A stretch of DNA of 64,000 nt, from the sequence record MN445185.1; one strand, given 5' to 3'. The notes beneath the pieces are model-generated. The model did no database searches, was not told the DNA's origin, and was given only the letters and a program-made list of their open reading frames with translations. This document shows positions 1-64,000 of the stretch, piece after piece (the first letter of the stretch is position 1; each line of letters opens with the position of its first letter). A program made the translations under genes and the position numbers. The stretch comes from Escherichia phage vB_EcoM_EC001.

Positions 1-92
1 TAGCATCGATTACACCGAACGAGGGTGACTTCTTTGTTGCGCCGATAGGCGACCATCGCCACGGTCTGTTTAACATCACTGCCGTTACCCGA

Positions 93-977
93 ATGTCGAA
101 CAACAAAATTGCAACGTACCAGATACGTTACACGATGTTGTACGAGATTACACCGCAGATTGCAGAGACGATTCGTCTGTGCACTGTGAGAACGCTCCAT
201 TACGTCCGTGAGCGCGCGTGGACCGGTGGTGATACCTTACTGACCCCCAACGAGTATCGTACGTTCCTGGAGCTGGGAGACCGCATTAAGGACATTGAGA
301 CGACGTTTGTTCGCCGTTTCTACGATACCAGTTTAGAAACCCTCGCCTATCCACGTGACTGGAAACTCGACGGGTTAAAGGCGGGGGGTTATTACGACGT
401 TTTCTTGGCGATGTTTGTGAAGGCTATTGGTCTTCGAACCGTTGGTAAAGATATCCGTATTTACCCGCACCCGCCGAAACCCGTGCAAGATATCGAAACG
501 CTGTTCACGGTGTTGTTAAATCAACAGCCAGAACTGCTACCTTACGTCGAGAAAGAATGCAGCGCAGTTAACCCGCGCACGTTCAGAACGATGCAGACCC
601 GCAACACTATTGCATGGTCACAGTTCAGTTCGACGCGTTACTTTACATCACAGATTCGTCAGTTGGCAACGTACGATGGGGAGTGGCCAGAGTTCGAAGC
701 ATTCGAACCGGTTATGTTCCCTGAGTATCATGGCAACGCAGGCGAGGATATGGTGGCTTTTCTGCCGTTGACGTATAAACCCTACCTGTTAAGCGAAACG
801 TTCTATAGCGGCTCGTACAGCTCGGTTCTGGAGCATTGTTTGTACCTGTATCTGAACAAACAACCAGTACCTAGTGAAGTGGCTGCGCGTTTAGCAGAAT
901 TGGTGCTGGCTTTACCGAAGGACAGTCAGTTCTATTACGTCCCGATGGTCTACGTGATTTTGAAATACGCGAGGTAG
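93..977 (+). CDS. hypothetical phage protein; reading frame is open back to the window start, so the gene may be 5'-truncated by the window
   Basis: 294-aa ORF; no stop in this frame between nt 3 and the ATG at 93; packed against following ORFs. Confidence 0.6.
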   Translation: MSNNKIATYQIRYTMLYEITPQIAETIRLCTVRTLHYVRERAWTGGDTLLTPNEYRTFLELGDRIKDIETTFVRRFYDTSLETLAYPRDWKLDGLKAGGYYDVFLAMFVKAIGLRTVGKDIRIYPHPPKPVQDIETLFTVLLNQQPELLPYVEKECSAVNPRTFRTMQTRNTIAWSQFSSTRYFTSQIRQLATYDGEWPEFEAFEPVMFPEYHGNAGEDMVAFLPLTYKPYLLSETFYSGSYSSVLEHCLYLYLNKQPVPSEVAARLAELVLALPKDSQFYYVPMVYVILKYAR

Positions 978-979
978 TA

Positions 980-1519
980 ATGTCGGAGAAGAAGCGCAGT
1001 GCAGCATTTATGCTGTTTAAAGCGTGGGTGTTCTTCCGGGTACCGGAATACGCAACCATCACAACCTACGCCAGTCAGGAACACGGATTGTTCTTGCCAG
1101 AAGACCCGAAGAAACGACAAGCGTTGTTACTGAACATGAAGCCTATCTATCTGCACCCCTCAGAAGCTGCCGAGTATTTAGCGACCGGTGGTGCGTTAGA
1201 TGTACACGACCCGCATGACGGGATTAAAGTGTACGGGTGGATTATGGAACACCTTGCGGACTGGCTGAACTATCTGGAGAACCCGACGCTGATTTACCGG
1301 GAAGTCCCTATCGAAGGGTTGCGTCAGTTCAATGTGCTGGCTTCGAAACTGTTTCCTGTGGCTAACCGCTACGGGTATTTCAAGAAACCCACTGCAACGA
1401 TGGCGGACTGTGTTCAGTCGTTATTTGGGCAGGTCCGCCTGGAGTCTAAACTCCACCGTTTTAATGATACGATTATGAAACGTATTGAGTACGCTTATAG
1501 AGCCCGAGGAGGTCGCTAA
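980..1519 (+). CDS. hypothetical phage protein
   Basis: 179-aa ORF starting 3 nt after upstream stop; operon-like packing. Confidence 0.6.
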   Translation: MSEKKRSAAFMLFKAWVFFRVPEYATITTYASQEHGLFLPEDPKKRQALLLNMKPIYLHPSEAAEYLATGGALDVHDPHDGIKVYGWIMEHLADWLNYLENPTLIYREVPIEGLRQFNVLASKLFPVANRYGYFKKPTATMADCVQSLFGQVRLESKLHRFNDTIMKRIEYAYRARGGR

Positions 1520-2832
1520 TGTCGTTTGGTCGGTTACAACAGATGGCGAACGGTCACATCGCTAATGCTCGGGGGTTACCGGCTATCGACTACGGGATAT
1601 TCCTCACGGTACACGGTGCCCCAGTGACGGTGTTGAAGATGCTGTCTATCATTCACACCGGTCACTTTACGCGTGATATCTGTTTATTGACACATCTCAC
1701 CTTGGCTATACCCTACAGCCACATGCGAATGATCACGTCGTCCGCAGAAGGGGATTTGAAGGTAAAGCTGTTATTGCGTCGTGGACAGAAAATCGCGGGG
1801 GTCTTTAACTACCGCGGCATCGTGATAAATAACCGCGACCACAACGCGGAAACACCGACGATGTTCTTGAGTCAGTCTGATGAGAAATCTATCGCTTTGG
1901 TAACATTGGAGCTGATGGATGAGTCGATGTGGTTCCTGCGTAATCGTCAAGTGGGCGGCATCTACCACGAAACAGATGGGTTAACAGTGGCACGCTCGAT
2001 ACTGGCGGATACGTTGCCGGAAGGGGTGGCTGCAGAGGGGCAGTTGAAAGGGATTGAATACGATGAAGAAGAACAGCAGGCATATCGGGACATCGTTATA
2101 CCAGACTCCGAAGACTTCTTAAGCGTGTTTGATTATCTGCAGAACCATTACGGTGTTTACAGCAAAGGTATTGGGGTCTTCCAATACCTACAACGTTGGT
2201 ATCTGTATCGACCTTGGGACTCGTTGAAGTTTAATAACACAACGAAGCCTAAACTGGTCATTTATAACTTGCCTCGTGAACAGGCTGCTCACATTGACCG
2301 CACCACCGATATCGCGGGTAATGTTATCTATCTGATTTGTGGCGGCGACACCAGTAGTTTGGAATACCGTGACCAGACCGCGCTTAACCAGGGTACGGGT
2401 TACCGGGTAGGGTCTGTACGTGTGTTGGATGGGCGTAGTAGTTCATTTACGCCTGGCGACATCAGTATGACCACACCTGATAAATTTGTGGCACAGGCCG
2501 ACCCTGCTGCGTATCCAGGTGGTGTGGTTAACGCACCAATCGATCCTGATAAGCACTTTAGCGATACCGATAAGCCGCAGCGGTCTAAACTGGAGATGGG
2601 TCTGGGTACGATTGTGCAAACAACCTGGAACCGTTCAACGCACGGCATCCTATATCCTGGTATGCCAGTAAAATACGTTTTTGCCAACGAGTATGGGGTC
2701 TATACCCGCTACGGCACGTTGGTGGGGGAGGTGTTCCAGTCTGCTATCGACGGTCAAACGATGGCGTCCGGGCGCTATAACACCCAATCTCAACTGAGCC
2801 TTTGGCTCAAAGATGAAAAATTTACAGCTTAG
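1519..2832 (+). CDS. hypothetical phage protein (possibly virion-associated)
   Basis: 437-aa ORF; start overlaps upstream stop (TAATG). Confidence 0.65.
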   Translation: MSFGRLQQMANGHIANARGLPAIDYGIFLTVHGAPVTVLKMLSIIHTGHFTRDICLLTHLTLAIPYSHMRMITSSAEGDLKVKLLLRRGQKIAGVFNYRGIVINNRDHNAETPTMFLSQSDEKSIALVTLELMDESMWFLRNRQVGGIYHETDGLTVARSILADTLPEGVAAEGQLKGIEYDEEEQQAYRDIVIPDSEDFLSVFDYLQNHYGVYSKGIGVFQYLQRWYLYRPWDSLKFNNTTKPKLVIYNLPREQAAHIDRTTDIAGNVIYLICGGDTSSLEYRDQTALNQGTGYRVGSVRVLDGRSSSFTPGDISMTTPDKFVAQADPAAYPGGVVNAPIDPDKHFSDTDKPQRSKLEMGLGTIVQTTWNRSTHGILYPGMPVKYVFANEYGVYTRYGTLVGEVFQSAIDGQTMASGRYNTQSQLSLWLKDEKFTA

Positions 2833-2875
2833 TCATCTAGTATGACCCGTAAGTAACCTTAAGGAAAATATTGCA

Positions 2876-3673
2876 ATGAAAGCGATTCACACCTTTCGCA
2901 TGACCGGCCAAACTGTTCTCGACATTGATGCGTATGAAGCCGCTAACTTCACCAAACCGACCAAGCTCTGGGATCGCTTGGTTAAGGTACTGCCGCAAAG
3001 CGGTGAGGTGCAGTTGGATTTTGTCATGGCATCGACGTTGGATAAAACAGTGGCAGTTATTTATACTGCTGACGGTGTGCAGAGTAAGAAGGACCTGGCA
3101 ATCGAAGATAAAGGCGGGCTGGGTTATCACTTGTTCCTGCACTGCGTAACCACTGCACCGATTTCAGCTGCGCTGGCGGGACAGTACGGTTTCGCGAATG
3201 CGTATTTCCTGGCACAGAAACTCGCCGTGAATGTTATTCCGGGTGACGTGACCACTTACCCTGAATACGTACAGCGTATCCTGCCAGAGCACTTCGCTGC
3301 AGACGACTACGATTTCAACGTGTTCCGTTTCGCATTGATCGGCGAATCGCGCGATCCAGAATACACCGTTGGCTTGCGTGCCTGTCTGCGTCACTCCGTT
3401 ATCTCTTCGGATGAAGGGATGTCGAATAACGTGAACGAAGTGTTCCCGATGATGCAAGTCGGTCCGTATATCACTTTCAACTCGTACATTCCGTTCCCGG
3501 CACAGATTCTGCCGCCGCAGAACGATAACAGTGTACTGCCAATCGCCGACAAGTATTCACTGCGTGCGAGCGAAGCAGTTGAAGTGATTAACGATCGTCG
3601 CTTTACATTGTCAGTGACCAGCGGCATCAGTGAACCGGAAGTTGCGGTCTCTCAGAGCCTGGATTTGATGTAA
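2876..3673 (+). CDS. hypothetical phage protein
   Basis: 265-aa ORF; AAGGAAAA ribosome-binding site upstream; followed directly by terminator. Confidence 0.65.
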   Translation: MKAIHTFRMTGQTVLDIDAYEAANFTKPTKLWDRLVKVLPQSGEVQLDFVMASTLDKTVAVIYTADGVQSKKDLAIEDKGGLGYHLFLHCVTTAPISAALAGQYGFANAYFLAQKLAVNVIPGDVTTYPEYVQRILPEHFAADDYDFNVFRFALIGESRDPEYTVGLRACLRHSVISSDEGMSNNVNEVFPMMQVGPYITFNSYIPFPAQILPPQNDNSVLPIADKYSLRASEAVEVINDRRFTLSVTSGISEPEVAVSQSLDLM

Positions 3674-3680
3674 AAGTGTG

Positions 3681-3715
3681 CCTGGTCTCCTTGTGAGACC
3701 AGGTCTCTTTATTTT
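3681..3715 (+). terminator. rho-independent terminator
   Basis: stem CCTGGTCTC/GAGACCAGG followed by TCTCTTTATTTT. Confidence 0.8.
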
Positions 3716-3717
3716 AG

Positions 3718-3820
3718 CCCTCTAAACGCACTCACAACCTTCTAAAGCCTCTCTAACGGTAGAACGACCCTCTAAAGTGATAAAAGCTCTCAAAACGCGT
3801 TTGAGAGCGTTATAGAGGGT
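3718..3820. repeat. iteron-like cluster: four direct copies of CYYTCTAAM plus a 9-bp inverted repeat GCTCTCAAA/TTTGAGAGC with 5-nt spacer
   Basis: copies at 3718, 3738, 3748, 3768; inverted repeat at 3786-3808; sits between terminator and promoter-like element. Confidence 0.55.
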
Positions 3821-3838
3821 ATACTCTGAATAAAAATA

Positions 3839-3867
3839 ATTTCAGATATATATTACCTAGGTGATAG
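3839..3867 (+). promoter_or_regulatory. conserved promoter-like element, variant A (ATTTCAGATATATATTACYTAGGTGA)
   Basis: one of three near-identical ~80-bp copies (also 32871, 52661) ending in a conserved ribosome-binding site and ATG. Confidence 0.55.
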
Positions 3868-3915
3868 AAGACAATCTATCAACTCAATCGACTATTAATC
3901 TAAAGGAGTATTGCC

Positions 3916-4059
3916 ATGTTAACTCGTAACCATAAACGTGCCATCTTCGCCATCGTTGCTGTTGTTGCTTTCGCGGTATTGTCTATCACTGTAACTCAAG
4001 ATTACAACAAATGCATCGATAACGGTAACTCTGTTGCCATGTGTACAGGTCGCGGCTAA
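3916..4059 (+). CDS. small hydrophobic protein (47 aa, one predicted transmembrane helix)
   Basis: AAAGGAG ribosome-binding site 7 nt upstream of ATG; hydrophobic stretch AIFAIVAVVAFAVLSI; below ORF-track size cutoff. Confidence 0.45.
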   Translation: MLTRNHKRAIFAIVAVVAFAVLSITVTQDYNKCIDNGNSVAMCTGRG

Positions 4060-4241
4060 TGGACTTTTCTGATACGCAGTTTGCCGAGTTCTTATCTCAC
4101 CCGCGTGTTAAACGTGAGTGGGATAATCTCACTAACGGTGTTCGTCATCAGGACGAAGAAGAAATTGTTCACGTTACCGCGCAAGTCTTACTCGTCTCAC
4201 CGACAGGTAATGTGTTTCCAATGCAGCAGGAGATTTACTAA
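4059..4241 (+). CDS. hypothetical small protein
   Basis: ATG overlaps upstream stop (TAATG); ORF track 4041 start is an upstream GTG. Confidence 0.4.
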   Translation: MDFSDTQFAEFLSHPRVKREWDNLTNGVRHQDEEEIVHVTAQVLLVSPTGNVFPMQQEIY

Positions 4242-4429
4242 TGGGCGTTTTAGTTAATTACGATGGTAAAAACGGAATCGTGCTTCGCGAAGTGGAAGAT
4301 AACGAAACAGTAGAGGTGAATCCGCAAACCTCAGAACGTACGTTTATCGTGGGGCCGAAAAGCGCATTACCGAAGCCGGACTGGAAAGAAGAGCTGGCGA
4401 AGTTCCGTGGGGAACTCGGGAAGAAGTAG
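4241..4429 (+). CDS. hypothetical small protein
   Basis: 62-aa ORF, ATG overlaps upstream stop; followed by terminator. Confidence 0.45.
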   Translation: MGVLVNYDGKNGIVLREVEDNETVEVNPQTSERTFIVGPKSALPKPDWKEELAKFRGELGKK

Positions 4430-4442
4430 TATAGATAATTTA

Positions 4443-4470
4443 ATACCACCTACGGGTGGTATTATTTTTT
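4443..4470 (+). terminator. rho-independent terminator
   Basis: stem ATACCACC/GGTGGTAT, loop TACG, then TATTTTTT. Confidence 0.7.
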
Positions 4471-4487
4471 GCCTAAGGAACATGAAA

Positions 4488-4904
4488 ATGATTAATGAGA
4501 AGCTCCAAAAGTATTTAAAGAACGACACTGACTGGATGGTTCTTGACCAGTACGGACGATTTGTTCCGCTATCCAAGGATTCCCCTATACCCCGTGACAA
4601 GGCGATTTATATTCCTGACGGTAAGGGTGGCTATCGTTTCTGGGAAGGCCAGGAAGTAAAAGAGGAAATGTTCTACATGGAGCCGAAGTTCCGTGCAGCG
4701 TTCCCATCGAAAAATATTAACGGATATGTTTACAACGCAATTCCGCCAATCACGCATCCTAACTTTGAGGTTGTGAACTACCCCGCAACTGTTCTGGATT
4801 GGCAACGTGCCATTAGTGAACACTACACGATTCCGCTTGAAGGTGTTTACTTCCCATTCCGTGATATTAGTTTAGATGACTTTATTAACTCTCTTAAGGA
4901 CTAA
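4488..4904 (+). CDS. hypothetical protein
   Basis: AAGGA 8 nt upstream of ATG at 4488; ORF-track start 4407 would overlap the terminator. Confidence 0.6.
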   Translation: MINEKLQKYLKNDTDWMVLDQYGRFVPLSKDSPIPRDKAIYIPDGKGGYRFWEGQEVKEEMFYMEPKFRAAFPSKNINGYVYNAIPPITHPNFEVVNYPATVLDWQRAISEHYTIPLEGVYFPFRDISLDDFINSLKD

Positions 4905-4908
4905 AAAA

Positions 4909-5769
4909 ATGTACAGCATTACTGATTTTATCAAAAGTTCAGATTTCCCCCTACCTCCAGACCACGAAGTATTGGCTAGCGATCCGTTAACCGATGCGGC
5001 CATTGTCCAGCTGGACCGTGACAAACGTCGTACTTACGTCGTGTTGGTCGAAGGAAAGAGCTACGGCCTGTCTTCTTACGACCTGGAGCAGCAAGAGCGC
5101 TTCCTCGATGAAAACCGCAAAACGTCAATGTATAGCGCTATCTCGCGCGCGTTGTGCAAGGTAATGGCGACGATCACGGACAGCAAAAAGCGCGTCGCCG
5201 TGCTACAGGGTATCAATGCGCTAACGACCAAAATCCAACAACTTGAAGGTTTCCATTGCCCACGATTGGAAGCCGCACAGAAGGATGCTAAGGGTGATGA
5301 GGCCATGGTGCTGTTTGGAGGCAATACTGTCTTTGCAACAGCTGAAGCTTGTTATCTCACCTATCCAACCTTTAACTATACGCCAATCAGCGACACCGTA
5401 GACGGGATTAAAGTAGAGAACGTCGTGCAATGGGGTCGCGCAAATCTCAAGTTTGTGATGTCCCATGAAGAAGAAAATCAAGACGGCCTTGGCCAGAAGA
5501 TTCAACGTTGGTTCACGGCACGTTTGGACGCCGACTGGGAAGCGCATGTTAACGCACAGCTTCGTAAATTTCACGCGGTGGTCGCATTGTTAAAAGAAAA
5601 TACTCCTGCCCCGAAACAATCGAAGGCACCGGTGGTTGGCTGGACGTGTTCCGGCTGTAACCGCAACCATGTCGCCACAGTACCGAGAACCCATCGCTAC
5701 ACTTCGCAGACGATGAACATTGCTTGTCCGGCTTGCGGCAAGATCAACGAAGTTGATTATAAACCGTAG
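4909..5769 (+). CDS. hypothetical protein with C-terminal zinc-ribbon (CSGC...CPAC)
   Basis: AAGGA 8 nt upstream of ATG; four Cys in CxxC...CxxC arrangement at C-terminus. Confidence 0.6.
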   Translation: MYSITDFIKSSDFPLPPDHEVLASDPLTDAAIVQLDRDKRRTYVVLVEGKSYGLSSYDLEQQERFLDENRKTSMYSAISRALCKVMATITDSKKRVAVLQGINALTTKIQQLEGFHCPRLEAAQKDAKGDEAMVLFGGNTVFATAEACYLTYPTFNYTPISDTVDGIKVENVVQWGRANLKFVMSHEEENQDGLGQKIQRWFTARLDADWEAHVNAQLRKFHAVVALLKENTPAPKQSKAPVVGWTCSGCNRNHVATVPRTHRYTSQTMNIACPACGKINEVDYKP

Positions 5770-5774
5770 TAGTA

Positions 5775-5815
5775 CCCCCTCTTACCTTCGGGTAAGAGGG
5801 TTTTATATTTATTTT
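5775..5815 (+). terminator. rho-independent terminator (UUCG loop)
   Basis: stem CCCCTCTTACC/GGTAAGAGGG then TTTTATATTTATTTT; same stem reused at 32790. Confidence 0.8.
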
Positions 5816-5820
5816 CCGAA

Positions 5821-5857
5821 AAGAAAATAAAAGGCGCTCTCTCCCGAAGGAGAGAGC
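5821..5857 (-). terminator. rho-independent terminator on minus strand
   Basis: minus-strand reading GCTCTCTCC-TTCG-GGAGAGAGC followed by GCCTTTTATTTTCTTTT; convergent with the plus-strand terminator. Confidence 0.6.
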
Positions 5858-6175
5858 TTATTCACATCCACTTAGAGGTTAACATGAATACCTTTATGCA
5901 ACAACTGCGTCAGCAACAGCTGAAACAAGTCGCTTTTCAACAACGTCTGCAAGAGGTTACCCGCCAACCGCAGACTTCCACCCGTACCATTAAAGGACTA
6001 GGAGGTGAGATAATACTCAACAAGAGATAACATGAATATTTGCATGGACTAACTGTACCCGAGTGTTCACAGCACTCGGGTTATTCCATGCATATAAATA
6101 GTTCGTCGTATTTTTTTTTGATCTTGGCAGGACGCATAAACTGCCCGTAGGGGAGCTTAGGCTCCCCAGTGTTCG

Positions 6176-7738
6176 TTAGAACAAATCATCACCCATTCCA
6201 CCGGTGAAGAAGTTGATAGACGACGCTGTTACGGTTTCTTCTTTATCACAATCCCAAGGCAGGATGCCAACATCCTGGAAAGGTATCACTGTGTAGTGAT
6301 AAGATTCTTTAGTATCGATAATGGTGCGGTGCTTACCGCGTTGAACTTCTAAGAAGCTATGGCCGTTGACCACACGCTTGTTAAAATACATTTCACCATC
6401 GGCCTCGTTATCAAGGCTCGAACAACTATCGTAAAGACCACGACCAGGTAAGTTCTTACAGAAACCTACCGGGTCTAACGCTTTTAAGCGCTTACCTTCT
6501 GGGGAAATCTGGTGTGGGGCAATTAAGAACCCACGGTTGCGTACCACTTGGATGTTACGAGCAATACGATAAATTTCTTTGATATCACTCCCGGCAATAC
6601 CGTTGCCGTGTCCTGCTTTGCTGATTGTGCCTAAGTAGTCTGCGCGAATGCCAACAACATGATAACCGCGACGACGTAAGTCGAGAATAAGGTCGTTGAT
6701 GTAGTGCACTTTAAAATCGGAGTTGGTGTGCTTTTGGAAAACGTAGTCCCAACCGTTTGCGCGAATCTTACCACAGAGGTAATCAGACATTGCTGTTGTG
6801 TGTGCTAACTTCTCTTCAGCGGTTGCATCCTGTGCAATGGTCATCTGTGGAACTTGTCCTTCAAAATGACCGTACAGTGCTTGATAGCCGTAAGCTAAGT
6901 TAACGTCGAGTTCGTTTTCTAAACTCAAGTCAAGAATAATTGGTTGCAGTGTGCCCTTCACATCCGCCATTACTTTCTCAGGCGTGTTGAAGATAGGAAT
7001 CGACAAGCTCAGTAAGAGACTGAACAAAGACTTACAGTTAAAAGGTAACGCCGGCATTAGCCACAGTTCTTCGGTAATCCCTTTGTTACAACCGAGCATT
7101 TGGTTAATGGCTTTCCAGCCCGTCTGCAAACCATTACCTGCTGCTTTCTTGTTAATCGAGTCGAACACTTTAACAAACGGAGCCCGATTATCTGTAACCA
7201 GCTCACCGACCAGCGATGGAATCTTATTATGAGAGCGTTCACCGAACGTAGATAGCGCCTCTTTGAGTTCGAGCACTGCGGTGTTCAGATCAACACGTGT
7301 CTCAGTTCCATTCAATGCTCCGAACGCGCGACCCATTTTTGTTTTGAGTTCGACGCTCTGTAAACATTGACGTAATTGGAAATAATATTGAGACAGTTGT
7401 CGATTAAGATGCTCGGTACGTTTGTCTTCTTCCTCGGGCAAATCGTCTTCGAGGAATTTGGTAATCGTATCGTATAGAGGACGTACTTGAGTGGTGGCCA
7501 GCTTCAAGCGCTTCATAACGCTCGCGTGGTCGTATTCCATGCCGCCGTCTATGATAGATGTGATAATGTCCTTGATCTCGATGAGTGCAAAGCGCTCTTC
7601 GCCATCTTCCGCATATTCCGGAAGCTTGATCTGCATCAGAACTTTTCTTATGACATCATGATCCTTGCTAGGGTCCGTCAGCATAGATTCTGTATACAGT
7701 GCGGCTAAGGCGGTTATCAACATCATTTTACTATTCAT
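6176..7738 (-). CDS. hypothetical protein (520 aa), function unknown
   Basis: long minus-strand ORF; no recognisable catalytic motif. Confidence 0.65.
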   Translation of the reverse strand: MNSKMMLITALAALYTESMLTDPSKDHDVIRKVLMQIKLPEYAEDGEERFALIEIKDIITSIIDGGMEYDHASVMKRLKLATTQVRPLYDTITKFLEDDLPEEEDKRTEHLNRQLSQYYFQLRQCLQSVELKTKMGRAFGALNGTETRVDLNTAVLELKEALSTFGERSHNKIPSLVGELVTDNRAPFVKVFDSINKKAAGNGLQTGWKAINQMLGCNKGITEELWLMPALPFNCKSLFSLLLSLSIPIFNTPEKVMADVKGTLQPIILDLSLENELDVNLAYGYQALYGHFEGQVPQMTIAQDATAEEKLAHTTAMSDYLCGKIRANGWDYVFQKHTNSDFKVHYINDLILDLRRRGYHVVGIRADYLGTISKAGHGNGIAGSDIKEIYRIARNIQVVRNRGFLIAPHQISPEGKRLKALDPVGFCKNLPGRGLYDSCSSLDNEADGEMYFNKRVVNGHSFLEVQRGKHRTIIDTKESYHYTVIPFQDVGILPWDCDKEETVTASSINFFTGGMGDDLF

Positions 7739-7752
7739 GGAGCATCCTTAAA

Positions 7753-8277
7753 ATGCAAATTCGTTTTAGTCCACCGTGGGAAGTTCAATCTAACATAGAT
7801 AAAGGGGCTGGCGTTAAAAAGTTGGAGGAACTCCAAGCAAGCTTCTTTAACTGGTTATATGACTGCTCGTCGGGCTTTAGTTCCATCATACTGCCAGTGA
7901 GTGACCCTATTTCGATTTATAAATCGATTATGGCACCACCTGCACTTCCGACTCTTTATTATGACCAGGTCTTAAACCTGGTTGAGAAAGGTACGAATGA
8001 AACCCTTGCTGATTTATATGGGGAATCATTCGACGGTCGTTTACGTTGGGTGTTCTCACAACGTGGCGATGTTGTTGTGGCGTCTTTTGCAGAAGCTAAA
8101 TCCGGACCGGGTTTTTCTTTAAGTGAAGACCACGCTGCGAAAAAGATGTTCTGCGCAGAACTTTTTAAATATATGCGTCCCAAGACTCGTGTCGTGGATG
8201 ATACGTTCAGTACGTCGACGCAGTTTGCTGCGCACGAAGTGCTGACGCAGTTGTACGCATGTCATTTATCTAAATAA
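7753..8277 (+). CDS. hypothetical protein immediately upstream of the abundant structural gene
   Basis: ATG at 7753 in frame with ORF-track 7699 ORF; only 14 bp from the divergent minus-strand start. Confidence 0.45.
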   Translation: MQIRFSPPWEVQSNIDKGAGVKKLEELQASFFNWLYDCSSGFSSIILPVSDPISIYKSIMAPPALPTLYYDQVLNLVEKGTNETLADLYGESFDGRLRWVFSQRGDVVVASFAEAKSGPGFSLSEDHAAKKMFCAELFKYMRPKTRVVDDTFSTSTQFAAHEVLTQLYACHLSK

Positions 8278-8289
8278 GGTAAACTTGAA

Positions 8290-10590
8290 ATGAAAGATAC
8301 CCGTATCGCTAGTCTGGACCAGCTGGTTCAGCAGGGCAATGCTCTGGTCGCTGCTGCCAAGGCAGGCTCTTCCGCTAATGACGTATGGCAAACCGTAGCC
8401 GTTGGCGAATCTGTACGTAAAAATGCTGCCGGCTTCACCAACCTGCGTGACACTGCTCAGCAGCACTACGAAGCTGTAAACCCTGGCAAAACCATGAGCC
8501 ACGCTGCTCAGGTTGCTTCTGCGATGATTCTGGCTGCTGCCGGTCACGAAGACGACTTCATGACCCGTGTTGCTGCCGAGAGCGCGAAGCCGGAATACGC
8601 CAGCTACATGCCGATCGCTATTTCTGGTGCAGCATCTCTGGCTGCTGACTACGGTAAAACTCCGCTGGTCGCAACTGAATACTACACCAACAAAGACCTG
8701 GACAAAAACCTGGGTCTGACCTGGACGCTGAACGTGCGTGCTCTGGAAACTCAATCCAAGTTTGCAGAAACCCTGTTCCCGACCATCACTGTGGACACCA
8801 ACGACGTCGGCATCACCGTTCGTACCAAAGTTACTACTGTATCTCGTGGTATCCTGAACGCCCTGCTGACCAAAGACGTGGTTGAAGACAACCGTCAGCC
8901 GCTGCATAACGCGCTGTCTAACCACAAAGTCCTGCAGGACGATGCTATCCGTATCGTACCTTACGTGATGGAAACCGGTGAGAACGCGAAGTTCTTCGTA
9001 TCCGAAGACATCATCGAAAACGAAAACGTTCAGCTGGGTCGTGTGCCGGCGTATCCGACCAACTACCTGAGCTTCTCTGAACGTCGTCTGAACCTGTTCC
9101 AGCTGTCTGCCCATCCGGGTATCGTGCAGGAAGGTTACGATGAAACCGACGAAATCGCACCGGGTGCAGCGCTGGGTAGCCTGCTGCTGTCTGTGCGTAA
9201 GCCGACTGAAGAAGCGAAAGATGGCGCGCTGATCAAACTGAACGTACGCGACATGCAGTTCGCTACCTTCCAGCGTCCTCCTGAAGGTGATGGCCGTGAG
9301 CTGGTCCTGCAGTTCCGTCGCACTGTGTTCTCCCTGAACGCCAAGTCTCTGGACTGGAAAGGTGCTGAAATCCCGGCACTGGCCGCTCTGGCACAGAACG
9401 ATTACACCATTCGTTATTCCATGAACATCAGCATGTCTCTGTTCACCAACGGTCAGTTCTCTGGTCGTGTTGACGTGACTGCACCGTCTCTGGAAATCGA
9501 AGGTCTGTACGACGCAACTGGTACTGCTGTTGATATCGAAAGCGGCACCGGTAAAGTTATCATCGACAACCTGAAACTGGAGCTGCTGGGCTGGCGCTTC
9601 GACGGTACTCGTACCAACGAGAACCGGAGAACCCAGGGCCTTCTGCTCGACCCGATTTGGGAACAAGAGAACTACAAACTGCAGTACGGTTCTCCGATCA
9701 TGACCAAATCTCCGGTTGGCGTTGAATACGACGACACCGAACGTCTGGACGACCTCGTTTCTGCGGTTAACATCCGTAACGAAATGCTGGCTATCACTCA
9801 GACTCTGTCTTACACCGAAGCGGTTAAGAACGCAGCTGCGTCCATGATCACTCCGTGGGACAAACCTGCTATCCGCGGCCTGGGCCGTCACTGGGTTGCT
9901 CCGTGGTACAGCGAAAGCGACTACGAAGTGGACAAAGTGATCCAGTCTCTGGATACCAAAGATGCGCTCATCAACGCCCGTCAGGGTCTGGTACAGCGTA
10001 TCGGCGACCAGGTAACTCGTGCTATCCAGGATTCTCGTTTCATGCCGGCTCTGCGCCTGCTGACTGCGGACCCGAACGCACTGCCGAAAGTTGTTATCGC
10101 AACTGACGAACCGACTGCTGCAATGCTGCTGCTGGTTCAGGGTGACCAGCGTCTGCTGGGCGATCGCTACGAGTACGAAGTTATCACCACCAACGATGAC
10201 CGCTGGCGTGTGAAGAACGAAGCTGACGGCAGCTGGACTCGCCGCCTGCAGTGGGTTCTGAAAGTTCCAACCGCTGATGACGGTTCTTACTGTGTTCTGA
10301 ACTGGGGTAACCACTTCTGGTCTCCGATCATGGTAACCAACATCAACATCCAGCGTAACGGCGCTACCAGCAAAGAGCTGGCAGTACAGCCTCGTAACGC
10401 GCACATCTGCCACTGCCCGATCACTGGTCTGATCTGGATTAAAGGTATCACCAAGTTCGTGGAAGAGAAACTGGCGTTCAACGTCACTACTACTTCCAAC
10501 GGTACTGGCGGTACTAATGGCGGTAATGCGGGTGATGTTGGCGGCGGCGCTACCCAGCCAGGTACTGGCGGTGAAGGCGCTGGCGGCTAA
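8290..10590 (+). CDS. abundant virion structural protein, 766 aa; major capsid protein candidate (tail sheath not excluded)
   Basis: extreme bias to enterobacterial optimal codons (CTG, CGT, GGT, ACC, AAA); size in range of jumbo-phage capsid proteins; Gly-rich C-terminal tail; strong terminator after. Confidence 0.5.
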   Translation: MKDTRIASLDQLVQQGNALVAAAKAGSSANDVWQTVAVGESVRKNAAGFTNLRDTAQQHYEAVNPGKTMSHAAQVASAMILAAAGHEDDFMTRVAAESAKPEYASYMPIAISGAASLAADYGKTPLVATEYYTNKDLDKNLGLTWTLNVRALETQSKFAETLFPTITVDTNDVGITVRTKVTTVSRGILNALLTKDVVEDNRQPLHNALSNHKVLQDDAIRIVPYVMETGENAKFFVSEDIIENENVQLGRVPAYPTNYLSFSERRLNLFQLSAHPGIVQEGYDETDEIAPGAALGSLLLSVRKPTEEAKDGALIKLNVRDMQFATFQRPPEGDGRELVLQFRRTVFSLNAKSLDWKGAEIPALAALAQNDYTIRYSMNISMSLFTNGQFSGRVDVTAPSLEIEGLYDATGTAVDIESGTGKVIIDNLKLELLGWRFDGTRTNENRRTQGLLLDPIWEQENYKLQYGSPIMTKSPVGVEYDDTERLDDLVSAVNIRNEMLAITQTLSYTEAVKNAAASMITPWDKPAIRGLGRHWVAPWYSESDYEVDKVIQSLDTKDALINARQGLVQRIGDQVTRAIQDSRFMPALRLLTADPNALPKVVIATDEPTAAMLLLVQGDQRLLGDRYEYEVITTNDDRWRVKNEADGSWTRRLQWVLKVPTADDGSYCVLNWGNHFWSPIMVTNINIQRNGATSKELAVQPRNAHICHCPITGLIWIKGITKFVEEKLAFNVTTTSNGTGGTNGGNAGDVGGGATQPGTGGEGAGG

Positions 10591-10620
10591 TAATCCGTAA
10601 GGATTACGTTGCCTAAGATT

Positions 10621-10659
10621 AGCTTACTCCCTTCGGGGAGTAAGCTTTTTCTTTTTTTC
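10621..10659 (+). terminator. rho-independent terminator (UUCG loop)
   Basis: AGCTTACTCCC-TTCG-GGGAGTAAGCT then T-run. Confidence 0.85.
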
Positions 10660-10666
10660 TAAAAAT

Positions 10667-10694
10667 TTATAGATAGATATTATCTTAGGGAGAG
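10667..10694 (+). promoter_or_regulatory. conserved promoter-like element, variant B (ATAGATAGATATTATCTTAGGGAGA)
   Basis: shares core with 31176 copy; directly follows terminator. Confidence 0.5.
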
Positions 10695-10725
10695 AGTCAT
10701 TCGGTTTTAACTTAAGGAGACAGTA

Positions 10726-10809
10726 ATGGAAGTCAATTTAGAGAGATCAAGACTAGTTGCACCGATGTTTGATGGGCGCGGTTTTATGGCGAACGGTCAC
10801 CACGTTTGA
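10726..10809 (+). CDS. possible 27-aa micro-protein
   Basis: AAGGAGA ribosome-binding site 7 nt upstream of ATG; lies between two promoter-like copies. Confidence 0.25.
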   Translation: MEVNLERSRLVAPMFDGRGFMANGHHV

Positions 10810-10865
10810 TACCCTAAAGTTTTTTACGTTAAGGGCACTGGGTATGAACCCGTGCCCAAAGTAAT

Positions 10866-10890
10866 CTGAGATAGATATTATCTACGTGAA
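10866..10890 (+). promoter_or_regulatory. conserved promoter-like element, variant B
   Basis: CTGAGATAGATATTATCTACGTGAA. Confidence 0.45.
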
Positions 10891-10922
10891 TAATTCTTTT
10901 GGTATTATTACTGGGATGTTCA

Positions 10923-11927
10923 ATGAACCGTTATGATTTAGACGTTCAGCCAACGCTAACCCAGCGGCCCATGCACCGTGGTGCCGTGTCGAAGACTATC
11001 ACGTACGAAAATAATACCGGGTTTCCCATATACGTCACTGAACTCAGTGGCGGGCATTTTGTTTTAGCCCCGTCGTCCACCACAGCGGCGGAATTTGGGA
11101 TTGTGATTTACGTGACCTATACGGTGTTTGCGAACGGTGCTAACCTATCTGGTTTGCGCGACGCACATTCGCCAAAGCAGTATGCGCAGATATGTAAGGA
11201 ATTAACTACGAACGGCGAAACAACGCTGATGTATGTAGTTGATGATATCGGAGCGTTAATGCGAGGCGACTTGGTGGTGTTGAAGAAGCTAGGAATGGCT
11301 TTCTCTACCCAACCAGTAAAACTCGATTCTGAGGTTATTGGTAAGCCAGGAGGGGATCGTAAAGAATTTGCCTTGGGCGTGGTAGTTGTACAGAAGTACG
11401 AAGACCCAGCACCTTTAAAGTGGCTGAGGTTCTATACAACGATGTTGGAAGTCGAACCGATTCGATCGAAGTATTACGACGAGGGTATATACATGGTAAT
11501 CGGTGGTGCGGAGTGCGTCGAAGGGGGTAAGATGATAATGTACTCTTTCGATGACCCGATGTCCCCGTTCCGGGCGTTTGCATCTGAAGATGAAGCGAGG
11601 CGTTATCGGTGGCTCGATAACATTCCAGAGTTGCGAGATGTTCGTGCGAAGCTGGAAGCCACGTATCAGGCCAAGTTGCAAGATCTCGATGAGAAAAAGA
11701 ATCGGCAAGACCTCGATTATCGTACACAACTTAATAATCTGGCGCTAGAGAAGGAGAGGATTAACACCCTTAACACAATCCAGACGAATGAGCTTAAGTT
11801 GCGTTCCGATGTTCGTAAAGACCAATACGAGTCCCGAGCTTATCAGCGAAAAGATAGCTCGGAGTTCTTGAAATCCATTCCCGCGTATTTGGCTGCAGGG
11901 GTAGCACTCGTTGGGATGATTCTCTGA
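10923..11927 (+). CDS. hypothetical protein with coiled-coil region and C-terminal hydrophobic anchor
   Basis: ORF-track ORF begins at TTG 10899; first ATG at 10923; C-terminus IPAYLAAGVALVGMIL. Confidence 0.55.
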   Translation: MNRYDLDVQPTLTQRPMHRGAVSKTITYENNTGFPIYVTELSGGHFVLAPSSTTAAEFGIVIYVTYTVFANGANLSGLRDAHSPKQYAQICKELTTNGETTLMYVVDDIGALMRGDLVVLKKLGMAFSTQPVKLDSEVIGKPGGDRKEFALGVVVVQKYEDPAPLKWLRFYTTMLEVEPIRSKYYDEGIYMVIGGAECVEGGKMIMYSFDDPMSPFRAFASEDEARRYRWLDNIPELRDVRAKLEATYQAKLQDLDEKKNRQDLDYRTQLNNLALEKERINTLNTIQTNELKLRSDVRKDQYESRAYQRKDSSEFLKSIPAYLAAGVALVGMIL

Positions 11928-11938
11928 GGGAGGCCGGT

Positions 11939-13717
11939 GTGTTTAAAGATGCGATTAGGAAGATTAAAGAGGCAGGCGAAATAGTGCCTTTTAATCGTGC
12001 AATTGCAGAAGGAGTTGGGTACACACAAGCTAAAGACGGGATACATGATCGTGTGGCAACCATTCTACGTCGTGAGTTGACGTATGATGAAATCGATAAC
12101 CCGAAATTACCAGAAGGGTTAACGGTATTAGGTTGTCGCCAAATGTCGCCGTTTGAAGCTTTTATCTTTAAGTTATCGAAGTCGGATAACAATTCACGAA
12201 ATAATCGTGGCCGGTCAATTATTAACATCTCATCCACTGATACGTATATGGTAATGGCCTCGTTCCGAGTTCCAGGCGATCCTCGCCCGGTGCAACGACC
12301 AATGAGCTTACCATTTATTCGTCGTGGCGGCTTAATGAACTACTACGGTACAACGTACCACGTAGCACCTGTAATCCACCAACCTGGTATTTGTCGTGAG
12401 CACGGTGGTATCTTTATTAACTTTGACTTCACCCGCAAGGTGTCTATCAAGTTCTGTAAGAAACCAACGAAGATTCTGGTGAATGGTCGCCCTGAGCAGC
12501 TGTTCTTGCCAGGTACATCGAATCTGTTTGTCTCAACCGGACAGATTGGACACGACACCGATGAGAAGCCGTTGATGTATTGGCTCTTCGGGCGCTACGG
12601 CTTTAAACAAGCTGTGAAGCGTTATGCGGGTGTTGATGTGGCGATTTGGCCAGCGATTAAAGTACGTGATGTGGACTTAACGAAGTATGTGGTGATTCAG
12701 TCCGGTGAGCCACAACTCGCGAAGACCATCCAGTACGTACTGTTGGTTAAACGTGAAGATATGCCTAACACCGATGCAGGGCGTTGGGATCAGAATGAAC
12801 ATCTGTTGCTGGTAGCGACTGCCGCATTCTTCAAAGCAGCGCACTACTACGCAGGTAAACAGAACAGTAAGAACGGTCGTGCACCAACACTGCCGGGGCT
12901 GTTTACACAGATTAACGAAATGGCAATGGACGAAGATATTGCGAACCTCAATTCTGCAGCCTCCTGGCGCGAAGTGTTGGGTCGTAGTATTCGCGGACTG
13001 AAGCCTTCGGATATCGAACTGAGTCGCAGTATGGACAGCCACTTCCAGGAATGTGAACGCTATGTCAACAGCACCTTCCGTGGTGAGCTGATGGCAAACG
13101 ATCCGTCCATCCCTGATGATTTGGATATGTTTGATTTCCTCTGGTACACCACGCAGCTGATGGTGCGTACTCGTCTTACCAAACAAGATGATATTCCGTC
13201 TATGTACGGAAAACGTCTCACGGTAACCGATTACTTACTGTTGGGCCAACGTGGCTTTACCACAACGATCTCGAAAATACGTTGGAAGCTGGGGCAGTTG
13301 GAACATCGGACTCCAGAGACAGCGGCGAAGTCTATTCGAGACGCACTGAACAAACAGATCGTGCTCAATCTGGTGATGCGCACCATTACGAGCAACGGCG
13401 GTATCAGTTTCTTCAATGCCTCTACAGAATCAATGGTATTGGCAGTGTCTACGCACGCCATCGGTCAAACCGAAACCGATGCTAAGCGTTCGAAGAAAGG
13501 AGGCAAGACCGTTAACTTGAACGACCGTACTAAGCACGCATCTGCGTCGCATCTGGAATGTGGTAACGTCTACTATATTCCTAAGTCGGCACCGTTTAAG
13601 GCAAACATCCTCAACCCGTACATGAAGACCAACCCAAGTTTGGTAATGATGCGGAACCCTAAACTGGACCCGTACATCAGACCGACCGAAGAAGACATTG
13701 CTAAAATCGGCCGCTAA
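11939..13717 (+). CDS. hypothetical protein (592 aa), likely virion or morphogenesis protein
   Basis: GTG start preceded by GGGAGG; lies between capsid-like and portal-like genes. Confidence 0.6.
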   Translation: MFKDAIRKIKEAGEIVPFNRAIAEGVGYTQAKDGIHDRVATILRRELTYDEIDNPKLPEGLTVLGCRQMSPFEAFIFKLSKSDNNSRNNRGRSIINISSTDTYMVMASFRVPGDPRPVQRPMSLPFIRRGGLMNYYGTTYHVAPVIHQPGICREHGGIFINFDFTRKVSIKFCKKPTKILVNGRPEQLFLPGTSNLFVSTGQIGHDTDEKPLMYWLFGRYGFKQAVKRYAGVDVAIWPAIKVRDVDLTKYVVIQSGEPQLAKTIQYVLLVKREDMPNTDAGRWDQNEHLLLVATAAFFKAAHYYAGKQNSKNGRAPTLPGLFTQINEMAMDEDIANLNSAASWREVLGRSIRGLKPSDIELSRSMDSHFQECERYVNSTFRGELMANDPSIPDDLDMFDFLWYTTQLMVRTRLTKQDDIPSMYGKRLTVTDYLLLGQRGFTTTISKIRWKLGQLEHRTPETAAKSIRDALNKQIVLNLVMRTITSNGGISFFNASTESMVLAVSTHAIGQTETDAKRSKKGGKTVNLNDRTKHASASHLECGNVYYIPKSAPFKANILNPYMKTNPSLVMMRNPKLDPYIRPTEEDIAKIGR

Positions 13718-13748
13718 TTATTACATCTCTTAAGGAGTATTATTTACA

Positions 13749-15419
13749 ATGAGCATTACTGTTGAACAAATCAAAAACGTCATCGTTAAACACCTCGATC
13801 AGGACGCGGTACTGTCGCAGCTGAATAATGTGATGCGCAGCCGTAGCATTCCGCCAGATCAGGCGTTAAAGATTGCGACGTATGTTGCGGCATGGGCAGC
13901 ATCCAAAGGGGGTAGTGAAGCACAGGTTATCGCATATGCGGTCGATGCGTATAAAGCAGCTGCCTATCAGCAGGTGCATAACGCAGGCGACGCGTATAAC
14001 GACGATCGTCACACCAAACTGGTTAATGCTTGGGAACAAGTCGGTAAGATTCTTGCCGAAATTCGTTCTCAGCAGTCTGGCGGTTTGGGTGGCAGTGGTG
14101 GTTTAGGTGGTGGTAGCAACGCAGGTGGGTTACTGGGCGGTAACAGTTCTGGCGGTGTTCGTGTTACTGATGGCCTGACCATGTCTTCTGCGCCATCTGG
14201 TGGTGTTAAGATTGGTAACACAGATGCGGCACTAACCGTGATTGCTGGCGGTGAAGGTCTTAACCTGGTCAATGATCCTATTCTGAACCCACAACCGGCG
14301 CAAGTAGCCCCAGCACAACAGCCCCGGCCTGAACCAGCACCGGTGCCTGTACAACCAATGCCGGTGTCTAATGCTACAGTTAATAACCCAGTGCTTTCCC
14401 CACTCGGCGCAACAGAAGAAACCGAGAAGGACACTATCAATGGCCCAATTAACAACATTCTGCAGGAGATTGATTTGATGGAAGACTACGCACTTCACGA
14501 GCTGAAAACCCCCGAGCTTAAAATGTCGATTCCAGCGAAGGAAGCTAACAGTCGCATTAAGCAATCTGTTTACGCGGAAACTCGTGATTGGGCTACACCG
14601 TTGCAAGATATCTTTAACGGTAATGAAGAGGTTGTTTTCTACGACGGGGCTGACCTGATTGTGCGTGCACGTGATAGCTATCGCGCGTATCTGGTCGGTG
14701 TTAACACTGACATGTGCGAACGCATGAAACAATTCGTTGCTAAGCACGATGCGCTGAAATCCGATCTCGACAACCTGGCACTGGTAGAAGATGTTGAAAC
14801 TATCATGGCTAAGGTGAAGCGTACGATCGATGAACTGCGTAAGAACACGAAAGAACTGCACGAATATGCGATTGCGAACAGCAGCGAAGCAGAAGTGGTT
14901 ATCAGTGAAATTTCTCGCTTTGCTAATGCGTACCTGGCGAATATCACTTTCCTGGTACACAACGCGCTGTCGCTGGGCACTAAGCGTGGTAAAGATGTGC
15001 CGAAGTTCAAAGCTATCGATTTCGAACGGAAAATCAGCGATATTGATTTCTTCGTAAAAGATCTGTTCACAGCAACCGCTGGCGACAACGGTGTAAGTGA
15101 ATATGAAGACTGGTTCCGTGACCTGTTCCTGATGGTAGCAAACTCTCTGCGCAAACTGACTATCAAGCTGAGCGATTCTGGCAAGGTGGTTAATCTGATT
15201 CAGAGCCAGTTCACCATCGTGATTCCAGGCATGTACCATTCTGTTGATAAACACGACGTAGTTACGGTAGCGTCTCTGGGCAATACCGCAGACCCAGTTG
15301 TGTCTATCTACGAAGCAGTACAGGAAAACGTGCCACATGCAATTGTGTTAATGCAGCTGCCGCAGCGCACCTACCTGCTTCTGAGCAATGGTGAGAAAAC
15401 TGCACCAGTGTTGTACTAA
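13749..15419 (+). CDS. hypothetical protein with Gly-rich and Pro/Ala/Gln-rich linker (scaffold or internal head protein candidate)
   Basis: AAGGAG ribosome-binding site; low-complexity GGLGGSGGLGGG and PQPAQVAPAQQPRPEPAPVPVQP segments. Confidence 0.6.
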   Translation: MSITVEQIKNVIVKHLDQDAVLSQLNNVMRSRSIPPDQALKIATYVAAWAASKGGSEAQVIAYAVDAYKAAAYQQVHNAGDAYNDDRHTKLVNAWEQVGKILAEIRSQQSGGLGGSGGLGGGSNAGGLLGGNSSGGVRVTDGLTMSSAPSGGVKIGNTDAALTVIAGGEGLNLVNDPILNPQPAQVAPAQQPRPEPAPVPVQPMPVSNATVNNPVLSPLGATEETEKDTINGPINNILQEIDLMEDYALHELKTPELKMSIPAKEANSRIKQSVYAETRDWATPLQDIFNGNEEVVFYDGADLIVRARDSYRAYLVGVNTDMCERMKQFVAKHDALKSDLDNLALVEDVETIMAKVKRTIDELRKNTKELHEYAIANSSEAEVVISEISRFANAYLANITFLVHNALSLGTKRGKDVPKFKAIDFERKISDIDFFVKDLFTATAGDNGVSEYEDWFRDLFLMVANSLRKLTIKLSDSGKVVNLIQSQFTIVIPGMYHSVDKHDVVTVASLGNTADPVVSIYEAVQENVPHAIVLMQLPQRTYLLLSNGEKTAPVLY

Positions 15420-15426
15420 GTAATAC

Positions 15427-15462
15427 GGAGACCTTCGGGTCTCCTATTATTATTTTTTATTC
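15427..15462 (+). terminator. rho-independent terminator (UUCG loop)
   Basis: GGAGACC-TTCG-GGTCTCC then TATTATTATTTTTTATT. Confidence 0.85.
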
Positions 15463-15484
15463 TATCATGAAAAGGAGTATTAAA

Positions 15485-15751
15485 ATGTCTAGTGTTGAAG
15501 CAGTAATCTATTTTGAAAACGATGGGGTCGCAGGGTGTGGCTTCCCGAAGACAACAGGGGTTAAATCTCTGTTGGCAAAGTATAAAGAAGAGCTTAAGAA
15601 AACGGCAGGGCAGAACCCTGGCGTGCCACTGCGTAGTGTTTTTCCTGAGATGGAGAAGGCCGCAAAAACTGATCCGGTGTTGGATATGTTCTGCGGGATG
15701 ATCAAAGAGCGATTCCCTGACATTGATAAGTACCACATTACGCTGGCGTAA
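15485..15751 (+). CDS. hypothetical small protein
   Basis: AAAAGGAG ribosome-binding site then ATG at 15485 (the ORF-track ATG 15467 is inside the ribosome-binding site). Confidence 0.55.
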   Translation: MSSVEAVIYFENDGVAGCGFPKTTGVKSLLAKYKEELKKTAGQNPGVPLRSVFPEMEKAAKTDPVLDMFCGMIKERFPDIDKYHITLA

Positions 15752-15785
15752 TTATTATAGAGTAGCTCTATAATGAGGTTCGAGC

Positions 15786-16088
15786 ATGGTAAAGTTCATT
15801 GTTGTCAACATGGATTTTGAGCGTAGTGTGCGTTTTCGCTTTGAGTTACCTGAAAACAAAGCGACTGAAGCTTTCTTAGCCGACTTCCACAAAGCCAAAA
15901 CAGCGATCAGTCATGGACGTCGCTGGCAAATCTTCTATAACGCCCGTAAAGGCCTCCTGAAGGCGTTAAAAGCAGCAAAGGATACAAAGGTATTGGAAAA
16001 GCTAGAACCTTTCCAGAACGACCCTCTGGCGATTGGTATCATGCTCGACGAACTGGTTAATAAACCCAAAGCTGCTACAGAAGATTAA
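15786..16088 (+). CDS. hypothetical small protein
   Basis: 100-aa ORF; preceded by palindrome TATAGAGTAGCTCTATA. Confidence 0.5.
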   Translation: MVKFIVVNMDFERSVRFRFELPENKATEAFLADFHKAKTAISHGRRWQIFYNARKGLLKALKAAKDTKVLEKLEPFQNDPLAIGIMLDELVNKPKAATED

Positions 16089-16101
16089 AAAAAGAAAAGG
16101 T

Positions 16102-16150
16102 ACCTCTCCCCGAAGGGAGAGGTAAACCTTATTTCTTTTTCTTTTTTTGT
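16102..16150. terminator. bidirectional terminator between convergent genes
   Basis: ACCTCTCCC-CGAA-GGGAGAGGT flanked by A-run upstream and T-run downstream. Confidence 0.8.
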
Positions 16151-18895
16151 TTAGAGGACGTTGTCTGGGTTGTCGTCGGTAGTTCCTTCACCACCTTCTG
16201 TGCCTTCCGTTCCCTCGGTAGTTGTTTCCGTGGTTTCGGTCGACTCAGTCGTTTCCCCTGTACTATCCCCGTCGGTTCCGTTATCCGTATCGAAATCGAG
16301 GTCTAAATCATCGTCACCCCCACCACCGAGATCTCCTTCGCCACCACCGGTGTCACCGCCCGCATCAAAACCACCGCTGAATCCGCCAGCAGATTCGTTA
16401 GGGTCAAGGTCAGCATTTTTCGCCAACGTTTCCAGACGACCTGTAAAACGTTTCGCCAACTGAATCAGCGTCTTCGAAGCAGCCATCGCTTCATCAGTCA
16501 TCATGGTGATGTTGTCTTGACGAGATTTATCGTCGTAAACCAGATCGAAGAAGTCAGTTTCAATGCCTTGTTTACGCAGCCAGTTGCGCGTATAGAAGGA
16601 TTTGATCATCGTCTTCAGATCGTTCGGGTCCATCGAGATGCCTTCTTGCTGGAGTTGCGCAGCAATGTCATCCGTTACAACCAGATCAGCCAGCTTCTCA
16701 AAGAACTCCGTACGTTTATCGAACAGCTCCATCTGCGAAGCTGCTGCAGAGGTGTCTGGCGGTGGTAAGGTTACTTTCATACCGTTGATAAACGCAGCCA
16801 GGTACTCAGAGACCTTTTTCGTAATCTGGTCAGTAGTCATCCCATTGCCGTTAGCATTGATATACTCTGCAATGATTTTAATCATCGCTGATTGCAACGA
16901 CGGGGAGGCCAACATCCCATTAACTACGTAACGTGTCAGTGGCTTAGAGAGAATCTCTTGCTTCTTAACAACTTGTTGCGTGACCAGCAACGATTTAGAG
17001 AAAATCTGTGAAGCGAATTCGATGTTCTCGGGGGTCATTACCAGGTCGGGGTCAACGCCAGCGATGTGACAAGTGCGACGTAACAGACCTTCGTCGAAAT
17101 CCTTATCCGGGTATTTATAATCCGGCGTAGTATCCGACACAGACACTTTGGTACTACCGTAGTAGTCGTTACCAATAACGTTAAACGCAATACCTGCGTT
17201 TGTCGTCATTGCCCAGGTGTCGTTCATGTCCCCCCACATCGGTTGACGACGGTTATAGGAGTTCATGATGTCTGTTTTCAGCTGGTCAATTGTTTTCTGA
17301 CCGTTCATGTCGTCTGGTGCCAACTCAATGTCGTACTGCATGTGACGTGCAGAGTTCAACACCGCAGAGTTCATGGTAGCGAACAACAGCGCCATACGGA
17401 CAGTAGAGATAACGAACGAGCGTTCGGTAATAGACACACCGATACCATCTTCATCAAAGTCCGTGGCAAAATAGCAAAGGTTTTCCGCAGGAATATAGAT
17501 AACCTGCGTGTGGCGTTTTGCCAGATGGCGCGCCAGCATGATACGGCTGAACGTTTCGGTTACCGTCATGCTAATCTCAGCACCACCCAACGCCTCACCC
17601 AACGCTTTTGTCAGCTGGTCTTCAGCAATCTCACCATAACGCGCTGTTAAGCGGTTAGCAATGTCTGGTGTGATTCGGGTTGTGTTGCCCATCCCCAGAT
17701 TCGCGCGGTTGATTGTCGAATCTACCATACCGTCGTTGTTCAGGTAGTTCATGAAGTTCGCATCCCCGTAAAGTGTGGAACGCGAGTTAATGAAGTTACC
17801 CATTTCGTCAACGATGGCCAGATAACCTATGGGGTTACGAACATCGTCACCGATAACGAGTGGGAGTGTGGACTCTGCTGGCAGTAATCGTTCCGTGTAT
17901 TCGATTTTGTTGGCATCGGAGAAACTCATCTTCGGTACTTCGCCGTAAAGCTTTTGCTCAGGCGTTTTCTGGTACGCTTCGTTGAGGTCGCCGATGTTGA
18001 TTAAACCGAGTTTTGCCTTCTCTTGTTCACTGTCTGTGAACTGGTCAGCGTTATACTCTGACGCACCTGTCGGCGTAGAAGGTTGTTCATATGCGTACTG
18101 CTCTAACTGACCGAACAGGCCGGTGCGAGCATTCTCCTGTGCTACACGGCGATAAGCCTCCGGTAGCAGGGTAATACGCGGGTTGTCGGTGATAACGATA
18201 TCCAGGGAAGCTAACATACCGTCTGCTTTAAACGGACTGTTAGGGGCTGCTGCAAAGTTAAGTTTAATGGTTTGTGGCTTGGTGGGCTTGTCAGCTCCAC
18301 GTGCACGACCCAGAATACTTTCTACACCAACCTTCGGTTTGTTCTCACCACCAATCTTGCCTAAAATACCCAACTGACGTTCAAAGAAGTCAGATTGGCT
18401 ACGGCGCAACGATTCGGTTGCAACAGACGGCTTTAAGCCGAAGAGTTCATCGAATCCGGTATCTGAAATCAGCAACACCGGGCTCGCGCCTTTGGATTTC
18501 AGTGCATCGTAAATCCACTGATACAGTTTGTTGGGTAACTGGCGCGTGTGGTCATGGAATTCACGCACAGGTTCCAACAACTGTTGACGCAGGTCGATCG
18601 GGATATCAGCCACGTTGTCGTAAATCAGCGTGGTGTTAATCAAATCTTTTGTGGACAGGAGTGAGGAGGTCGCGATGGTAACAATGACCTCTAACTCAGG
18701 GAGCGCATCAAAGATACGTTCGGCATTTTTAACGGTGCGAATGCGGCTACTCGCAATGCCCGTGAGTTCTGTACGGGTTGGTGTAACGCCACCATCTTCA
18801 CGCTTACCGCGTTGCTGCTGAGCCGACGGGCTCGTGGACTTACGCAGTATGGCAGCTACCGCGGGGTCGCCCGTTAATTTACTAATATCTTCCAT
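16151..18895 (-). CDS. large virion protein, 914 aa; portal protein candidate
   Basis: size typical of jumbo-phage portals; acidic Gly/Thr-rich C-terminal tail; no Walker A, so not terminase. Confidence 0.35.
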   Translation of the reverse strand: MEDISKLTGDPAVAAILRKSTSPSAQQQRGKREDGGVTPTRTELTGIASSRIRTVKNAERIFDALPELEVIVTIATSSLLSTKDLINTTLIYDNVADIPIDLRQQLLEPVREFHDHTRQLPNKLYQWIYDALKSKGASPVLLISDTGFDELFGLKPSVATESLRRSQSDFFERQLGILGKIGGENKPKVGVESILGRARGADKPTKPQTIKLNFAAAPNSPFKADGMLASLDIVITDNPRITLLPEAYRRVAQENARTGLFGQLEQYAYEQPSTPTGASEYNADQFTDSEQEKAKLGLINIGDLNEAYQKTPEQKLYGEVPKMSFSDANKIEYTERLLPAESTLPLVIGDDVRNPIGYLAIVDEMGNFINSRSTLYGDANFMNYLNNDGMVDSTINRANLGMGNTTRITPDIANRLTARYGEIAEDQLTKALGEALGGAEISMTVTETFSRIMLARHLAKRHTQVIYIPAENLCYFATDFDEDGIGVSITERSFVISTVRMALLFATMNSAVLNSARHMQYDIELAPDDMNGQKTIDQLKTDIMNSYNRRQPMWGDMNDTWAMTTNAGIAFNVIGNDYYGSTKVSVSDTTPDYKYPDKDFDEGLLRRTCHIAGVDPDLVMTPENIEFASQIFSKSLLVTQQVVKKQEILSKPLTRYVVNGMLASPSLQSAMIKIIAEYINANGNGMTTDQITKKVSEYLAAFINGMKVTLPPPDTSAAASQMELFDKRTEFFEKLADLVVTDDIAAQLQQEGISMDPNDLKTMIKSFYTRNWLRKQGIETDFFDLVYDDKSRQDNITMMTDEAMAASKTLIQLAKRFTGRLETLAKNADLDPNESAGGFSGGFDAGGDTGGGEGDLGGGGDDDLDLDFDTDNGTDGDSTGETTESTETTETTTEGTEGTEGGEGTTDDNPDNVL

Positions 18896-18906
18896 TGGGG
18901 TCTCCG

Positions 18907-21090
18907 ATGCAGAGATTTAACATTTTTCGTGACCAGGCTATCCAGTTAGCGAAATCCCTGATTGTCAAATCAGAGAGCATCGCACAACAGATGAACCTGG
19001 CAATAACCAAAAACGGCGGTTTCGTTTCCGAGAACCGTGAGACGTGGCGGTATTACCTACACTTAGCAGGTAAACGACATGCAATCGACAAGCCGATATA
19101 CATTACGTCACTCGACACGCAAGAGCAGATAGAGTTAACGACGCAGAACCTCTCCCGTCATAAAAAGACCTCAAACGTATATCGTTCTAACCCGGAGTAT
19201 ATCGACGACTTAATCGCCGAGTATCCGGACTACGCAGTATATATTCGAGGCACTTTCAATCCGATTGATATTGCATACGCGATACGTGTCGATGACTGCT
19301 CAATTTTGTATTACGATCCTGCTTTAGTTGAACCGCAGGAGACGTCGTTAATTACACATATTGAGAACTTTATTCGTGCGGCACATGTGCGGTTCATGGC
19401 CGATGGCTGGAAAGTTCACAACGACTGTTTCGTACTGGCCTTTTACATGCAACAGTACCCGGTGTGGCCGGGGCTTATCATGTACATCCGCAAACGGTTA
19501 CAGTTTACGACCGAAACGCACTCCTACTACGTGACCGAGTTCTTGGCTTCACACCAAGAACTGCACGAGTTCATGCCGTACCTGACCCTCAAGCAGAAAT
19601 TCACACTGTATCGCAATATCCGTTACTGGGAACGTAACTCTGGTAAGGAAGAAATCTTTACCTGGATGATTGACACCCTGCTGACGGGTTGGGGTATGCC
19701 TGCTGTTGGATATAAGGTCGCCCAGCAGATTCACGACCCGACGACGGGCAGTGATGATGACCTGACACCACTCCCGATCGGCTACCAGTCATCGCTTAAC
19801 TATACTGAACGTGACTCGGGTCGTGACCTGGACATTGTTAGCACAACTGACATCATCCGGAAAGAAATCAATCTGGCGTACAATAACCCAGTGCACGAAC
19901 CTGACTATCAGGAAGACCTCGATCGGCGTTTGAGCTTGACGCAGTATCCGAACCTGCCAACGAAGTTAGTTGAGGTAACGGCGATTGACCCAGAGGCCAT
20001 CGAACGTTGGGAATTTATGCATGGCTTGTTCAACGAGTGGATGCATATCGTGGCACGTGGACAGTACAACATTTACCACGAAATTCTTAACCCAACGAAC
20101 GGGGATACGCTAAAGCTCACTTCAAAAGAGCTGCTGGCACTGTTCTTGTATGCGAGCTTCAAAGGTTATTCTGGCGTAGCACTGGATAAGATCCCGGTGT
20201 GGAACGTGTTTGGTGTGTTAATCAAACGCTGGGTTGGTTTTGATGAGATGGAGCAGTATCTGCCAAGCTCATGGCCCGGTCGTTTTAATGCGTTGATTAA
20301 CTATTACACGGACACGCATCATGAAGTTATCGGTAATTTGACGTCTGCAGATGAGTTGTACGATGAAATCAGCGAAATCATGGTGCAGAAGCGTCGTCGT
20401 TACCGTTACTCGTATAATCGACACAAGCTAGCCGACCGTGCTGCCGGCACAATGTTGTTTACCTACCACTACCGTGACTATAAGTGCGATCTTGACCTAC
20501 CTTACCGCGATTACGACGAGTTCTTCAAAACGTTTGGTTTTGATTACAAGTTAGTCTCCGCGGAAACCTGGCAGGACATCGCCACCGACGCTTTAAACGT
20601 GGCCACTAATCTGGAAACACGTGCGTCTGTCTCACAAGCTGAAATACAACGCGCGATGGTGCGGTTAATGACGAAACTCTCGTCGTATACTGTCCATTTT
20701 GCCGCACGTATGGGTTCTGACACCTACGATGTCACCGACCCAGTCATCCCGATTCTGGATGATATTCTCGCAGAGGCTGCCGATACAACAAATATCATTT
20801 ACCCTCTGACAGACGTGCAGCGTGTGAGCCGTAGTTCATTCATGACGACGGATAAGCCCATCCCTGTCGCTCCCGTGATAAAGGAAATGGCAATCCCGCA
20901 ACGTATTAAGTTGCGGATGAATGTCTACCCTGGTATCCGCGTGAAGGTCGAGCAGGATGTTGTGGTCGATATGGTACAGCCGCCTATTGATATTATCCGT
21001 GTGCGGACGTCATTTGAGGAGTGGACGCTTGCCGAGCGCGTGGCCGACCGTGACATGGATGGCTTCCGGTTAGACCAATTACCAAAGTGA
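18907..21090 (+). CDS. large hypothetical protein (about 728 aa), probably structural
   Basis: first ATG at 18907 (ORF-track ORF starts at TTG 18895); divergent from portal candidate with about 11 bp spacing; no ATPase motifs. Confidence 0.55.
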   Translation: MQRFNIFRDQAIQLAKSLIVKSESIAQQMNLAITKNGGFVSENRETWRYYLHLAGKRHAIDKPIYITSLDTQEQIELTTQNLSRHKKTSNVYRSNPEYIDDLIAEYPDYAVYIRGTFNPIDIAYAIRVDDCSILYYDPALVEPQETSLITHIENFIRAAHVRFMADGWKVHNDCFVLAFYMQQYPVWPGLIMYIRKRLQFTTETHSYYVTEFLASHQELHEFMPYLTLKQKFTLYRNIRYWERNSGKEEIFTWMIDTLLTGWGMPAVGYKVAQQIHDPTTGSDDDLTPLPIGYQSSLNYTERDSGRDLDIVSTTDIIRKEINLAYNNPVHEPDYQEDLDRRLSLTQYPNLPTKLVEVTAIDPEAIERWEFMHGLFNEWMHIVARGQYNIYHEILNPTNGDTLKLTSKELLALFLYASFKGYSGVALDKIPVWNVFGVLIKRWVGFDEMEQYLPSSWPGRFNALINYYTDTHHEVIGNLTSADELYDEISEIMVQKRRRYRYSYNRHKLADRAAGTMLFTYHYRDYKCDLDLPYRDYDEFFKTFGFDYKLVSAETWQDIATDALNVATNLETRASVSQAEIQRAMVRLMTKLSSYTVHFAARMGSDTYDVTDPVIPILDDILAEAADTTNIIYPLTDVQRVSRSSFMTTDKPIPVAPVIKEMAIPQRIKLRMNVYPGIRVKVEQDVVVDMVQPPIDIIRVRTSFEEWTLAERVADRDMDGFRLDQLPK

Positions 21091-21097
21091 GAGACTT

Positions 21098-21625
21098 ATG
21101 GGATACCGTATAGATTTATCAAAAACCCCGAAACAGATTCTGGTTGAGAGAATCAATTACGTTTTTAAGTTATCGTATAGTGAAAATAACTACGAGTTTA
21201 ACCCACGTGGGGTGTGGCCGTTAACCCAAGCAGAGCGACGCGCTAAAGGTGTGGAGTCTAAAGTTGCGGCGCGCTTTGTAAATGGGGTACACGGCACTCA
21301 AGAGTTTTACCTGACTCGTGCGGACTTAAACAAGTTACTTAAAGACGTAACGGTTGAAGTCCCGAAGGGTGCGGCAGAATGGAGCCATGAATTAGTTCCG
21401 TATATTGTCGATGAGCTGGGTCTCCAGCTTGACACCTACGATATCATGGTTGAACCGATTACCCCGGAAATGGAATCGTATGAGGCGCGCTTAATCCCGC
21501 ACCATCTATCTTTCAAAGGCACGATTGCGATTACTTTTGTTGACCCAACTCCCCGTAAGCTGGCGCAGCTGGTAACTAAACGGGCACTCGACGGGTTTCG
21601 CCCAGGAGAATTTTTAAATGGCTAA
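21098..21625 (+). CDS. hypothetical protein
   Basis: 175-aa ORF tightly following upstream gene. Confidence 0.55.
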   Translation: MGYRIDLSKTPKQILVERINYVFKLSYSENNYEFNPRGVWPLTQAERRAKGVESKVAARFVNGVHGTQEFYLTRADLNKLLKDVTVEVPKGAAEWSHELVPYIVDELGLQLDTYDIMVEPITPEMESYEARLIPHHLSFKGTIAITFVDPTPRKLAQLVTKRALDGFRPGEFLNG

Positions 21626-22505
21626 CACCAAAGTTTACGACGGTAAACTGTCAACAGTGACTCTTAACGCGATGCGACTTACGACCGCGCTATTGACAGG
21701 TGCTGACGTGCAGTACCCACAGAAATCCACGATGAATGAGTTTTATAAACTCATGACCGCGAAGGTTCCCGATGGCGCTACACGTCCGCATTTAGGATAC
21801 ATGTGCGTGGGTAACCGTGGTCACATCGTTGATCAGTCTGATGTTGTGGCAGACGTTGTTCCCGTCGCGAAATCCCCGATTGCGTCAGGGATGTTCTCGC
21901 GCGTTCCATTGGTACTGCGTACGTTGGATAATGACTTGTCTGATGAGCAACGTAAACAGTACGCTTTCCGTACTCGTGAAACTATCGGCGCGCGGGATTA
22001 CTGGGCGTATTATCTGAAACGTATCGACATGCGCGCAGTGAAGACCACTGACCTGGATATCACTCGCGAAAACGGTGTTGAAACCGTCAAAGATTTCGTC
22101 TATACCGATGCGGAACTGAACCCGGTACCGAAAGAACTCCCAGACTACGATTACGACGATGACGGCACTGTAGAGATCCCCGACGGTCGTTATGTTGAAT
22201 CGGGCGCAGACCTGGTGATTCCATGGACTGAGTTTGATGTTCAGGAATACATGAACGTGACGGCGATTCTACGTGGTACGCCACGCAGTTCGATTATCTC
22301 TGAAATTGCGCTGTGCTCTGGCGTTGATACCCCTGAAACGGGTGAGTCGGCTACCGGTTCACAGTTCAGCTACGACGAAGCTATCGGTGTGCAGGCGTTG
22401 TACTACATCTCCCTGTTCACTAACCTGGCACAGACCAACGATCGTCTGTCACTGACCATCCGTATCGGCCAGCCGGCACCGTGGTTCTTAGGGACAGCTA
22501 ACTGA
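21618..22505 (+). CDS. hypothetical protein
   Basis: 295-aa ORF; GGAG ribosome-binding site; overlaps upstream stop. Confidence 0.55.
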   Translation: MANTKVYDGKLSTVTLNAMRLTTALLTGADVQYPQKSTMNEFYKLMTAKVPDGATRPHLGYMCVGNRGHIVDQSDVVADVVPVAKSPIASGMFSRVPLVLRTLDNDLSDEQRKQYAFRTRETIGARDYWAYYLKRIDMRAVKTTDLDITRENGVETVKDFVYTDAELNPVPKELPDYDYDDDGTVEIPDGRYVESGADLVIPWTEFDVQEYMNVTAILRGTPRSSIISEIALCSGVDTPETGESATGSQFSYDEAIGVQALYYISLFTNLAQTNDRLSLTIRIGQPAPWFLGTAN

Positions 22506-23155
22506 TGCTGATTCCTGAGCCGAGGTTACCCGACAGTATGGTGAGGATTGCGGCTGTTGACCCCGGTACTGCCCATCTTGGGATGGCGGTTATCGACTGG
22601 GAATTTGGCCAACCTCAAGGTGAAGTTGTCTGGGCGGGCACGGCTCATGTTGCGGACCCTACGCACAATGGCTCTTTTGGTGAGTGCGTAGGGAAACGCG
22701 ATGCGCGTTTGGTAGAATTAGAAGAACGCTTTCGTGAGTTTTTAAAACTGGCAAGGCCGACTTTTGTCGCTACCGAAACTCCGTTCATGCGAAGAGCTAA
22801 GCTCTCAGCGTACGAGTCTGGGGTGGAGTTGCAACTGATGTTGCGGCGAACGCTTTGGGACGTGTTTCCCGAAAAATATCTCCATGGGTTTAATCCTATT
22901 ATTGTGAAGTCGTACGTTGGTGTGGAAGCAAAGGGTACAGATAAATCGCATATGCAGCAAGCGGTTACCAAGCTCTACGCTAACCATACCCGGTGCGACT
23001 TATCGGTATTGGATGAACACAGTATCGATGCCGTGGCGGTGGGTAATATCTTCGTCAGGGTCAACTTATTAAACCTAAATAGTCTCCTTCCGCCCAAGGT
23101 TAAAGTTCCTAAAGCTAAGGCTGGTAAGCGGAAAGGAAGACGCCGGAGGAAATAG
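22505..23155 (+). CDS. RuvC-family Holliday junction resolvase homologue with polybasic C-terminal tail
   Basis: manual alignment to E. coli RuvC: IAAVDPGTAHLGMAV vs ILGIDPGSRVTGYGV, ATETPFM vs AIEQVFM, KSHMQQAV vs KSQVQHMV, DEHSIDAVAVG vs ADAADALAIA; tail KAKAGKRKGRRRRK. Confidence 0.7.
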   Translation: MLIPEPRLPDSMVRIAAVDPGTAHLGMAVIDWEFGQPQGEVVWAGTAHVADPTHNGSFGECVGKRDARLVELEERFREFLKLARPTFVATETPFMRRAKLSAYESGVELQLMLRRTLWDVFPEKYLHGFNPIIVKSYVGVEAKGTDKSHMQQAVTKLYANHTRCDLSVLDEHSIDAVAVGNIFVRVNLLNLNSLLPPKVKVPKAKAGKRKGRRRRK

Positions 23156-23157
23156 CG

Positions 23158-23730
23158 ATGTCGCAGTCTTTGCAAGAAGCCTCGACGGATGTGTTGGATG
23201 TTCTTATCCAGGCGGGCACCAATAAATTAAGCCTGGAAGAGAGTAAACGACTAAAAACAGCCGCCCAGACCGCCTTGGGAAGTGATGTTGAAATTGATGT
23301 CACTAAACCTGCTAACGTGATTCTTACTTCTTTACGCCCCCTCATCCTTGAGCAGGTGGGGAACATGGCGAAAACGTTTGAATCGCAAGCAAAAGCCGCC
23401 GTAGAAAGCATGGATGAAAAGCTCGCCAAAGAAACGTTATTGACCCTGTGGCCAAATTTGAAAGGTCCGCAGAAAGTCCTTATCGTTTTGTTGGTGCTGA
23501 CCACTGTGGTGATTACTGGCGTGATGGCCTGGGACACACACCTGCATTATCCACAAGAGTTAACGGATGTGCTGGTTGTGGCGCTCTTACCTTTGTTTGC
23601 TCAGGCCGTGTTCTTTACATGGCCGATTAAGACGCTTGCTTATAACTCGATGGCCATTGGTGCCAAAGTTGTTGAATACAAGCTGAATAAGAGCAACGCG
23701 AAGCAACAGACTACCGCACCTAAAGTGTAA
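23158..23730 (+). CDS. membrane protein (two or more predicted transmembrane helices)
   Basis: hydrophobic segments VLIVLLVLTTVVITGVMAW and VLVVALLPLFAQAVFF. Confidence 0.55.
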   Translation: MSQSLQEASTDVLDVLIQAGTNKLSLEESKRLKTAAQTALGSDVEIDVTKPANVILTSLRPLILEQVGNMAKTFESQAKAAVESMDEKLAKETLLTLWPNLKGPQKVLIVLLVLTTVVITGVMAWDTHLHYPQELTDVLVVALLPLFAQAVFFTWPIKTLAYNSMAIGAKVVEYKLNKSNAKQQTTAPKV

Positions 23731-23732
23731 TT

Positions 23733-23772
23733 AAGCCCTCTTCTCCTCCGGGGGAAGAGGCTTCTTATTTTT
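23733..23772 (+). terminator. rho-independent terminator
   Basis: CCTCTTC...GAAGAGG stem then CTTCTTATTTTTTTTATT. Confidence 0.75.
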
Positions 23773-23827
23773 TTTATTACGTCTACGTAAATTACTGTGT
23801 AAGCACGACCCAAAAGGAATATAAAAA

Positions 23828-24466
23828 ATGCAATTACAATTTCGTCAACGGTCTGTACTACTACCGTTTAGCGCTATATTAGGTTCGTTTACCAAAATGC
23901 TGTCTGTGGATTTTACTGCAGCTGAGAAAGAAGCGCTGTTATTGGCGGCAGTCGAAGAAGTATTGTGGGAGGCATTTTACGTAGTGCCGTTTCGTAGCTG
24001 CTTAAACGCCCCGTATGTTGAAGGGCAGTTTGTCAGCGCGCTTTCCGCCGCGATTACCAAACGTAAACTAAATGCCATGGCGCATGTCAAAGAGATCACC
24101 GCGCAACGAGGACGGATATTCGCTGCCGTCAGAAATGTGTTAATTAAAGAAGGGTTTCTTGCAGATGCGTTAGGTCCCGAAGTTCCTTGGGAACCAGGCC
24201 ATCCGCCGCGTCAGTTTGACCACGGGTACAAGTTAAATATAATTATGCCACGCGGTAAGCGTGACGTCTCATTGGGGAAATGGTTACAGATAAGTTGGGT
24301 TCGTCCTACTATCGATTGGCAAGAAATGTCGGTCAATCGCTATCTGGAACACCTGGCAAAAACACCGGCACAGTTTCACCGTTCAACAATCCTGCCGCTA
24401 CACATGCTGTTAAAACCGTCCCTGTCATTGGCAGAAGCCAGATACCTGCTTAGTGGAGAGAAGTGA
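23828..24466 (+). CDS. hypothetical protein
   Basis: 212-aa ORF; start may be a downstream in-frame ATG. Confidence 0.5.
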   Translation: MQLQFRQRSVLLPFSAILGSFTKMLSVDFTAAEKEALLLAAVEEVLWEAFYVVPFRSCLNAPYVEGQFVSALSAAITKRKLNAMAHVKEITAQRGRIFAAVRNVLIKEGFLADALGPEVPWEPGHPPRQFDHGYKLNIIMPRGKRDVSLGKWLQISWVRPTIDWQEMSVNRYLEHLAKTPAQFHRSTILPLHMLLKPSLSLAEARYLLSGEK

Positions 24467-24948
24467 TGCTTGTTATTAATGTGGTCGAGGATAAGATTCC
24501 CGCGAATGTTTATCCTGAACTGGTTGAATGGGTGCGCGACTTAAACAGTATCCGCGAGGAGCCTATTAAACTCACGATGTTTGTTGAGGATGATATCGTG
24601 CGTGGAATCATGGCATGGGAACCTGGCCATTTGGTCTATATGGTAGTGCCCGAAGAATCGCGGCGGGGCGGTGTCGGCAGATTTATGCTTAAGTATCTTC
24701 AGCAGAACTCCGATCGTAAACACATCAGCTGTCGTGTTCACCCGACCAACATTCCCGCGCTAGGATTCTTTCACCAACAAGGCTTCCAGATTGACCGATG
24801 GTATATTGCTGCTGACGGCCAACGGTATTTTCGTATGACGAACTACAATGTTATTTCGTCACACACGCCACCGGAGGAAAAGCTTTTAACTCATTACGCT
24901 GAAAGCGTTCCCATTTTTCTCTCGATGGCAGAAGGTCATTTCGTCTAA
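24463..24948 (+). CDS. GNAT-family N-acetyltransferase
   Basis: motif A VPEESRRGGVGRFML and motif B NIPALGFFHQQGF. Confidence 0.65.
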   Translation: MMLVINVVEDKIPANVYPELVEWVRDLNSIREEPIKLTMFVEDDIVRGIMAWEPGHLVYMVVPEESRRGGVGRFMLKYLQQNSDRKHISCRVHPTNIPALGFFHQQGFQIDRWYIAADGQRYFRMTNYNVISSHTPPEEKLLTHYAESVPIFLSMAEGHFV

Positions 24949-24965
24949 ACGAGCGAGAGTGTATA

Positions 24966-25442
24966 ATGATACGTGTTGCTTACGAAACACGAGATACGGA
25001 TGGAACCCGTATAAACGTCATCCGCCGTGTGGAGCTTGTTCCTCAGCATGAACTGAATATTGCAGACAGTTCGCTTAGGGGCACTCCTGTTAAGATTCTG
25101 AATCTTACGAGACGTTCTTTTCATCACAGTAAGACTTCACCAGCAATACGGTCCAGTAAAAGAAAAAGTTATGCCGATTTAAAACATCGGTTGTCCCGGC
25201 ATTTTCGTCGGAGTGCCTGGAAGGCTTTAGTTGAGATTTTGGTTGACGAACACCTTATCCAGAAGTTGGAATGGGAAGAGGTTCTCAAGGAAGCGGGCTA
25301 TCCAACTAAACCTTTCTCTTATCACTGGCATCACTTCAAAAAACAGTTCCATGATACTTTACAGGTATCGCCAAACACTCGCAACATGATTCACCGTTTG
25401 GAGAAAATGGACTGGCTTCTACCCTATCTGGAAGAGGACTAG
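24966..25442 (+). CDS. hypothetical basic protein
   Basis: 158-aa ORF. Confidence 0.5.
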   Translation: MIRVAYETRDTDGTRINVIRRVELVPQHELNIADSSLRGTPVKILNLTRRSFHHSKTSPAIRSSKRKSYADLKHRLSRHFRRSAWKALVEILVDEHLIQKLEWEEVLKEAGYPTKPFSYHWHHFKKQFHDTLQVSPNTRNMIHRLEKMDWLLPYLEED

Positions 25443-25444
25443 AT

Positions 25445-25834
25445 ATGATGCGTGCTGTATTAGCTGTGTTTATAATTTGCGTTACTACGTCAGTATACGC
25501 GTTTACTGTTCAGGACTTCCCGCAATACAAACCAATGTGGGAAACTGACGCACCTGTGAAATTCAGCGACAAAGATGAACCAGTCGTGTCGGTGGAGAAG
25601 GGTGAGTTTGCCGTGGTCAACTACGGACGTTCTGAACTGTGTCCAGGCGGTGGCTTTTATCTCATTAACACAAAGCGTAAGACGTACCAGCCGATAGATG
25701 CCGGTACGTGTTCGCCGAAAGTTAAAGCGACAATTGTCCCGTCAGTACGAACACATCGCAGCGTTAATACCCACCAGTTAACTTTTTGGGTAGGTAAAGA
25801 AATTTCCGCGCGGTATCCTTTGTACGATTACTAA
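25445..25834 (+). CDS. secreted or periplasmic protein with N-terminal signal peptide
   Basis: N-terminus MMRAVLAVFIICVTTSVYA then polar mature region. Confidence 0.55.
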   Translation: MMRAVLAVFIICVTTSVYAFTVQDFPQYKPMWETDAPVKFSDKDEPVVSVEKGEFAVVNYGRSELCPGGGFYLINTKRKTYQPIDAGTCSPKVKATIVPSVRTHRSVNTHQLTFWVGKEISARYPLYDY

Positions 25835-25852
25835 ACACAGCGTATAGGGGCT

Positions 25853-25880
25853 TCGGCCCCTATACTGTTTATTATTTTCC
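25853..25880 (+). terminator. rho-independent terminator (UUCG loop)
   Basis: TATAGGGGC-TTCG-GCCCCTATA then T-rich tract. Confidence 0.8.
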
Positions 25881-25924
25881 TGTGAAGTATTATGACCCCC
25901 TTAATCAAATACCAGGAGCGAGGC

Positions 25925-26542
25925 ATGTCTTTTGTTATTGACTTTAACCACCATCATAGTCAAACCTTGCTCGATTTAGTCAATGCTTTTAATGCTGAAA
26001 CCGTTTATACGCCCCTGACCACAGAACGTATCCGAGTGGAGAGTTATGGTCCACCGGAACCGGACGGTCGTGTAAGTGCTTTGCTGACTAATAAGAGTAA
26101 GCCAGATGACTATGTGGTTGTGCGTTACCGCAAATTGAGCTTAAATGATATAATCACGTTGAAGCCTGAACATCTCACATGGTTTGATTTGTCGAAAGGT
26201 AAACCGGCCGATTTGCGCGTATGGTCTGAACCTGCAATGGCCAGTTTTGAATCGGCGTGTGCAGAACGTGGCATCGTTGTAAGTAAGGCGTGGGAAAACC
26301 CCGCGCAATGCCACGTAGAGTACGACATCCCGACTGATCGATACGTCCTCGTCTATGAATGTGAATCATTTGTTTACGAATCGCGCACACGCATTACGCT
26401 ACCGTACCATATCGGCCAAGACTTAACCAAGACAACGTTGCCTGGTCTGGAATACGACTTGGCTGGTTTCTGGGGGCATAAGCTGTTAGAAGAAGTGACT
26501 ATCACGAAGCTTAACGGTTTTCGTTATCGTGAGTTTGTTTAA
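25925..26542 (+). CDS. hypothetical protein
   Basis: AGGAG 6 nt upstream of ATG 25925; ORF-track start 25892 lacks a ribosome-binding site. Confidence 0.55.
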   Translation: MSFVIDFNHHHSQTLLDLVNAFNAETVYTPLTTERIRVESYGPPEPDGRVSALLTNKSKPDDYVVVRYRKLSLNDIITLKPEHLTWFDLSKGKPADLRVWSEPAMASFESACAERGIVVSKAWENPAQCHVEYDIPTDRYVLVYECESFVYESRTRITLPYHIGQDLTKTTLPGLEYDLAGFWGHKLLEEVTITKLNGFRYREFV

Positions 26543-26549
26543 GACACTA

Positions 26550-26590
26550 CCCTCGCCCGTTTAGCGAGGGTAGGTATTTATTTTTTTCTT
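26550..26590 (+). terminator. rho-independent terminator
   Basis: CCCTCGC...GCGAGGG stem then TATTTATTTTTTT. Confidence 0.8.
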
Positions 26591-26623
26591 ACGAATCGTC
26601 CACTCCGTATAGGAGGTAAGTCC

Positions 26624-27223
26624 ATGAAAAAGATTTATAAAATTGCGGTAATCGGTTCTCGGAAGACCGATGAAGATACCATGTCTGAAATGTACATGCG
26701 ATTGTTACGTGGGTTTAATGCGCTGCACGCCAAAGATTACACGATTCGTTTTTCTTCTGGCGGCTGCTGGTGTGGTCCAGACCAATTGCAATTCCGATTT
26801 GCCCGACAGTGGGCGAATACAATAGACCAAGATACCGGCAAGAAAGTGGCGTGGGATGATGAGTTCATTTGTTACCTACCCGATGAGAAAAAGCTCTGGC
26901 TCAGGAAACAGAATCCCAACGTAGAGTTCCGTGTAATCCCTCAGGATGACCGCTATCGTGAGATAGTAGGTAAGCTTCATCCCGCGCCAGAAAAGCTCCA
27001 GGAGTTCGCCTGGGCGCTTCACGGGCGTAATCTGAATATAATTATGGGCGATGATTTAGCAACGCCTGTAGACGCAGTCTATTACTCTGCGCCTTTAGAT
27101 AAACAAGGTAATCCGACCGGCGGTACTGCAATGGGCGTAAAATACGCTAAGCAGTGTGGTATTCCTTGTTACCACCATGCGCTTGAAGGACATCTGTGGC
27201 TTGAGAGCTTGTGCTTATTATGA
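26624..27223 (+). CDS. SLOG/DprA-like Rossmann-fold protein (tentative)
   Basis: N-terminal AVIGSR and downstream SSGGCWCGPD resemble the GSR ... SGG.G.D pattern of the SLOG superfamily. Confidence 0.35.
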   Translation: MKKIYKIAVIGSRKTDEDTMSEMYMRLLRGFNALHAKDYTIRFSSGGCWCGPDQLQFRFARQWANTIDQDTGKKVAWDDEFICYLPDEKKLWLRKQNPNVEFRVIPQDDRYREIVGKLHPAPEKLQEFAWALHGRNLNIIMGDDLATPVDAVYYSAPLDKQGNPTGGTAMGVKYAKQCGIPCYHHALEGHLWLESLCLL

Positions 27224-27253
27224 CCACGTTGCCTTTAATCAGAGGTCGCTATT

Positions 27254-27526
27254 ATGCAAACAACCGGTTTAGCTCGTCGTTTGTGGGAAGCCTTCTTCCC
27301 CACGCCATCAAAACCCATTAAGAAGGTGACTAGCCTTCGCTTGTTCCCAGGCACCGAGGATGAGTTCTTCGATTACCTGGAACGGCATGGTTTTGATTCG
27401 AAAGTTGCACCGCAGGAAAATGACCCAATTCAGACGGTCTACACTACACCGGATACGGGTGAAATATTTGCTTTGTGTGTTCGCTGGCCACATCGTAATT
27501 ATTACTACACTTTGACGCAGATATAA
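27254..27526 (+). CDS. hypothetical small protein
   Basis: 90-aa ORF. Confidence 0.5.
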   Translation: MQTTGLARRLWEAFFPTPSKPIKKVTSLRLFPGTEDEFFDYLERHGFDSKVAPQENDPIQTVYTTPDTGEIFALCVRWPHRNYYYTLTQI

Positions 27527-27536
27527 GGAGCAGGGG

Positions 27537-28670
27537 ATGTCGACGCTCGATTTAGATTTAGAAGTCCTGACTGACGACTACGATCGCCTGGTCGCACTCG
27601 AAGGTCTGGGAGTTAAGCCCGACTTCCCTGCGGTTTGCGCGATTCGTCAGCGTTGGTGCTTAACCGACGACGGTGAAGATATGTTGGTTGCTCGTGAATC
27701 GCGTGAAGCGATGGAGCGTGCTCAGTTTATGACTGATACCGACCCGCGAGCTGGTATCCATCGCGCAGCAGGGCGCATTACTGCGAAGGCTGTTAAAGGC
27801 GCTGGAAAGTTAGTGGGTGCTGGACTAGGTGCAACCGCAAAGGGTGCGGGTAAACTTTCGAAAAAGCTCGCATTACGCTTTTACGATTTCGCGGAAGCGC
27901 TAGCGAAAGAACAAGCCGACCGTTTGAAAGAAATAACTTCGAAAGCTGCTTTCATGGAACGTAAGCTCAATAAGCTTAAAACGCGAATGTCGCTGCTAGA
28001 TGAGCACAAAACACTCGCTGCAGTTGACGTTCACACTAGCAGCTGGACGTCTAAAATTTGTTTTGAAGATCGACCCGATTTTGAAGCGTGTGTTCGGTTT
28101 TCTAAACAAACAAATGCGTACGAAGGCGTCGTGCAAAAGTACACGGTTTACACACGCACTGCTCTGAAGAAAAGCAAAGCATTCGAAGGGCCGGGCTTAA
28201 AACAAATCAGCAAGTCCACAAACTGGGCAGTTAAGCGTGCCGCTGGATTGCTTGGCATCATCGATCCCTTTAAAAAGGTGGAAGCTTTTCCTGTTCCTGG
28301 AAATATCGTTGTGGTTGAGCACCATAGTGGTAAGATCAGTTGGGCAATTGCGCGTGACGGCGATTATGGTGAAACCATTAAATCGCTGGATATGCATCAG
28401 TGTGGGAAAGCAATAGAGGCTGTGGAAGCACTTATCAAATCTATTGCTGCGCGCGGAACAAAGAACCGTGTTGTAGGCTACACTGGTATCTACGAAGAAG
28501 TGGAAGCGATGAAGTCCGAGCTTAAGAACCTGGAAGGGGATGAGCTGAAAGAAGCCACTTTGCGCTACCGCAATGCAATGGCGATGGAAGACGCTTTTAC
28601 CACGGCATTGGTACGTGTGGCGGAGGGTCTAATGGAATGGACGAAGCAATCGCTGGCCGAGGTGAACTGA
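27537..28670 (+). CDS. hypothetical protein with Gly/Ala/Lys-rich repeat
   Basis: GGGGATG start context; internal KGAGKL repeats. Confidence 0.55.
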   Translation: MSTLDLDLEVLTDDYDRLVALEGLGVKPDFPAVCAIRQRWCLTDDGEDMLVARESREAMERAQFMTDTDPRAGIHRAAGRITAKAVKGAGKLVGAGLGATAKGAGKLSKKLALRFYDFAEALAKEQADRLKEITSKAAFMERKLNKLKTRMSLLDEHKTLAAVDVHTSSWTSKICFEDRPDFEACVRFSKQTNAYEGVVQKYTVYTRTALKKSKAFEGPGLKQISKSTNWAVKRAAGLLGIIDPFKKVEAFPVPGNIVVVEHHSGKISWAIARDGDYGETIKSLDMHQCGKAIEAVEALIKSIAARGTKNRVVGYTGIYEEVEAMKSELKNLEGDELKEATLRYRNAMAMEDAFTTALVRVAEGLMEWTKQSLAEVN

Positions 28671-29131
28671 TGAAGATTATTACCATAGTGGGGCCAGACA
28701 CGGCTAACGGCAGGAAATATTCCACAGATATCCTCGCGCTTTATAACGAGCTGGACAAAAGCGAAATAGAAAGCTATCGAAAAGAGACGGGTATTAATGT
28801 CCGTTTTACGCCGGCTAAATCGTTAGCCGAGCGCTTCCGGGGTCGTTTACTGGCGGTCGTGGACGACGGTGTCTTGTATGGCTTTGCGCAATACCGCACG
28901 ATGACTGAAGAGGGTGTGACGATGATGTCGGTATCCTCACTGGTCGTTAGCAGCAGCGCACGTGGTAAAGGTTACGGCACCGCGTTGATGGATGCGGTAA
29001 AGAAATCCGCAACGGAAAAAGGGTGTACAGTTGTTCACCTGTCCGTGAACGCCGGTAACGCTGCCGCGAAGTCGCTCTACGACAAAGCTGGCTTTAAGGT
29101 AGGTGCTTACCAGATGTATTGGAGGGTGTGA
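28670..29131 (+). CDS. GNAT-family N-acetyltransferase (tandem paralogue 1)
   Basis: motif A SSARGKGYGTALMDAV, motif B NAGNAAAKSLYDKAGF; N-terminus MKIITIVGPDTANGRKY parallels the next gene. Confidence 0.7.
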   Translation: MKIITIVGPDTANGRKYSTDILALYNELDKSEIESYRKETGINVRFTPAKSLAERFRGRLLAVVDDGVLYGFAQYRTMTEEGVTMMSVSSLVVSSSARGKGYGTALMDAVKKSATEKGCTVVHLSVNAGNAAAKSLYDKAGFKVGAYQMYWRV

Positions 29132-29595
29132 TGAAAATTGTTTTTGTCACCAAGCCCAACTCTCCGTATGGAAAGAAATACTACGCGGACTTGTTAGGAC
29201 TACACAACAAGTTATACGACGATCAGAAAATAAAACTTGCCGACTTAAACGGTCGTGAAGGGTTTAATCAAATCTCAAAACTGGAGGAGGTTTGGGGTGA
29301 AGGTACGCTGTGCGCTTGCGCCGTTGATGACCGTGGTGTGGCTGTTGGTTTCATCACCTTTGGCTACACCAAAAAGGGACAACGTTTCCTCTGGGTATAT
29401 AACTTTTTTGTAGATGAATCGGTTCGTTCACAAGGCGTTGGCCATGAACTGATCGAAGCCGTAGAGAACTATGGCAAATCAAAAGGCTGCGCATGGATGC
29501 AGCTTAACGTGCTCGGTAATAACGACCGTGCTATTGCGTTTTATGAACGTTTCGGATTCCGAACTGAATACCAGGATATGGTAAAGGAGCTTTAA
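29131..29595 (+). CDS. GNAT-family N-acetyltransferase (tandem paralogue 2)
   Basis: GGAGGG ribosome-binding site; motif A VRSQGVGHELIEAV, motif B NDRAIAFYERFGF; N-terminus MKIVFVTKPNSPYGKKY. Confidence 0.7.
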   Translation: MKIVFVTKPNSPYGKKYYADLLGLHNKLYDDQKIKLADLNGREGFNQISKLEEVWGEGTLCACAVDDRGVAVGFITFGYTKKGQRFLWVYNFFVDESVRSQGVGHELIEAVENYGKSKGCAWMQLNVLGNNDRAIAFYERFGFRTEYQDMVKEL

Positions 29596-29596
29596 C

Positions 29597-30205
29597 ATGG
29601 TGGCTGTCCGCAGCGTGCCACATCAGACTGGCTCGCGATATACTTTTTGTGTAAAGCGTTTCGGGGCAAGAAATCGCCCTGGTTGGAAGGTGGTACGTGC
29701 GATGGGACAGTTCTGGCAATTACCACCTGGCACGTTAAAATATTTTTCAGTAGACAGAATAACCCGGTTCTTAAACGCGGCTGACCCAAGTCAACGCTCC
29801 AGTTTTATGGCAGGGATCGTTTGTCGTCCCGATGGGAAAACACGCGATGCAACCACTCGTGGAATCTACTGGACAGGACAGAACGCGTTTCAGGTTGGCT
29901 TACCTTGCCTGAAGTGTGAAGTGACACCGTTTAATGGTCCCTACGCCGATGCGCACTTCACCGGTATCTTTGTGTCGTTCCCAGACGACCCGTCTTTAAA
30001 CTACTTTTTATCAGTGGACAAAGACGTCAGTATTGATACCTTTTACAAATACTTGTTGTTTTACAGCCGGTATATCCGCGTGACTCCTGTGCATGAAGAT
30101 TGGTATTATAAAAATCCCTTGAACTATGGGAGGGACAGGAGACTAGAAGGATGTTCTATCGAGAGCTTCAACTCTGTACCGCAGCGCTCCATGGCGCTAA
30201 TGTGA
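29597..30205 (+). CDS. hypothetical protein
   Basis: AAGGAG ribosome-binding site; 202 aa. Confidence 0.55.
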   Translation: MVAVRSVPHQTGSRYTFCVKRFGARNRPGWKVVRAMGQFWQLPPGTLKYFSVDRITRFLNAADPSQRSSFMAGIVCRPDGKTRDATTRGIYWTGQNAFQVGLPCLKCEVTPFNGPYADAHFTGIFVSFPDDPSLNYFLSVDKDVSIDTFYKYLLFYSRYIRVTPVHEDWYYKNPLNYGRDRRLEGCSIESFNSVPQRSMALM

Positions 30206-30522
30206 GCAAGAACGGGGACCTGGAAGACGTCGCGCAAGCCTTACGGGCTGTGTCGGAGGTTGACCAGGTCGACATCGACGCTAAGTATTTAGGCGGCGGT
30301 GTAAAGCGTATTCAGTTGACCGTGCGAGCCAAACATGGCAGCTGCTCGTTACATTTTCGAGTCAGTGCGGATTATTTCCTGGTACTGCGCTCCACATTCA
30401 GTCACGATGGTCGGACTCACCGGGTTCGGTGGATGCACGACATTACTAAATTTGGCTACCCGCTTGCAGAACAACGTAAAGTCGTACATGACTTTATGGC
30501 TGCAGTCGTTGCGGGGTTTTAA
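30151..30522 (+). CDS. hypothetical protein
   Basis: 123-aa ORF overlapping upstream gene by about 55 nt. Confidence 0.4.
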   Translation: MFYRELQLCTAALHGANVSKNGDLEDVAQALRAVSEVDQVDIDAKYLGGGVKRIQLTVRAKHGSCSLHFRVSADYFLVLRSTFSHDGRTHRVRWMHDITKFGYPLAEQRKVVHDFMAAVVAGF

Positions 30523-30534
30523 GGGGAGACTGTG

Positions 30535-31131
30535 ATGTCTGAGATGATTCTCGATTCGCTGTTTTTGATTACGGTTGCAAACATCAATAAAAACGGCAAT
30601 CTTCCAGAATACGTAGACATAAGTCGTCATGGCTTTAAGCGTCGTTATCAAATCGGTAAGGTACTAGAGATTGCCTGCTTAGTAACGAACATGCGTAGAC
30701 CGGTGGAAGGCTGTAGCGTTAAACATGCACAGATGATACTCGGGCGTGCTATTTCAGAAGTACGTCGTAAGCGTCGTCGTGCACCGTATCGCTTTTATCC
30801 TAACTCCACCAAACAGGTGGTCGGTGAGGGGGAAGGTGTGGTTGATTTGCGTGAGGCCAGTTGTAATGTAGGCGGTATTGCACGTGACTGGTTAATGAGC
30901 ATTATCAGTAAGCATCCACGTACACCTACGCCGCAAGAAGGACAGGCGGTACTCGCACTTATGCGTAAGACCCATTTGGTGATTACTGATACACCAAACC
31001 AGGCAGCACGAATGCAGCACTATTTGGCATGTCGTGGCTTCACCACACTTGCAGTACCTTCTGAATACACAGCTGATATTAAACTTCCGCCAGTCCCAGA
31101 TTGGTCTGAACCGACAGTTGATCATCAGTGA
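30535..31131 (+). CDS. hypothetical protein
   Basis: AAGGGGA ribosome-binding site; ATG at 30535. Confidence 0.55.
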   Translation: MSEMILDSLFLITVANINKNGNLPEYVDISRHGFKRRYQIGKVLEIACLVTNMRRPVEGCSVKHAQMILGRAISEVRRKRRRAPYRFYPNSTKQVVGEGEGVVDLREASCNVGGIARDWLMSIISKHPRTPTPQEGQAVLALMRKTHLVITDTPNQAARMQHYLACRGFTTLAVPSEYTADIKLPPVPDWSEPTVDHQ

Positions 31132-31136
31132 GTTAT

Positions 31137-31175
31137 ACCCACTCCTTCGGGAGTGGGTCGACTCTATTTTTTTTG
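31137..31175 (+). terminator. rho-independent terminator (UUCG loop)
   Basis: ACCCACTCC-TTCG-GGAGTGGGT then T-run. Confidence 0.85.
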
Positions 31176-31200
31176 GATAGATGTTATCTTAGGGAGACGT
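31176..31200 (+). promoter_or_regulatory. conserved promoter-like element, variant B
   Basis: GGATAGATGTTATCTTAGGGAGACG immediately after terminator. Confidence 0.5.
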
Positions 31201-31291
31201 GCAAAAATTACGTTTCATCCTTAGCATATGCTAGAAGCCGTTGTGAGTCGGTTAAAACTCACCAACTTAAACTTAAAAGCGAGTAAACAAA

Positions 31292-32056
31292 ATGTCAAAA
31301 CTCAATAAAGCAGCAACCAAAGAATGGCTTTCCGTACCTACCGCAGATGGTCAGTATCGCTACGTATTCACGTATGACGAAAATGACCTGACGGCAAAAG
31401 GTATTCCGCACATGTTAAGTCACAAACTGATTAACAGCGTGACCGGTGCCACCTTAGTAGGTTCCGGCGGAAGGACAATCTTTTGTGCCCCCAGTTGGGA
31501 TCAAACTGAACTGACCAAGAAAATGCTCGGTGAACTCCGGGCGGTTTCCGCACGTCTGTTCTTTAAGCTGATTGCCAGAAAACCGGCGCTATGGGATGCA
31601 TGGTCTCAACACAATCTCGAGGCATTGCGTGGGGAGTGTCTGAATTACGTATTGGTCGAAGAAGTGATTGATAACTTCTTCGCTAACGTGATGAAAACCG
31701 AACGACTGCGTAAGCCGAACACCGACGGTTATTCGTTTGTCTCCGTTAAGAGCAGCGAACTGATTCGGGGTGAGTTTGCAGGGCATGTCCTTTCGGTAAC
31801 TCGGAACCTGAGTTTCTTTGGCCAGCCTTTCAGTGAGCCAGTTGTTCAGGTAACTTATGATTTCCGTTTACCGTTTACTGTTCGGAATGAGTTTGACCCA
31901 GGTCAAGTTTCGTTGAAGTTTTTATATCCTCTCCAGTCATGGCCGTTATTGAAGAGGTTCTTAGCTGAGCCCCGTGTAGCTGCGGTGCTGCAAGCGTGGA
32001 TTGATTCATGGCCAGAAGGCATTGAGGAAAAATCGAAAACGCGAGTTGACTTCTAA
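31292..32056 (+). CDS. hypothetical protein
   Basis: 254-aa ORF. Confidence 0.55.
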   Translation: MSKLNKAATKEWLSVPTADGQYRYVFTYDENDLTAKGIPHMLSHKLINSVTGATLVGSGGRTIFCAPSWDQTELTKKMLGELRAVSARLFFKLIARKPALWDAWSQHNLEALRGECLNYVLVEEVIDNFFANVMKTERLRKPNTDGYSFVSVKSSELIRGEFAGHVLSVTRNLSFFGQPFSEPVVQVTYDFRLPFTVRNEFDPGQVSLKFLYPLQSWPLLKRFLAEPRVAAVLQAWIDSWPEGIEEKSKTRVDF

Positions 32057-32063
32057 GTAAGCT

Positions 32064-32098
32064 AGGCACTCTTCGGAGTGCCTATTATTTTTTTTCTT
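32064..32098 (+). terminator. rho-independent terminator (UUCG loop)
   Basis: AGGCACTC-TTCG-GAGTGCCT then TATTATTTTTTTT. Confidence 0.85.
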
Positions 32099-32159
32099 TA
32101 CGTATGCTCGCTATATTGTGACACCACTACAATTAATTAAACTTTTGGGGAAGAATAAA

Positions 32160-32783
32160 ATGTTAAACTCAGTGGCGCTGGATGGTCCAGATTTTTCTGG
32201 CAAATCAACACTCGCGAAAATGATTCAAGCGATGTTGCGCTCCGCTGGCGTTAATGTCATCATCGTCAATCACCCGACGAATACCACTGAAGCCGGTATT
32301 AGTGCACGTTCTCTGGTTATCCAGCACGCTTCTAACGAACGCATTGCTAAAGCGATGTGTCTGGATTTCCAATACACGATGGATTTCGTTGTACCAGAGC
32401 ACGATGTCGTTATTTTTGACCGTTTTTGTCAATCGACTATTGTCTACCAGGGCGTCGATGGTAAAGGGGAAGTTTTCCGTTCGCGGGTATTAGACCACAT
32501 TAACGCACCAAAGCTTTACGTGGCAACCGATGTATCTTACGAAACCGCCACAGAACGCTTTAAGAAGCGCGTAGAGGCACAAGGTAAGAACTGGGATGAT
32601 GAGGTACTGACAGCGAAGTATCTGCGCTCACAGACCGATTGGGACGCCTTACGCGACCATTACCGTTTTGCTTTCCACATCACCACAGATGGCGGCGATA
32701 AGTTCCCGCTGATGCGTGTTACGGCTGACGACGATATAGCGTTACAAGCCGCGCGTATCGTTGAACGTATTCTGGCAGGTTAG
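32160..32783 (+). CDS. tmk: thymidylate (dTMP) kinase-like nucleotide kinase
   Basis: P-loop LDGPDFSGKST; IFDRFCQSTIVYQG matches Tmk motif IGDRHDLSTQAYQG; start taken at ATG 32160 rather than upstream GTG. Confidence 0.65.
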   Translation: MLNSVALDGPDFSGKSTLAKMIQAMLRSAGVNVIIVNHPTNTTEAGISARSLVIQHASNERIAKAMCLDFQYTMDFVVPEHDVVIFDRFCQSTIVYQGVDGKGEVFRSRVLDHINAPKLYVATDVSYETATERFKKRVEAQGKNWDDEVLTAKYLRSQTDWDALRDHYRFAFHITTDGGDKFPLMRVTADDDIALQAARIVERILAG

Positions 32784-32789
32784 TTGTAC

Positions 32790-32828
32790 CCCTCTTACCT
32801 TCGGGTAAGAGGGTATTGTCTTTTTTTA
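32790..32828 (+). terminator. rho-independent terminator (UUCG loop)
   Basis: CCCCTCTTACC-TTCG-GGTAAGAGGG then T-run; same stem as 5775. Confidence 0.85.
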
Positions 32829-32870
32829 CAGATCAGAACAGTCTTATGCTTTTTGCTTCCACTCCACTAA

Positions 32871-32899
32871 ATTTCAGATATATATTACTTAGGTGAGAG
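32871..32899 (+). promoter_or_regulatory. conserved promoter-like element, variant A
   Basis: ATTTCAGATATATATTACTTAGGTGAGAG; conserved downstream AATCGACTATTAATCTAAAAGGAGTATT. Confidence 0.55.
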
Positions 32900-32947
32900 T
32901 TACTACTAAACTCTCTAATCGACTATTAATCTAAAAGGAGTATTCTA

Positions 32948-33313
32948 ATGCGTTTTAAACATCAAACCGTTGTGTTGGCAAAGAAAGCGTTTTTGGTTCG
33001 TCTTTCTTACATTATTACTCGTGTCACTGCGAAGGACGTTACGCAGAAAGACATTGCGTTATTAGTAGGCTGCTCACCGTCACAAATATCTGCGATTAAA
33101 AATGAACGTGAGAAGGCCGTGACTATCGAAACATTGATGCGGGTTGCTGATACACTGCGCCTGAATTACGAAATCGTCTACCGTTCCATCAACGGCAAAT
33201 GCCGCCATAGCTTTAAAATTGAATCATGCATCGATTACATGAACAACTGTCCTATCCGGGTACGAGAAACAGGACTTAAAGTCATGGCACGTAAACCTTC
33301 TGCAGTAATGTAG
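32948..33313 (+). CDS. helix-turn-helix (XRE/Cro-like) transcriptional regulator
   Basis: QKDIALLVGCSPSQISAIKNE ... TIETLMRVADTL matches helix-turn-helix pattern; first gene after promoter-like element. Confidence 0.5.
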   Translation: MRFKHQTVVLAKKAFLVRLSYIITRVTAKDVTQKDIALLVGCSPSQISAIKNEREKAVTIETLMRVADTLRLNYEIVYRSINGKCRHSFKIESCIDYMNNCPIRVRETGLKVMARKPSAVM

Positions 33314-33324
33314 GGAGCAAACGT

Positions 33325-33711
33325 ATGAATTGGTTTGTAAATGGTATCACCCGTCGCGTGATGACGGAAGAGGATGATCGATGTAAACATCTTAAAGTGG
33401 GCTCTATAGCCCCGCGCTATACGGCAGAGTGCGACCCATGGGGCCGCGAAACGTATTACATGTGCGAAGACTGCTGGGAAAAACTGCAGGCTGCAATTGC
33501 GGCGGAAGAAGTGGTCTGCGACGACTGCAAAGGTACCTTCCCGAAACGGGATACCGTTGAGTGGAAATGGTACGACTTTGACCCCAGTCAAGGGGATAAA
33601 GAACTCTGTATCTGTAATAACTGTGTGTCGTTACCGGTACATTTAAACCGTGTAGAGAATGACCGTCGGGCATTTGAACACGACTTTCCAGAAGCAACTT
33701 TCTGGGATTAA
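33325..33711 (+). CDS. Cys-rich zinc-finger protein
   Basis: multiple CxxC pairs (CEDCW, CDDCK, CICNNC). Confidence 0.55.
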   Translation: MNWFVNGITRRVMTEEDDRCKHLKVGSIAPRYTAECDPWGRETYYMCEDCWEKLQAAIAAEEVVCDDCKGTFPKRDTVEWKWYDFDPSQGDKELCICNNCVSLPVHLNRVENDRRAFEHDFPEATFWD

Positions 33712-34243
33712 CTAGTGTAAACCTTAAGGAGTATATCATGGCGAAGGCCCCTAAAACTGTAGCAAAAGATTCAACGGCAAGCACCGCGACTAAATCTGCA
33801 AAAACGTCTACTACAGAATTTCCACGTTCACCTACCATTCCTAAACCGGATGTAATTGTACCAATCAGTGAACGTCTGAAAACGATTCACATCGAACGTG
33901 AATTTCCGATTGACCTTGGTCAGGAAATCGTTGCGGTTAATCTTGGTAGTGATGTCCGCTTTACTATCTACAAGGGATTAACTAGTGTAAACCTTAAGGA
34001 GTATATCATGGCGAAGGCCCCTAAAACTGTAGCAAAAGATTCAACGGCAAGCACCGCGACTAAATCTGCAAAAACGTCTACTACAGAATTTCCACGTTCA
34101 CCTACCATTCCTAAACCGGATGTAATTGTACCAATCAGTGAACGTCTGAAAACGATTCACATCGAACGTGAATTTCCGATTGACCTTGGTCAGGAAATCG
34201 TTGCGGTTAATCTTGGTAGTGATGTCCGCTTTACTATCTACAA
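33704..34243 (+). repeat. perfect tandem direct duplication, 2 x 270 bp (33704-33973 and 33974-34243)
   Basis: both copies read base-by-base as identical; unit includes ribosome-binding site AAGGAG, ATG and first 79 codons. Confidence 0.9.
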
Positions 34244-34664
34244 AGGCGCGCATCTGAACAACATGGTGCTAACCCGCGGTGATGAAGTTATCGGTCTGTC
34301 TCGTTACGACACGCAAATCGAAAACATCTATCCGGTGTTTGCAGTAGCGATGTTGCGTTTGTTCATGCAGGATAAAGCCGACCTTTGTGGTCAGCTTGCG
34401 GGTATGGCGGATCGTGTTGGTCATATTCTGCCGACGCTGGTGAAACTGTACCCAGTTACGATTGACGTGGCGTTTACTACTGTAGACAACAACCACGGTT
34501 ATATCGTGCTGACCAAAGACGGTAAAGTTATCGCTGGCAATCTGACTGATAACGAAGTGCAGAAACATATGGACAAATTTGCGTTCATGGTGAATCGCTT
34601 AGCGCACGTCAGTGTCAAACATTCCGAAACTTGGACGGCGCTTGCCTCCAAACCGGAACTGTAA
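33738..34664 (+). CDS. hypothetical protein carrying in-frame duplicated N-terminal region (alternative start at second ATG, 34008, gives the unduplicated protein)
   Basis: 308-aa ORF; residues 1-79 repeated at 91-169, joined by translated former leader LTSVNLKEYI. Confidence 0.6.
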   Translation: MAKAPKTVAKDSTASTATKSAKTSTTEFPRSPTIPKPDVIVPISERLKTIHIEREFPIDLGQEIVAVNLGSDVRFTIYKGLTSVNLKEYIMAKAPKTVAKDSTASTATKSAKTSTTEFPRSPTIPKPDVIVPISERLKTIHIEREFPIDLGQEIVAVNLGSDVRFTIYKGAHLNNMVLTRGDEVIGLSRYDTQIENIYPVFAVAMLRLFMQDKADLCGQLAGMADRVGHILPTLVKLYPVTIDVAFTTVDNNHGYIVLTKDGKVIAGNLTDNEVQKHMDKFAFMVNRLAHVSVKHSETWTALASKPEL

Positions 34665-34667
34665 TCA

Positions 34668-34705
34668 TTAAGGGGTCTTCGGACCCCTTAATTTTTTGTC
34701 TTTTT
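34668..34705 (+). terminator. rho-independent terminator (UUCG loop)
   Basis: TTAAGGGGTC-TTCG-GACCCCTTAA then T-run. Confidence 0.85.
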
Positions 34706-34753
34706 ACGCATTATCCTCATGTTGTGACAGCAATACCTTTTGAGGGCATTACA

Positions 34754-35752
34754 ATGAAAACTGTGGCTAAATTGTTTCGCACCAGCATCCGCACTGCCGA
34801 GTTCCGAAATAACGTCGGTACCGATACTGTACGAGCACGCCGCCTAAAAGAGTTTCTAAAGGACGAGACTTATTCTGTTTACGTGGTGAAGAATAAAGAA
34901 ACCTGGGAGGGTTATTTAGTGGCCACCTATCGACACGGTGACCCTACACTAACCTGTCACTATTTTGAGGAGTTTGTACCTGGGGCGTTCGATAAAGTTG
35001 GTTTGGCCCTTGTGCTCGACCATACCGGATTCGAATATATGTCGTGCCCAGCACCTACTGACGATGTTGAACAAAAACTGGTCGAAAAAGGGTTTGTTCT
35101 TTCAGATATCGTTTGGGCATGTCATTCCAAACTGTTTGACAAAGTAATAACCGCACCGGAAATCAAGATTATTTCTGGTGATGCATACGCAGAACTTACC
35201 AAGGATGATAAAGACGTTATCCTGAATTTGATTAGCGGTGCAATTTGCGAAGAGCTAGAATACGATATGCGTGGCTACTATACGCACATTGGTCCGTTAG
35301 CAGAAACAGTAATAGCAAGAATTCAGCACGCTAATGTGGAGACTGCAATTTGGCGAGACGGTCATGATATCGTCGGTATTGCCCAGATGCGCTTGGTTAC
35401 ACCAGGCGTCGTTGAACTTTCTGGTTTAACCGTTGCACCCACGCACCGTAAACGTGGCATTGGTCGCCGGCTAATGGGCGCGCTATTCGATTTCGCACAA
35501 CGTCATTCCGACCAAGTCTATATTGAAACAGCTGCTGATAATAATCCAGCAAATCACCTGTATGGCAACATCTTACGTTGCAAGCAGGTACTGCGTACAC
35601 TAACGTTGAAACGCGATCCTGAACTTATTAGCTGGAAACGGGTGAATGGAAACCGCGCCGATCGTGTGCTGAAAGAAGAACCTAGCTTTCCGGTGGAGAC
35701 TACAACCAGGCTGACTATTAGTGATATGTTTCAATCTGGCATGAGAGGATGA
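34754..35752 (+). CDS. two-domain protein: N-terminal unknown domain fused to C-terminal GNAT acetyltransferase
   Basis: ATG 34754 with GAGGG upstream; C-terminal motif A VAPTHRKRGIGRRLMGALFDFA and motif B NNPANHLYGNI. Confidence 0.6.
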   Translation: MKTVAKLFRTSIRTAEFRNNVGTDTVRARRLKEFLKDETYSVYVVKNKETWEGYLVATYRHGDPTLTCHYFEEFVPGAFDKVGLALVLDHTGFEYMSCPAPTDDVEQKLVEKGFVLSDIVWACHSKLFDKVITAPEIKIISGDAYAELTKDDKDVILNLISGAICEELEYDMRGYYTHIGPLAETVIARIQHANVETAIWRDGHDIVGIAQMRLVTPGVVELSGLTVAPTHRKRGIGRRLMGALFDFAQRHSDQVYIETAADNNPANHLYGNILRCKQVLRTLTLKRDPELISWKRVNGNRADRVLKEEPSFPVETTTRLTISDMFQSGMRG

Positions 35753-35758
35753 TAACGG

Positions 35759-36577
35759 GTGATAAGACCAATTTTAAAATGGATGGGTGGTAAGAGTCGT
35801 GTACTGCCCGAGCTGCTACAGGTGTTTCCGGATGCTGAGTATTTCGTTGAACCTTTTGTGGGCGCAGGGTCAGTGTTTTTAAACACTAAATACCCGAACT
35901 ATATTCTCGGCGACACGAACCCGGACTTAATCGAGTTACTGACCATGGCGCGCGATCGTCCGGAAGCGCTGATTCTGGAAGCAAAGGCGCTCTTTGCAAA
36001 TGGGACGGACCGCGGTCTGTACATGAAACGGCGTGAGGAATTTAACAGCGAGACAACCACGGGGAAACCTAATCTCCAGCGCGCCGCGATGTTCCTGTAT
36101 CTTACACGTCATGGTTACAATGGTTTGTGCAGATACAATCAGTCGGGTGGGTTTAACGTGCCCTATGGTCAACACCCGAACGGTGTCTATTTCCCTGAAG
36201 AGGAAATTCTGGCGTGGGCAAAACGTTGTTCGGAAACCAACGTCGAGCTGCTCTGCGCGGACTTCCGCGATATCCTAAATAAATGCCCATCTAACGCTGT
36301 GATATACGCTGACCCGCCCTATATCCCTCTTTCGGATACGGCTAAACACGCGCAGTATCACAGCAAAGAATTTTCACAAGCTGACCACCGCGAGTTAGCG
36401 AAACTTTTAAAACAACAAGCTGCCGATGGCAATAAGGTCGTTCTGTCAAACGCAGATACGTTACTCACACGCGATATTTATTACGGCTTTACTTGGCGCG
36501 AAGTTCAGGTAGGTCGATATATGTCTGCGGATGCGAATAAGCGTAAAGCGGTGACGGAGCTAATCGGCACCTTATAA
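35759..36577 (+). CDS. dam: DNA adenine methyltransferase (Dam family, expected GATC specificity)
   Basis: ILKWMGGK vs E. coli Dam FLKWAGGK; FVEPFVGAGSVFLN identical block; catalytic DPPY; LYLTRHGYNGLCRYN vs LFLYLNRYGYNGLCRYN. Confidence 0.85.
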   Translation: MIRPILKWMGGKSRVLPELLQVFPDAEYFVEPFVGAGSVFLNTKYPNYILGDTNPDLIELLTMARDRPEALILEAKALFANGTDRGLYMKRREEFNSETTTGKPNLQRAAMFLYLTRHGYNGLCRYNQSGGFNVPYGQHPNGVYFPEEEILAWAKRCSETNVELLCADFRDILNKCPSNAVIYADPPYIPLSDTAKHAQYHSKEFSQADHRELAKLLKQQAADGNKVVLSNADTLLTRDIYYGFTWREVQVGRYMSADANKRKAVTELIGTL

Positions 36578-36586
36578 GGTACCAAC

Positions 36587-37390
36587 ATGCAACTATTTAA
36601 TCTATACGGTATGGACAAAAATGACCTGACCGTAGAGTTTAGTGGTCGATTGACCACCTTGGGGCAACTCCGTGAACGGATTCAAGATTTGCGACCCGTC
36701 GCAGACCAAGAAGACGATCATTGGTTAGTGTTGAGCAATAGCGGTCGTGCGCAAATGTATTTTCGTGGATGTCGTTCAGGTATTGTTTACTACATCTACG
36801 AGTTGCACGTGCTTTCCGAGCCCCTGTTCCACGAGTGGAAGCGTTTAACGCGACTCCTGGAAGTGCAGATGCTCGATATTACCTGCTTTCCGCATGACAC
36901 TGAGCACGCAGCACTATACCAGCGCCTGGGGTTCGAAGCTGTAACGAAGCGTGTGGAGATTACTGTCAGTCCGAAATACGGCTTTACGTCAGACCCATCA
37001 GTTGTCCCGTTGGAGACATTGTCATTAGAACAAACCCAGGATGTTTGCTATCTGATGCGACCTACGCTAAAAGACGCAGGAACGCGTGAGATGTTGGGTG
37101 AATTAGCAAATGGTTTTGTCTCTGCGTTCGTGGGGTTGCACGGCCAGAAACCGTTTTCATTAATGCTTTATAAGGAATTCCCGAAGTGCATCATTACTGA
37201 GCAATTCTGCTGCCAAACTTTTGACCCGGTTGCTTACTCGGTAGAGTTTCTAAAACACTACCACGCTATTTTGCATTTGGCGGGACAGAAAGGTAAGAAG
37301 GTCAACATGGGTGTTGCGATAGAGCACGAGTTTCCTTCTATCGAAGGGTTAGAGTATCGTGTAATCACGCACCACTACACCCTTGCGTAA
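36587..37390 (+). CDS. hypothetical protein (weak GNAT-like motif)
   Basis: 267-aa ORF; HAALYQRLGFEAV resembles GNAT motif B only. Confidence 0.5.
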   Translation: MQLFNLYGMDKNDLTVEFSGRLTTLGQLRERIQDLRPVADQEDDHWLVLSNSGRAQMYFRGCRSGIVYYIYELHVLSEPLFHEWKRLTRLLEVQMLDITCFPHDTEHAALYQRLGFEAVTKRVEITVSPKYGFTSDPSVVPLETLSLEQTQDVCYLMRPTLKDAGTREMLGELANGFVSAFVGLHGQKPFSLMLYKEFPKCIITEQFCCQTFDPVAYSVEFLKHYHAILHLAGQKGKKVNMGVAIEHEFPSIEGLEYRVITHHYTLA

Positions 37391-37399
37391 GGAGAGAAT

Positions 37400-38212
37400 A
37401 TGCTGAGAGTTATCGAACGCACGGAGAGGATTCTGGACCGAACGTGGTTGGAAGACCGTAAGGCGTTATCGTTGTTAAATGATATCGATCCTTCCACGTT
37501 ACAAGATGAACGTCGTCTTTACTACCGAATCTTTGAAGTGTTCAGTCGGGACACGGTTGAGCCTGACGCGATCGTGCTCTGTCTGGACCACGGATACATG
37601 TTAGAAGTTATCAATATGGTTCGTGCTTTAGACGCCCAGTTAACCTCGCTTGCGGATTCCTTACTTCGTGCAGCTGGGCGTAACTACGCGATGCATTTTA
37701 CTCGTTCTGAAGGGGACGAATATGCACGCATGGGCTTTTGTTGCGAAACGATAAACTACCGCAAAATTAATACATTGGTGCCTAGCCACGATGAGGATTT
37801 CTGTGGGGATGTCAGTTCGTTGTTCGATAGTAAGAAAGCGTTCTTGGATTGGGTTAGAATGCTTTACGGTAAAAGCTCTATCTACTCAACGCTCGTTACG
37901 GGCGGGAGGCTGATGTCGTGGCGAAACGCTGATAGCTACAAGTTGACAGTGCTTTCGCACCGTGGGCATCGCTGGGTTATCGGTGGATGGTTTACCGCAG
38001 AAGGGGTGGTTACTCTAAGCCGAGAGGAGTTCGGGCTGTTGATGCACTGTATCCAGTCTGAATTACCAGTGGGGGATGAACTGATTTACACCTACCACCA
38101 ATATACTGGGGGGCCTGCCGCAATGTGGTTATTAGAAAACGGTTGGCTACCCGAAAGTTATGTCTACGGACGTGCCCTGAAAACTACTAATGGAGAAAAT
38201 AATGCAAATTAA
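37400..38212 (+). CDS. hypothetical protein
   Basis: GGAGAG ribosome-binding site; 270 aa. Confidence 0.55.
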   Translation: MLRVIERTERILDRTWLEDRKALSLLNDIDPSTLQDERRLYYRIFEVFSRDTVEPDAIVLCLDHGYMLEVINMVRALDAQLTSLADSLLRAAGRNYAMHFTRSEGDEYARMGFCCETINYRKINTLVPSHDEDFCGDVSSLFDSKKAFLDWVRMLYGKSSIYSTLVTGGRLMSWRNADSYKLTVLSHRGHRWVIGGWFTAEGVVTLSREEFGLLMHCIQSELPVGDELIYTYHQYTGGPAAMWLLENGWLPESYVYGRALKTTNGENNAN

Positions 38213-38480
38213 TCGTACAGTGTCGAAGTCTAAAGAAGTCGTTTACAACGTTGAAGACGGTGATGTAATGCAGTTCCGTGCCGTTATTGACGAACAGCAC
38301 GTACTCCAAGTTGTTTATTCGAAAGAAGAGATGACTCGTGCACATAGTCGCGTGTTGGAAAAACTCGTCGCGAAAGCCAAACAGCGCGACGGTATTAAAT
38401 CCTACAACGTCATGTACGGTTATCAGTTACGTGAGGTGGAAGGGGAGCTGTTAATCACCCCTGTTCCGGTAACGGCATAA
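38202..38480 (+). CDS. hypothetical small protein
   Basis: GGAG 6 nt upstream of ATG 38202. Confidence 0.5.
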   Translation: MQINRTVSKSKEVVYNVEDGDVMQFRAVIDEQHVLQVVYSKEEMTRAHSRVLEKLVAKAKQRDGIKSYNVMYGYQLREVEGELLITPVPVTA

Positions 38481-38520
38481 TTCGCCATTGTATGACCCTT
38501 AAATACCGTTGAGGTTAACT

Positions 38521-39003
38521 ATGGATATGATCGAATTAGGTCAGCTCCCTCAGCACGATTTTGATTTAGGCGTGCGTCATGAGGAAGGGGCCGACGCGAA
38601 CACACTAATGGCCCGCTACTACGAGCTACTGACCGGTCAACCGTTGGACGATGAACACATCAACCGTTTTGAAAAACTGTTGGCACAACTCATCACCTCT
38701 AACGCAGAACGCATTGGCATGTTAAACGAAATGAACTTTGCTGATGTGGAGCCGTCTGACGCTCAGAAGATTCTTATCGATGGTCCTGTACCAAGCGATG
38801 AGGTACAAGACCTTCTGGCAGGTATCCGTGCAGGCTTCGATGAAGCTGCTGAGAAATACGCGGAAGAGCTGGCAGATGTCGATTTGGCTGCGCCGGTTGA
38901 CCCGAATCCGTCTGCAGAGGAGACTGCAGCTGCGAAATTGAAACTCGCACGCTTTATCTGTGCTGCTGTCCTGACAGACGACCGCGAAGAAAACCAACTG
39001 TAA
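38521..39003 (+). CDS. highly acidic protein (160 aa)
   Basis: GAGGT ribosome-binding site; Asp/Glu-rich throughout. Confidence 0.55.
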   Translation: MDMIELGQLPQHDFDLGVRHEEGADANTLMARYYELLTGQPLDDEHINRFEKLLAQLITSNAERIGMLNEMNFADVEPSDAQKILIDGPVPSDEVQDLLAGIRAGFDEAAEKYAEELADVDLAAPVDPNPSAEETAAAKLKLARFICAAVLTDDREENQL

Positions 39004-39008
39004 GGTCT

Positions 39009-39046
39009 ACCTCCTTGCCCATGGGTAAGGAGGTCCCTTTTTATTT
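39009..39046 (+). terminator. rho-independent terminator
   Basis: ACCTCCTT...AAGGAGGT stem then CCCTTTTTATTT. Confidence 0.75.
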
Positions 39047-39099
39047 ACATCAGTCCACTAACTTATGTGAAACAACCCACGTAATGAGGAATTAAGAGA

Positions 39100-39417
39100 A
39101 TGTGGTTAAGTGCTATTCATCGTGACCTGCCAAAACGTGAAGTGACTCTTTCTGTCGATGCGGAACCGATTACCGTTGGTGTCGCAAACTTCGACCGTAT
39201 GGAAGAAGGACAGTATGTCGTGGTGGACAACGATGAAAACGAATTCATGTTATTCCATCCCGAAGTTGATGCGTCTGAAATCCGCGAGGGTTCTATCTTG
39301 TTTTCTTGGCAAGACAAAGAAACTAAACAGTGGATGTGGTGCGTTGCTAACACAACCAATGAAAAAGGTACCGCGTATGCCCCAGGACAGCTTCATGTCG
39401 AACCTAAACCCCATTGA
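39100..39417 (+). CDS. hypothetical small protein
   Basis: 105-aa ORF. Confidence 0.5.
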   Translation: MWLSAIHRDLPKREVTLSVDAEPITVGVANFDRMEEGQYVVVDNDENEFMLFHPEVDASEIREGSILFSWQDKETKQWMWCVANTTNEKGTAYAPGQLHVEPKPH

Positions 39418-39709
39418 GCCCACGCTGACGCACCAGGAACTGCACGTCCGTTTTATTCGGGCGTTCACACCCCCGTTAGGTGGTGAGGTACACGATCGTT
39501 CCGTGGTTGCAGAAGTTAAAGGTATCGGCGAAGAACTAATGACACTGTCTAATATTGTGACGGGTGTTGAGTTCACGTTACCGTTAAACGTATTTCGGTT
39601 TATTCCGCGCGTAAACGAAACGCTGCTCATCGACCGTGTACATCATCGGATTATGGCGCAGGTACATCCTAGCCGTAAAGAGTATGTGCGCTTAGAGATG
39701 ATGGTCTAA
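39377..39709 (+). CDS. hypothetical small protein (start uncertain; 39395 also possible)
   Basis: 3' part of ORF-track ORF 39158-39709 that does not overlap the 39100-39417 gene. Confidence 0.35.
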   Translation: MPQDSFMSNLNPIEPTLTHQELHVRFIRAFTPPLGGEVHDRSVVAEVKGIGEELMTLSNIVTGVEFTLPLNVFRFIPRVNETLLIDRVHHRIMAQVHPSRKEYVRLEMMV

Positions 39710-39716
39710 CGCACGA

Positions 39717-39745
39717 CTTTTCAGATAGATGTTATTTTACTGAAC
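39717..39745 (+). promoter_or_regulatory. conserved promoter-like element, variant B
   Basis: TTTTCAGATAGATGTTATTTTACTGAACC; near-identical to 48116 copy. Confidence 0.5.
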
Positions 39746-39771
39746 CTAACTGTAAAGAAAGGAAAAAGTAG

Positions 39772-40077
39772 ATGGCTAAACAATACATAATTGTTAAACG
39801 CGCAGGTACGACTCTGCTGTACGTGGAGAAAGGTTGTGAGAACACTGCAACCGCCAAGAAACTGAATCTGCAAGGGTTTCTGTATCAAGGTCTCCGCGCG
39901 GGTTTGACCATCACTTTTAAAGGCTTACCACAGGCGAAGAATCTGCGCGTCGTACGTGCAGACGGTGTAGAGCGTGCCTTGGTAGCCGACACCCCGGTTG
40001 ATACTATCCCTGCCAGTAAGAAGGCAGCGAAAGCAACCAAGAAAGTCGACGATAAACGCAAACGCGTTGTCGCTTAA
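39772..40077 (+). CDS. small basic protein with Lys-rich C-terminal tail
   Basis: C-terminus SKKAAKATKKVDDKRKRVVA. Confidence 0.5.
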   Translation: MAKQYIIVKRAGTTLLYVEKGCENTATAKKLNLQGFLYQGLRAGLTITFKGLPQAKNLRVVRADGVERALVADTPVDTIPASKKAAKATKKVDDKRKRVVA

Positions 40078-40083
40078 GTAGTC

Positions 40084-40123
40084 CCCTACCTAACTTCGGT
40101 TAGGTAGGGTTCTTTTTATTTTT
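40084..40123 (+). terminator. rho-independent terminator (UUCG loop)
   Basis: CCCTACCTAAC-TTCG-GTTAGGTAGGG then T-run. Confidence 0.85.
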
Positions 40124-40143
40124 AACCCTCTGAGGGATATACC

Positions 40144-40596
40144 GTGTTTCAATGTTCAGTCGTCAATGATGCGGAATTGGCCGTGTACAAGCAGCGCACA
40201 ATCCGGGCGCTGGATGCTGAAAAACCAGTCGATGTTAAAACGCGTGCAATCATTAGGGCATTTAGCGAATGGCCGAACATCGCAACCGTTTGGGCATTCA
40301 CGGGAGAAGTTCGCAAAGACGGAGACAAGCTTCGTACACGTAGACACCACAGCTTAACATTTGTGGCAACCGAGGCGGGTCTTAAAGACATTAACCATTT
40401 ATTAGAAGGATGGCAGCCGCACGAGTACGGGAAACGTTTTCAGTTAAACTTTACTTGGCTGCGTCAAGAAGGCAATGCGAATCTCTGTTATCCAAGCTGG
40501 ACGTTTAGACTCAACTATCGACCCGACCCAGATGTGGTGGAAAGTGTGATGGAGCACTGGCTCGCACTCGCAATTTTTACAGAACACAACCATTAA
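40144..40596 (+). CDS. hypothetical protein (possible paralogue of next gene)
   Basis: GTG start after GAGGGA; SEWPNIATVWAFTG resembles SYPGATTMWSCHG of the 40625 product. Confidence 0.45.
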   Translation: MFQCSVVNDAELAVYKQRTIRALDAEKPVDVKTRAIIRAFSEWPNIATVWAFTGEVRKDGDKLRTRRHHSLTFVATEAGLKDINHLLEGWQPHEYGKRFQLNFTWLRQEGNANLCYPSWTFRLNYRPDPDVVESVMEHWLALAIFTEHNH

Positions 40597-40624
40597 ATGA
40601 AGACACCCTTAAGGAGAATTAAAG

Positions 40625-41095
40625 ATGCCAGTTTTATACGGCGGCGTGGACCTGGATGTTCTGGGTCGGTTTAAACTACGAACGTCTAAGGCGCTCGTAA
40701 ACGGTTGGGTTGAGAAAGGCGTACGGGATGCGTGTGAGGTCATTTGTAGTTATCCTGGTGCCACGACAATGTGGTCGTGTCATGGACACGGACCATATTC
40801 TAAAAAGAACACACCGGGGGAATTTCATGTGGTGTTCGTTCTTGGCATCGGCTTTGAACACAAAGCACATGAGCTTGTCGCTGAGTTAATGAAAGCGGAT
40901 ATTCCGCCACTGTGGGATTTGTGCATGGCGAGACTCTTGTACCCTGATGAGGATTTCGTCTACGACCTCAGCGAGATCACCCTGAAGAACACGTATAACG
41001 CATGGAAAATAACGTATCGGCATCTGCATACCGAACAAACTCTTCGCGAAATTCGTAAAGTATTCCACACTGTCTGTAAAAAGGTTTTTAACTAA
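40625..41095 (+). CDS. hypothetical protein
   Basis: AAGGAG ribosome-binding site; 156 aa. Confidence 0.55.
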   Translation: MPVLYGGVDLDVLGRFKLRTSKALVNGWVEKGVRDACEVICSYPGATTMWSCHGHGPYSKKNTPGEFHVVFVLGIGFEHKAHELVAELMKADIPPLWDLCMARLLYPDEDFVYDLSEITLKNTYNAWKITYRHLHTEQTLREIRKVFHTVCKKVFN

Positions 41096-41793
41096 TGGCT
41101 AAGCAAAAGAAACCCCGTAACAAAAAGTATAACCCAAAAGCTGCTACAGAGCGTACAGCGCACACCATCGCTGAAAACGCGCTGAACCGCATCACCTTTA
41201 TTGGCAGCTCCATTCGTCGCCTCGGACCGTACGCGGGCCGTGGTTTTCACTTTACGGCAAGTCCTCGTATTCGTGCTATCGCCACAGATATGTTAGTCGG
41301 TGGGCTGTTCGACCAACCGCGACCATGGCATCTTTGGGTGATGCACCTCACTGAACTCGACACCGGTGAAATTGTAACAGAAACCGCAGTTGCCACACTT
41401 GACGATTATACTTTGGCGGACTTCTGTGAACACGCTGAGAAGTTAGTTAAATCGCTACGTCCTGAACAGGAAGAAGGGAAATATTTCGGTTATGCGTTTG
41501 TGGCCGCCCCGAACGAGCGGTACGACTTCAAAGCGGAAGAAGACCAACTCATTGAAAACTTCATGCATTCTGGACTACTTGATACGTCGTTACATCTGTC
41601 GGAAGAACAACAGTTCGTTAGTCGTGCAGAAATGGCCAACCTGCTCGTTGGTTATACTCGGAAGTTTGACGTGACCGTTGAACACGTCAAAGAAGTACCA
41701 GAGATTGTGAGCAAGAAAGACGAGGTGGTGCTTCCGGTTGACGAGGTTGTCAGTAAAGTAGCGACTGCGATAGGGGCAACGGGGGATTACTGA
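41095..41793 (+). CDS. hypothetical protein
   Basis: 232-aa ORF, start overlaps upstream stop. Confidence 0.55.
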   Translation: MAKQKKPRNKKYNPKAATERTAHTIAENALNRITFIGSSIRRLGPYAGRGFHFTASPRIRAIATDMLVGGLFDQPRPWHLWVMHLTELDTGEIVTETAVATLDDYTLADFCEHAEKLVKSLRPEQEEGKYFGYAFVAAPNERYDFKAEEDQLIENFMHSGLLDTSLHLSEEQQFVSRAEMANLLVGYTRKFDVTVEHVKEVPEIVSKKDEVVLPVDEVVSKVATAIGATGDY

Positions 41794-42002
41794 TGAATCT
41801 ACGTTGGCCGATCGCGGCTGCTGTGTTGTTTTGTATTTATATCGCCATCAGCACCAGTACCCGCACTGCAGAACGTCGCGAGACCGCAACCAGTACGTTT
41901 AGGATGTGCATTGACCGCGTAGACCCGAACAGTACCACTTATCCTGACGCGGTGAACGCGTGTCGCAAAGCGGTTGCTGAGATATTGAAAGAGGAAAAAT
42001 AA
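41793..42002 (+). CDS. small membrane protein
   Basis: hydrophobic N-terminus WPIAAAVLFCIYIAIST. Confidence 0.45.
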   Translation: MNLRWPIAAAVLFCIYIAISTSTRTAERRETATSTFRMCIDRVDPNSTTYPDAVNACRKAVAEILKEEK

Positions 42003-42229
42003 TGGAAAACCTTACGCCGATTGAGATAGTGGCGCTATTCGACCGTTACGTATACGGACAAACGCAGGCAAAGAAAATGCTGGCGATTGCGCTACGTAAT
42101 CGATATCGTGCCAATAAACTCAACGTAGTGGACCGTATGTCGGTCCACAAACAGAACCTTTTAATAGAAGGTCCAACAGGCACGGGTAAAACGGCGTTGA
42201 TGCGTGAAGAAAAACAGAAACAAAAGTGA
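42002..42229 (+). CDS. truncated HslU (ClpY)-like AAA+ ATPase N-terminal fragment, 75 aa, ending just after Walker A
   Basis: gap-free manual alignment to E. coli HslU residues 1-70 gives about 33/70 identities, including GQ..AK, AIALRNR and GPTG.GKT; no Walker B or later motifs follow; own AGAGGA ribosome-binding site. Confidence 0.7.
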   Translation: MENLTPIEIVALFDRYVYGQTQAKKMLAIALRNRYRANKLNVVDRMSVHKQNLLIEGPTGTGKTALMREEKQKQK

Positions 42230-42237
42230 GGTAAAGG

Positions 42238-43245
42238 ATGGCGAAGCTCGTTTCGTTTTCAGCAGGGTTGGATTCCACCTGGATAATGTATCAGCTGCTA
42301 TGCAAAGCACCGGCCAATGAAGCACGACATGTCCGTCCTGCGTATTTCTCCATGTGGAATGGAGGTAACGCGAACTTCATGGAAATTCTTTGTAGCGTGG
42401 CCATTGTTGAACGGTTGATGGATAGACACCATGCACAAACCGAACATGTTACATGGGCGGTGCTCGGGGAAGAGAACTTCCAGCCTGTCGTTACCGCTGG
42501 ATATGCTAACGGCTGGTCGCCTCTGGTTCAGCAGGGCAATGTTGTTAACGGTCTCGCTAAACTGATGTGTGGTATTACGCGCAAACAGCACCACGCCTAT
42601 GCAGTTGTTGGTTGGAATAAGCTAGATGCGTTGGAGAATAGTCTAGAGCTGGGAGATTGGACATTAGACGAGTACGCTCGCTTAAAGAACCTCTATAGCG
42701 AATTGATGTATTTCCAAGATCATGCCGGTCGCGTTCCACCGCTTCTAACACCTGCGTGGGATAAAGAGAAACTGGAAATGTGGCAGGAGTTGCCGGAAGA
42801 TATTCGTAGGTTGGTACAGGTCAGTAACAACAACAACTACGAATTCGCGATAGACCGTGAGAATAACGTGCTCATCGTTTATGCCCATCCGTCGGCAAAG
42901 TCGCAGAATTATCGTAGTCTTGGTATTACACCGTCAGTGGGATGGGAGATTAAAATCAACGATGCTTACAGACGGGTATGGTGTTCTGCTCTCGGTAGTG
43001 CTATTTCTGCTATGGGTTTGGGCGTACCGGCTTTTGCTAACTTTAAGGACCCGGAAAGAAACCACACGACCTTTACGGTAAGTGAAGATACTAACCGGTT
43101 ATGTATCACATCGTTTACCGCGGAAGAGTGGTGCGCGTATGCGCCACATTTTAAAGCGCTTCAGGAGAAAGAAAAAGAGATAGCGAAAAATGCCAAAGCA
43201 AGTAAAGCTGTGGACGCTCCAACTGGCGAAGTGGCGGATAGCTGA
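42238..43245 (+). CDS. PP-loop ATP pyrophosphatase-like protein (tentative)
   Basis: N-terminal SFSAGLDST resembles SGGxDS PP-loop; AAGG ribosome-binding site. Confidence 0.35.
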   Translation: MAKLVSFSAGLDSTWIMYQLLCKAPANEARHVRPAYFSMWNGGNANFMEILCSVAIVERLMDRHHAQTEHVTWAVLGEENFQPVVTAGYANGWSPLVQQGNVVNGLAKLMCGITRKQHHAYAVVGWNKLDALENSLELGDWTLDEYARLKNLYSELMYFQDHAGRVPPLLTPAWDKEKLEMWQELPEDIRRLVQVSNNNNYEFAIDRENNVLIVYAHPSAKSQNYRSLGITPSVGWEIKINDAYRRVWCSALGSAISAMGLGVPAFANFKDPERNHTTFTVSEDTNRLCITSFTAEEWCAYAPHFKALQEKEKEIAKNAKASKAVDAPTGEVADS

Positions 43246-43573
43246 AAAACGGAATTTGCCAAAGCTGGATATAACGGTTAAGTCGGGGCTGAAATATTTG
43301 GCACCCGACTGGGACTTTCTGATGGACTACAAGAAGTCTGACAAAGGCCCCGACGCAGAAGCTGCGTATACCAAACGCTACCTGCAGAAACTTAGTCGGT
43401 TGTTTGATGAAGACACTGATAAGTTGATAGAGATTCTCCGCCAGGGCGAGGTCGTACTAATGTGCTATTGCCCACCGGGGAAATTCTGTCATCGCCACTT
43501 GCTAGTTTCTTACCTTATTGAAATCGGTGAGTGGTTCGGTTATGAAGTAATTTACATGGGCGAGTTATCGTAA
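43190..43573 (+). CDS. small protein with CxC...CHRH motif
   Basis: VLMCYCPPGKFCHRHLL; I weakly recall a similar Cys/His pattern in the DUF488 family; start uncertain because of 56-nt overlap. Confidence 0.35.
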   Translation: MPKQVKLWTLQLAKWRIAEKRNLPKLDITVKSGLKYLAPDWDFLMDYKKSDKGPDAEAAYTKRYLQKLSRLFDEDTDKLIEILRQGEVVLMCYCPPGKFCHRHLLVSYLIEIGEWFGYEVIYMGELS

Positions 43574-43584
43574 GGAGAGTCCTC

Positions 43585-43980
43585 GTGAAATTGATTATGC
43601 CTAAAACCGTTCCTAATCAGGATATGGTTACGACTACACTGTTTTCTGAATCATTACGCAACTCTGTACGTCAGACCGCTTCACGTCTAGACGTGGCAGT
43701 TGAAGAACTCGACCCAGAAGTCTTCATGAAGTATGCGTTTATTGCAGAAGGTTACGCGATCGCCCTGAGTTATGCGCGGTATGTCGATGACGTGACAGAA
43801 GCTAAACGTTATTTAGAAGGCTGTTGTCAAGTTTTCCGTGAAGAAATCACCGAGATGGAGATGGTTGACCGTGGCTTACCTGAATTTGTAAAGGTGGGTT
43901 ACGATAAGCTGTTGCAATCCATCGCGGATGAGATCAAACGTCGCGGGTTAACTGTTGTGCACAGTGCTACACTGCACTAA
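43585..43980 (+). CDS. hypothetical protein
   Basis: AGGAG then GTG; 131 aa. Confidence 0.5.
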   Translation: MKLIMPKTVPNQDMVTTTLFSESLRNSVRQTASRLDVAVEELDPEVFMKYAFIAEGYAIALSYARYVDDVTEAKRYLEGCCQVFREEITEMEMVDRGLPEFVKVGYDKLLQSIADEIKRRGLTVVHSATLH

Positions 43981-43994
43981 CAGCGTACGAGTAG

Positions 43995-44033
43995 GCTACC
44001 ACACGATCATATGTGTGGTAGCTTATTTTTTTG
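43995..44033 (+). terminator. rho-independent terminator
   Basis: GCTACCACAC...GTGTGGTAGC stem then TTATTTTTTTG. Confidence 0.8.
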
Positions 44034-44048
44034 TTTCTGGAGGCGTTA

Positions 44049-44588
44049 ATGGCAGACCGCTATCAGCCCGACCTAACACTGAGTTCAAAAGCGCTAGTCT
44101 TAGCGCTTATCAATCATGACAATAATCTGTCACTTACTGATAAAGAGATTGTGATTAGGGATATTGATGCGAACGCTTCACCAGACATCATCCCGAAGAA
44201 CACACAGGCAAGCGTGGCCAAAGCACGTAAGCCAAATGGGAAAACCGTGACAGTCTATTATGACCGGTTAAGTGCGTCTACCGTGCTAGACAGTTTTCAG
44301 CCGCTATTGGTGTCCTTAGACGGAACCGAAACGGACATTCAGCAAATTGCCAGTGTGATTAACGGTTACTGCGGTACAAACTTGTCAGCAGCAGACTTAC
44401 AGTCTGCGCCAATCGTGGTCAGCGACGATTTTACCCTGGTGAATATCACTGGCGATTCCCCAGCATGGCTTGGGACATTTATCGCAACCCTGTTTACCAA
44501 AAATGAGTACGTTCTTTCAACTGACACTGACACGGTGCTGTGTCTGGATGAGAACACTGTGCTCGTACTGACTGACGAGGAAGAGTAA
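44049..44588 (+). CDS. outlying member of the N-module-A paralogue family (see 53644-64000)
   Basis: LVLALINHDNN ... TVTVYYDRLSASTVL matches the family N-module pattern. Confidence 0.55.
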   Translation: MADRYQPDLTLSSKALVLALINHDNNLSLTDKEIVIRDIDANASPDIIPKNTQASVAKARKPNGKTVTVYYDRLSASTVLDSFQPLLVSLDGTETDIQQIASVINGYCGTNLSAADLQSAPIVVSDDFTLVNITGDSPAWLGTFIATLFTKNEYVLSTDTDTVLCLDENTVLVLTDEEE

Positions 44589-45073
44589 TGGCCAGCCCAG
44601 TTAAAAAGCAAACATTTGAGAGCTTACCATTTTATACCGATATCACCAACGTGAAAGATGGGATGTTCTTGTTTATCAAAGATGGGAAAGCGTATCAGTA
44701 CCCGCTCGAGATGTTGGGTGTCCAGAAGGTTGCTCAGGGTGTCGTTATTCGTGATGCGGCGTATGAGTTGGAAGCGGCAGCAGCCACTGATTGGTACCTA
44801 GGACTGTCGCAACCGGAAACCGATCTCACTATTAAACCTGATGGAGTATTGGGGGCATTTCGGTACACGCTCAACCTGACTATTCTTCAGGGAACGGGAG
44901 CCAACAAAATTAACTGGCCTTCCAACGTGAAGTTCCCCCATGATGCATACCCGGTGCTGTCGTACCAGAAAGGGAAATCGGACATGATTACCCTGACTAC
45001 AATCGACGGCGGTTACACCTGGAAAGGTGGCGTTAGTGGAACAGGATATACAGAATGGGTAGAAACTCCTTAA
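44588..45073 (+). CDS. hypothetical protein, likely tail or fibre-associated
   Basis: 161-aa ORF between a family member and the 1005-aa protein. Confidence 0.5.
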   Translation: MASPVKKQTFESLPFYTDITNVKDGMFLFIKDGKAYQYPLEMLGVQKVAQGVVIRDAAYELEAAAATDWYLGLSQPETDLTIKPDGVLGAFRYTLNLTILQGTGANKINWPSNVKFPHDAYPVLSYQKGKSDMITLTTIDGGYTWKGGVSGTGYTEWVETP

Positions 45074-48072
45074 TCGCAGTACGGACAGGGATTAACAATG
45101 CCCTGTCGATGGCCTACGGTCATCAGGACTTCGTTCGTCGAAATACCGGCTTAACTAACGACGCCCACAATGACCATTATCTGATTAACCCAGAAGGGGT
45201 GCTATCTAATAACCGGCATTTCATTGCTGACTCCATGGCAGTGTATCAACCTAATGGTGACGCCACCACAGAAGGTCAATCGTTGCTGATTATTGGGTAT
45301 TGCCACATGTACATCGCTACCAAAAACCAGATGTGGTTAGATGCGGCGATTCGTGCATGGGAAGCGTACGCTACCTACTATTACGCAGGTCAGGCCATTC
45401 CTGAGTCACCGCAACGTTGGATTTGTAACTGGCTAGTTAACGGTAAAGAACCGGTGCTGTCAGACTATCCAGTGCATCCGTCCGAGCCAACCCACGGTGG
45501 TTACAAGTGTGTACCGGTGACGTTTACGAACGGGCGTTGCCAGATACCCCAAGGCGCACCATTCTTTGGTGAATATCTGAACAATTTCTTTTCTGCGCAT
45601 CGTGGCCATCCTACTTGGGGTGCGGTTAATGCCGACGTACAGAAAATTAAGGAATCGGAAGACGGGTTAATTGACTGGTCTAAAGTCCCTGATTACTTAA
45701 TCGTCAATCCAGAGAAACCTTACGATGTAAAAGCGTGGGTGGACTGGAACACGATGCTAAACGACCCAACCGGATATACACCAATGTGGGGCGGTTCTAC
45801 CTCGAAAGGTCCGTTGTACGAGCCTGACTGGTTTGTTGTGTGGACAGGTGAGAAGGTTCAGGATGGCGAGGTCATTGAATCTGGGTTGCCTGATGCCCAG
45901 AAAGGAACCGTACAATTAAAGGACACCAGTATCAACGGTGTGTATTTGATTAACTACGCTTCCCAGGTGCCAGTAGAGCACGGCGGGTATTTGTTTGGCC
46001 GTAATGAGCCATGGCACAACCGTCCTGTGCACACACCGTTAAAAGGCTCTGTCAACCAAATGGGTAACGCGGCAGATGCGGAAGTGTGGTTTATTGATGC
46101 CTGTTATCTGCTCTGGCGTATCACAGGTGAACCGCGCTATAAAGCCGCACTAGACTCTGTGTTCTATACAGCGCATGAATACACGTATATCGATGCGAAG
46201 GACAAGTTTTTCCGACGTTCTAAGCTAGCCGAAACACCATTTACAGATGGTATCTCGTACGACTATAAATACCCCAGCACTGTTGAGGTCGCTTACAGTC
46301 GTGATGAAAATGGTGATATTGTGTTCCGTTCTGAGAAAGCTGTGCAGAACTTTATGGAACAGCAAGCCGTGCGTTTCAGGATAAACAGTCAATCGAAGTT
46401 ACGTGTGACGTATGGCGGTGTTTGCGACAACGGTGATGCGCTTGCGTGTAAAGTGATGGTGGATATCAACCCCGTTAAAGCGGATACTGAAGAAGTAAAC
46501 TGGTACGGCTGTACGCTTCCAGGATCAACATCGATGGAAGTAAAACAGCATGACATCGGTTTAGGGCATCTGGCCAGAATGACTAATCCGGCCAACGGCG
46601 AAGATTACATCATTGCCGATGCGCGAGCATGTTCAGATTACGGTGGGTGTACGTGGCAGGAGAAGTTTGAGAGCAACATCTACGATGGTCGTTCAGGCAC
46701 AATCGTAGAAGCGTTATTCCCGAACGACGATGCGGGTTTCATTATCGGTTTCTGGTTAACCGATGCCGGTGTTGCACCCCCACAGTCAATTGTCTATCGT
46801 GCCGATGGTGATTTCAACTTCCGTTTCGAAGATACCGACAAGTGGCGTTGGTGGTGGATGTTGCCCGCGACTAACGGGGAATGGAAACAGGTTATTATTC
46901 GCCCTGAAGACGCAACACTCTCGGGCTATCAACCCGACCACGATACCGACGTCGAACCAAAACCGGCTGCGCCAAACTATACAACTATCGATCGGGTAAC
47001 CATACTGCCCGATTCGGCTGTGGAGAATGCGCACTTTAGCTGGTATTGCGTAAACGATGTTCCGCCACTGTTTAATGGAGACGATGGTTGGACGTTAACG
47101 TTCCGTATTGTAATTCGGGGAGGTTCTGCATTTACGGGTAAAGTGGGCGATTGTACGATAAAAGATTACCGTCTTGACTCGCTCGCGTATTGTCCAGGAA
47201 CGATACCGTTCTCGAACATTTATTCGGAAGGAACGTATCAGCTAGGTGCATGGCACGGGATGCCGTATCCTGGCTATCAGTATCCGTTTATGTACACCAT
47301 ACACACCGATGATCGCTACAAAGTCTGGCTCTTAAATCAGATTCGGTTTATGCACGATTCACAAACCAACTACCAGGCGCAGCTAGGTGAGTTAGGTCCA
47401 GGTTGTGCGGCGTATATTTGGAACCGTTGGGATAACTACTCTTACGGCCCGGCAGATACGTGGACAACGTTCCATTGGGGAGATGGACATCCGTGGGCAG
47501 GTTATCAGCCGCGCGCGTATAACGCCGCTGCGCGTTGTTGGTACGAATTAGTTGTGCGTGGTAAAGAGGTTCCACCTGAGCTAGTAGTGTACGTTGAAAA
47601 TTGGGCTAAGTGGCTCGTAGGGTTCTTAGACCGCTTTGACAACCACACTCCGAATGAATTCCCTACAGCACCAAATAAACCGGTATGGGTAGAGAACGAT
47701 TTCACAGCACATATGTGTGCGCTCTGGATAGCAGGCAGCGCTTATGCGGCAATGGCTGGCTGTACAGTGGAAGGGTTGAGCCGTATTATGGATATGGGGA
47801 TGAAAGAGATGGGTGACAACTTCACCGTCACAGACATTCCAGGAAAAGCCATTAACGGTGCCTGGTCTCCGTGGGCAAACCCTACCACGGATAACGGTCA
47901 GGCTTTTGGGTTTTATACTGGAGAAGCGATGCGTGCAATCGGGTTGTATCTCCTCTATAAAGAACACGGCCCAGGACATGATATTTATCGTGACTTGGCA
48001 ATACCCGACCACACAACAGCTTCACTCGATATAACGTTTACTATCCCAGACGATCCGCTCGAAACTAATTAA
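45055..48072 (+). CDS. large Trp/Tyr-rich protein (1005 aa); tailspike or carbohydrate-active enzyme candidate
   Basis: long ORF rich in aromatic residues; no nucleotide-binding motifs. Confidence 0.5.
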   Translation: MGRNSLIAVRTGINNALSMAYGHQDFVRRNTGLTNDAHNDHYLINPEGVLSNNRHFIADSMAVYQPNGDATTEGQSLLIIGYCHMYIATKNQMWLDAAIRAWEAYATYYYAGQAIPESPQRWICNWLVNGKEPVLSDYPVHPSEPTHGGYKCVPVTFTNGRCQIPQGAPFFGEYLNNFFSAHRGHPTWGAVNADVQKIKESEDGLIDWSKVPDYLIVNPEKPYDVKAWVDWNTMLNDPTGYTPMWGGSTSKGPLYEPDWFVVWTGEKVQDGEVIESGLPDAQKGTVQLKDTSINGVYLINYASQVPVEHGGYLFGRNEPWHNRPVHTPLKGSVNQMGNAADAEVWFIDACYLLWRITGEPRYKAALDSVFYTAHEYTYIDAKDKFFRRSKLAETPFTDGISYDYKYPSTVEVAYSRDENGDIVFRSEKAVQNFMEQQAVRFRINSQSKLRVTYGGVCDNGDALACKVMVDINPVKADTEEVNWYGCTLPGSTSMEVKQHDIGLGHLARMTNPANGEDYIIADARACSDYGGCTWQEKFESNIYDGRSGTIVEALFPNDDAGFIIGFWLTDAGVAPPQSIVYRADGDFNFRFEDTDKWRWWWMLPATNGEWKQVIIRPEDATLSGYQPDHDTDVEPKPAAPNYTTIDRVTILPDSAVENAHFSWYCVNDVPPLFNGDDGWTLTFRIVIRGGSAFTGKVGDCTIKDYRLDSLAYCPGTIPFSNIYSEGTYQLGAWHGMPYPGYQYPFMYTIHTDDRYKVWLLNQIRFMHDSQTNYQAQLGELGPGCAAYIWNRWDNYSYGPADTWTTFHWGDGHPWAGYQPRAYNAAARCWYELVVRGKEVPPELVVYVENWAKWLVGFLDRFDNHTPNEFPTAPNKPVWVENDFTAHMCALWIAGSAYAAMAGCTVEGLSRIMDMGMKEMGDNFTVTDIPGKAINGAWSPWANPTTDNGQAFGFYTGEAMRAIGLYLLYKEHGPGHDIYRDLAIPDHTTASLDITFTIPDDPLETN

Positions 48073-48077
48073 GTGTA

Positions 48078-48118
48078 TACCAGCTATCCTTCGGGGTGGC
48101 TGGTACGCTTTATTTTAT
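48078..48118 (+). terminator. rho-independent terminator (UUCG loop)
   Basis: TACCAGC...GCTGGTA stem with inner TTCG then CGCTTTATTTTATTT. Confidence 0.75.
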
Positions 48119-48146
48119 TTCAGATAGATGTTATCTCAGTGAACCT
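48119..48146 (+). promoter_or_regulatory. conserved promoter-like element, variant B
   Basis: TTCAGATAGATGTTATCTCAGTGAACC. Confidence 0.5.
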
Positions 48147-48199
48147 CTGAAATTTACGTTTCAATCAGAGCTTATGTCATGTATTAAGGAGCACTTAAA

Positions 48200-48532
48200 A
48201 TGTCTAAAGTCTATCACATTGCGGTATTGCGTCAGGCAACTGACCTTGAAAGCGACCGTGAACTTCGAATGCAGGAAGCCATTCTGAGCACTGTTAAAGA
48301 ACTTAACCAAGCAAACAATTTCGATGCACGCTTCGAAGCGTTACCAGTAAGCCGCAGTGCTTTCTACGGCAGTCAAATACTGGCAACCCAGTATGCGATG
48401 GCTTTAAGTGACTTGCGCAATAACCCTAGCCCAGAGACCGCGGCGAAGATGAACAAACTGTCGCTATGGATGAATAACCTGGATGTCCCCGCAGCATCCA
48501 CTGTAAGCGGTTTGGGGGTGGTCAATGGGTAG
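48200..48532 (+). CDS. hypothetical protein
   Basis: AAGGAG ribosome-binding site; 110 aa. Confidence 0.55.
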   Translation: MSKVYHIAVLRQATDLESDRELRMQEAILSTVKELNQANNFDARFEALPVSRSAFYGSQILATQYAMALSDLRNNPSPETAAKMNKLSLWMNNLDVPAASTVSGLGVVNG

Positions 48533-48860
48533 AGTAATCCGTGTTGCCAGACCAATGCGTCTCAATAGGACACCAATGATAAATCGTGATATCGGTGAAG
48601 CTGTAAAACAGTTGTCGAATATCGACGGTTACACCTTTAAAGTGATAACACTGTACGACTACCCAGAAGGCAAAGTTCCGCAAGAGGCGCTGGATAAATT
48701 CGTTAATGTATTAGACGATTGCCTTAAGAGCCCAACGGACGTAAATCTTATCAAACTAAACACCATGTCCCTTGAACTGTACCGGCTGCGTAAAATGGGC
48801 ATTCATGCTCGCATCGGTAAAGGTGACCAAACGTTGGCCGAATACTGGGCTAAACAATAA
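48525..48860 (+). CDS. hypothetical protein
   Basis: 111-aa ORF overlapping upstream stop. Confidence 0.5.
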   Translation: MGRVIRVARPMRLNRTPMINRDIGEAVKQLSNIDGYTFKVITLYDYPEGKVPQEALDKFVNVLDDCLKSPTDVNLIKLNTMSLELYRLRKMGIHARIGKGDQTLAEYWAKQ

Positions 48861-48887
48861 GCTATTTTAAATCCTAAGGAGCATTAA

Positions 48888-49406
48888 GTGAATATTATCA
48901 TGAACCTGTATACCAAACGGGAACGTAACGTTTTAGAATCTGGCGTTGCCCCGGAAGTATTGGCTGCGGGGGATATTAGTATCGACCCATTGAAAGTGAA
49001 AGTCGCAGAACTGTTCCCTCGCGACGAATGGGACATCTGGTATTTCCGTTGTTCGTCGGTATTGAATGCAATCAAACAACTGTCTGATTATCAACCTGGT
49101 CCGTATATCGGTACTTGGCACTGGTACGTTCCACGCACACCAAACTTCCTTTACCTGCACGACGATGATAAACGTACTCATATTCGCACTGTAGCGACGC
49201 CTGCGCGTTTGGAGCGTTATCTGGAGCTAATCCACGACCGGCCTCGTAACGAGCTGCAAAGCATCGTAGAGGTGCTCAGACAGGTACCTTTAGACGGTAT
49301 CCTGGAACTGGACATGAAAATCGCCGATCGTCCGAGACATTACTGGGAATTTTCCTGGGTAGACGCGAAGTACGAAAACCATAACGTTATCTATCTGAAG
49401 CGTTAA
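48888..49406 (+). CDS. hypothetical protein
   Basis: AAGGAG 6 nt upstream of GTG 48888. Confidence 0.5.
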   Translation: MNIIMNLYTKRERNVLESGVAPEVLAAGDISIDPLKVKVAELFPRDEWDIWYFRCSSVLNAIKQLSDYQPGPYIGTWHWYVPRTPNFLYLHDDDKRTHIRTVATPARLERYLELIHDRPRNELQSIVEVLRQVPLDGILELDMKIADRPRHYWEFSWVDAKYENHNVIYLKR

Positions 49407-49416
49407 GGGGGACAGG

Positions 49417-49737
49417 ATGTTGAACCGGTTACTTGCGCTGATTAACAAGCGACAAAAACAACTGTACGAAGAAAATCGAGAATTAGCTGCCGCTATCCGT
49501 CGTGTACAGGCCGATAACTTGCAGTTAAGACACGACCTCGCGAAACTAGGTGTTAACGCGAGTAGGCTTTGCACGCACATTAGCCGCTGCCACGATATCA
49601 TCGAACGTATTGGACACTACCATCTTACGTCTCCTGCGCGTCGCGTCTATGACGCGGCCGTCCAGGGATTAAAAGATACCAGGAATGCGTACGACGAGAT
49701 GTTAGAAGAGTTTAGCAAACGTGAGGATAAATACTAA
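49417..49737 (+). CDS. hypothetical protein
   Basis: GGGGGA ribosome-binding site; 106 aa. Confidence 0.5.
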   Translation: MLNRLLALINKRQKQLYEENRELAAAIRRVQADNLQLRHDLAKLGVNASRLCTHISRCHDIIERIGHYHLTSPARRVYDAAVQGLKDTRNAYDEMLEEFSKREDKY

Positions 49738-50120
49738 TGGAAATGCCAACGAACACCGACTTAGCACTGGCAATCGAACACATGAAAAACCATCAGCTGA
49801 CGTTACTGAATGCAGGCACAGAAGGGCAACGTCAAGGGTATGCGCTCGTTGCAAAAGCAGCGTTAGAACTTAACAAGATTCTACTCGCTAAACTTTACGG
49901 GCTGGAAAACAGCGTGCTCCATGCGTCGCACCTGGGCGAAGCCAGCGAGTTAGTTACGAATGTGCGGCTGTATGCAAGTCGTGAAATGGAACGTTTAACC
50001 AACGAATGGAATGTCCAGTGTAACGGCGAGCGTGCTGATAAAGATCCGCGTAAAGTCGCACTGACGCCGGGCGTGTACATCAAAGACGGCACCATTGACG
50101 AATACAGCGGATTTAACTGA
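49737..50120 (+). CDS. hypothetical protein
   Basis: 127-aa ORF, overlaps upstream stop. Confidence 0.5.
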   Translation: MEMPTNTDLALAIEHMKNHQLTLLNAGTEGQRQGYALVAKAALELNKILLAKLYGLENSVLHASHLGEASELVTNVRLYASREMERLTNEWNVQCNGERADKDPRKVALTPGVYIKDGTIDEYSGFN

Positions 50121-50143
50121 TCGGCGGATAAGGGTGATTGTGA

Positions 50144-50569
50144 ATGGTAACCATAGACGTAGCTATCTCTATCGAGCTTCAACGCATCGGTGTAGGTACA
50201 CTAAAACTTCGTTATCGTGATTTACCGCATTACAACAAGATGTTTGATGTTGGGGTGATAAAGTTTTATAACCGGTACGGGCCAAGAGAACTATGTCTAT
50301 GGTTTGTCGAGTTAGCGATAACTTATGGCGAGTTTTATCATCCTAATGTACCGCATGTCGAACATGTGTCAAGAGGGCACCTGGAAACTTCCAGAGAGTT
50401 CTATCAGCGATTGTATGGCGCGATGGAGGAGTCCGCACCCATCGACTACGACGTACCACCTGAACTGTTATTAATCGACCATGAAGGAGAAGCCGGTGTC
50501 TATTTCATTACGGGGACTGACTATTCACGAGATTCAGAAATATTTACTCGAGGGCGGGAAACTGACTGA
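50144..50569 (+). CDS. hypothetical protein
   Basis: 141-aa ORF. Confidence 0.5.
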   Translation: MVTIDVAISIELQRIGVGTLKLRYRDLPHYNKMFDVGVIKFYNRYGPRELCLWFVELAITYGEFYHPNVPHVEHVSRGHLETSREFYQRLYGAMEESAPIDYDVPPELLLIDHEGEAGVYFITGTDYSRDSEIFTRGRETD

Positions 50570-50801
50570 CGACTATCAAACCGCAGATATGTTGCTACAG
50601 TCATTTGTACCGTTACGTGCTGAGTATTACGAAATCGCGTTCCTGGGCGATGAATATTGTGTCCGCACGCAAGGGCGTGAATACGAAGCAGTACGCGTTC
50701 CACGCACACTCGGTGGGGTGATGATGCTCATCGCTAATATCGAAGCACTCAATGCGAAATGTGCGTTATACATCGCACAGGGAGGCCGCAATGGATTTTA
50801 A
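50496..50801 (+). CDS. hypothetical protein (start uncertain)
   Basis: AAGGAG 6 nt upstream of in-frame GTG 50496; overlaps upstream gene by about 74 nt. Confidence 0.4.
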   Translation: MSISLRGLTIHEIQKYLLEGGKLTDDYQTADMLLQSFVPLRAEYYEIAFLGDEYCVRTQGREYEAVRVPRTLGGVMMLIANIEALNAKCALYIAQGGRNGF

Positions 50802-50866
50802 GTGGGAAGTGTTATCGTTAGCAGAAGTTCGTAACAGAATCGATAGAGCTATTGCAAGGAGAAAAC

Positions 50867-51268
50867 ATGTTCGGCCTGTTTCAGGAGAAAAAACAGTTGC
50901 GTCGCCAATTAGAAATACTGGAATTGGAACTCAGCCTATCAAAGACTGAGTTGGAAATTTCGAAAGAAGCGTGGAAAAGAAATCTTGATGAATCTTTCGA
51001 AGAACGCCGTAAGCTTACACGACTACTTTCTGAGGAACAGTCTAAGAACCGGAAACTCGAAGATGAGCTACGAGATGCCCGACGAGATGCGGATCTGCGT
51101 GACAAGATGTTAGGACGGAACCTGGGTGCCCTAATCTATTTCATAGAGCAACGTTGGGAACCAAAAACACTCCTTGAGTTGCTCTATGAAAAACTCTCCT
51201 GTGTAGGTAAACGTTCTGCGGCCATCGAGTATTTCCGTAGTCACGGTTTCGAGGTAAAAGATGAGTAA
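50867..51268 (+). CDS. coiled-coil protein
   Basis: AGGAGAAAAC then ATG; heptad-like charged sequence ELELSLSKTELEISKEAWKRNLDES. Confidence 0.5.
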   Translation: MFGLFQEKKQLRRQLEILELELSLSKTELEISKEAWKRNLDESFEERRKLTRLLSEEQSKNRKLEDELRDARRDADLRDKMLGRNLGALIYFIEQRWEPKTLLELLYEKLSCVGKRSAAIEYFRSHGFEVKDE

Positions 51269-51346
51269 ATTAGAGGTTGGCAGGCTGTTCGTTAATCCTT
51301 AAAAAACAACAGTTTCAAATTAGTTACGACCATAAGGAGTATTAAA

Positions 51347-52150
51347 ATGTTAAAGCCACGCAAACAGAAAAGATTACAGTTTGTCAAAATAGTACATCCA
51401 CAGTCCCGTCGTGTTACAGGTGGACGTCTCTACGTGGGTAAACACCGTAGTCGTCTTATCACCTGGTCGGCAATGGCCAACGTAGCCACCCAACTCCAGG
51501 CAATGGTTGAAGACCGTTGCCAGTTAAAAGGGGATTTCTTTCAAGAGAAGAAACCCTATCGTGATATCTTCCGTACACTAAAAGCGTGCTGGGTACTCAG
51601 CTGGGTGCCTGGCCGCGAACAACTTTATTTTCTGCGTAAGTTCCCACGCCCTATGCCGAAGGAAAACATTAGCGTTTTCTTAGACAAACTAAAACGCTTT
51701 AATGACATCGGCATAAACGCTAATAAAGAGCAGGTTTCTGCTACAGTAGCAGCCCGAAAACACTTACGCGATTATGTGGCCGATCGAGATGTTGAGTTCG
51801 CTTATATGACGCCGACTGTACCGCTGCTAAACGGTGATGCATCGAAAGCGAAGATGGAAGAGATCGCGTTGAAGTTTCCTAACATCAGACACATCGCACC
51901 AGACGCGGTACTACAGCTGAACACTGAAGGCTGCACGCGTTTACCGACAGTCTCTGACACGGTGTTAGTATCAACACCTGATGTTCCTGATGGAAAGTCG
52001 TTCCTTGAAATGATAAAGAAACGTACAGAGGGTGGATATCAACCGATCTTTCTGGATTCCCTTTCACAACATCCTGAAGTAGAACAAGAATTTAACATGA
52101 ACACTAACAGCCCTTACGACTCCCTATACAAGGACGATAATGATGCTTAA
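51347..52150 (+). CDS. hypothetical protein
   Basis: AAGGAG ribosome-binding site; 267 aa. Confidence 0.55.
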   Translation: MLKPRKQKRLQFVKIVHPQSRRVTGGRLYVGKHRSRLITWSAMANVATQLQAMVEDRCQLKGDFFQEKKPYRDIFRTLKACWVLSWVPGREQLYFLRKFPRPMPKENISVFLDKLKRFNDIGINANKEQVSATVAARKHLRDYVADRDVEFAYMTPTVPLLNGDASKAKMEEIALKFPNIRHIAPDAVLQLNTEGCTRLPTVSDTVLVSTPDVPDGKSFLEMIKKRTEGGYQPIFLDSLSQHPEVEQEFNMNTNSPYDSLYKDDNDA

Positions 52151-52532
52151 GCCTAAGAAACGTAAAGATGGTGCGGTCATTTTCTCTCCGAGAATCGCTG
52201 TAGCAGTTGGTAAGAAATTACTGGTCCAGGACGGTAAGTGGGTCAGTGACGGATTCAGTCAGTACACCTCGCTATGCATCTCTTCCGAGATGAATCAGAT
52301 GCACGGGAAGAAAGTACGTGACCGACGATCTCAGATGCCAAAAGTTATCCGTGTTGTGGCCGGCTGGTATAAGCGATACATGAAAAAGAACTTCCCACAC
52401 GCAGCGCCGCCGTTTGAAGAAGGGTCTTTTGTTCGTACAGAACCCACCGAAGCGGGTGGCGAATTACCGGTGCGTACCGGCACGGCGTATTCGACGCTGA
52501 CTTCCTTGTGTCGTCAGTCGTACGAAAAGTAG
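52140..52532 (+). CDS. hypothetical basic protein
   Basis: 130-aa ORF. Confidence 0.5.
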   Translation: MMLKPKKRKDGAVIFSPRIAVAVGKKLLVQDGKWVSDGFSQYTSLCISSEMNQMHGKKVRDRRSQMPKVIRVVAGWYKRYMKKNFPHAAPPFEEGSFVRTEPTEAGGELPVRTGTAYSTLTSLCRQSYEK

Positions 52533-52604
52533 AAGGCGTTGAAGGACACTCTACTCCACATCAACTAGGATGACGCTTATCCCAAGGGTAGCGAATAAAG
52601 CAGT

Positions 52605-52641
52605 ACCCTACTCCTTCGGGAGTAGGGTTTCTTCTTTTTTG
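52605..52641 (+). terminator. rho-independent terminator (UUCG loop)
   Basis: ACCCTACTCC-TTCG-GGAGTAGGGT then T-run. Confidence 0.85.
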
Positions 52642-52660
52642 CCTAGTCCGATTACAATTA

Positions 52661-52690
52661 TTTTCAGATATATATTACTTAGGTGAGAGT
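52661..52690 (+). promoter_or_regulatory. conserved promoter-like element, variant A
   Basis: TTTTCAGATATATATTACTTAGGTGAGAG with conserved leader AATCGACCATTATCTTAAGGAG. Confidence 0.55.
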
Positions 52691-52738
52691 TAACAATTAA
52701 CTCTTATCTAATCGACCATTATCTTAAGGAGTTTTAAC

Positions 52739-53185
52739 ATGTACATTCTGAATAACGAACTTACTAAATACGCTAGCAAAAACCCGATTATGGTTTCTTT
52801 CCTAATCGTGATGGCGGCCAACAAACAAGACCCTAGCGAATTCACTACTGAGGACTTCGAAGAGATTATCGCCAACGCCAAAGAAGCCACGTTCCAGACT
52901 ACGGAACCCACACGTGACGAGTTCCCTCTAGGTGAAGCCGGTGACGTAATGTTTAACGACATGGTTGCTTCGTATTACATCAGTAGACGTGGTATGGAAA
53001 TCGAATACGACGAACTTCCTACTAGCAGCTTTGCTGAAATGATTCGTGATTATCGTCGTCAAGTTGTCTCTGACGATGTTGTAAAGAAATACATGGCACA
53101 AATCAGTCCATTCAGTCTTGAATTCGAAAACCGCGCGGTTGCCTTAGCGACGCATCGCCTGCGTTTAGAAAAAGAAGTACACTAA
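52739..53185 (+). CDS. hypothetical acidic protein
   Basis: first gene after promoter-like element; 148 aa. Confidence 0.55.
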   Translation: MYILNNELTKYASKNPIMVSFLIVMAANKQDPSEFTTEDFEEIIANAKEATFQTTEPTRDEFPLGEAGDVMFNDMVASYYISRRGMEIEYDELPTSSFAEMIRDYRRQVVSDDVVKKYMAQISPFSLEFENRAVALATHRLRLEKEVH

Positions 53186-53246
53186 TAATAACCCGGCGGG
53201 CAAAGTCCCGCCAATTCACCCGCAATCTACAAAAAAGGAATATCCC

Positions 53247-53465
53247 ATGCGCAACCTGTTCTCCAAATCTGAAATCAAACCTGTTGTTGAAACCGCAGCC
53301 AAACGTAAGCCCGACATGATTGACCTGCTGCTGAAAATGTCTGCAGCAGAAGCCAAAGCTTTCATGAATACAATGAAAGACGACGAAAAAAAGATTGACA
53401 ATGTTGAAGTAACCTATGGTGTTAAAGACCGCCCAAAGAATAACGACCTTGTGTGGGTCTGTTAA
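53247..53465 (+). CDS. small (72 aa) protein with codon usage of a very highly expressed gene
   Basis: AAAGGAA ribosome-binding site; near-exclusive optimal codons; followed by strong terminator. Confidence 0.55.
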   Translation: MRNLFSKSEIKPVVETAAKRKPDMIDLLLKMSAAEAKAFMNTMKDDEKKIDNVEVTYGVKDRPKNNDLVWVC

Positions 53466-53497
53466 TCGACGATTGAGGATATAGTCGTGAAGAAAAG

Positions 53498-53524
53498 GGA
53501 GCTTCGGCTCCCCTTCTTTTTTTG
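53498..53524 (+). terminator. rho-independent terminator (UUCG loop)
   Basis: GGGAGC-TTCG-GCTCCC then CTTCTTTTTTTG. Confidence 0.85.
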
Positions 53525-53643
53525 TTTCCTTTTCTTTTTTGTTTGCTCTTGTTCAGATTCTGGTACGCGCTACGCTTTTAATATGCTGGCAGGAGGTCTA
53601 AAAATCTTACGACCTCAATAATCCCTTAACTCGAGTTAACGCG

Positions 53644-54441
53644 ATGTCTTTTACTTCAAAACAGAATCTGCTAAAACTCATCAACGAAGAGAATAAGATA
53701 AGCCCACCGCTTACCTTTGACGATGTTGATATCGGACTGCCGGAGGTTGTGTCAGTAGACGGTCGTGATTCGGAGGTGGTACTAACCTCGAAAATGCGCG
53801 GTGATGAAGGTACGCAAGTGATTGTGGACTACCATCGTCGTCCATTAGAGGACTACCTTACAGGCGATGTTGCCTTTGGCGATGAAGATGTGCATACCAC
53901 GCACGACTTACTCGCGGCGATTAACGAGCGTTTTAATCTGTCTATCTTACCTGAGGATATCGAAGATAACCCCATTGAAGGACAGACGCACACAGTCGTT
54001 GCTGTTGAAACTTCCCACGAGTGGAGAAGTCAAGCGGTCATCGAGCTGAAACCTGCTACACCTCTGGCAGAAGTAATAACCAATACAGAGTTGAGCGGTC
54101 TTCTGTACCCGGATCACCAGGACATCCAGTTGGGTCAGGCGTATATCTATTCGCGCGACATCGATTGTAGCCACATCTCTCGTTTCCTGAGCCTCTTAGC
54201 GGTCGGTATCGAAGTAGATGACACGGCGTTAGCAATCGAACTCAACAAATGTGTTCCTGAGATTTGGGTGGCTGAAGATACCCCATCCCCGTATAACTTG
54301 CGTGGTGCTACTGTCGTATTCGACGGCGTACCTGCAGACTTACCGGGAGCAAATACGGCGTTCGCGAAAGTCGTGTCAGTGCAACTGACCGATAAATGTA
54401 CGAACTTCCAGGGCAGCCTCAACTTACACTTTAACAACTAG
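53644..54441 (+). CDS. paralogue-family protein P1 (N-module A + LHYN-type C-module)
   Basis: shares N-terminal pattern and C-terminal CTNFQGSLNLHFNN with neighbours. Confidence 0.6.
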   Translation: MSFTSKQNLLKLINEENKISPPLTFDDVDIGLPEVVSVDGRDSEVVLTSKMRGDEGTQVIVDYHRRPLEDYLTGDVAFGDEDVHTTHDLLAAINERFNLSILPEDIEDNPIEGQTHTVVAVETSHEWRSQAVIELKPATPLAEVITNTELSGLLYPDHQDIQLGQAYIYSRDIDCSHISRFLSLLAVGIEVDDTALAIELNKCVPEIWVAEDTPSPYNLRGATVVFDGVPADLPGANTAFAKVVSVQLTDKCTNFQGSLNLHFNN

Positions 54442-54451
54442 GAGGGTATAG

Positions 54452-55294
54452 GTGTCTATTTACGATAAGCCCTCGAAAGAGATGTTGTTAGATGCTATTA
54501 ACCGACAGAACGGATTAACGGCCAATCCACTCACATGGGAGCAGGTTGCAACTGGCTTCCCTGAGTCTGTCCAAACGCCTGGCGCTGACCGGAATACACG
54601 TGTACTCTTATACGGGTTGAACGGCAAGGGCTACAAAGGCAACGTTACGCTCGAATACGACCGTATCGAAATGGAAATTCTGTTCAGGAACGTAATACCG
54701 GTAGTCGTTGCCGACCCGGTAAATAAACTCTCTGAGTTGTTGCCGTTTCTGAATGCGAAATACGGCTTGTCTTTAGTTGCCGATGATATCGTTGACCAGT
54801 CAGTAAAAGATTTGGGAGAAAGCTGGTTAATCGATGTGACTATTAAGCCCGGTTGCTTGGCCTGGCAAGGTGGTTTCCGTTTACGCTTTGCGAAGTTCTT
54901 CCCGAACCTGGCGGATGTGGTGACGGATGTTGACCTCAGCGCAATTATCGCACCGTTCGTGGTTGCTAGTAAACCGCAGGCTGAATATGTGGCGTATGGT
55001 TACGATTGGACTGAACTGCAAAAACAGTTCACTACCGATTGGGCTTACAACCGTGCAATCACTGCAGCGGATGTTGAGTTGTTGAATGAAGTGGTGCCAT
55101 TAAAGTTTGCATATGTGACGGGGGCGAATGCGCAACCTGAACAAATTGCACTCCAAGGTGCACGATTTATGGGGATAACTTCAGTCACACCGAACGATAG
55201 TTACAACCCCGATTATCAGCGTGTGGCGATTATCAAGCTAGCTGCGGACAGCAACTACGCCGGTAATCTCATCCTTCATTATCTCCCGATATAA
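54452..55294 (+). CDS. paralogue-family protein P2
   Basis: AGGAGGG ribosome-binding site, GTG start; NRQNGL ... LNAKYGLSL ... NLILHY. Confidence 0.6.
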   Translation: MSIYDKPSKEMLLDAINRQNGLTANPLTWEQVATGFPESVQTPGADRNTRVLLYGLNGKGYKGNVTLEYDRIEMEILFRNVIPVVVADPVNKLSELLPFLNAKYGLSLVADDIVDQSVKDLGESWLIDVTIKPGCLAWQGGFRLRFAKFFPNLADVVTDVDLSAIIAPFVVASKPQAEYVAYGYDWTELQKQFTTDWAYNRAITAADVELLNEVVPLKFAYVTGANAQPEQIALQGARFMGITSVTPNDSYNPDYQRVAIIKLAADSNYAGNLILHYLPI

Positions 55295-55304
55295 GGATTT
55301 TGAC

Positions 55305-56150
55305 ATGCCACTTTTAGCCACAGCTGAAAAGATTATTATCGCGGAGGTTAACGTCGAAAACAATCTCGACTTAAAAGTCGAGGATGTTGTTTTTGGTGTC
55401 CCTGCGATTCCAACGTCTGACGAAGACTTGGCAAAAGCTAACGGTCACAACGCGATGGTGCGTATTCAGGCATTGGCCACGGCTAATGCTATCGGTGCCA
55501 CTACCGTGTACTACGATCGTGTTGACTTCGCAGACATGTTTACCGATCCGGACGGGATTCAACCTTTACGTGTTCCTGCACGTCTCGATGCTGTTTACCA
55601 GATGCATGACGTGGTCGGGTTAATTAACCAGTATTACGGTCTCAGCCTTAAACCTGCAGATGTGGTGAATACCGAAATCGACAGGAAGACATGGCGTGTG
55701 GATCTGATTGCCACGCCCTCTTCTTTAGGTTGGATAGGGCAACAACAGGTACAGCTGTTACCAGGCGATGCGTTGCTTCCTGCAAACTTCGAACCCTTAA
55801 CAGTGATGCCTTACGAGTATCCGTATTTCAACATCAAGGTCGGTCAAGGTGCAGTTTATTCGTATCCCTGGCGCTTTGATAATTTCGCGGAGGAATTTCA
55901 ACGACTAGGTGCTGCGATAACCACAGAACGTCTGGCACAGATTCTCAAAACGGTCACCGGTGATAACTGGACAACATACCGTAACCCTATCGACTTTAAC
56001 CTTCGTGAAGCCGTCGTCGTCTATAACGGGCGTAACAAAGCGGAATTACCAACCAACCCAGCAGTCGACAACGTGCTGATTGTGGAGCTGTCGTTGTACT
56101 GTCTGAATTTTGGCGGGCGTTTGTATTTGCATTACAACGACCCTGATTAA
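55305..56150 (+). CDS. paralogue-family protein P3
   Basis: TTVYYDRVDFADMF, LINQYYGLSL, LYCLNFGGRLYLHYN. Confidence 0.6.
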   Translation: MPLLATAEKIIIAEVNVENNLDLKVEDVVFGVPAIPTSDEDLAKANGHNAMVRIQALATANAIGATTVYYDRVDFADMFTDPDGIQPLRVPARLDAVYQMHDVVGLINQYYGLSLKPADVVNTEIDRKTWRVDLIATPSSLGWIGQQQVQLLPGDALLPANFEPLTVMPYEYPYFNIKVGQGAVYSYPWRFDNFAEEFQRLGAAITTERLAQILKTVTGDNWTTYRNPIDFNLREAVVVYNGRNKAELPTNPAVDNVLIVELSLYCLNFGGRLYLHYNDPD

Positions 56151-56171
56151 TCCTGAGTAAAGGAAGTAAGA

Positions 56172-57083
56172 ATGAAACCTTTAAACAAAACGTCCGATAA
56201 GCTGGTTCTGGATTTTATTAATGAGAAAAACCCAGACGCAGAACTGGAACTTTCTAAAATAACGCTCGGCACACCGACCCCTATTACCGATGAAGGTGCT
56301 GATCGCAATACCAGCATGACCCTGACTGCGAAAAAGAACTCCGGGTACATCGGTACTCAGGACGTGACTTATAATCGCCTGGAAGGCGGTGCGCTGTTCC
56401 GTAATGTAACCGCATACCTCGACGTTAAACTGCCGAAAACCACCACCGACCTGCTGACGACCCTGAACACCCAATACGGATTGAAGCTGACCGAAGACGA
56501 TATCGTTCCGGCGGCTATTCCGGAAAATACCAACCCGCCGCTGACTAACCCGAACGATCCGGACCCAGCACCGGTTGACCACGTCATTACCTTCAAAGAA
56601 GACTGCTACGCTTATCTGGGCAGCATCCCGGTTAAAATCGGTGCTAAGCCTCAGGTTGGTGAACGTCTGAGTCTGGTGGTAACACAAACCAAGCTCGACG
56701 GCTTGGTTTACCCAGATGGTCCAAGCGAAGCGAAGGGTCAGGGCTACATCTACTCTTACGGTGTAGACTGCACAGCAATCGCAGCATTCCTGAAAGTACA
56801 GGCGAAAGGTGTTATCGCTGGCGACTCTGCATTCCCGGTTGAGCTGAATAAAGTTGTGCCGGAACTGTGGGTTGCATCTGATGAGCCTGCGGATTATAAC
56901 CTGAAAGGCGCTAACGTGTTGTACGTTGGTTCTACTACTGACGATGGCACTGCTTCAGGCGACGAACCTAAGAAACCGGTTGAAGGTGCAAACACTGCTT
57001 ACAACCAGGTTCTGCTGCTGCAGCTGGATGACACTCTGTGCACCAACTTCCAGGGTATCATGTACCTGCACTTTAATGCCTAA
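56172..57083 (+). CDS. paralogue-family protein P4, the strongly codon-optimised (likely most abundant) member
   Basis: AAAGGAAG ribosome-binding site; heavy optimal-codon bias; CTNFQGIMYLHFNA; own terminator downstream. Confidence 0.65.
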   Translation: MKPLNKTSDKLVLDFINEKNPDAELELSKITLGTPTPITDEGADRNTSMTLTAKKNSGYIGTQDVTYNRLEGGALFRNVTAYLDVKLPKTTTDLLTTLNTQYGLKLTEDDIVPAAIPENTNPPLTNPNDPDPAPVDHVITFKEDCYAYLGSIPVKIGAKPQVGERLSLVVTQTKLDGLVYPDGPSEAKGQGYIYSYGVDCTAIAAFLKVQAKGVIAGDSAFPVELNKVVPELWVASDEPADYNLKGANVLYVGSTTDDGTASGDEPKKPVEGANTAYNQVLLLQLDDTLCTNFQGIMYLHFNA

Positions 57084-57096
57084 TTAGGCCTCGCTG

Positions 57097-57137
57097 GGAG
57101 GAGGAAATCCTCCTCCTGGCTACTCCTTTCTTTTTTG
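57097..57137 (+). terminator. rho-independent terminator
   Basis: GAGGAGG-AAAT-CCTCCTC then CTGGCTACTCCTTTCTTTTTTGG. Confidence 0.7.
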
Positions 57138-57152
57138 GCCGAGGAGGCTATT

Positions 57153-57992
57153 ATGGCTTTATATAGTCTGTCTCAGCGACAATATCTGTACGATGCGATT
57201 AATGCCGAAAACCCGGATGCTGTGCTACCGATGGGTTTAGACAATGCTATCATCGGCACGCCGAAAGCAATCACACCGACAGCAAGCGGTGCCAATACTG
57301 AGATTATCATTCGTGGTCGTCAAGGTCGTGGCTATATCGGTCCTCAGACGTTCCGTTATAAGCGCTTGTCGCTGAACGACTTATTTAAGAACATGACACC
57401 TCAGGTAACTGCACCGAATGCCTACGGTTGGTTGAACGTGGAGTCGAAACGTACTGCGTTTGCGCAGAACCTGAACGGTCGTTATGGATTAAACCTGGTT
57501 GCAGATGATATCCCAGAACAATACGTTTATCTGAACGTAAACAACACGATGCGTATTAACGCTAGCTGTATCCAATACACTGGCAGCATCACCTTTATGT
57601 CTATCCGGGGTAAGAATAGCCTCGAAGACCTCGTGGTAAACGACATCTTGTTGGCTTTGAACCACCCTGCAGCAGCAAGCACTGGTAAGAAATACATGGG
57701 CTTCTTGACGTACGGGGAAGACTTTACTGACGAAGTGCAGGTTATGGCCTCGTTTAAGAACGGGCGAATGGACGTAGGAAGTAACTTTGATTTGGGTTAC
57801 ACGTCCAATCTGATGGCCACATTGGTCGCACGTGGGGTACCGTCGTTTGATCCGACGAACTGCACAATTACCCGCTACAAAACGAGTGAGTTGGCGACCG
57901 CCAATAAAGCGTACGATAACGTATTGCTGATTACCGGCATTCAGAACGACCCGAAAGTAATCGGCGAGTGTATGTTGCACTACAACAACTAG
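57153..57992 (+). CDS. paralogue-family protein P5
   Basis: GAGGAGG ribosome-binding site, ATG 57153; LNGRYGLNLVADDI; ECMLHYNN. Confidence 0.6.
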   Translation: MALYSLSQRQYLYDAINAENPDAVLPMGLDNAIIGTPKAITPTASGANTEIIIRGRQGRGYIGPQTFRYKRLSLNDLFKNMTPQVTAPNAYGWLNVESKRTAFAQNLNGRYGLNLVADDIPEQYVYLNVNNTMRINASCIQYTGSITFMSIRGKNSLEDLVVNDILLALNHPAAASTGKKYMGFLTYGEDFTDEVQVMASFKNGRMDVGSNFDLGYTSNLMATLVARGVPSFDPTNCTITRYKTSELATANKAYDNVLLITGIQNDPKVIGECMLHYNN

Positions 57993-58002
57993 GAATTAGC
58001 GA

Positions 58003-58890
58003 ATGGCTATTTATCAACCTTCTAAAGACGTCCTGTTGGCAGCAGTGAACGCACAGAACTCGCTTGCTGTTAAGATGACTGACATCATCTGGTCCTCGCC
58101 AAAGGACATCCGTGGTACGGAGAAGGAAACGCTGACTAACCGTAACACGCAAATTAAAATTACGGCAGATGGGGTAACGGGCTCTACCTGGTCGGGTAAG
58201 AAAAATGTCTTCTACAACCGCATGAAAGTCGAAGACTTGTTAGTGCTGATCGGTGACACGTTGGCGATCGGCCCATCCAACGAAACCTTGTATGCGGCCA
58301 TTCCTGGACTGAACCAACGTTACGGTTTTGTTCTGGAAGAAGCTGACCTGCAGGACGCAGATATCGAATGGAACGGTGATAAGACCGAAGGAACTGTGCG
58401 CGTTGTTGCACATCCGGAGTCTATCGGTTGGGTTGGACAGGCGACATTTAAAGTCGTGAAAGGTGATGAGTCGTTAGTCTCTGCAGTCACCACTAACGTC
58501 CTGACCGGTCTGAAATACCCGAACGGTCAGATGGGTTCCGAAAATGTTACTGCGGTCATTGCAGAGGTTTATTCCTACCCGTACAACTTCACCAAATACC
58601 GTGATACTCTGCTGGCATACACGCCAGGTATTCTGTCCGGACAGCCGTTGACGGATATGGTTAACATGCTGAAATATATTACGGGTACGGCATGGGTAGC
58701 GACCACCTCCGCTTCCTACGGTTTGGCGGGTGCGGAGGTTATCAGCGTTGGTCTGAATGACCCTGTTGCAATGCCGACAAACGCGAAGTACAAGTATGCG
58801 CTGGTGTTGAAACTGCCTGTTACCTGTACCACCATCGTCGGAACGTTGTATCTCCAGTTCAACGATCTGGACGATCCAAGCGAGGTATAA
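58003..58890 (+). CDS. paralogue-family protein P6
   Basis: LNQRYGFVL; CTTIVGTLYLQFND. Confidence 0.6.
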   Translation: MAIYQPSKDVLLAAVNAQNSLAVKMTDIIWSSPKDIRGTEKETLTNRNTQIKITADGVTGSTWSGKKNVFYNRMKVEDLLVLIGDTLAIGPSNETLYAAIPGLNQRYGFVLEEADLQDADIEWNGDKTEGTVRVVAHPESIGWVGQATFKVVKGDESLVSAVTTNVLTGLKYPNGQMGSENVTAVIAEVYSYPYNFTKYRDTLLAYTPGILSGQPLTDMVNMLKYITGTAWVATTSASYGLAGAEVISVGLNDPVAMPTNAKYKYALVLKLPVTCTTIVGTLYLQFNDLDDPSEV

Positions 58891-58893
58891 TTG

Positions 58894-59721
58894 ATGATCA
58901 ACTATGCTAAGCCGTCAAACGAGTTGGTCTTTGACCTCATTAACCGGGATAACCCAAACCTACCTATTAAAGCGTCGCCGGCAAACTGCTACGTGGAGAA
59001 AGTGACGCAGGTTCCCGTTAATGCAGCTTCCAACAACCGCAATACGTCGGCACGCTTGCGCGGTATTCAGGGTTCCGGATTTCGAGACGCAATCACCGTT
59101 TACTACGACCGTGTGAACTTAGCGCGGTTATTGCCGTGGGGTCCTTCTGTTCAGGCGCAGTTCGTCACGTTTGACGCGCCCAACCTCCACTCAGCCTTTT
59201 CGGTGCTCTTGGATACTTACGGAGTAAACTTCTCTGCAATCGATATCTATAACCTCCCACTGGCGGGTCCCAATACCCCAAATTACACCAATACACAGAA
59301 CATCGTAGCGCTATCGACATCTCCGGCTTATATCGGTTCTGCGACGTTGCGTTATAACCGTGGTTTACCGGTACTAGATACTTCGGTGAAAACGGATGTC
59401 TTGAATGCGATTCAAGAGCCTATTTCACCGTCTCTCGGTAAGAAGTGTATTGATTTGTTGACGTACGGTATTGACTTTACCGCGTATAAAAACCTACTGA
59501 CAGTAGATGCTTCTGGCCTACCGCAGTGGGCTGGTTTGCGTAAGGTGTTGGATGACCTGGGTATTCCGAACTACGCGGGGCCACTGAACAGTAACACCGT
59601 TCAGGATGTGCCGACATCCACCGCTCAGTTCGCTAACAAATCGTACGACCGCGTGGTTGTCCAAACGGGTATCGATGAGGAAGGCGTGAAAGGCGTGGCG
59701 TACTACCACTATAACAGCTAA
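58894..59721 (+). CDS. paralogue-family protein P7
   Basis: ITVYYDRVNLARLL; GVAYYHYNS. Confidence 0.6.
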   Translation: MINYAKPSNELVFDLINRDNPNLPIKASPANCYVEKVTQVPVNAASNNRNTSARLRGIQGSGFRDAITVYYDRVNLARLLPWGPSVQAQFVTFDAPNLHSAFSVLLDTYGVNFSAIDIYNLPLAGPNTPNYTNTQNIVALSTSPAYIGSATLRYNRGLPVLDTSVKTDVLNAIQEPISPSLGKKCIDLLTYGIDFTAYKNLLTVDASGLPQWAGLRKVLDDLGIPNYAGPLNSNTVQDVPTSTAQFANKSYDRVVVQTGIDEEGVKGVAYYHYNS

Positions 59722-59726
59722 GTGTA

Positions 59727-59752
59727 GGGGCTCTTCGGAGCCCCCTCTTTTG
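59727..59752 (+). terminator. rho-independent terminator (UUCG loop)
   Basis: GGGGCTC-TTCG-GAGCCCC then CTCTTTTGG. Confidence 0.7.
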
Positions 59753-59768
59753 GCGATGCGGAGTCCCT

Positions 59769-61181
59769 ATGCTATTTTACTCGAAGGAGTCGGCACTGCT
59801 TGTATACGACCAAGTCAATCGGGATAACCCTGATTTAGTTGTTAAGCTGACGCCGGCTATCGCTGCTTTAACCAGTGGCCCAACTTCAGTTACGTTAAAC
59901 CAACGTAACACCAAAGCTGTTTTCACCGGGTATCCAGGGACAGGTGTACAAGGTAATGTTACCGTGTACTACGACCGGATTAACCTGGCCTCTTTATTTA
60001 ATTTTGTGCCGACTGTGGCTATCAAAGATACAGTCTTAACGGTACGAGACGCGCTACCTGCAATAAACAACGCTTTGGGGCTTACATTAGTTGCTTCTGA
60101 TTTGCAGTCACCTGACGCAAGTTTACCTAAACCGAGCGCTTCGCCGCAGACGTTGAAATTAAATATCTCAGGTAATTGCCCTGCGTTTACAGGCAGCTTA
60201 ACGATACGTTATACCGTCCCGAGCGGTGCAATTTACCCCGATTCTGGACCTGGCCCTAAAACGTTGCTGCAAGGTAACACTATCGCGGGTTATTTCGGAA
60301 CAACCACAATTGCAGAGTTGTTTACACACTCTCAACTTCTTAATGCCACTATATCGGCCGGTGCGTTACCACCGGTACATTCTGGTGCCGAAGGTTGGTA
60401 CAAGTTCTTTTACCAGGGTAGGGTTATTTACCTTCCGATCAGTCCTGTCGCTAGCTCCATCTCCTGGAATACGTTATATACAAACGGACTCGTTTACGGA
60501 ACAGATGATAATGGTAAATACCCTGCGGCGACGCCCGTTAACCAGGGACGCATCATTAGCTTTACAGGCGCAGACAACAAAAGGTTTTACTTCCGTGTTC
60601 GTCTACCTAGTGCCGGGAAAGACCCATACGTCAGCGGCACCCCAACTGCCGCTGAGTTAGCAGGTAGTGAGTTTGAGATGTTCAACTTTCTGTATAATGG
60701 AACGTGGGACAAACCGATTAACAGTTACTGGACGCTGTTCTGTTTATTGAAAGATACACTGAAGACCAACGTCGCCAATCATCGCATGGCGACGTTGTCT
60801 GGAGCAAGTTGGACAAACTTAGAAAAATCATCGAGTGCGGGCAACTACTACTGGTTCCCGGTGCTGGAGTTGGTGGATAAGTCCACAGTTACCTTGGGTT
60901 TAGAAGATATCCATGGTGCGGTAGATTACAGTCTCCAACCGTGCAGCGTGTCCGCAGAAAACACATTTAGTCTCAAGCCGTTAGTGCTCGGTAATCCGGA
61001 TACTACCGATTTCGAACCGGTAGTTGTTACTTCAGAAAACAGTTTCGCACTGCATCCGCCTGCTTTAATGCTGCCGAAGACAGTCGACTTCCAACCTATT
61101 GCGGCTACCGCTGAAATGTATACGCCCCCTGACAAGACAACGTTAACGTCTCTTAACGGTGAACTGGACGGCTTTAAGTAG
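59769..61181 (+). CDS. paralogue-family protein P8: N-module A + GPGP/GYFG C-module B + C-terminal short repeats; fibre or receptor-binding candidate
   Basis: VTVYYDRINLASLF; YPDSGPGPKTLLQGNTIAGYFG; YYWFPVLELV; repeated xENxFxLxP...DFxP units. Confidence 0.6.
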   Translation: MLFYSKESALLVYDQVNRDNPDLVVKLTPAIAALTSGPTSVTLNQRNTKAVFTGYPGTGVQGNVTVYYDRINLASLFNFVPTVAIKDTVLTVRDALPAINNALGLTLVASDLQSPDASLPKPSASPQTLKLNISGNCPAFTGSLTIRYTVPSGAIYPDSGPGPKTLLQGNTIAGYFGTTTIAELFTHSQLLNATISAGALPPVHSGAEGWYKFFYQGRVIYLPISPVASSISWNTLYTNGLVYGTDDNGKYPAATPVNQGRIISFTGADNKRFYFRVRLPSAGKDPYVSGTPTAAELAGSEFEMFNFLYNGTWDKPINSYWTLFCLLKDTLKTNVANHRMATLSGASWTNLEKSSSAGNYYWFPVLELVDKSTVTLGLEDIHGAVDYSLQPCSVSAENTFSLKPLVLGNPDTTDFEPVVVTSENSFALHPPALMLPKTVDFQPIAATAEMYTPPDKTTLTSLNGELDGFK

Positions 61182-61192
61182 AGGTATCATCT

Positions 61193-62191
61193 ATGTCTTT
61201 TACTTTGCGTTGGAAAAATCCAAACGTAATCCCTACGGTAGTAAAAATCTACCGTGACGTTAAAGATATCACACCAAGCGCTTTGCCTGAACCGATTGCA
61301 ACGCTCTCAAATGGCGAGACAGAATGGCGTGATGCCACCGCCAAACCAGGCGCAATCTATTATTACCTTCTAACGGTAACCGCCAACGGTAAAACAGTAG
61401 CGTCGTCTAGCCAGAAATATACTGTTGAGGTAAAACGCGGGATAGGCCCAATGACTATTCTAAACGGTAACGACCGTTTAGGGTTTATGGGTGAGGTTCC
61501 TTACGACGAACAATGGCTTCCGTCGCAAATGCCACCTGCATTTTTGGCGATGTTCCCTAATCTATTAACCGATCGCGTGGCGTTGTATAAATTTACCCGA
61601 AACGGGAAGATCTATTACATGCTATCTAACACGTCGCAGTTCCCGAATACGCCTGTGGACTGGGCTTCCCTCTATCAAGCTGGTTTAGTCTATGGTACGG
61701 GCGATGCTGGCCCAGAGAACGGCCATGGAACGCTACCGGCCACTCCACAAGACGCTAAGATAGTCCACAAAGGGGATACGTACATCATGCGTCTTCCTCG
61801 CGGCCTGACGATGTCTAGCGAGCCTCCTGCGTATCCTTTCGTAGCTGACTATAATGGGAAAACCCATGATGAAATCGCTTCTCTAACCAACCCGTGTGAG
61901 TATAACGATTTACTTTACACGATGGTTAACGAGGTGCCGTGGAAACAGCGTTGGGCTAACTGGGCAACGAACAGTTATACTTTTCTGGGGCAGGGTACTT
62001 TGGGAACCTCGGCAACGTATTTCGGCGGTGGTGTTCTCTGTATGGAACACGACACCACGGAAGACCGTGTGCTCCATCGTGGTATTTTTAACAATGCCGG
62101 CGGAACACCCGTATCCGCGATTCAGCGTATAAACTATTTATCACCCACCACGAAAGGGCGTTACTACCCTATCTTTGAACTGGTCGAGTAA
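61193..62191 (+). CDS. fibronectin-III-like N-domain + C-module B protein P9
   Basis: AIYYYLLTVTANGKT; LNGNDRLGFMGEVPY; GLVYGTGDAGP; YYPIFELVE. Confidence 0.55.
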   Translation: MSFTLRWKNPNVIPTVVKIYRDVKDITPSALPEPIATLSNGETEWRDATAKPGAIYYYLLTVTANGKTVASSSQKYTVEVKRGIGPMTILNGNDRLGFMGEVPYDEQWLPSQMPPAFLAMFPNLLTDRVALYKFTRNGKIYYMLSNTSQFPNTPVDWASLYQAGLVYGTGDAGPENGHGTLPATPQDAKIVHKGDTYIMRLPRGLTMSSEPPAYPFVADYNGKTHDEIASLTNPCEYNDLLYTMVNEVPWKQRWANWATNSYTFLGQGTLGTSATYFGGGVLCMEHDTTEDRVLHRGIFNNAGGTPVSAIQRINYLSPTTKGRYYPIFELVE

Positions 62192-62200
62192 GGGGCAGTC

Positions 62201-63124
62201 ATGACTATACGGTTAAGCTGGCCGTCCCAAGCCAGCAAAGGTCTTACCGCGATTGAAATCTACCGCAAGGAAGGTTGGAACGCAACAATCGACGTTTACA
62301 ATCCAGGCGCACCCCACGCAACTTTATCGGGCAACGCGGTAGAGTTCGTAGATAATATCGATACCCTGACGAAGAACACAACCTATCGTTATTGGGTAGC
62401 TGCTGTGAAGGACAGTGAACGACTTATCGGCAATCCGATTACGCAAGGATTCTATCCGGACACCGGGCCGGGTCCGCAAACTATTTTGCGTGGTGACTGG
62501 GCTTCAGGTTATTTCGGTACAGTACCGAATACAGAGTTCTTTAATACTGCCGAGTTAAAACTCATGTTAACTGCGCAGCAGGGAAACATGTTTGTCTACG
62601 ACCCTCAGGAATGGCACAAGTTTATTTTCCGTGGGAGAATTGTCTTCTTCCCAGCGACGATGCATTCGAAAACCAACTCGGTACAAATGGCGTATCAGTA
62701 CGGTATGATGTACGGGACCGATGATGTCGGAAGTATTGTTCCGCAGGGAGCCACAGCGACTAAACAAGATTGTAAGGTCACGAAGGATGGTCGTACGTAC
62801 CGTATCCGATTACCTTACGCAGTCCCGTACGACGCTGTTCTCTCAGGACAGGATTACAACAACGGTGAATGGCGAAACACAATGGGCCGTTTGTATCCTG
62901 TCGCTGCACAGTTCGCAGCCCTCGGTCTTGGTGCGATTGACTCACTTGCAAGACAAGGCGCGACTGCGCAGCCGAATGAGTCAGGTGCCGCTGTATTAGC
63001 TCCTTTGTGGAGCAACAATATATTCGCTTATGCGTATGGCACCGTGCCTATGGGGATTAGTAACACCGCAGGTGTCGGGAACTCGGCCACGATATTCTTT
63101 GCTTTTGAATTAGTCTTACCGTAA
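62201..63124 (+). CDS. fibronectin-III-like N-domain + C-module B protein P10
   Basis: TTYRYWVAAV; YPDTGPGPQTILRGDWASGYFG; MMYGTDDVG; FFAFELVLP. Confidence 0.55.
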   Translation: MTIRLSWPSQASKGLTAIEIYRKEGWNATIDVYNPGAPHATLSGNAVEFVDNIDTLTKNTTYRYWVAAVKDSERLIGNPITQGFYPDTGPGPQTILRGDWASGYFGTVPNTEFFNTAELKLMLTAQQGNMFVYDPQEWHKFIFRGRIVFFPATMHSKTNSVQMAYQYGMMYGTDDVGSIVPQGATATKQDCKVTKDGRTYRIRLPYAVPYDAVLSGQDYNNGEWRNTMGRLYPVAAQFAALGLGAIDSLARQGATAQPNESGAAVLAPLWSNNIFAYAYGTVPMGISNTAGVGNSATIFFAFELVLP

Positions 63125-63137
63125 CGGAGTAAAAGCC

Positions 63138-64000
63138 ATGGGGTTGTATACAGAACCTTCAATGGAACTGCTCTGCCAACAAATTGTGCGTGACAATCCC
63201 GGTTTAGCAGGAAAAATCACCGCTGACTCCATTGGGGTCAGGGGTGTTCCTGTTGCGAGAAACGTTAACGGACGAAACACACAGATTACGTTGGTAGGAA
63301 AACCCGGTAAAGGATTTGCTGGGGAAATAACGGTATATTACGACCGGTTGAATCTGGCCAGTCTGTTCAAGTCTGGCCCGAATATGGTGAGTATTCCACG
63401 TAGCGCACAAACCCATGCGGAAGCGTTACCGGCGTTCAATGAATTGAACGGGTTGAACTTAACCGCGAGTGATATCACCAGTCCAAACGTTGCATTAATG
63501 AAATACGCTACGCCGGAAACTGTAACTCTGACGGCGCACGCTAACTCCTTGTGCTATACCGGGTCATGCAAGATGACCTATGTTTACGAACCGATTGCGA
63601 TGTATCCGAAGTCGGGTCCTGGGCCAAAAGGATTAATGGCTGGTAATGAGTTATACGGATTCTTTGGGCTGGTAAGCGCGGAAGAGTTATTCACATCTGA
63701 TGAAATGGTGTATGCACTCTATAACGGCACCAACTGGCCTAACCGCTACGCTATCAAGTGGCTCAAATTCTTTCTGAATGGGGCGGTAGTGTTTGTTCCG
63801 ACCCGTGCGATTTGCAACGTTACCTGGGCAGACCTGTACAACAATGGTGCAATATTTGATTCCGGAGACGCAGGACCTCGCCCGAAGTCGACTTACACAC
63901 CTGTCGATGTTGAACAGTTGAAATACATGGTAAAACGGGATGATGAAGGAACGCATTATTTCAGAATGTCTATCCCGTATTACACCGAGAACGCCGCCGC
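63138..64000 (+). CDS. paralogue-family protein P11 (N-module A + C-module B), 3'-truncated by window end
   Basis: ITVYYDRLNLASLF; YPKSGPGPKGLMAGNELYGFFG; no stop before window end. Confidence 0.55.
   Translation, partial: MGLYTEPSMELLCQQIVRDNPGLAGKITADSIGVRGVPVARNVNGRNTQITLVGKPGKGFAGEITVYYDRLNLASLFKSGPNMVSIPRSAQTHAEALPAFNELNGLNLTASDITSPNVALMKYATPETVTLTAHANSLCYTGSCKMTYVYEPIAMYPKSGPGPKGLMAGNELYGFFGLVSAEELFTSDEMVYALYNGTNWPNRYAIKWLKFFLNGAVVFVPTRAICNVTWADLYNNGAIFDSGDAGPRPKSTYTPVDVEQLKYMVKRDDEGTHYFRMSIPYYTENAA

What the first reader, a model, noticed from the sequence alone, without database searches (positions are those of the whole stretch)
42238..43573. PP-loop ATPase-like gene and CxC...CHRH small protein directly downstream of the HslU fragment
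The product of 42238-43245 begins SFSAGLDST, a degenerate version of the SGGxDS PP-loop of ATP pyrophosphatases (QueC, PAPS reductase, DndC-like enzymes), several of which act in nucleic-acid modification. It overlaps a 127-aa ORF with VLMCYCPPGKFCHRHLL, a Cys/His pattern I weakly recall from DUF488. With Dam about 7 kb upstream, this could be part of a DNA or tRNA modification function.
Basis: partly seen in the sequence, partly recalled or inferred. Interest (0 to 1): 0.4.

Follow-up and report, generated by a model that had tools for sequence, protein, structure and literature searches.

The report
QueC-like ATPase and DUF488 gene pair
Two overlapping accessory genes of an SPN3US-like giant Salmonella phage encode a stripped-down relative of the QueC family of ATP-using enzymes and a small DUF488 enzyme of the rhodanese/phosphatase fold; both are real and conserved, but nothing ties them to DNA modification or to the nearby Dam gene.

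Summary
The window comes from a Seoulvirus (SPN3US-like nucleus-forming jumbo phage). It carries a 335-aa ORF (42238-43245) and a 127-aa ORF (43190-43573) that overlap by 56 nt, just after a 75-aa HslU-like stub.

The 335-aa protein has the PP-loop ATP-pyrophosphatase fold and sits nearest QueC/Cap9. It keeps the ATP-binding elements but lacks every QueC substrate and zinc motif, and it has its own ~150-aa C-terminal domain. Its family is small and was found only in jumbo phages.

The 127-aa protein is a bona fide DUF488-N3a (PF22751) with an invariant CxC...CHR loop. That family is large, occurs as a standalone protein in many phages, and includes phiKZ gp151.

The two genes are neighbours only in the SPN3US/Erwinia clade. 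Elsewhere each occurs without the other. Both are under purifying selection and lie in one terminator-bounded operon that excludes Dam. SPN3US has no annotated 7-deazaguanine pathway partner.

Most likely these are two independent, co-expressed enzymes acting on nucleotide-like substrates in phage-host conflict. Their substrates are unknown. The fold assignments are solid; the "modification system with Dam" idea is unsupported. Interest is moderate.

The parts
42238..43245 (+). Gene for a 335-aa QueC-like PP-loop ATPase (SPN3US gp119 orthologue, phrog_8825)
   Evidence: ORF. phrog_8825 E 2.4e-135. No Pfam hit. AF2 model pLDDT 84.4, pTM 0.86. Foldseek PDB hits GMP synthase, LarE, YcfA and TtuA at E ~1e-4. 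Family profile against Cap9 9nto E 2.2e-5 and QueC 2pg3 E 2.2e-3. hhalign to E. coli QueC probability 94%. dN/dS 0.13.
42238..42789 (+). PP-loop (QueC-like) catalytic core, residues 1-184
   Evidence: hhalign aligns residues 1-184 to E. coli QueC 2-171. The model shows beta1-loop-alpha1 Rossmann-like topology. Invariant or near-invariant residues: G10, S13, E49, Q98, G125, W126, D130, P172, W174, K178.
42259..42279 (+). PP-loop motif S8-A-G-L-D-S-T14 (variant of SGGxDS[T])
   Evidence: Read directly from the sequence. Across 42 representatives: S/T8 42/42, G10 42/42, D/E12 42/42, S13 42/42; Ala at position 9 in 6/42. It maps onto QueC S9-G-G-Q-D-S14.
42820..43212 (+). Family-specific C-terminal alpha/beta domain plus long helix (residues ~195-325), which replaces the Zn-binding module of QueC
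   Evidence: AF2 secondary structure has strands at 201-206, 211-216, 235-239, 280-282 and 290-293 and a helix at 295-325. QueC residues 186-204 have no aligned counterpart. K221 is invariant and Y225 and G229 are conserved. No alignment column has 30% or more Cys.
43190..43573 (+). Gene for a 127-aa DUF488-N3a protein (SPN3US gp120 orthologue; phiKZ gp151 homologue)
   Evidence: PF22751 E 7.3e-12 and PF04343 E 2.9e-6, both above gathering score. AF2 pLDDT 95.9. tblastn shows 39% identity to PHIKZ151, which itself hits PF22751 at E 2e-9. 1458 clusters at E<=1e-3; all of the best 120 listed are 118-151 aa and single-domain.
43463..43495 (+). Putative active-site strand-loop-helix C92-Y-C94-P-P-G-K-F-C100-H101-R102
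   Evidence: C92, C94, F99, C100, H101 and R102 are invariant in 19 diverse homologues. In the model the strand at 87-92 ends at C92 and the helix at 101-115 starts at H101/R102. This is the geometry of the Cys...Arg loop of rhodanese/phosphatase-fold enzymes (inference).
43190..43245 (+). 56-nt overlap of the two genes in different frames
   Evidence: Zero substitutions in this stretch relative to SPN3US and phage 1252. Overlaps are also annotated in Caitlin and read from tblastn coordinates in Stratton, ChrisDB and SPAsTU.
42002..42229 (+). 75-aa chimeric remnant of an HslU/ClpX-like AAA+ gene (a deletion scar, probably not functional)
   Evidence: HslU profile positions 1-65 of 441. phrog_4339 positions 2-70 of 552. 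Phage 1252 has the intact 586-aa gene plus a 110-aa gene. Alignment shows a 1956-bp deletion.
42196..42204 (.). Deletion junction: the single remaining copy of the 9-bp direct repeat GTTGATGCG
   Evidence: Window 41700-42204 aligns to L003 2201-2705 and window 42196-42400 aligns to L003 4653-4857. The repeat is present at both L003 2697-2705 and 4653-4661.
43585..43980 (+). Last gene of the operon, 131 aa, unknown function (phrog_17719)
   Evidence: GTG start preceded by AAGGAG.
43989..44028 (+). Intrinsic-terminator-like hairpin (17 pairs plus a T-run) closing the operon
40084..40109 (+). Intrinsic-terminator-like hairpin (11 pairs plus a T-run) upstream of the operon, separating it from the Dam-containing unit
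   Evidence: Dam lies at 35783-36577.

Best explanation
These are two genuine, co-transcribed accessory enzymes of a Seoulvirus, the orthologues of SPN3US gp119 and gp120. The 335-aa protein is a divergent PP-loop ATP pyrophosphatase of the QueC/Cap9 branch. Its ATP-binding and adenylation machinery is intact (PP-loop, G125, D130, K178). The QueC substrate pocket and Zn module are replaced by family-specific invariant residues (Q98-Q99, W126, P172/W174, K221/Y225/G229) and a new C-terminal domain. By analogy with every characterised PP-loop enzyme, I infer that it adenylates a carboxylate or carbonyl on a substrate other than 7-carboxy-7-deazaguanine and hands it to a nucleophile, releasing AMP and PPi. 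The 127-aa protein is a standalone DUF488-N3a enzyme of the rhodanese/phosphatase fold. I infer that its invariant CxC...CHR loop acts on a phosphate carried by a ribose, nucleotide or nucleic-acid end. Shown: the folds, the motif status, the gene overlap, the operon boundaries, purifying selection and the phyletic distribution. Inferred: the chemistry of each enzyme; that the two act independently or only loosely together; and that their role is modulation of infection or counter-defence rather than hypermodification of phage DNA.
For: Fold and family of the 335-aa protein: AF2 pLDDT 84.4. Foldseek PDB hits are GMP synthase, LarE, YcfA and TtuA at E ~1e-4. BFVD hits are phage 'QueC' and adenine-alpha-hydrolase proteins. 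The family profile hits Cap9 at E 2.2e-5 and QueC at E 2.2e-3 and 6.4e-3. hhalign to E. coli QueC gives probability 94%. Nine of 42 family members hit Pfam QueC. The ATP motifs are kept and the QueC-specific motifs are lost (motif definitions from PMC13329287). DUF488-N3a is above the Pfam threshold, has an invariant Cys/His/Arg loop and gives a very confident model. Independence of the two genes: there are 1458 DUF488-N3a clusters, and all of the best 120 listed are standalone. No PP-loop gene was seen within 5-6 kb in phiKZ, Noxifer and FBKp24 (HMM scan) or in the called genes of three other phage contigs. No DUF488 was seen within 4-8 kb of the PP-loop homologues in SA002, EL, Miami and L011/L012. 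Co-expression: one operon lies between the terminators at 40084-40109 and 43989-44028, with a 56-nt overlap. Both genes are functional by dN/dS. Phenotype of a homologue: antisense knock-down of PhiKZ151 raised PFU about 10-fold and strongly changed phage transcript levels at 30 min; the gene was listed as non-core (PMC12571901). The sister clade DUF4326 was described as a rhodanese-phosphatase clade predicted to process terminal phosphates on the ribose of ADP-ribose derivatives (PMC9503650).
Against: No substrate is identified for either enzyme, so all the chemistry rests on analogy. The tight overlap is retained across Seoulvirus, SPAsTU/STsAS, Machinavirus and Stratton-like phages. The two genes also stay within about 3 kb after a rearrangement in Wellingtonvirus and two metagenomic relatives. 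That argues for some functional link that this explanation plays down. The three invariant Cys plus His of DUF488-N3a could bind a structural metal or carry a persulfide rather than form a phosphatase-type nucleophile. Foldseek found no significant solved relative (best E 7.7e-3; RapZ TM 0.48 at E 0.21). I could not read the paper that defined DUF488-N3a (Burroughs & Aravind 2023). It may already describe a partnership or a different prediction.
Confidence: 0.5

Rival explanations
1. A coupled two-enzyme modification module resembling ThiI. The PP-loop enzyme adenylates a nucleobase carbonyl in tRNA, RNA, DNA or a free nucleotide. The Cys-rich DUF488, which has a rhodanese-superfamily fold, delivers sulfur as a persulfide or otherwise completes the reaction. 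The product would be a thiolated or amidated base.
For: Several top structural neighbours are sulfur-inserting PP-loop enzymes (LarE, YcfA of 6-thioguanine synthesis, TtuA). PP-loop plus rhodanese is the known ThiI architecture (established knowledge). The DUF488 loop has three invariant Cys. The genes overlap by 56 nt and remain neighbours after rearrangement in Kwan, L009 and L024.
Against: The pairing is confined to one clade, and each family occurs widely without the other. The PP-loop family has no conserved Cys or Fe-S ligands. The related DUF4326 clade is predicted to process phosphates, not sulfur. PP-loop folds always retrieve thiolases, so that resemblance is not specific. No modified base is reported or tested.
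Confidence: 0.2
2. A Cap9/QatC-like protein-conjugating enzyme, or a phage antagonist or mimic of QueC-family defence. The PP-loop enzyme would ligate a carboxylated small molecule to a protein amine. In ancestral phages it might have cooperated with the neighbouring HslU-like unfoldase and a small protease-like protein.
For: The best solved sequence relative of the family profile is Cap9 (E 2.2e-5). QueC-family enzymes do catalyse protein-nucleobase conjugation (PMC13329287). In phage 1252, Caitlin, Kwan and L009 the gene sits within a few kb of an orthologous HslU-like AAA+ gene (44% identity between 1252 and L009). In Caitlin and Kwan it also sits near an S80-protease-like small protein (phrog_7478).
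Against: Cap9 retains the canonical QueC motifs and the Zn site, and QatC retains a Zn variant. This family has neither. The Cap9 match covers only the PP-loop region, profile positions 8-55. The AAA+ gene is deleted in this window and replaced in SPN3US while the pair persists under purifying selection. Synteny among related phages is weak evidence of functional linkage.
Confidence: 0.1
3. A canonical QueC making preQ0 for 7-deazaguanine modification of phage DNA, part of a DNA-modification region that includes Dam.
For: One metagenomic homologue and several structural relatives in phages are annotated '7-cyano-7-deazaguanine synthase'. Dam lies 5.7 kb upstream. The host makes CDG (established knowledge).
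Against: QueC residues Y35 and R99, each shown essential by Ala substitution, and Y131, whose aromatic ring is required, map to M39, G100 and G139. The whole Zn motif is missing. The family has no conserved Cys. The window protein gives no Pfam QueC hit. No DpdA, TGT, FolE or QueD is annotated anywhere in SPN3US. Dam is in a different terminator-bounded unit.
Confidence: 0.03
4. Decaying or non-functional leftovers next to a deletion scar.
For: The adjacent AAA+ gene is visibly degraded. The homologue PhiKZ151 is dispensable, and its knock-down even increases plaque yield.
Against: Both ORFs are full length and under purifying selection (dN/dS about 0.13 for the PP-loop gene; few, mostly synonymous changes in DUF488). 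Catalytic motifs are invariant across deep divergence. Both AF2 models are confident.
Confidence: 0.03

Closest known systems
QueC, 7-cyano-7-deazaguanine synthase (PF06508)
   Same: It has the same PP-loop Rossmann-like core. hhalign gives probability 94% over QueC residues 2-171. The SGGxDS-type loop, G122/D127 (here G125/D130) and K165 (here K178) are conserved.
   Different: It lacks YxQxHxxE (only the final Glu remains), VPxRN (replaced by an invariant Q98 and near-invariant Q99), YPDC and the C(x)8CxxCxxC zinc site. It carries an unrelated C-terminal domain of about 150 aa with invariant K221. The window protein does not hit the Pfam model.
Cap9 (type IV CBASS) and QatC (QatABCD), QueC-family protein-deazaguanylating enzymes
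   Same: Cap9 is the best solved-structure sequence match of the family profile (9nto, E 2.2e-5). These enzymes are a precedent for the QueC scaffold being repurposed in phage-host conflict.
   Different: Cap9 keeps the canonical QueC active-site motifs and the Zn site, and QatC keeps a Zn variant and has its own motifs. None of these are present here. This protein is phage-encoded rather than part of a host defence system, and no Cap10/TGT-like or QatB-like partner was seen.
Sulfur-inserting or amidating PP-loop enzymes: LarE, YcfA (6-thioguanine), TtuA, GMP synthase, TilS
   Same: They are the top Foldseek matches (E 1.7e-4 to 3e-3). TilS matches the PP-loop segment. ATP-dependent adenylation chemistry is presumably shared.
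   Different: TM-scores are only 0.25-0.35 of the query, so the match is to the core alone. There is no catalytic Cys or Fe-S ligand set, no GATase partner and no tRNA-binding domain.
DUF488 (PF04343), DUF488-N3a subclade (PF22751), including phiKZ gp151
   Same: It is a full-length member above the gathering scores. It shares the CxC...CHR signature with 19 diverse homologues. tblastn shows 39% identity to PHIKZ151.
   Different: Nothing distinguishes it from other N3a members except its translational overlap with a PP-loop gene, which phiKZ and most other phages lack.
RapZ C-terminal domain and DUF4326 (rhodanese-phosphatase superfamily)
   Same: There is a weak Pfam hit to DUF4326 (E 0.0079). 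RapZ gives one of the highest Foldseek TM-scores (0.48). The strand-loop-helix with Cys and Arg matches the superfamily's active-site placement (inference). DUF4326 is predicted to process ribose-linked terminal phosphates of ADPr derivatives (PMC9503650).
   Different: The matches are below significance (E 0.21 for RapZ). The loop is C-X7/9-R rather than CX5R. It is not fused to Macro, NADAR or SLOG domains as many DUF4326 proteins are.

Membership tests
PP-loop ATP pyrophosphatase superfamily | N-terminal beta-strand, SGGxDS(T) phosphate-binding loop, then alpha-helix | tested here: met
   The sequence is S8-A-G-L-D-S-T14 after the strand at residues 2-6 and before the helix at 11-23. Across 42 family representatives S/T8, G10, D/E12 and S13 are each 42/42.
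PP-loop ATP pyrophosphatase superfamily | Rossmann-like alpha/beta/alpha fold matching solved PP-loop enzymes | tested here: met
   Foldseek PDB hits are GMP synthase, LarE, YcfA and TtuA at probability about 1.0 and E 1.7e-4 to 3e-3. hhalign to QueC gives probability 94%.
PP-loop ATP pyrophosphatase superfamily | ATP to AMP + PPi activity | not testable with these tools
   This needs a biochemical assay.
QueC (PF06508, canonical preQ0 synthase) | Pfam model hit above the gathering score | tested here: not met
   The window protein has no Pfam hit at E<=1. Only 9 of 42 family representatives hit QueC at E<=0.01, with a best E of 2.4e-6.
QueC (PF06508, canonical preQ0 synthase) | Zinc-binding motif C(x)8CxxCxxC | tested here: not met
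   QueC residues 186-204 have no aligned counterpart. No family alignment column has 30% or more Cys. The motif definition comes from PMC13329287.
QueC (PF06508, canonical preQ0 synthase) | Substrate and catalytic motifs YxQxHxxE, VPxRN and YPDC | tested here: not met
   The mapping is Y35 to M39, Q37 to N41, H39 to G43, R99 to G100 and Y131-P-D-C to G139-D-W-T. Only E42 (E49 here) is kept.
QueC (PF06508, canonical preQ0 synthase) | Pathway context (FolE, QueD, QueE plus TGT or DpdA) | tested here: not met
   None is annotated in the complete SPN3US RefSeq genome. Two generic radical-SAM genes at 140-142 kb are not specifically QueE. This test is annotation-based only.
Cap9/QatC protein-deazaguanylating QueC-like enzymes | Retained Zn-binding Cys motif, and association with a TGT-like Cap10 or with QatA/B/D | tested here: not met
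   There is no conserved Cys. The neighbours are unrelated. The profile match to Cap9 is limited to positions 8-55.
DUF488 / DUF488-N3a (PF04343 / PF22751) | Pfam model hits above the gathering scores | tested here: met
   PF22751 scores 46.1 bits (cut-off 27) and PF04343 scores 28.3 bits (cut-off 22.2).
DUF488 / DUF488-N3a (PF04343 / PF22751) | Conserved Cys...CHR active-site signature ('active' subclade) | tested here: met
   C92, C94, C100, H101 and R102 are invariant in 19 homologues down to 37% identity. The inactive-subclade model N3i hits only at E 0.04.
Rhodanese-phosphatase superfamily | Rossmannoid fold with Cys at the end of a strand and Arg at the start of the following helix | tested here: inconclusive
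Obligate PP-loop + DUF488 two-gene system | Conserved co-occurrence and adjacency across lineages | tested here: not met
   The genes are adjacent or overlapping only in the Seoulvirus/SPAsTU/Machinavirus/Stratton-type clade, and near each other in Wellingtonvirus. They are more than 100 kb apart in SA002. DUF488 occurs without a nearby PP-loop gene in phiKZ, Noxifer and FBKp24 (HMM scan) and in three other phage contigs (called genes). The PP-loop gene has no DUF488 within 4-8 kb in EL, Miami and L011.

The most novel reading that the evidence does not exclude
In the common ancestor of the SPN3US/Erwinia jumbo-phage clade, four genes formed one module: the QueC-like PP-loop ligase, DUF488-N3a, an HslU-like AAA+ unfoldase and a small S80-protease-like protein. 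On this reading the module carried out an ATP-dependent covalent tagging or modification reaction. That reaction could be a protein-small-molecule conjugation analogous to Cap9/QatC deazaguanylation, or a base thiolation or amidation on RNA or DNA, coupled to unfolding or proteolysis. It would be a phage-encoded counterpart or antagonist of QueC-family immunity. The window's phage would keep only the ligase and DUF488 half.
Probability: 0.1. Interest if true: 0.75.

Novelty: new variant of a known kind. Interest (0 to 1): 0.35.

Why it matters
QueC-family scaffolds were recently shown to have been repurposed for anti-phage defence through protein deazaguanylation by Cap9 and QatC. Here the phage side carries its own small family of QueC-like ATPases. 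The family has 48 representatives among 1.84 billion proteins and every member I could place is in a jumbo phage. It has lost every QueC substrate and zinc motif and gained a new domain, so it should have a new substrate. Its neighbour, DUF488-N3a, is one of the more widespread uncharacterised small phage enzymes. The only experimental handle on it is that knock-down of the phiKZ homologue increases plaque yield and perturbs phage transcription. SPN3US has a working genetic system, so both genes are directly testable. The finding does not overturn anything, and no modified base or defined pathway emerges from the sequence data.

Tried and rejected
- **Single-sequence searches for the 335-aa protein.** Pfam, NCBIfam, PADLOC and PDB gave nothing significant. 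Only profiles and structure revealed the family.
- **phiKZ gp152 as a hidden PP-loop partner of gp151.** Rejected: hhalign probability 0.9%. Its Noxifer counterpart is annotated as a putative UvsX protein.
- **The 163-aa protein overlapping the PP-loop gene in L009 as a DUF488 paralogue.** Rejected: probability 0.7%.
- **SPN3US gp117 as a fragment of the HslU-like gene.** Rejected: no similarity. It is a phrog_7478 'head maturation protease'-like protein.
- **The conserved C-terminal tail (D..GEVA.S) of the PP-loop protein as a docking motif.** In this window it lies in the 56-nt overlap with the DUF488 N-terminus (LWTLQLAKWR in the other frame). That is the more likely reason for its conservation (inference).
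- **Canonical QueC and deazaguanine DNA modification.** Rejected on motifs and pathway context.
- **IMG/VR scans.** The broad alignment had no usable conserved stretch. The narrow alignment returned only 4 loci.
- **Burroughs & Aravind 2023** (NAR Genom Bioinform lqad029), which defined DUF488-N3a, could not be retrieved.
- **SPN3US literature** does not mention gp119 or gp120.
- **The two upstream 150/156-aa genes** are not detectable paralogues.
- **Sigma-70 promoter scan** was uninformative: 4 found against 7 expected.
Full report
**Source and observation.** The window is a Seoulvirus, an SPN3US-like nucleus-forming jumbo phage. Region 41000-44600 is 97.4% identical to Salmonella phage JN03, 96.9% to Escherichia phage Lh1B and about 95% to SPN3US.
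- a 335-aa ORF at 42238-43245, starting MAKLVSFSAGLDSTW;
- a 127-aa ORF at 43190-43573, containing VVLMCYCPPGKFCHRHLL;
- a 75-aa ORF at 42002-42229 that matches HslU profile positions 1-65 of 441 (E 1.9e-16).

They correspond to SPN3US gp119, gp120 and the gp117 locus. The 56-nt overlap is real. ATG 43190 is the only start codon upstream of the conserved, confidently modelled N-terminal strand.

**The 335-aa protein: fold.** Single-sequence searches found nothing in Pfam, NCBIfam, PADLOC or the PDB. The only hit was phrog_8825, of unknown function. The 5.8-billion-protein index returned 17 homologues, nearly all from jumbo-phage genomes or jumbo-sized contigs, with G-L-D-S-T-W invariant. An AlphaFold model built on that alignment is confident (pLDDT 84.4, pTM 0.86). 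Foldseek against the PDB returned only PP-loop enzymes at the top: GMP synthase, LarE, YcfA and TtuA, at E 1.7e-4 to 3e-3 and probability about 1.0. TM-scores were 0.25-0.35 of the query, so only the N-terminal ~200 residues match. Against viral models the hits beyond the family itself were jumbo-phage proteins annotated '7-cyano-7-deazaguanine synthase' or 'adenine alpha hydrolase'.

**The 335-aa protein: family.** An exhaustive profile search of 1.84 billion representatives found only 48 proteins at E<=1e-3. Their consensus N-terminus is AFSGGLDSTY. That broader profile hits Cap9 (9nto, E 2.2e-5) and QueC (2pg3 at 2.2e-3, 3bl5 at 6.4e-3), and more weakly TilS, LarE and a nitrile synthetase. 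Nine of 42 members hit Pfam QueC. hhalign to E. coli QueC gives probability 94% and E 1.5e-7 over residues 1-184. So the PP-loop call is correct, and the nearest branch is QueC/Cap9.

**Membership in QueC proper fails.** I used the motif set defined and mutationally validated in PMC13329287 and the residue map.
- Conserved: the PP-loop (S8-A-G-L-D-S13), G125/D130 (QueC G122/D127) and K178 (QueC K165).
- Lost: YxQxHxxE (Y35 to M39, Q37 to N41, H39 to G43; only the Glu survives as E49), VPxRN (R99 to G100; the family instead has an invariant Q98 and near-invariant Q99) and YPDC (to G-D-W-T).
- Absent: the zinc motif has no counterpart. No column of the 42-sequence alignment has 30% or more Cys.

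In place of the Zn module there is a domain of about 150 residues, with five strands and a long helix. It contributes invariant K221 and conserved Y225 and G229. The Ala in the second PP-loop position occurs in 6 of 42 representatives, while S/T8, G10, D/E12 and S13 are each 42/42. The motif is therefore a normal variant, not a decayed one. I infer an active adenylating enzyme whose substrate is not 7-carboxy-7-deazaguanine.

**The 127-aa protein.** It exceeds the gathering thresholds of PF22751 (DUF488-N3a, 'active' subclade; 46.1 bits) and PF04343 (28.3 bits), with a sub-threshold DUF4326 hit. Nineteen homologues down to 37% identity keep C92, C94, F99, C100, H101 and R102 invariant. The model is very confident (pLDDT 95.9). 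It places C92 at the end of a strand and H101/R102 at the start of the following helix. That is where rhodanese/phosphatase-fold enzymes carry their Cys...Arg loop (inference). No solved structure matches significantly. RapZ gives one of the highest TM-scores (0.48) but at E 0.21. The family is large: 1458 clusters at E<=1e-3, and all of the best 120 listed are 118-151 aa and single-domain. It is found in 289 phage records, including phiKZ gp151, PhiPA3, Ea35-70 and Serratia and Klebsiella jumbo phages.

**What is known about DUF488-N3a.** The only experimental information I found concerns phiKZ gp151. Antisense knock-down of PhiKZ151 increased PFU by about ten-fold and strongly altered phage transcript levels at 30 min. 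The gene was listed as non-core (PMC12571901). The sister clade DUF4326 is described as a rhodanese-phosphatase clade predicted to process ribose-linked terminal phosphates of ADP-ribose derivatives (PMC9503650). I could not retrieve the paper that defined DUF488-N3a. From memory only, it assigns a RapZ-C/DUF488/DUF4326 clade to sugar, nucleotide or nucleic-acid-end phosphate chemistry.

**Are the two genes a system?**
- Overlapping or adjacent: Seoulvirus, SPAsTU/STsAS, pEa_SNUABM_29, Stratton/ChrisDB/Caitlin, and the Machina/Huxley type.
- Rearranged but still near: Wellingtonvirus (Kwan) and two metagenomic relatives have PP-loop, a ~165-aa gene, an HslU-like AAA+ gene, a ~107-aa gene, then DUF488. 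The AAA+ gene is orthologous to that of phage 1252 (44% identity).
- Apart: SA002, where they lie more than 100 kb from each other.
- PP-loop with no DUF488 within 4-8 kb: EL gp200, Miami and contigs L011/L012.
- DUF488 with no PP-loop nearby: phiKZ, Noxifer and FBKp24 by HMM scan within 5-6 kb, and three unrelated phage contigs by their called genes.

The association is therefore lineage-specific. It suggests co-expression and perhaps a loose functional link, but not an obligate two-component system.

**Local organisation.** Two strong terminator-like hairpins, at 40084-40109 and 43989-44028, bound an eight-gene unit on the + strand that contains both genes. No other gene of the unit has a Pfam match, apart from sub-threshold AAA-type hits on the HslU-like stub. 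Dam lies at 35783-36577, outside this unit. The annotated SPN3US genome contains no FolE, QueD, TGT or DpdA. Its two radical-SAM genes are generic by Pfam. Both genes evolve under purifying selection (dN/dS about 0.13 for the PP-loop gene; few, mostly synonymous changes in DUF488).

**The 'HslU fragment'.** It is a deletion scar. Relative to phage 1252, which has an intact 586-aa HslU/ClpX-like gene and a 110-aa gene, the window has lost 1956 bp between two copies of GTTGATGCG. The junction is at 42196-42204. The deletion fuses the first 68 codons of the AAA+ gene to the last seven codons of the 110-aa gene. Lh1B carries the same 228-bp stub ORF at this position. SPN3US instead retains only about 14 codons of the AAA+ gene, followed by an unrelated phrog_7478 gene.

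**Verdict.** The best-supported reading is two real accessory enzymes. One is a QueC-like PP-loop adenylating enzyme with a new substrate-binding half. The other is a standalone DUF488-N3a enzyme of the rhodanese/phosphatase fold. They are co-transcribed and translationally overlapped in this clade and probably act on nucleotide-like substrates in infection control or counter-defence. The chemistry is inferred, not shown. A coupled ThiI-like modification module remains a live rival at about 0.2. A canonical QueC/Dam DNA-modification pathway is essentially excluded. The PP-loop family is a new variant of a known kind, and the DUF488 protein is an ordinary member of a known but uncharacterised family. 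Interest is moderate (0.35).

Noticed in passing
window 42002-42229, junction 42196-42204: The HslU-like stub is a chimeric ORF. It was created by a 1956-bp deletion between 9-bp direct repeats (GTTGATGCG), which removed most of a 586-aa AAA+ gene and a 110-aa gene that are intact in Salmonella phage 1252. Lh1B carries the same 228-bp stub ORF.
   Followed up: yes
L003 2503-4263 (phage 1252); L013 4362-6104 (Kwan); L014 768-2507 (Caitlin); L015 1186-1677 (SPN3US gp1): Relatives encode a full-length HslU/ClpX-like AAA+ protein (TIGR00390 E 8e-62). In Kwan and Caitlin it lies near a small paralogue of the S80 prohead protease (phrog_7478, annotated 'head maturation protease'). SPN3US also annotates an 'HslV family peptidase' as gp1. 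This may be a phage-encoded unfoldase/peptidase system that is variably lost within Seoulvirus.
   Followed up: partly
L001 4094-4579 (SPN3US gp117 locus) compared with window 42002-42229: The locus between gp116 and gp119 is a replacement hot spot. Phage 1252 has the AAA+ gene plus a 110-aa gene. SPN3US has about 14 AAA+ codons followed by an unrelated 161-aa protease-like gene plus the 110-aa gene. The window has only the stub.
   Followed up: partly
window 40084-40109 and 43989-44028: Two strong intrinsic-terminator-like hairpins (11 and 17 pairs, each followed by a T-run) delimit an eight-gene + strand unit. Apart from the PP-loop gene, the DUF488 gene and the HslU-like stub, none of its genes has a recognisable domain.
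   Followed up: partly
window 42238-43573 compared with SPN3US and phage 1252: Synonymous divergence drops about eight-fold between the PP-loop gene (dS about 0.20) and the DUF488 gene (dS about 0.025). The 56-nt overlap has no substitutions. This suggests a recombination (mosaic) boundary near the gene junction.
   Followed up: no
window 43190-43245: The apparently conserved C-terminal tail of the PP-loop protein (D..GEVA.S) lies in the 56-nt overlap with the DUF488 N-terminus (LWTLQLAKWR in the other frame). Constraint from that frame is the likely reason for its conservation in this window.
   Followed up: partly
L017 34025-36140 (SPN3US 140.0-142.1 kb, outside the window): Two adjacent radical-SAM genes (442 and 264 aa) lie on the minus strand near tail-fibre genes. 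Pfam gives only generic Radical_SAM and Fer4_12 hits. Their function is unknown.
   Followed up: partly
window 28678-29129, 31273-32064, 51784-52576: These stretches of the window did not align to SPN3US in a local blastn. They are probably small indels or replaced genes relative to the type phage.
   Followed up: no
L013 6465-6815 (Kwan gp150): The RefSeq annotation 'putative GIY-YIG catalytic domain protein' for the Kwan DUF488-N3a orthologue looks like a mis-annotation. The A2 profile hits it at E 1.4e-49.
   Followed up: partly

What the first reader, a model, noticed from the sequence alone, without database searches (positions are those of the whole stretch)
53644..64000. Tandem array of at least 11 modular paralogous genes, likely a shuffled fibre or receptor-binding repertoire
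Eleven consecutive same-strand genes (53644 to window end) are built from three reusable modules. Module A is an N-terminal domain of about 110 aa with pattern L.xD.IN..N ... RNT ... G..G ... V.YYDR(L/I)NLA.LF ... YGL.L..DI, found in P1-P8 and P11 and also in an isolated gene at 44049-44588. A C-module ending ...C.NF.G.(L/M)YLH(Y/F)N closes P1-P7. Module B (YPD.GPGP..L.G....GYFG ... W.KF ... YGTDD.G ... RLP ... ELV) occurs in P8-P11, where P9 and P10 carry a fibronectin-III-like N-domain instead of module A. One member (P4, 56172-57083) has extreme optimal-codon bias and its own terminator, suggesting it is the abundant constitutive form. A shared anchor domain plus variable distal domains is the architecture expected for alternative tail fibres or surface decoration proteins, and may determine host range.
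Basis: partly seen in the sequence, partly recalled or inferred. Interest (0 to 1): 0.8.

Follow-up and report, generated by a model that had tools for sequence, protein, structure and literature searches.

The report
Known jumbo-phage virion filament gene array
This run of eleven related genes is the already published "Paralog family B" (Pfam DUF7941) array of SPN3US-like giant Salmonella phages: virion proteins now thought to link head-to-tail into flexible filaments that help the phage find its host, though where they sit on the particle is still disputed.

Summary
Eleven consecutive same-strand genes (53644 to the window end) are significant paralogs built from four modules. The array is already known: the window is 98% identical to Salmonella phage SPN3US, and these genes are its gp138–gp148. 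They belong to the 17-member tandem family published in 2016–17 as "Paralog family B", and every member was detected in virions by mass spectrometry. The N-domain of P9/P10 is a true FN3 fold. Module B is an unannotated domain confined to chimalliviruses. P4 (gp141) does have strong codon bias and a conserved downstream hairpin, and it is the published high-copy member. New here: module-B genes form three-gene cassettes that were duplicated and lost en bloc (three in Seoulvirus, four in an Erwinia relative). P2–P7 are conserved like core structural genes, while module-B genes diverge fast. No recent shuffling is visible. The best mechanism is head-to-tail DUF7941 filaments carrying binding modules (Goslar preprint 2026; phiKZ gp127 at the baseplate rim). 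SPN3US tailless-mutant proteomics, which places the family with heads, conflicts with this. The "alternative tail fibres" reading is only partly supported.

The parts
53497..53512 (+). Canonical intrinsic terminator (GGGAGC-TTCG-GCTCCC followed by a T-run). It closes the upstream unit, and about 130 nt of non-coding leader follow before P1.
53577..53589 (+). Motif TTTAATATGCTGG in the P1 leader, conserved in the Erwinia phage pEa_SNUABM_4 leader. It is a candidate phage promoter element but is not recurrent in the window.
53644..54441 (+). P1, orthologous to SPN3US gp138. Full-length DUF7941 (module A 3–133, linker, C-module 140–265).
54452..55294 (+). P2, orthologous to gp139. Full-length DUF7941. 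The GTG start at 54452 fits the family N-terminus; the RefSeq SPN3US annotation starts 10 codons later.
55305..56150 (+). P3, orthologous to gp140. Full-length DUF7941.
56172..57083 (+). P4, orthologous to gp141, the major high-copy subunit. The AF2 model shows a globular NTD (1–160), a disordered but sequence-invariant linker (162–183) and a globular CTD (188–303). Fop is 0.726.
57093..57136 (+). Conserved hairpin (CTGGGAGGAGG-AAAT-CCTCCTCCTGG) followed by TTTCTTTTTT. It is terminator-like and lies between P4 and P5. The P5 Shine-Dalgarno sequence follows.
57153..57992 (+). P5, orthologous to gp142. Full-length DUF7941.
58003..58890 (+). P6, orthologous to gp143. Full-length DUF7941, and the second most abundant and codon-biased member.
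58894..59721 (+). P7, orthologous to gp144. Full-length DUF7941.
59727..59744 (+). Canonical terminator (GGGGCTC-TTCG-GAGCCCC followed by CTCTTTT). It separates the DUF7941 block from the module-B cassettes.
59769..61181 (+). P8, orthologous to gp145; cassette 1, gene 1. It has module A (1–147), module B (156–371) and a repeat-containing tail that ends in the conserved peptide NGELDGFK.
61193..62191 (+). P9, orthologous to gp146; cassette 1, gene 2. It has an FN3 domain (1–85) and the B' variant of module B (82–332).
62201..63124 (+). P10, orthologous to gp147; cassette 1, gene 3. It has an FN3 domain (1–85) and the B'' variant of module B (85–306). The AF2 model has pLDDT 91.6.
63138..64000 (+). 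P11, orthologous to gp148; cassette 2, gene 1. Module A and the start of module B are present, and the gene is cut by the window end (287 of 498 codons).
44049..44588 (+). P0, orthologous to gp122. It has module A only (179 aa) and overlaps the start of a 161-aa tail-fibre gene. It is part of a swapped allele cassette.
21098..21625 (+). A second outlying member with module A only (175 aa; inferred to be SPN3US gp83 from its size and its position next to gp84). It ends in ...KRALDGF... and lies directly upstream of the baseplate-spoke gene.
21618..22505 (+). DUF7208 protein, the homologue of phiKZ gp139 (equated with Goslar gp32 in the Goslar preprint). In phiKZ this baseplate spoke is the band that DUF7941 protein gp127 terminates. 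It is context, not a family member.

Best explanation
The array is the SPN3US-type 'Paralog family B' (DUF7941) locus. It encodes a set of co-packaged virion proteins that most likely build long, flexible, heterogeneous filaments on the outside of the particle.

Shown:
- Each DUF7941 protein is a globular N-domain, a conserved but intrinsically disordered linker, and a globular C-domain.
- P4 (gp141) is the high-copy subunit. P1–P3 and P5–P7 are lower-copy paralogs that are conserved across host genera.
- Module-B genes come in fixed three-gene cassettes (A–B–tail, FN3–B', FN3–B'') that evolve as units and diverge fast.

Inferred from Goslar and phiKZ work:
- The linker of one protomer docks on the N-domain of the next, giving head-to-tail polymers.
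- The polymers are anchored through module A to the end of the gp139-type baseplate spokes.

Inferred here:
- A+B+tail proteins join the chain through module A and through a conserved C-terminal ...NGELDGF peptide that resembles the linker core.
- They present module B and FN3 partner proteins as binding heads, along with the Gp38-adhesin-bearing last gene of the locus. These heads would widen the capture radius for host-surface structures, possibly the flagellum that SPN3US uses as its receptor.

The confidence given is for the external-filament mechanism. Identity as virion-associated DUF7941 / Paralog family B proteins is near certain.
For: - Identity: the window is 98.3–98.7% identical to SPN3US/SEGD1 over the array.
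- Pfam DUF7941 matches P1–P7 full-length (E 1e-68 to 1e-87) and the N-half in P8, P11, P0 and 21098–21625.
- Architecture: the P4 AF2 model has two confident domains and a linker with pLDDT <50. That linker (VGERLSLVVTQTKLDGLVYPDG) is nearly invariant in orthologs down to 46% overall identity.
- Homology to a protein located in a solved virion: the family profile hits phiKZ gp127 at E 2.3e-27, and Foldseek matches 9XQD (the outer peripheral baseplate) at E 2.5e-6. gp127 terminates the gp139 band.
- Synteny: a module-A-only gene sits directly upstream of the gp139 homologue in the window, as DUF7941 genes flank gp32 in Goslar.
- Filament formation: recombinant Goslar gp22 forms filaments, and AF3 predicts head-to-tail docking.
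- Host-recognition modules: an FN3 fold, and module B fused elsewhere to Laminin_G_3 lectin, Kelch and DUF285 domains. The gp155 homologue carries a Gp38 adhesin domain.
- Abundance and codon bias.
- En bloc cassette evolution.
- Conserved C-terminal peptide in 6 of 7 A+B+tail proteins.
- Flagella as the SPN3US receptor.
Against: - In SPN3US, all family-B proteins, including the adhesin-bearing gp155, were recovered from CsCl-purified tailless particles of two different mutants at levels equal to or above wild type. They were therefore assigned to the head. An exclusive baseplate anchorage predicts their loss.
- The phiKZ gp127 placement rests on docking AF3 models into 4.4–4.7 Å maps, at one copy per star lobe.
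- The fibre cloud has not been visualised on any virion, and filament formation is shown only for one Goslar protein in vitro.
- No multimer prediction could be run here, so linker-to-NTD docking for these proteins is untested, as is the role of the NGELDGF peptide.
Confidence: 0.55

Rival explanations
1. The proteins form external filaments or decoration attached to the capsid or neck rather than the baseplate. They would act as head fibres, with the same polymer chemistry but a different anchor.
For: - Family-B proteins co-purify with tailless heads at wild-type levels in two SPN3US mutants.
- gp155, with a tail-fibre adhesin domain, is also in the head fraction. An adhesin makes little sense inside a capsid.
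- SPN3US is reported to use flagella as its receptor.
- From my own knowledge, not checked here: head filaments or fibres are used by other flagellotropic phages (phiCbK; also 7-7-1, which is mentioned).
Against: - phiKZ gp127 is modelled at the baseplate rim.
- A module-A gene is syntenic with the spoke gene.
- No capsid or neck density has been assigned to DUF7941 in phiKZ or Goslar.
- Self-assembling filaments could simply co-band with, or tangle around, heads.
Confidence: 0.2
2. The proteins are internal head proteins that are packaged with the DNA and ejected into the host. This is the SPN3US group's tentative label 'Head ejection?'.
For: - They are present in tailless particles.
- gp141 is as abundant as the sheath protein.
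- Chimallivirus heads do carry large sets of paralogous internal proteins (PF12699, family A).
Against: - The family is not among the eight prohead-protease-processed head proteins.
- Its homologue gp127 is external, at the baseplate.
- FN3, lectin-associated module B and a Gp38 adhesin domain are extracellular-type binding modules.
- Recombinant Goslar gp22 makes long filaments.
Confidence: 0.1
3. The array would be a repertoire of alternative, interchangeable tail fibres or receptor-binding proteins, with one shared anchor and variable distal domains, whose shuffling sets host range.
For: - The architecture is modular, with a shared N-domain.
- Module-B genes, especially the A+B+tail class, diverge fast (49–51% identity between Salmonella and Erwinia phages).
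- Cassette number varies between genera.
- P8 and P11 lengths vary in SaP7.
Against: - All members are present together in virions.
- P2–P7, including their 'distal' C-modules, are 76–83% conserved across host genera.
- There are no recombination-grade DNA repeats.
- Congruent trees show duplication of fixed units rather than domain exchange.
- No known RBP domain occurs in the eleven window genes.
- The locus that is actually swapped among near-identical phages is P0 plus the small tail-fibre gene at 44049–45073, not the array.
Confidence: 0.1

Closest known systems
SPN3US 'Paralog family B' (gp83, gp138–154, gp160/161, gp237; Thomas 2016 PMC5105663; Ali 2017 PMC5694885)
   Same: These are the same genes. 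P1–P11 are 97–100% identical in protein to gp138–gp148. The tandem array, virion association and gp141 abundance were all published.
   Different: - The publications treat the family as one PSI-BLAST group located in the head.
- They do not separate DUF7941, module B and FN3, describe the three-gene cassettes, or link the family to baseplate or fibre proteins.
- gp155 (module A plus a Gp38 adhesin domain) was not counted as a member.
Goslar gp22/gp23 and the proposed 'DUF7941 fibre cloud' (bioRxiv 10.64898/2026.04.21.720040)
   Same: - It is the same Pfam family, with the same NTD–linker–CTD architecture.
- There is one dominant high-copy subunit plus minor paralogs.
- Some members fuse module A to binding domains.
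   Different: - Goslar has 10 scattered members. This lineage has 18 in tandem plus outliers.
- The dominant Goslar subunit is the NTD+linker form (gp23), whereas here the array's dominant subunit is a full-length form (gp141). In SPN3US gp160 (18.5 kDa) is also highly abundant; it lies outside the sequence examined and its domain content was not checked.
- FN3 plus module-B cassettes are not described for Goslar.
- The preprint does not mention SPN3US or the head-fraction data.
phiKZ gp126/gp127 (PDB 9XQD; Xiao 2026 PMC13250141)
   Same: They are homologous over the full length, including the C-terminal ...G.L.(L/I)HYN motif. The N-domain fold matches.
   Different: - phiKZ has only 2–3 members, at one gp127 per star lobe.
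- There is no module-B cassette array.
- The location is modelled in phiKZ only.
phiKZ gp131–gp135 paralogous hetero-hexameric tail fibres (equivalent to SPN3US paralog family C, gp168–170)
   Same: Tandem paralogs share an N-terminal assembly module and have divergent distal parts, and they co-assemble into one appendage.
   Different: The sequences and folds are unrelated. Those are large (135–188 kDa) bona fide tail proteins that are absent from tailless particles.
T2/T6-type Gp38 adhesin (PF05268)
   Same: The last gene of the locus in SPN3US (725 aa, outside the window) has this domain at residues 373–553 (E 7e-18).
   Different: None of the eleven window genes has it. Here it is fused to DUF7941 N-domains rather than bound to a long-tail-fibre tip.

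Membership tests
Pfam DUF7941 (PF25613) | Match to the family HMM above the gathering score (27 bits) | tested here: met
   P1–P7 score 229–292 bits full-length. P8 (109 bits), P11, P0 and 21098–21625 match the N-half only. P9 and P10 do not match.
Pfam DUF7941 (PF25613) | Architecture of globular NTD, disordered linker and globular CTD (as described for Goslar gp22) | tested here: met
   The P4 AF2 model has mean pLDDT 85.5, with 174–182 below 50 and pTM 0.50, so the two domains are not mutually fixed.
Pfam DUF7941 (PF25613) | Homology and fold match to phiKZ gp127, the only member in a solved structure | tested here: met
   hmmsearch with the family profile gives E 2.3e-27. Foldseek against 9xqd_0 gives E 2.5e-6 and TMt 0.66.
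Pfam DUF7941 (PF25613) | Head-to-tail self-assembly into filaments | not testable with these tools
   No multimer prediction is available. The only evidence is for Goslar gp22 (negative stain, AF3). Indirect support here comes from the invariant linker motif.
SPN3US Paralog family B | Orthology and synteny with gp138–gp154 | tested here: met
   97–100% protein identity in the same gene order.
SPN3US Paralog family B | Presence in purified virions | not testable with these tools
   Published MS on SPN3US detects every member gp138–gp155. This was not measured for the window's own phage.
Fibronectin type III domain (N-domain of P9/P10) | FN3 beta-sandwich fold | tested here: met
Fibronectin type III domain (N-domain of P9/P10) | Match to a Pfam fn3-type sequence model | tested here: not met
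   There is no Pfam hit at E<=0.1. The only signal is weak profile similarity to bacterial Fn3-like chains (E 0.035–0.05).
Classical phage tail fibre / receptor-binding protein | A recognised tail-fibre, tailspike or adhesin domain in the protein | tested here: not met
   No such Pfam or PHROG domain occurs in P1–P11. Only the out-of-window gp155 homologue has GP38.
Classical phage tail fibre / receptor-binding protein | Loss from tailless particles (tail association) | not testable with these tools
   Published SPN3US data show the opposite: the proteins are retained in tailless particles.
Glycosyl hydrolase (annotation of P9/P10 orthologs in Proteus phage 7 and MET_P1_082_240) | A GH family domain, a GH fold, or conserved catalytic acidic residues | tested here: not met
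   - There is no Pfam GH hit.
- The 'GTDD' motif is not conserved in the B' class.
- The columns invariant across the nine paralogs are mostly glycines and aromatic residues.
Internal head / ejection proteins of chimalliviruses | Prohead-protease processing or a capsid-targeting propeptide | not tested
   Literature only: the eight or nine processed SPN3US head proteins do not include family B.

The most novel reading that the evidence does not exclude
The three-gene module-B cassettes (A–B–tail, FN3–B', FN3–B'') may each encode an obligate hetero-oligomeric 'binding head'. The A+B+tail subunit would plug this head into a DUF7941 filament, through its N-domain and its C-terminal NGELDGF peptide. 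Cassette birth and death (three in Seoulvirus, four in Machinavirus) would then tune which surface structures the filament network captures. In SPN3US-type phages the network would be anchored to the head or neck as well as, or instead of, the baseplate. That would explain the tailless-particle proteomics and would serve flagellum capture.
Probability: 0.15. Interest if true: 0.6.

Novelty: already known. Interest (0 to 1): 0.3.

Why it matters
The array itself is a rediscovery. It has been in the SPN3US literature since 2016 as possibly the largest paralog family in any phage, and its main domain is a curated Pfam family.

What remains open is function and location. Two experimental literatures disagree and do not cite each other. 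SPN3US genetics and proteomics say 'head'. The phiKZ and Goslar cryo-EM and modelling work says 'baseplate filament cloud'.

SPN3US-type phages carry the largest expansion of the family and have an amber-mutant genetic system, so they are the best place to settle the question.

The cassette structure, the rate contrast (conserved DUF7941 subunits versus fast-evolving module-B genes) and the conserved docking-like peptides give concrete, testable predictions about which genes are scaffold and which are host-contact parts. This matters for host-range engineering of jumbo phages.

Tried and rejected
- I tested whether linker+C-module and module B are distant homologues, prompted by the shared 'YPD.GP' motif. 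hhalign probability was 0.2%, so I rejected this; the modules are distinct.
- A short HMM of the DUF7941 linker did not significantly detect the C-terminal peptides of P8-class proteins. The resemblance (…TKLDGL… versus …NGELDGF) therefore remains an inference. It is supported only by conservation of the terminal peptide and a sub-threshold PHROG 4862 match.
- The apparent copy-number gain in SaP7 and SPFM19/21/22 (a 13.1 kb span, '14 genes') is an alignment artefact: the truncated P11 query matched a paralog. SaP7 has the same 16 genes.
- The motif upstream of P1 is not a recurrent promoter in the window.
- The supplement held as text for the 2023 SPN3US paper had no matches for the per-protein terms I searched, so head/wild-type ratios could not be obtained.
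- I considered whether the PDB entry 11lx that matches the spoke protein might be a neck-collar protein, which could reconcile head versus baseplate. The Goslar text gives no support, since gp32 is the spoke and gp126 the collar, so I dropped this.

Full report
**Source and identity**

The 10.4-kb region matches Salmonella phage SEGD1 (98.7%) and SPN3US (98.3%) end to end, and about 20 further Seoulvirus genomes at 94–98%. In the SPN3US RefSeq record the genes are annotated as 'virion structural protein'.

All are on the + strand and tightly packed, with gaps of 3–21 nt. The two exceptions are 69 nt after P4 and 47 nt after P7. P11 begins at 63138 and is cut by the window end.

**Is the paralogy real?**

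Yes. All-vs-all BLASTP gives the following:

- P1–P7: E 1e-7 to 1e-42 at 21–34% identity.
- A+B class (P8, P11 and SPN3US gp151): E<1e-55 at 29–39% identity.
- The two FN3+B classes: 38–47% identity within each class.

HMMs built from each module and run on all 284 window ORFs of at least 50 aa hit only these genes and two outliers. Profile–profile comparison finds no relationship between modules A, linker+C, B and FN3 (probability <=1%), so the module decomposition stands.

**What the modules are**

- **Modules A and C.** Together they are Pfam DUF7941 (PF25613). P1–P7 match full-length at E 1e-68 to 1e-87. P8, P11, P0 and 21098–21625 match only the N-terminal half.
- **P4 structure.** An AF2 model of P4 (26-sequence alignment, mean pLDDT 85.5) shows a globular N-domain (about 1–160), a low-confidence linker (174–182 below 50) and a globular C-domain (188–303). 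The linker sequence VGERLSLVVTQTKLDGLVYPDG is almost invariant in orthologs down to 46% overall identity. This is the signature of a peptide that folds on a partner.
- **Solved relative.** The only solved relative is phiKZ gp127 in the outer peripheral baseplate (PDB 9XQD). Foldseek gives E 2.5e-6, and the family profile gives E 2.3e-27 over residues 65–290, including the C-terminal ...G.L.IHYN motif.
  - Its fold recurs in BFVD almost only in 'virion structural proteins' of phiKZ-like phages.
  - tblastn finds it in 128 of 50,697 phage records, nearly all chimallivirus-type jumbo phages.
  - A profile search of 1.84 billion cluster representatives finds 1,864 relatives. Most are FN3+B, B alone or A+B. 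Some long proteins combine module B with Laminin_G_3 lectin, Kelch or DUF285 domains.
  - The 'glycosyl hydrolase' label carried by some GenBank orthologs is not supported.

**Array architecture beyond the window**

In SPN3US the locus is 18 consecutive genes:

- Seven DUF7941 genes.
- Three repeats of a fixed triplet (A–B–tail, FN3–B', FN3–B'').
- A 439-aa DUF7941 protein with an unknown C-terminal domain.
- A 725-aa protein with DUF7941 N-domains and a T-even Gp38 tail-fibre adhesin domain (PF05268, E 7e-18).

Erwinia phage pEa_SNUABM_4 has the same seven DUF7941 genes, with near-identical lengths, but four triplets.

A neighbour-joining tree of all 21 B modules gives the same topology within each of the three classes. 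So the three-gene cassette, not the single gene or domain, is the unit that was duplicated and lost. DNA repeats in the array are limited to 18–44 nt stretches at 66–85% identity over conserved motifs. There is no sign of recent gene conversion or shuffling.

**Expression signals**

Canonical terminators lie before P1 (53497–53512) and after P7 (59727–59744). After P4 there is a 12-bp GC-rich hairpin followed, 8–10 nt later, by TTTCTTTTTT. This fails the canonical scan but is nearly identical in SPAsTU and in the Erwinia phage, so it is a functional element.

P4 has Fop 0.726 (z=+3.0) and Nc 39.5. It ranks second of 75 window genes, after the 766-aa ORF at 8290–10590, which I take to be the major capsid gene from its size alone.

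**Agreement with published proteomics**

The array was described by Thomas et al. [quoted passage not shown] Ali et al. 2017 called it 'Paralog family B'.

Their spectral-count table gives SC/M for gp138–gp147 of 1.20, 1.24, 1.31, 9.39, 2.11, 3.70, 2.77, 0.91, 0.84 and 0.50. Three results follow:

- P4 is gp141, estimated at >300 copies per virion.
- Codon bias across P1–P10 correlates with these abundances (Spearman 0.71, p 0.02).
- Salmonella–Erwinia ortholog identity correlates with abundance too (0.89, p 6e-4).

P2–P7 are 76–83% identical across the two host genera (P1 is 55%). Module-B genes are 49–68%, and the A+B+tail genes lowest at 49–51%.

**Mechanism**

The Goslar cryo-EM preprint (2026) reports the following:

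- DUF7941 proteins gp22 and gp23 are among the most abundant virion proteins.
- Recombinant gp22 forms long filaments.
- AF3 predicts that the linker of one protomer docks on the N-domain of the next.
- A phiKZ gp126–gp127 dimer fits unexplained baseplate density.

The authors propose a 'DUF7941 fibre cloud' for host recognition. In the phiKZ atlas, gp127 terminates the band of gp139 dimers at each star lobe.

The window adds three supporting points:

- The gp139 homologue (21618–22505, E 1.7e-30) lies immediately after a module-A-only gene.
- P0 (module A only) overlaps the start of a small tail-fibre gene, and a 1005-aa tail protein follows.
- Six of seven A+B+tail proteins from Salmonella and Erwinia phages end in (T/A)(N/D)GEL(D/N)GF after a divergent, repeat-containing spacer. 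This resembles the linker core ...TKLDGL... and the ...RALDGF... of the module-A-only protein.

I infer, but could not test, that this peptide is a second donor element.

**The conflict**

SPN3US work assigns all family-B proteins, including the adhesin-bearing gp155, to the head. Their normalised spectral counts in CsCl-purified tailless particles of 64_112(am27) and 255(am107) equal or exceed those of wild type. Bona fide tail proteins drop out: the sheath, the tape measure and paralog family C (gp168–170) in the 2023 analysis, and gp84 (the spoke), gp123 and gp124, which carry no 'Head' flag in the 2017 table.

The Goslar preprint does not mention SPN3US, so the discrepancy is unaddressed. 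Three readings are possible:

- The proteins anchor on the head or neck.
- Self-assembled filaments co-purify with heads.
- The proteins are internal.

The adhesin, FN3 and lectin-partner content argues against the last. SPN3US is reported to use flagella as its receptor, which fits a filamentous capture device but proves nothing.

**Verdict**

- The fibre or host-recognition idea matches the current, still unproven model.
- 'Shuffled', 'alternative' and 'variable distal domain' are not supported for P1–P7.
- The new elements are the separation of module B and FN3 from DUF7941, en bloc cassette evolution with copy-number differences between genera, the rate contrast, and the conserved terminal peptide. 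These are modest refinements within a known system.

Noticed in passing
window 44049–45073: A swapped allele cassette. P0 (module A only) and the overlapping 161-aa tail-fibre gene (PHROG 9017) are 98–99.5% identical only to Salmonella phage JN03 and Escherichia phage vB_EcoM_Lh1B. In SPN3US, SEGD1, the SPFM and SPLA phages, SaP7 and Proteus phage 7 only the flanks match. Protein identity to the SPN3US alleles is 49% and 41%, while the adjacent 1005-aa tail protein is 97%. It is a better host-range candidate than the array itself.
   Followed up: partly
window 21098–22505: A module-A-only DUF7941 gene (175 aa) overlaps by 8 nt the start of a DUF7208 gene. That gene is the homologue of phiKZ gp139, the baseplate spoke that the Goslar preprint equates with Goslar gp32 (E 1.7e-30). 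The spoke gene has the third-highest codon bias in the window, Fop 0.627.
   Followed up: yes
L001 29777–31954 (SPN3US, 8 kb past the window end): The 725-aa protein that closes the locus combines two DUF7941 N-domain matches with a Pfam GP38 'phage tail fibre adhesin' domain (E 7e-18). It shares a C-terminal PHROG 6409 domain with the preceding 439-aa DUF7941 protein. It is listed as a 'Head' protein in SPN3US proteomics and is not counted in Paralog family B.
   Followed up: partly
window 57084–57152: The P4–P5 intergenic region (hairpin, T-run and P5 Shine-Dalgarno sequence) is nearly invariant between Salmonella and Erwinia phages whose coding DNA is only ~76% identical. Only the tetraloop and a few flanking bases change.
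   Followed up: partly
window 53560–53643: The P1 leader contains TTTAATATGCTGGCAGG and ends in GAGTTAACGCG immediately before the ATG. Both are conserved in Erwinia phage pEa_SNUABM_4. This may be a phage-RNAP late promoter or leader, but it is not repeated elsewhere in the window.
   Followed up: partly
window 54452–54481: The SPN3US RefSeq annotation starts the P2 ortholog 10 codons downstream of the GTG at 54452. The longer form aligns with the N-terminal helix of all other members and matches the Pfam profile from position 1.
   Followed up: yes
L003 13126–14511 and 16517–17989 (Salmonella phage SaP7): Among phages >96% identical over the array, SaP7 carries length variants of the two A+B+tail genes (1386 and 1473 nt against 1413 and 1497 nt). 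P10 is also its most divergent array protein at 93%. Variation is therefore concentrated in the module-B genes.
   Followed up: no
window 61193–63124 orthologs in MT679221 and OQ383623: The FN3+module-B proteins are annotated 'glycosyl hydrolase' in Proteus phage 7 and MET_P1_082_240. Nothing found here supports an enzymatic assignment.
   Followed up: yes
window 8290–10590: A 766-aa ORF has the highest codon bias in the window (Fop 0.83, Nc 33). Its size matches the 83.9-kDa SPN3US major capsid protein gp75. The identity was not checked further.
   Followed up: no
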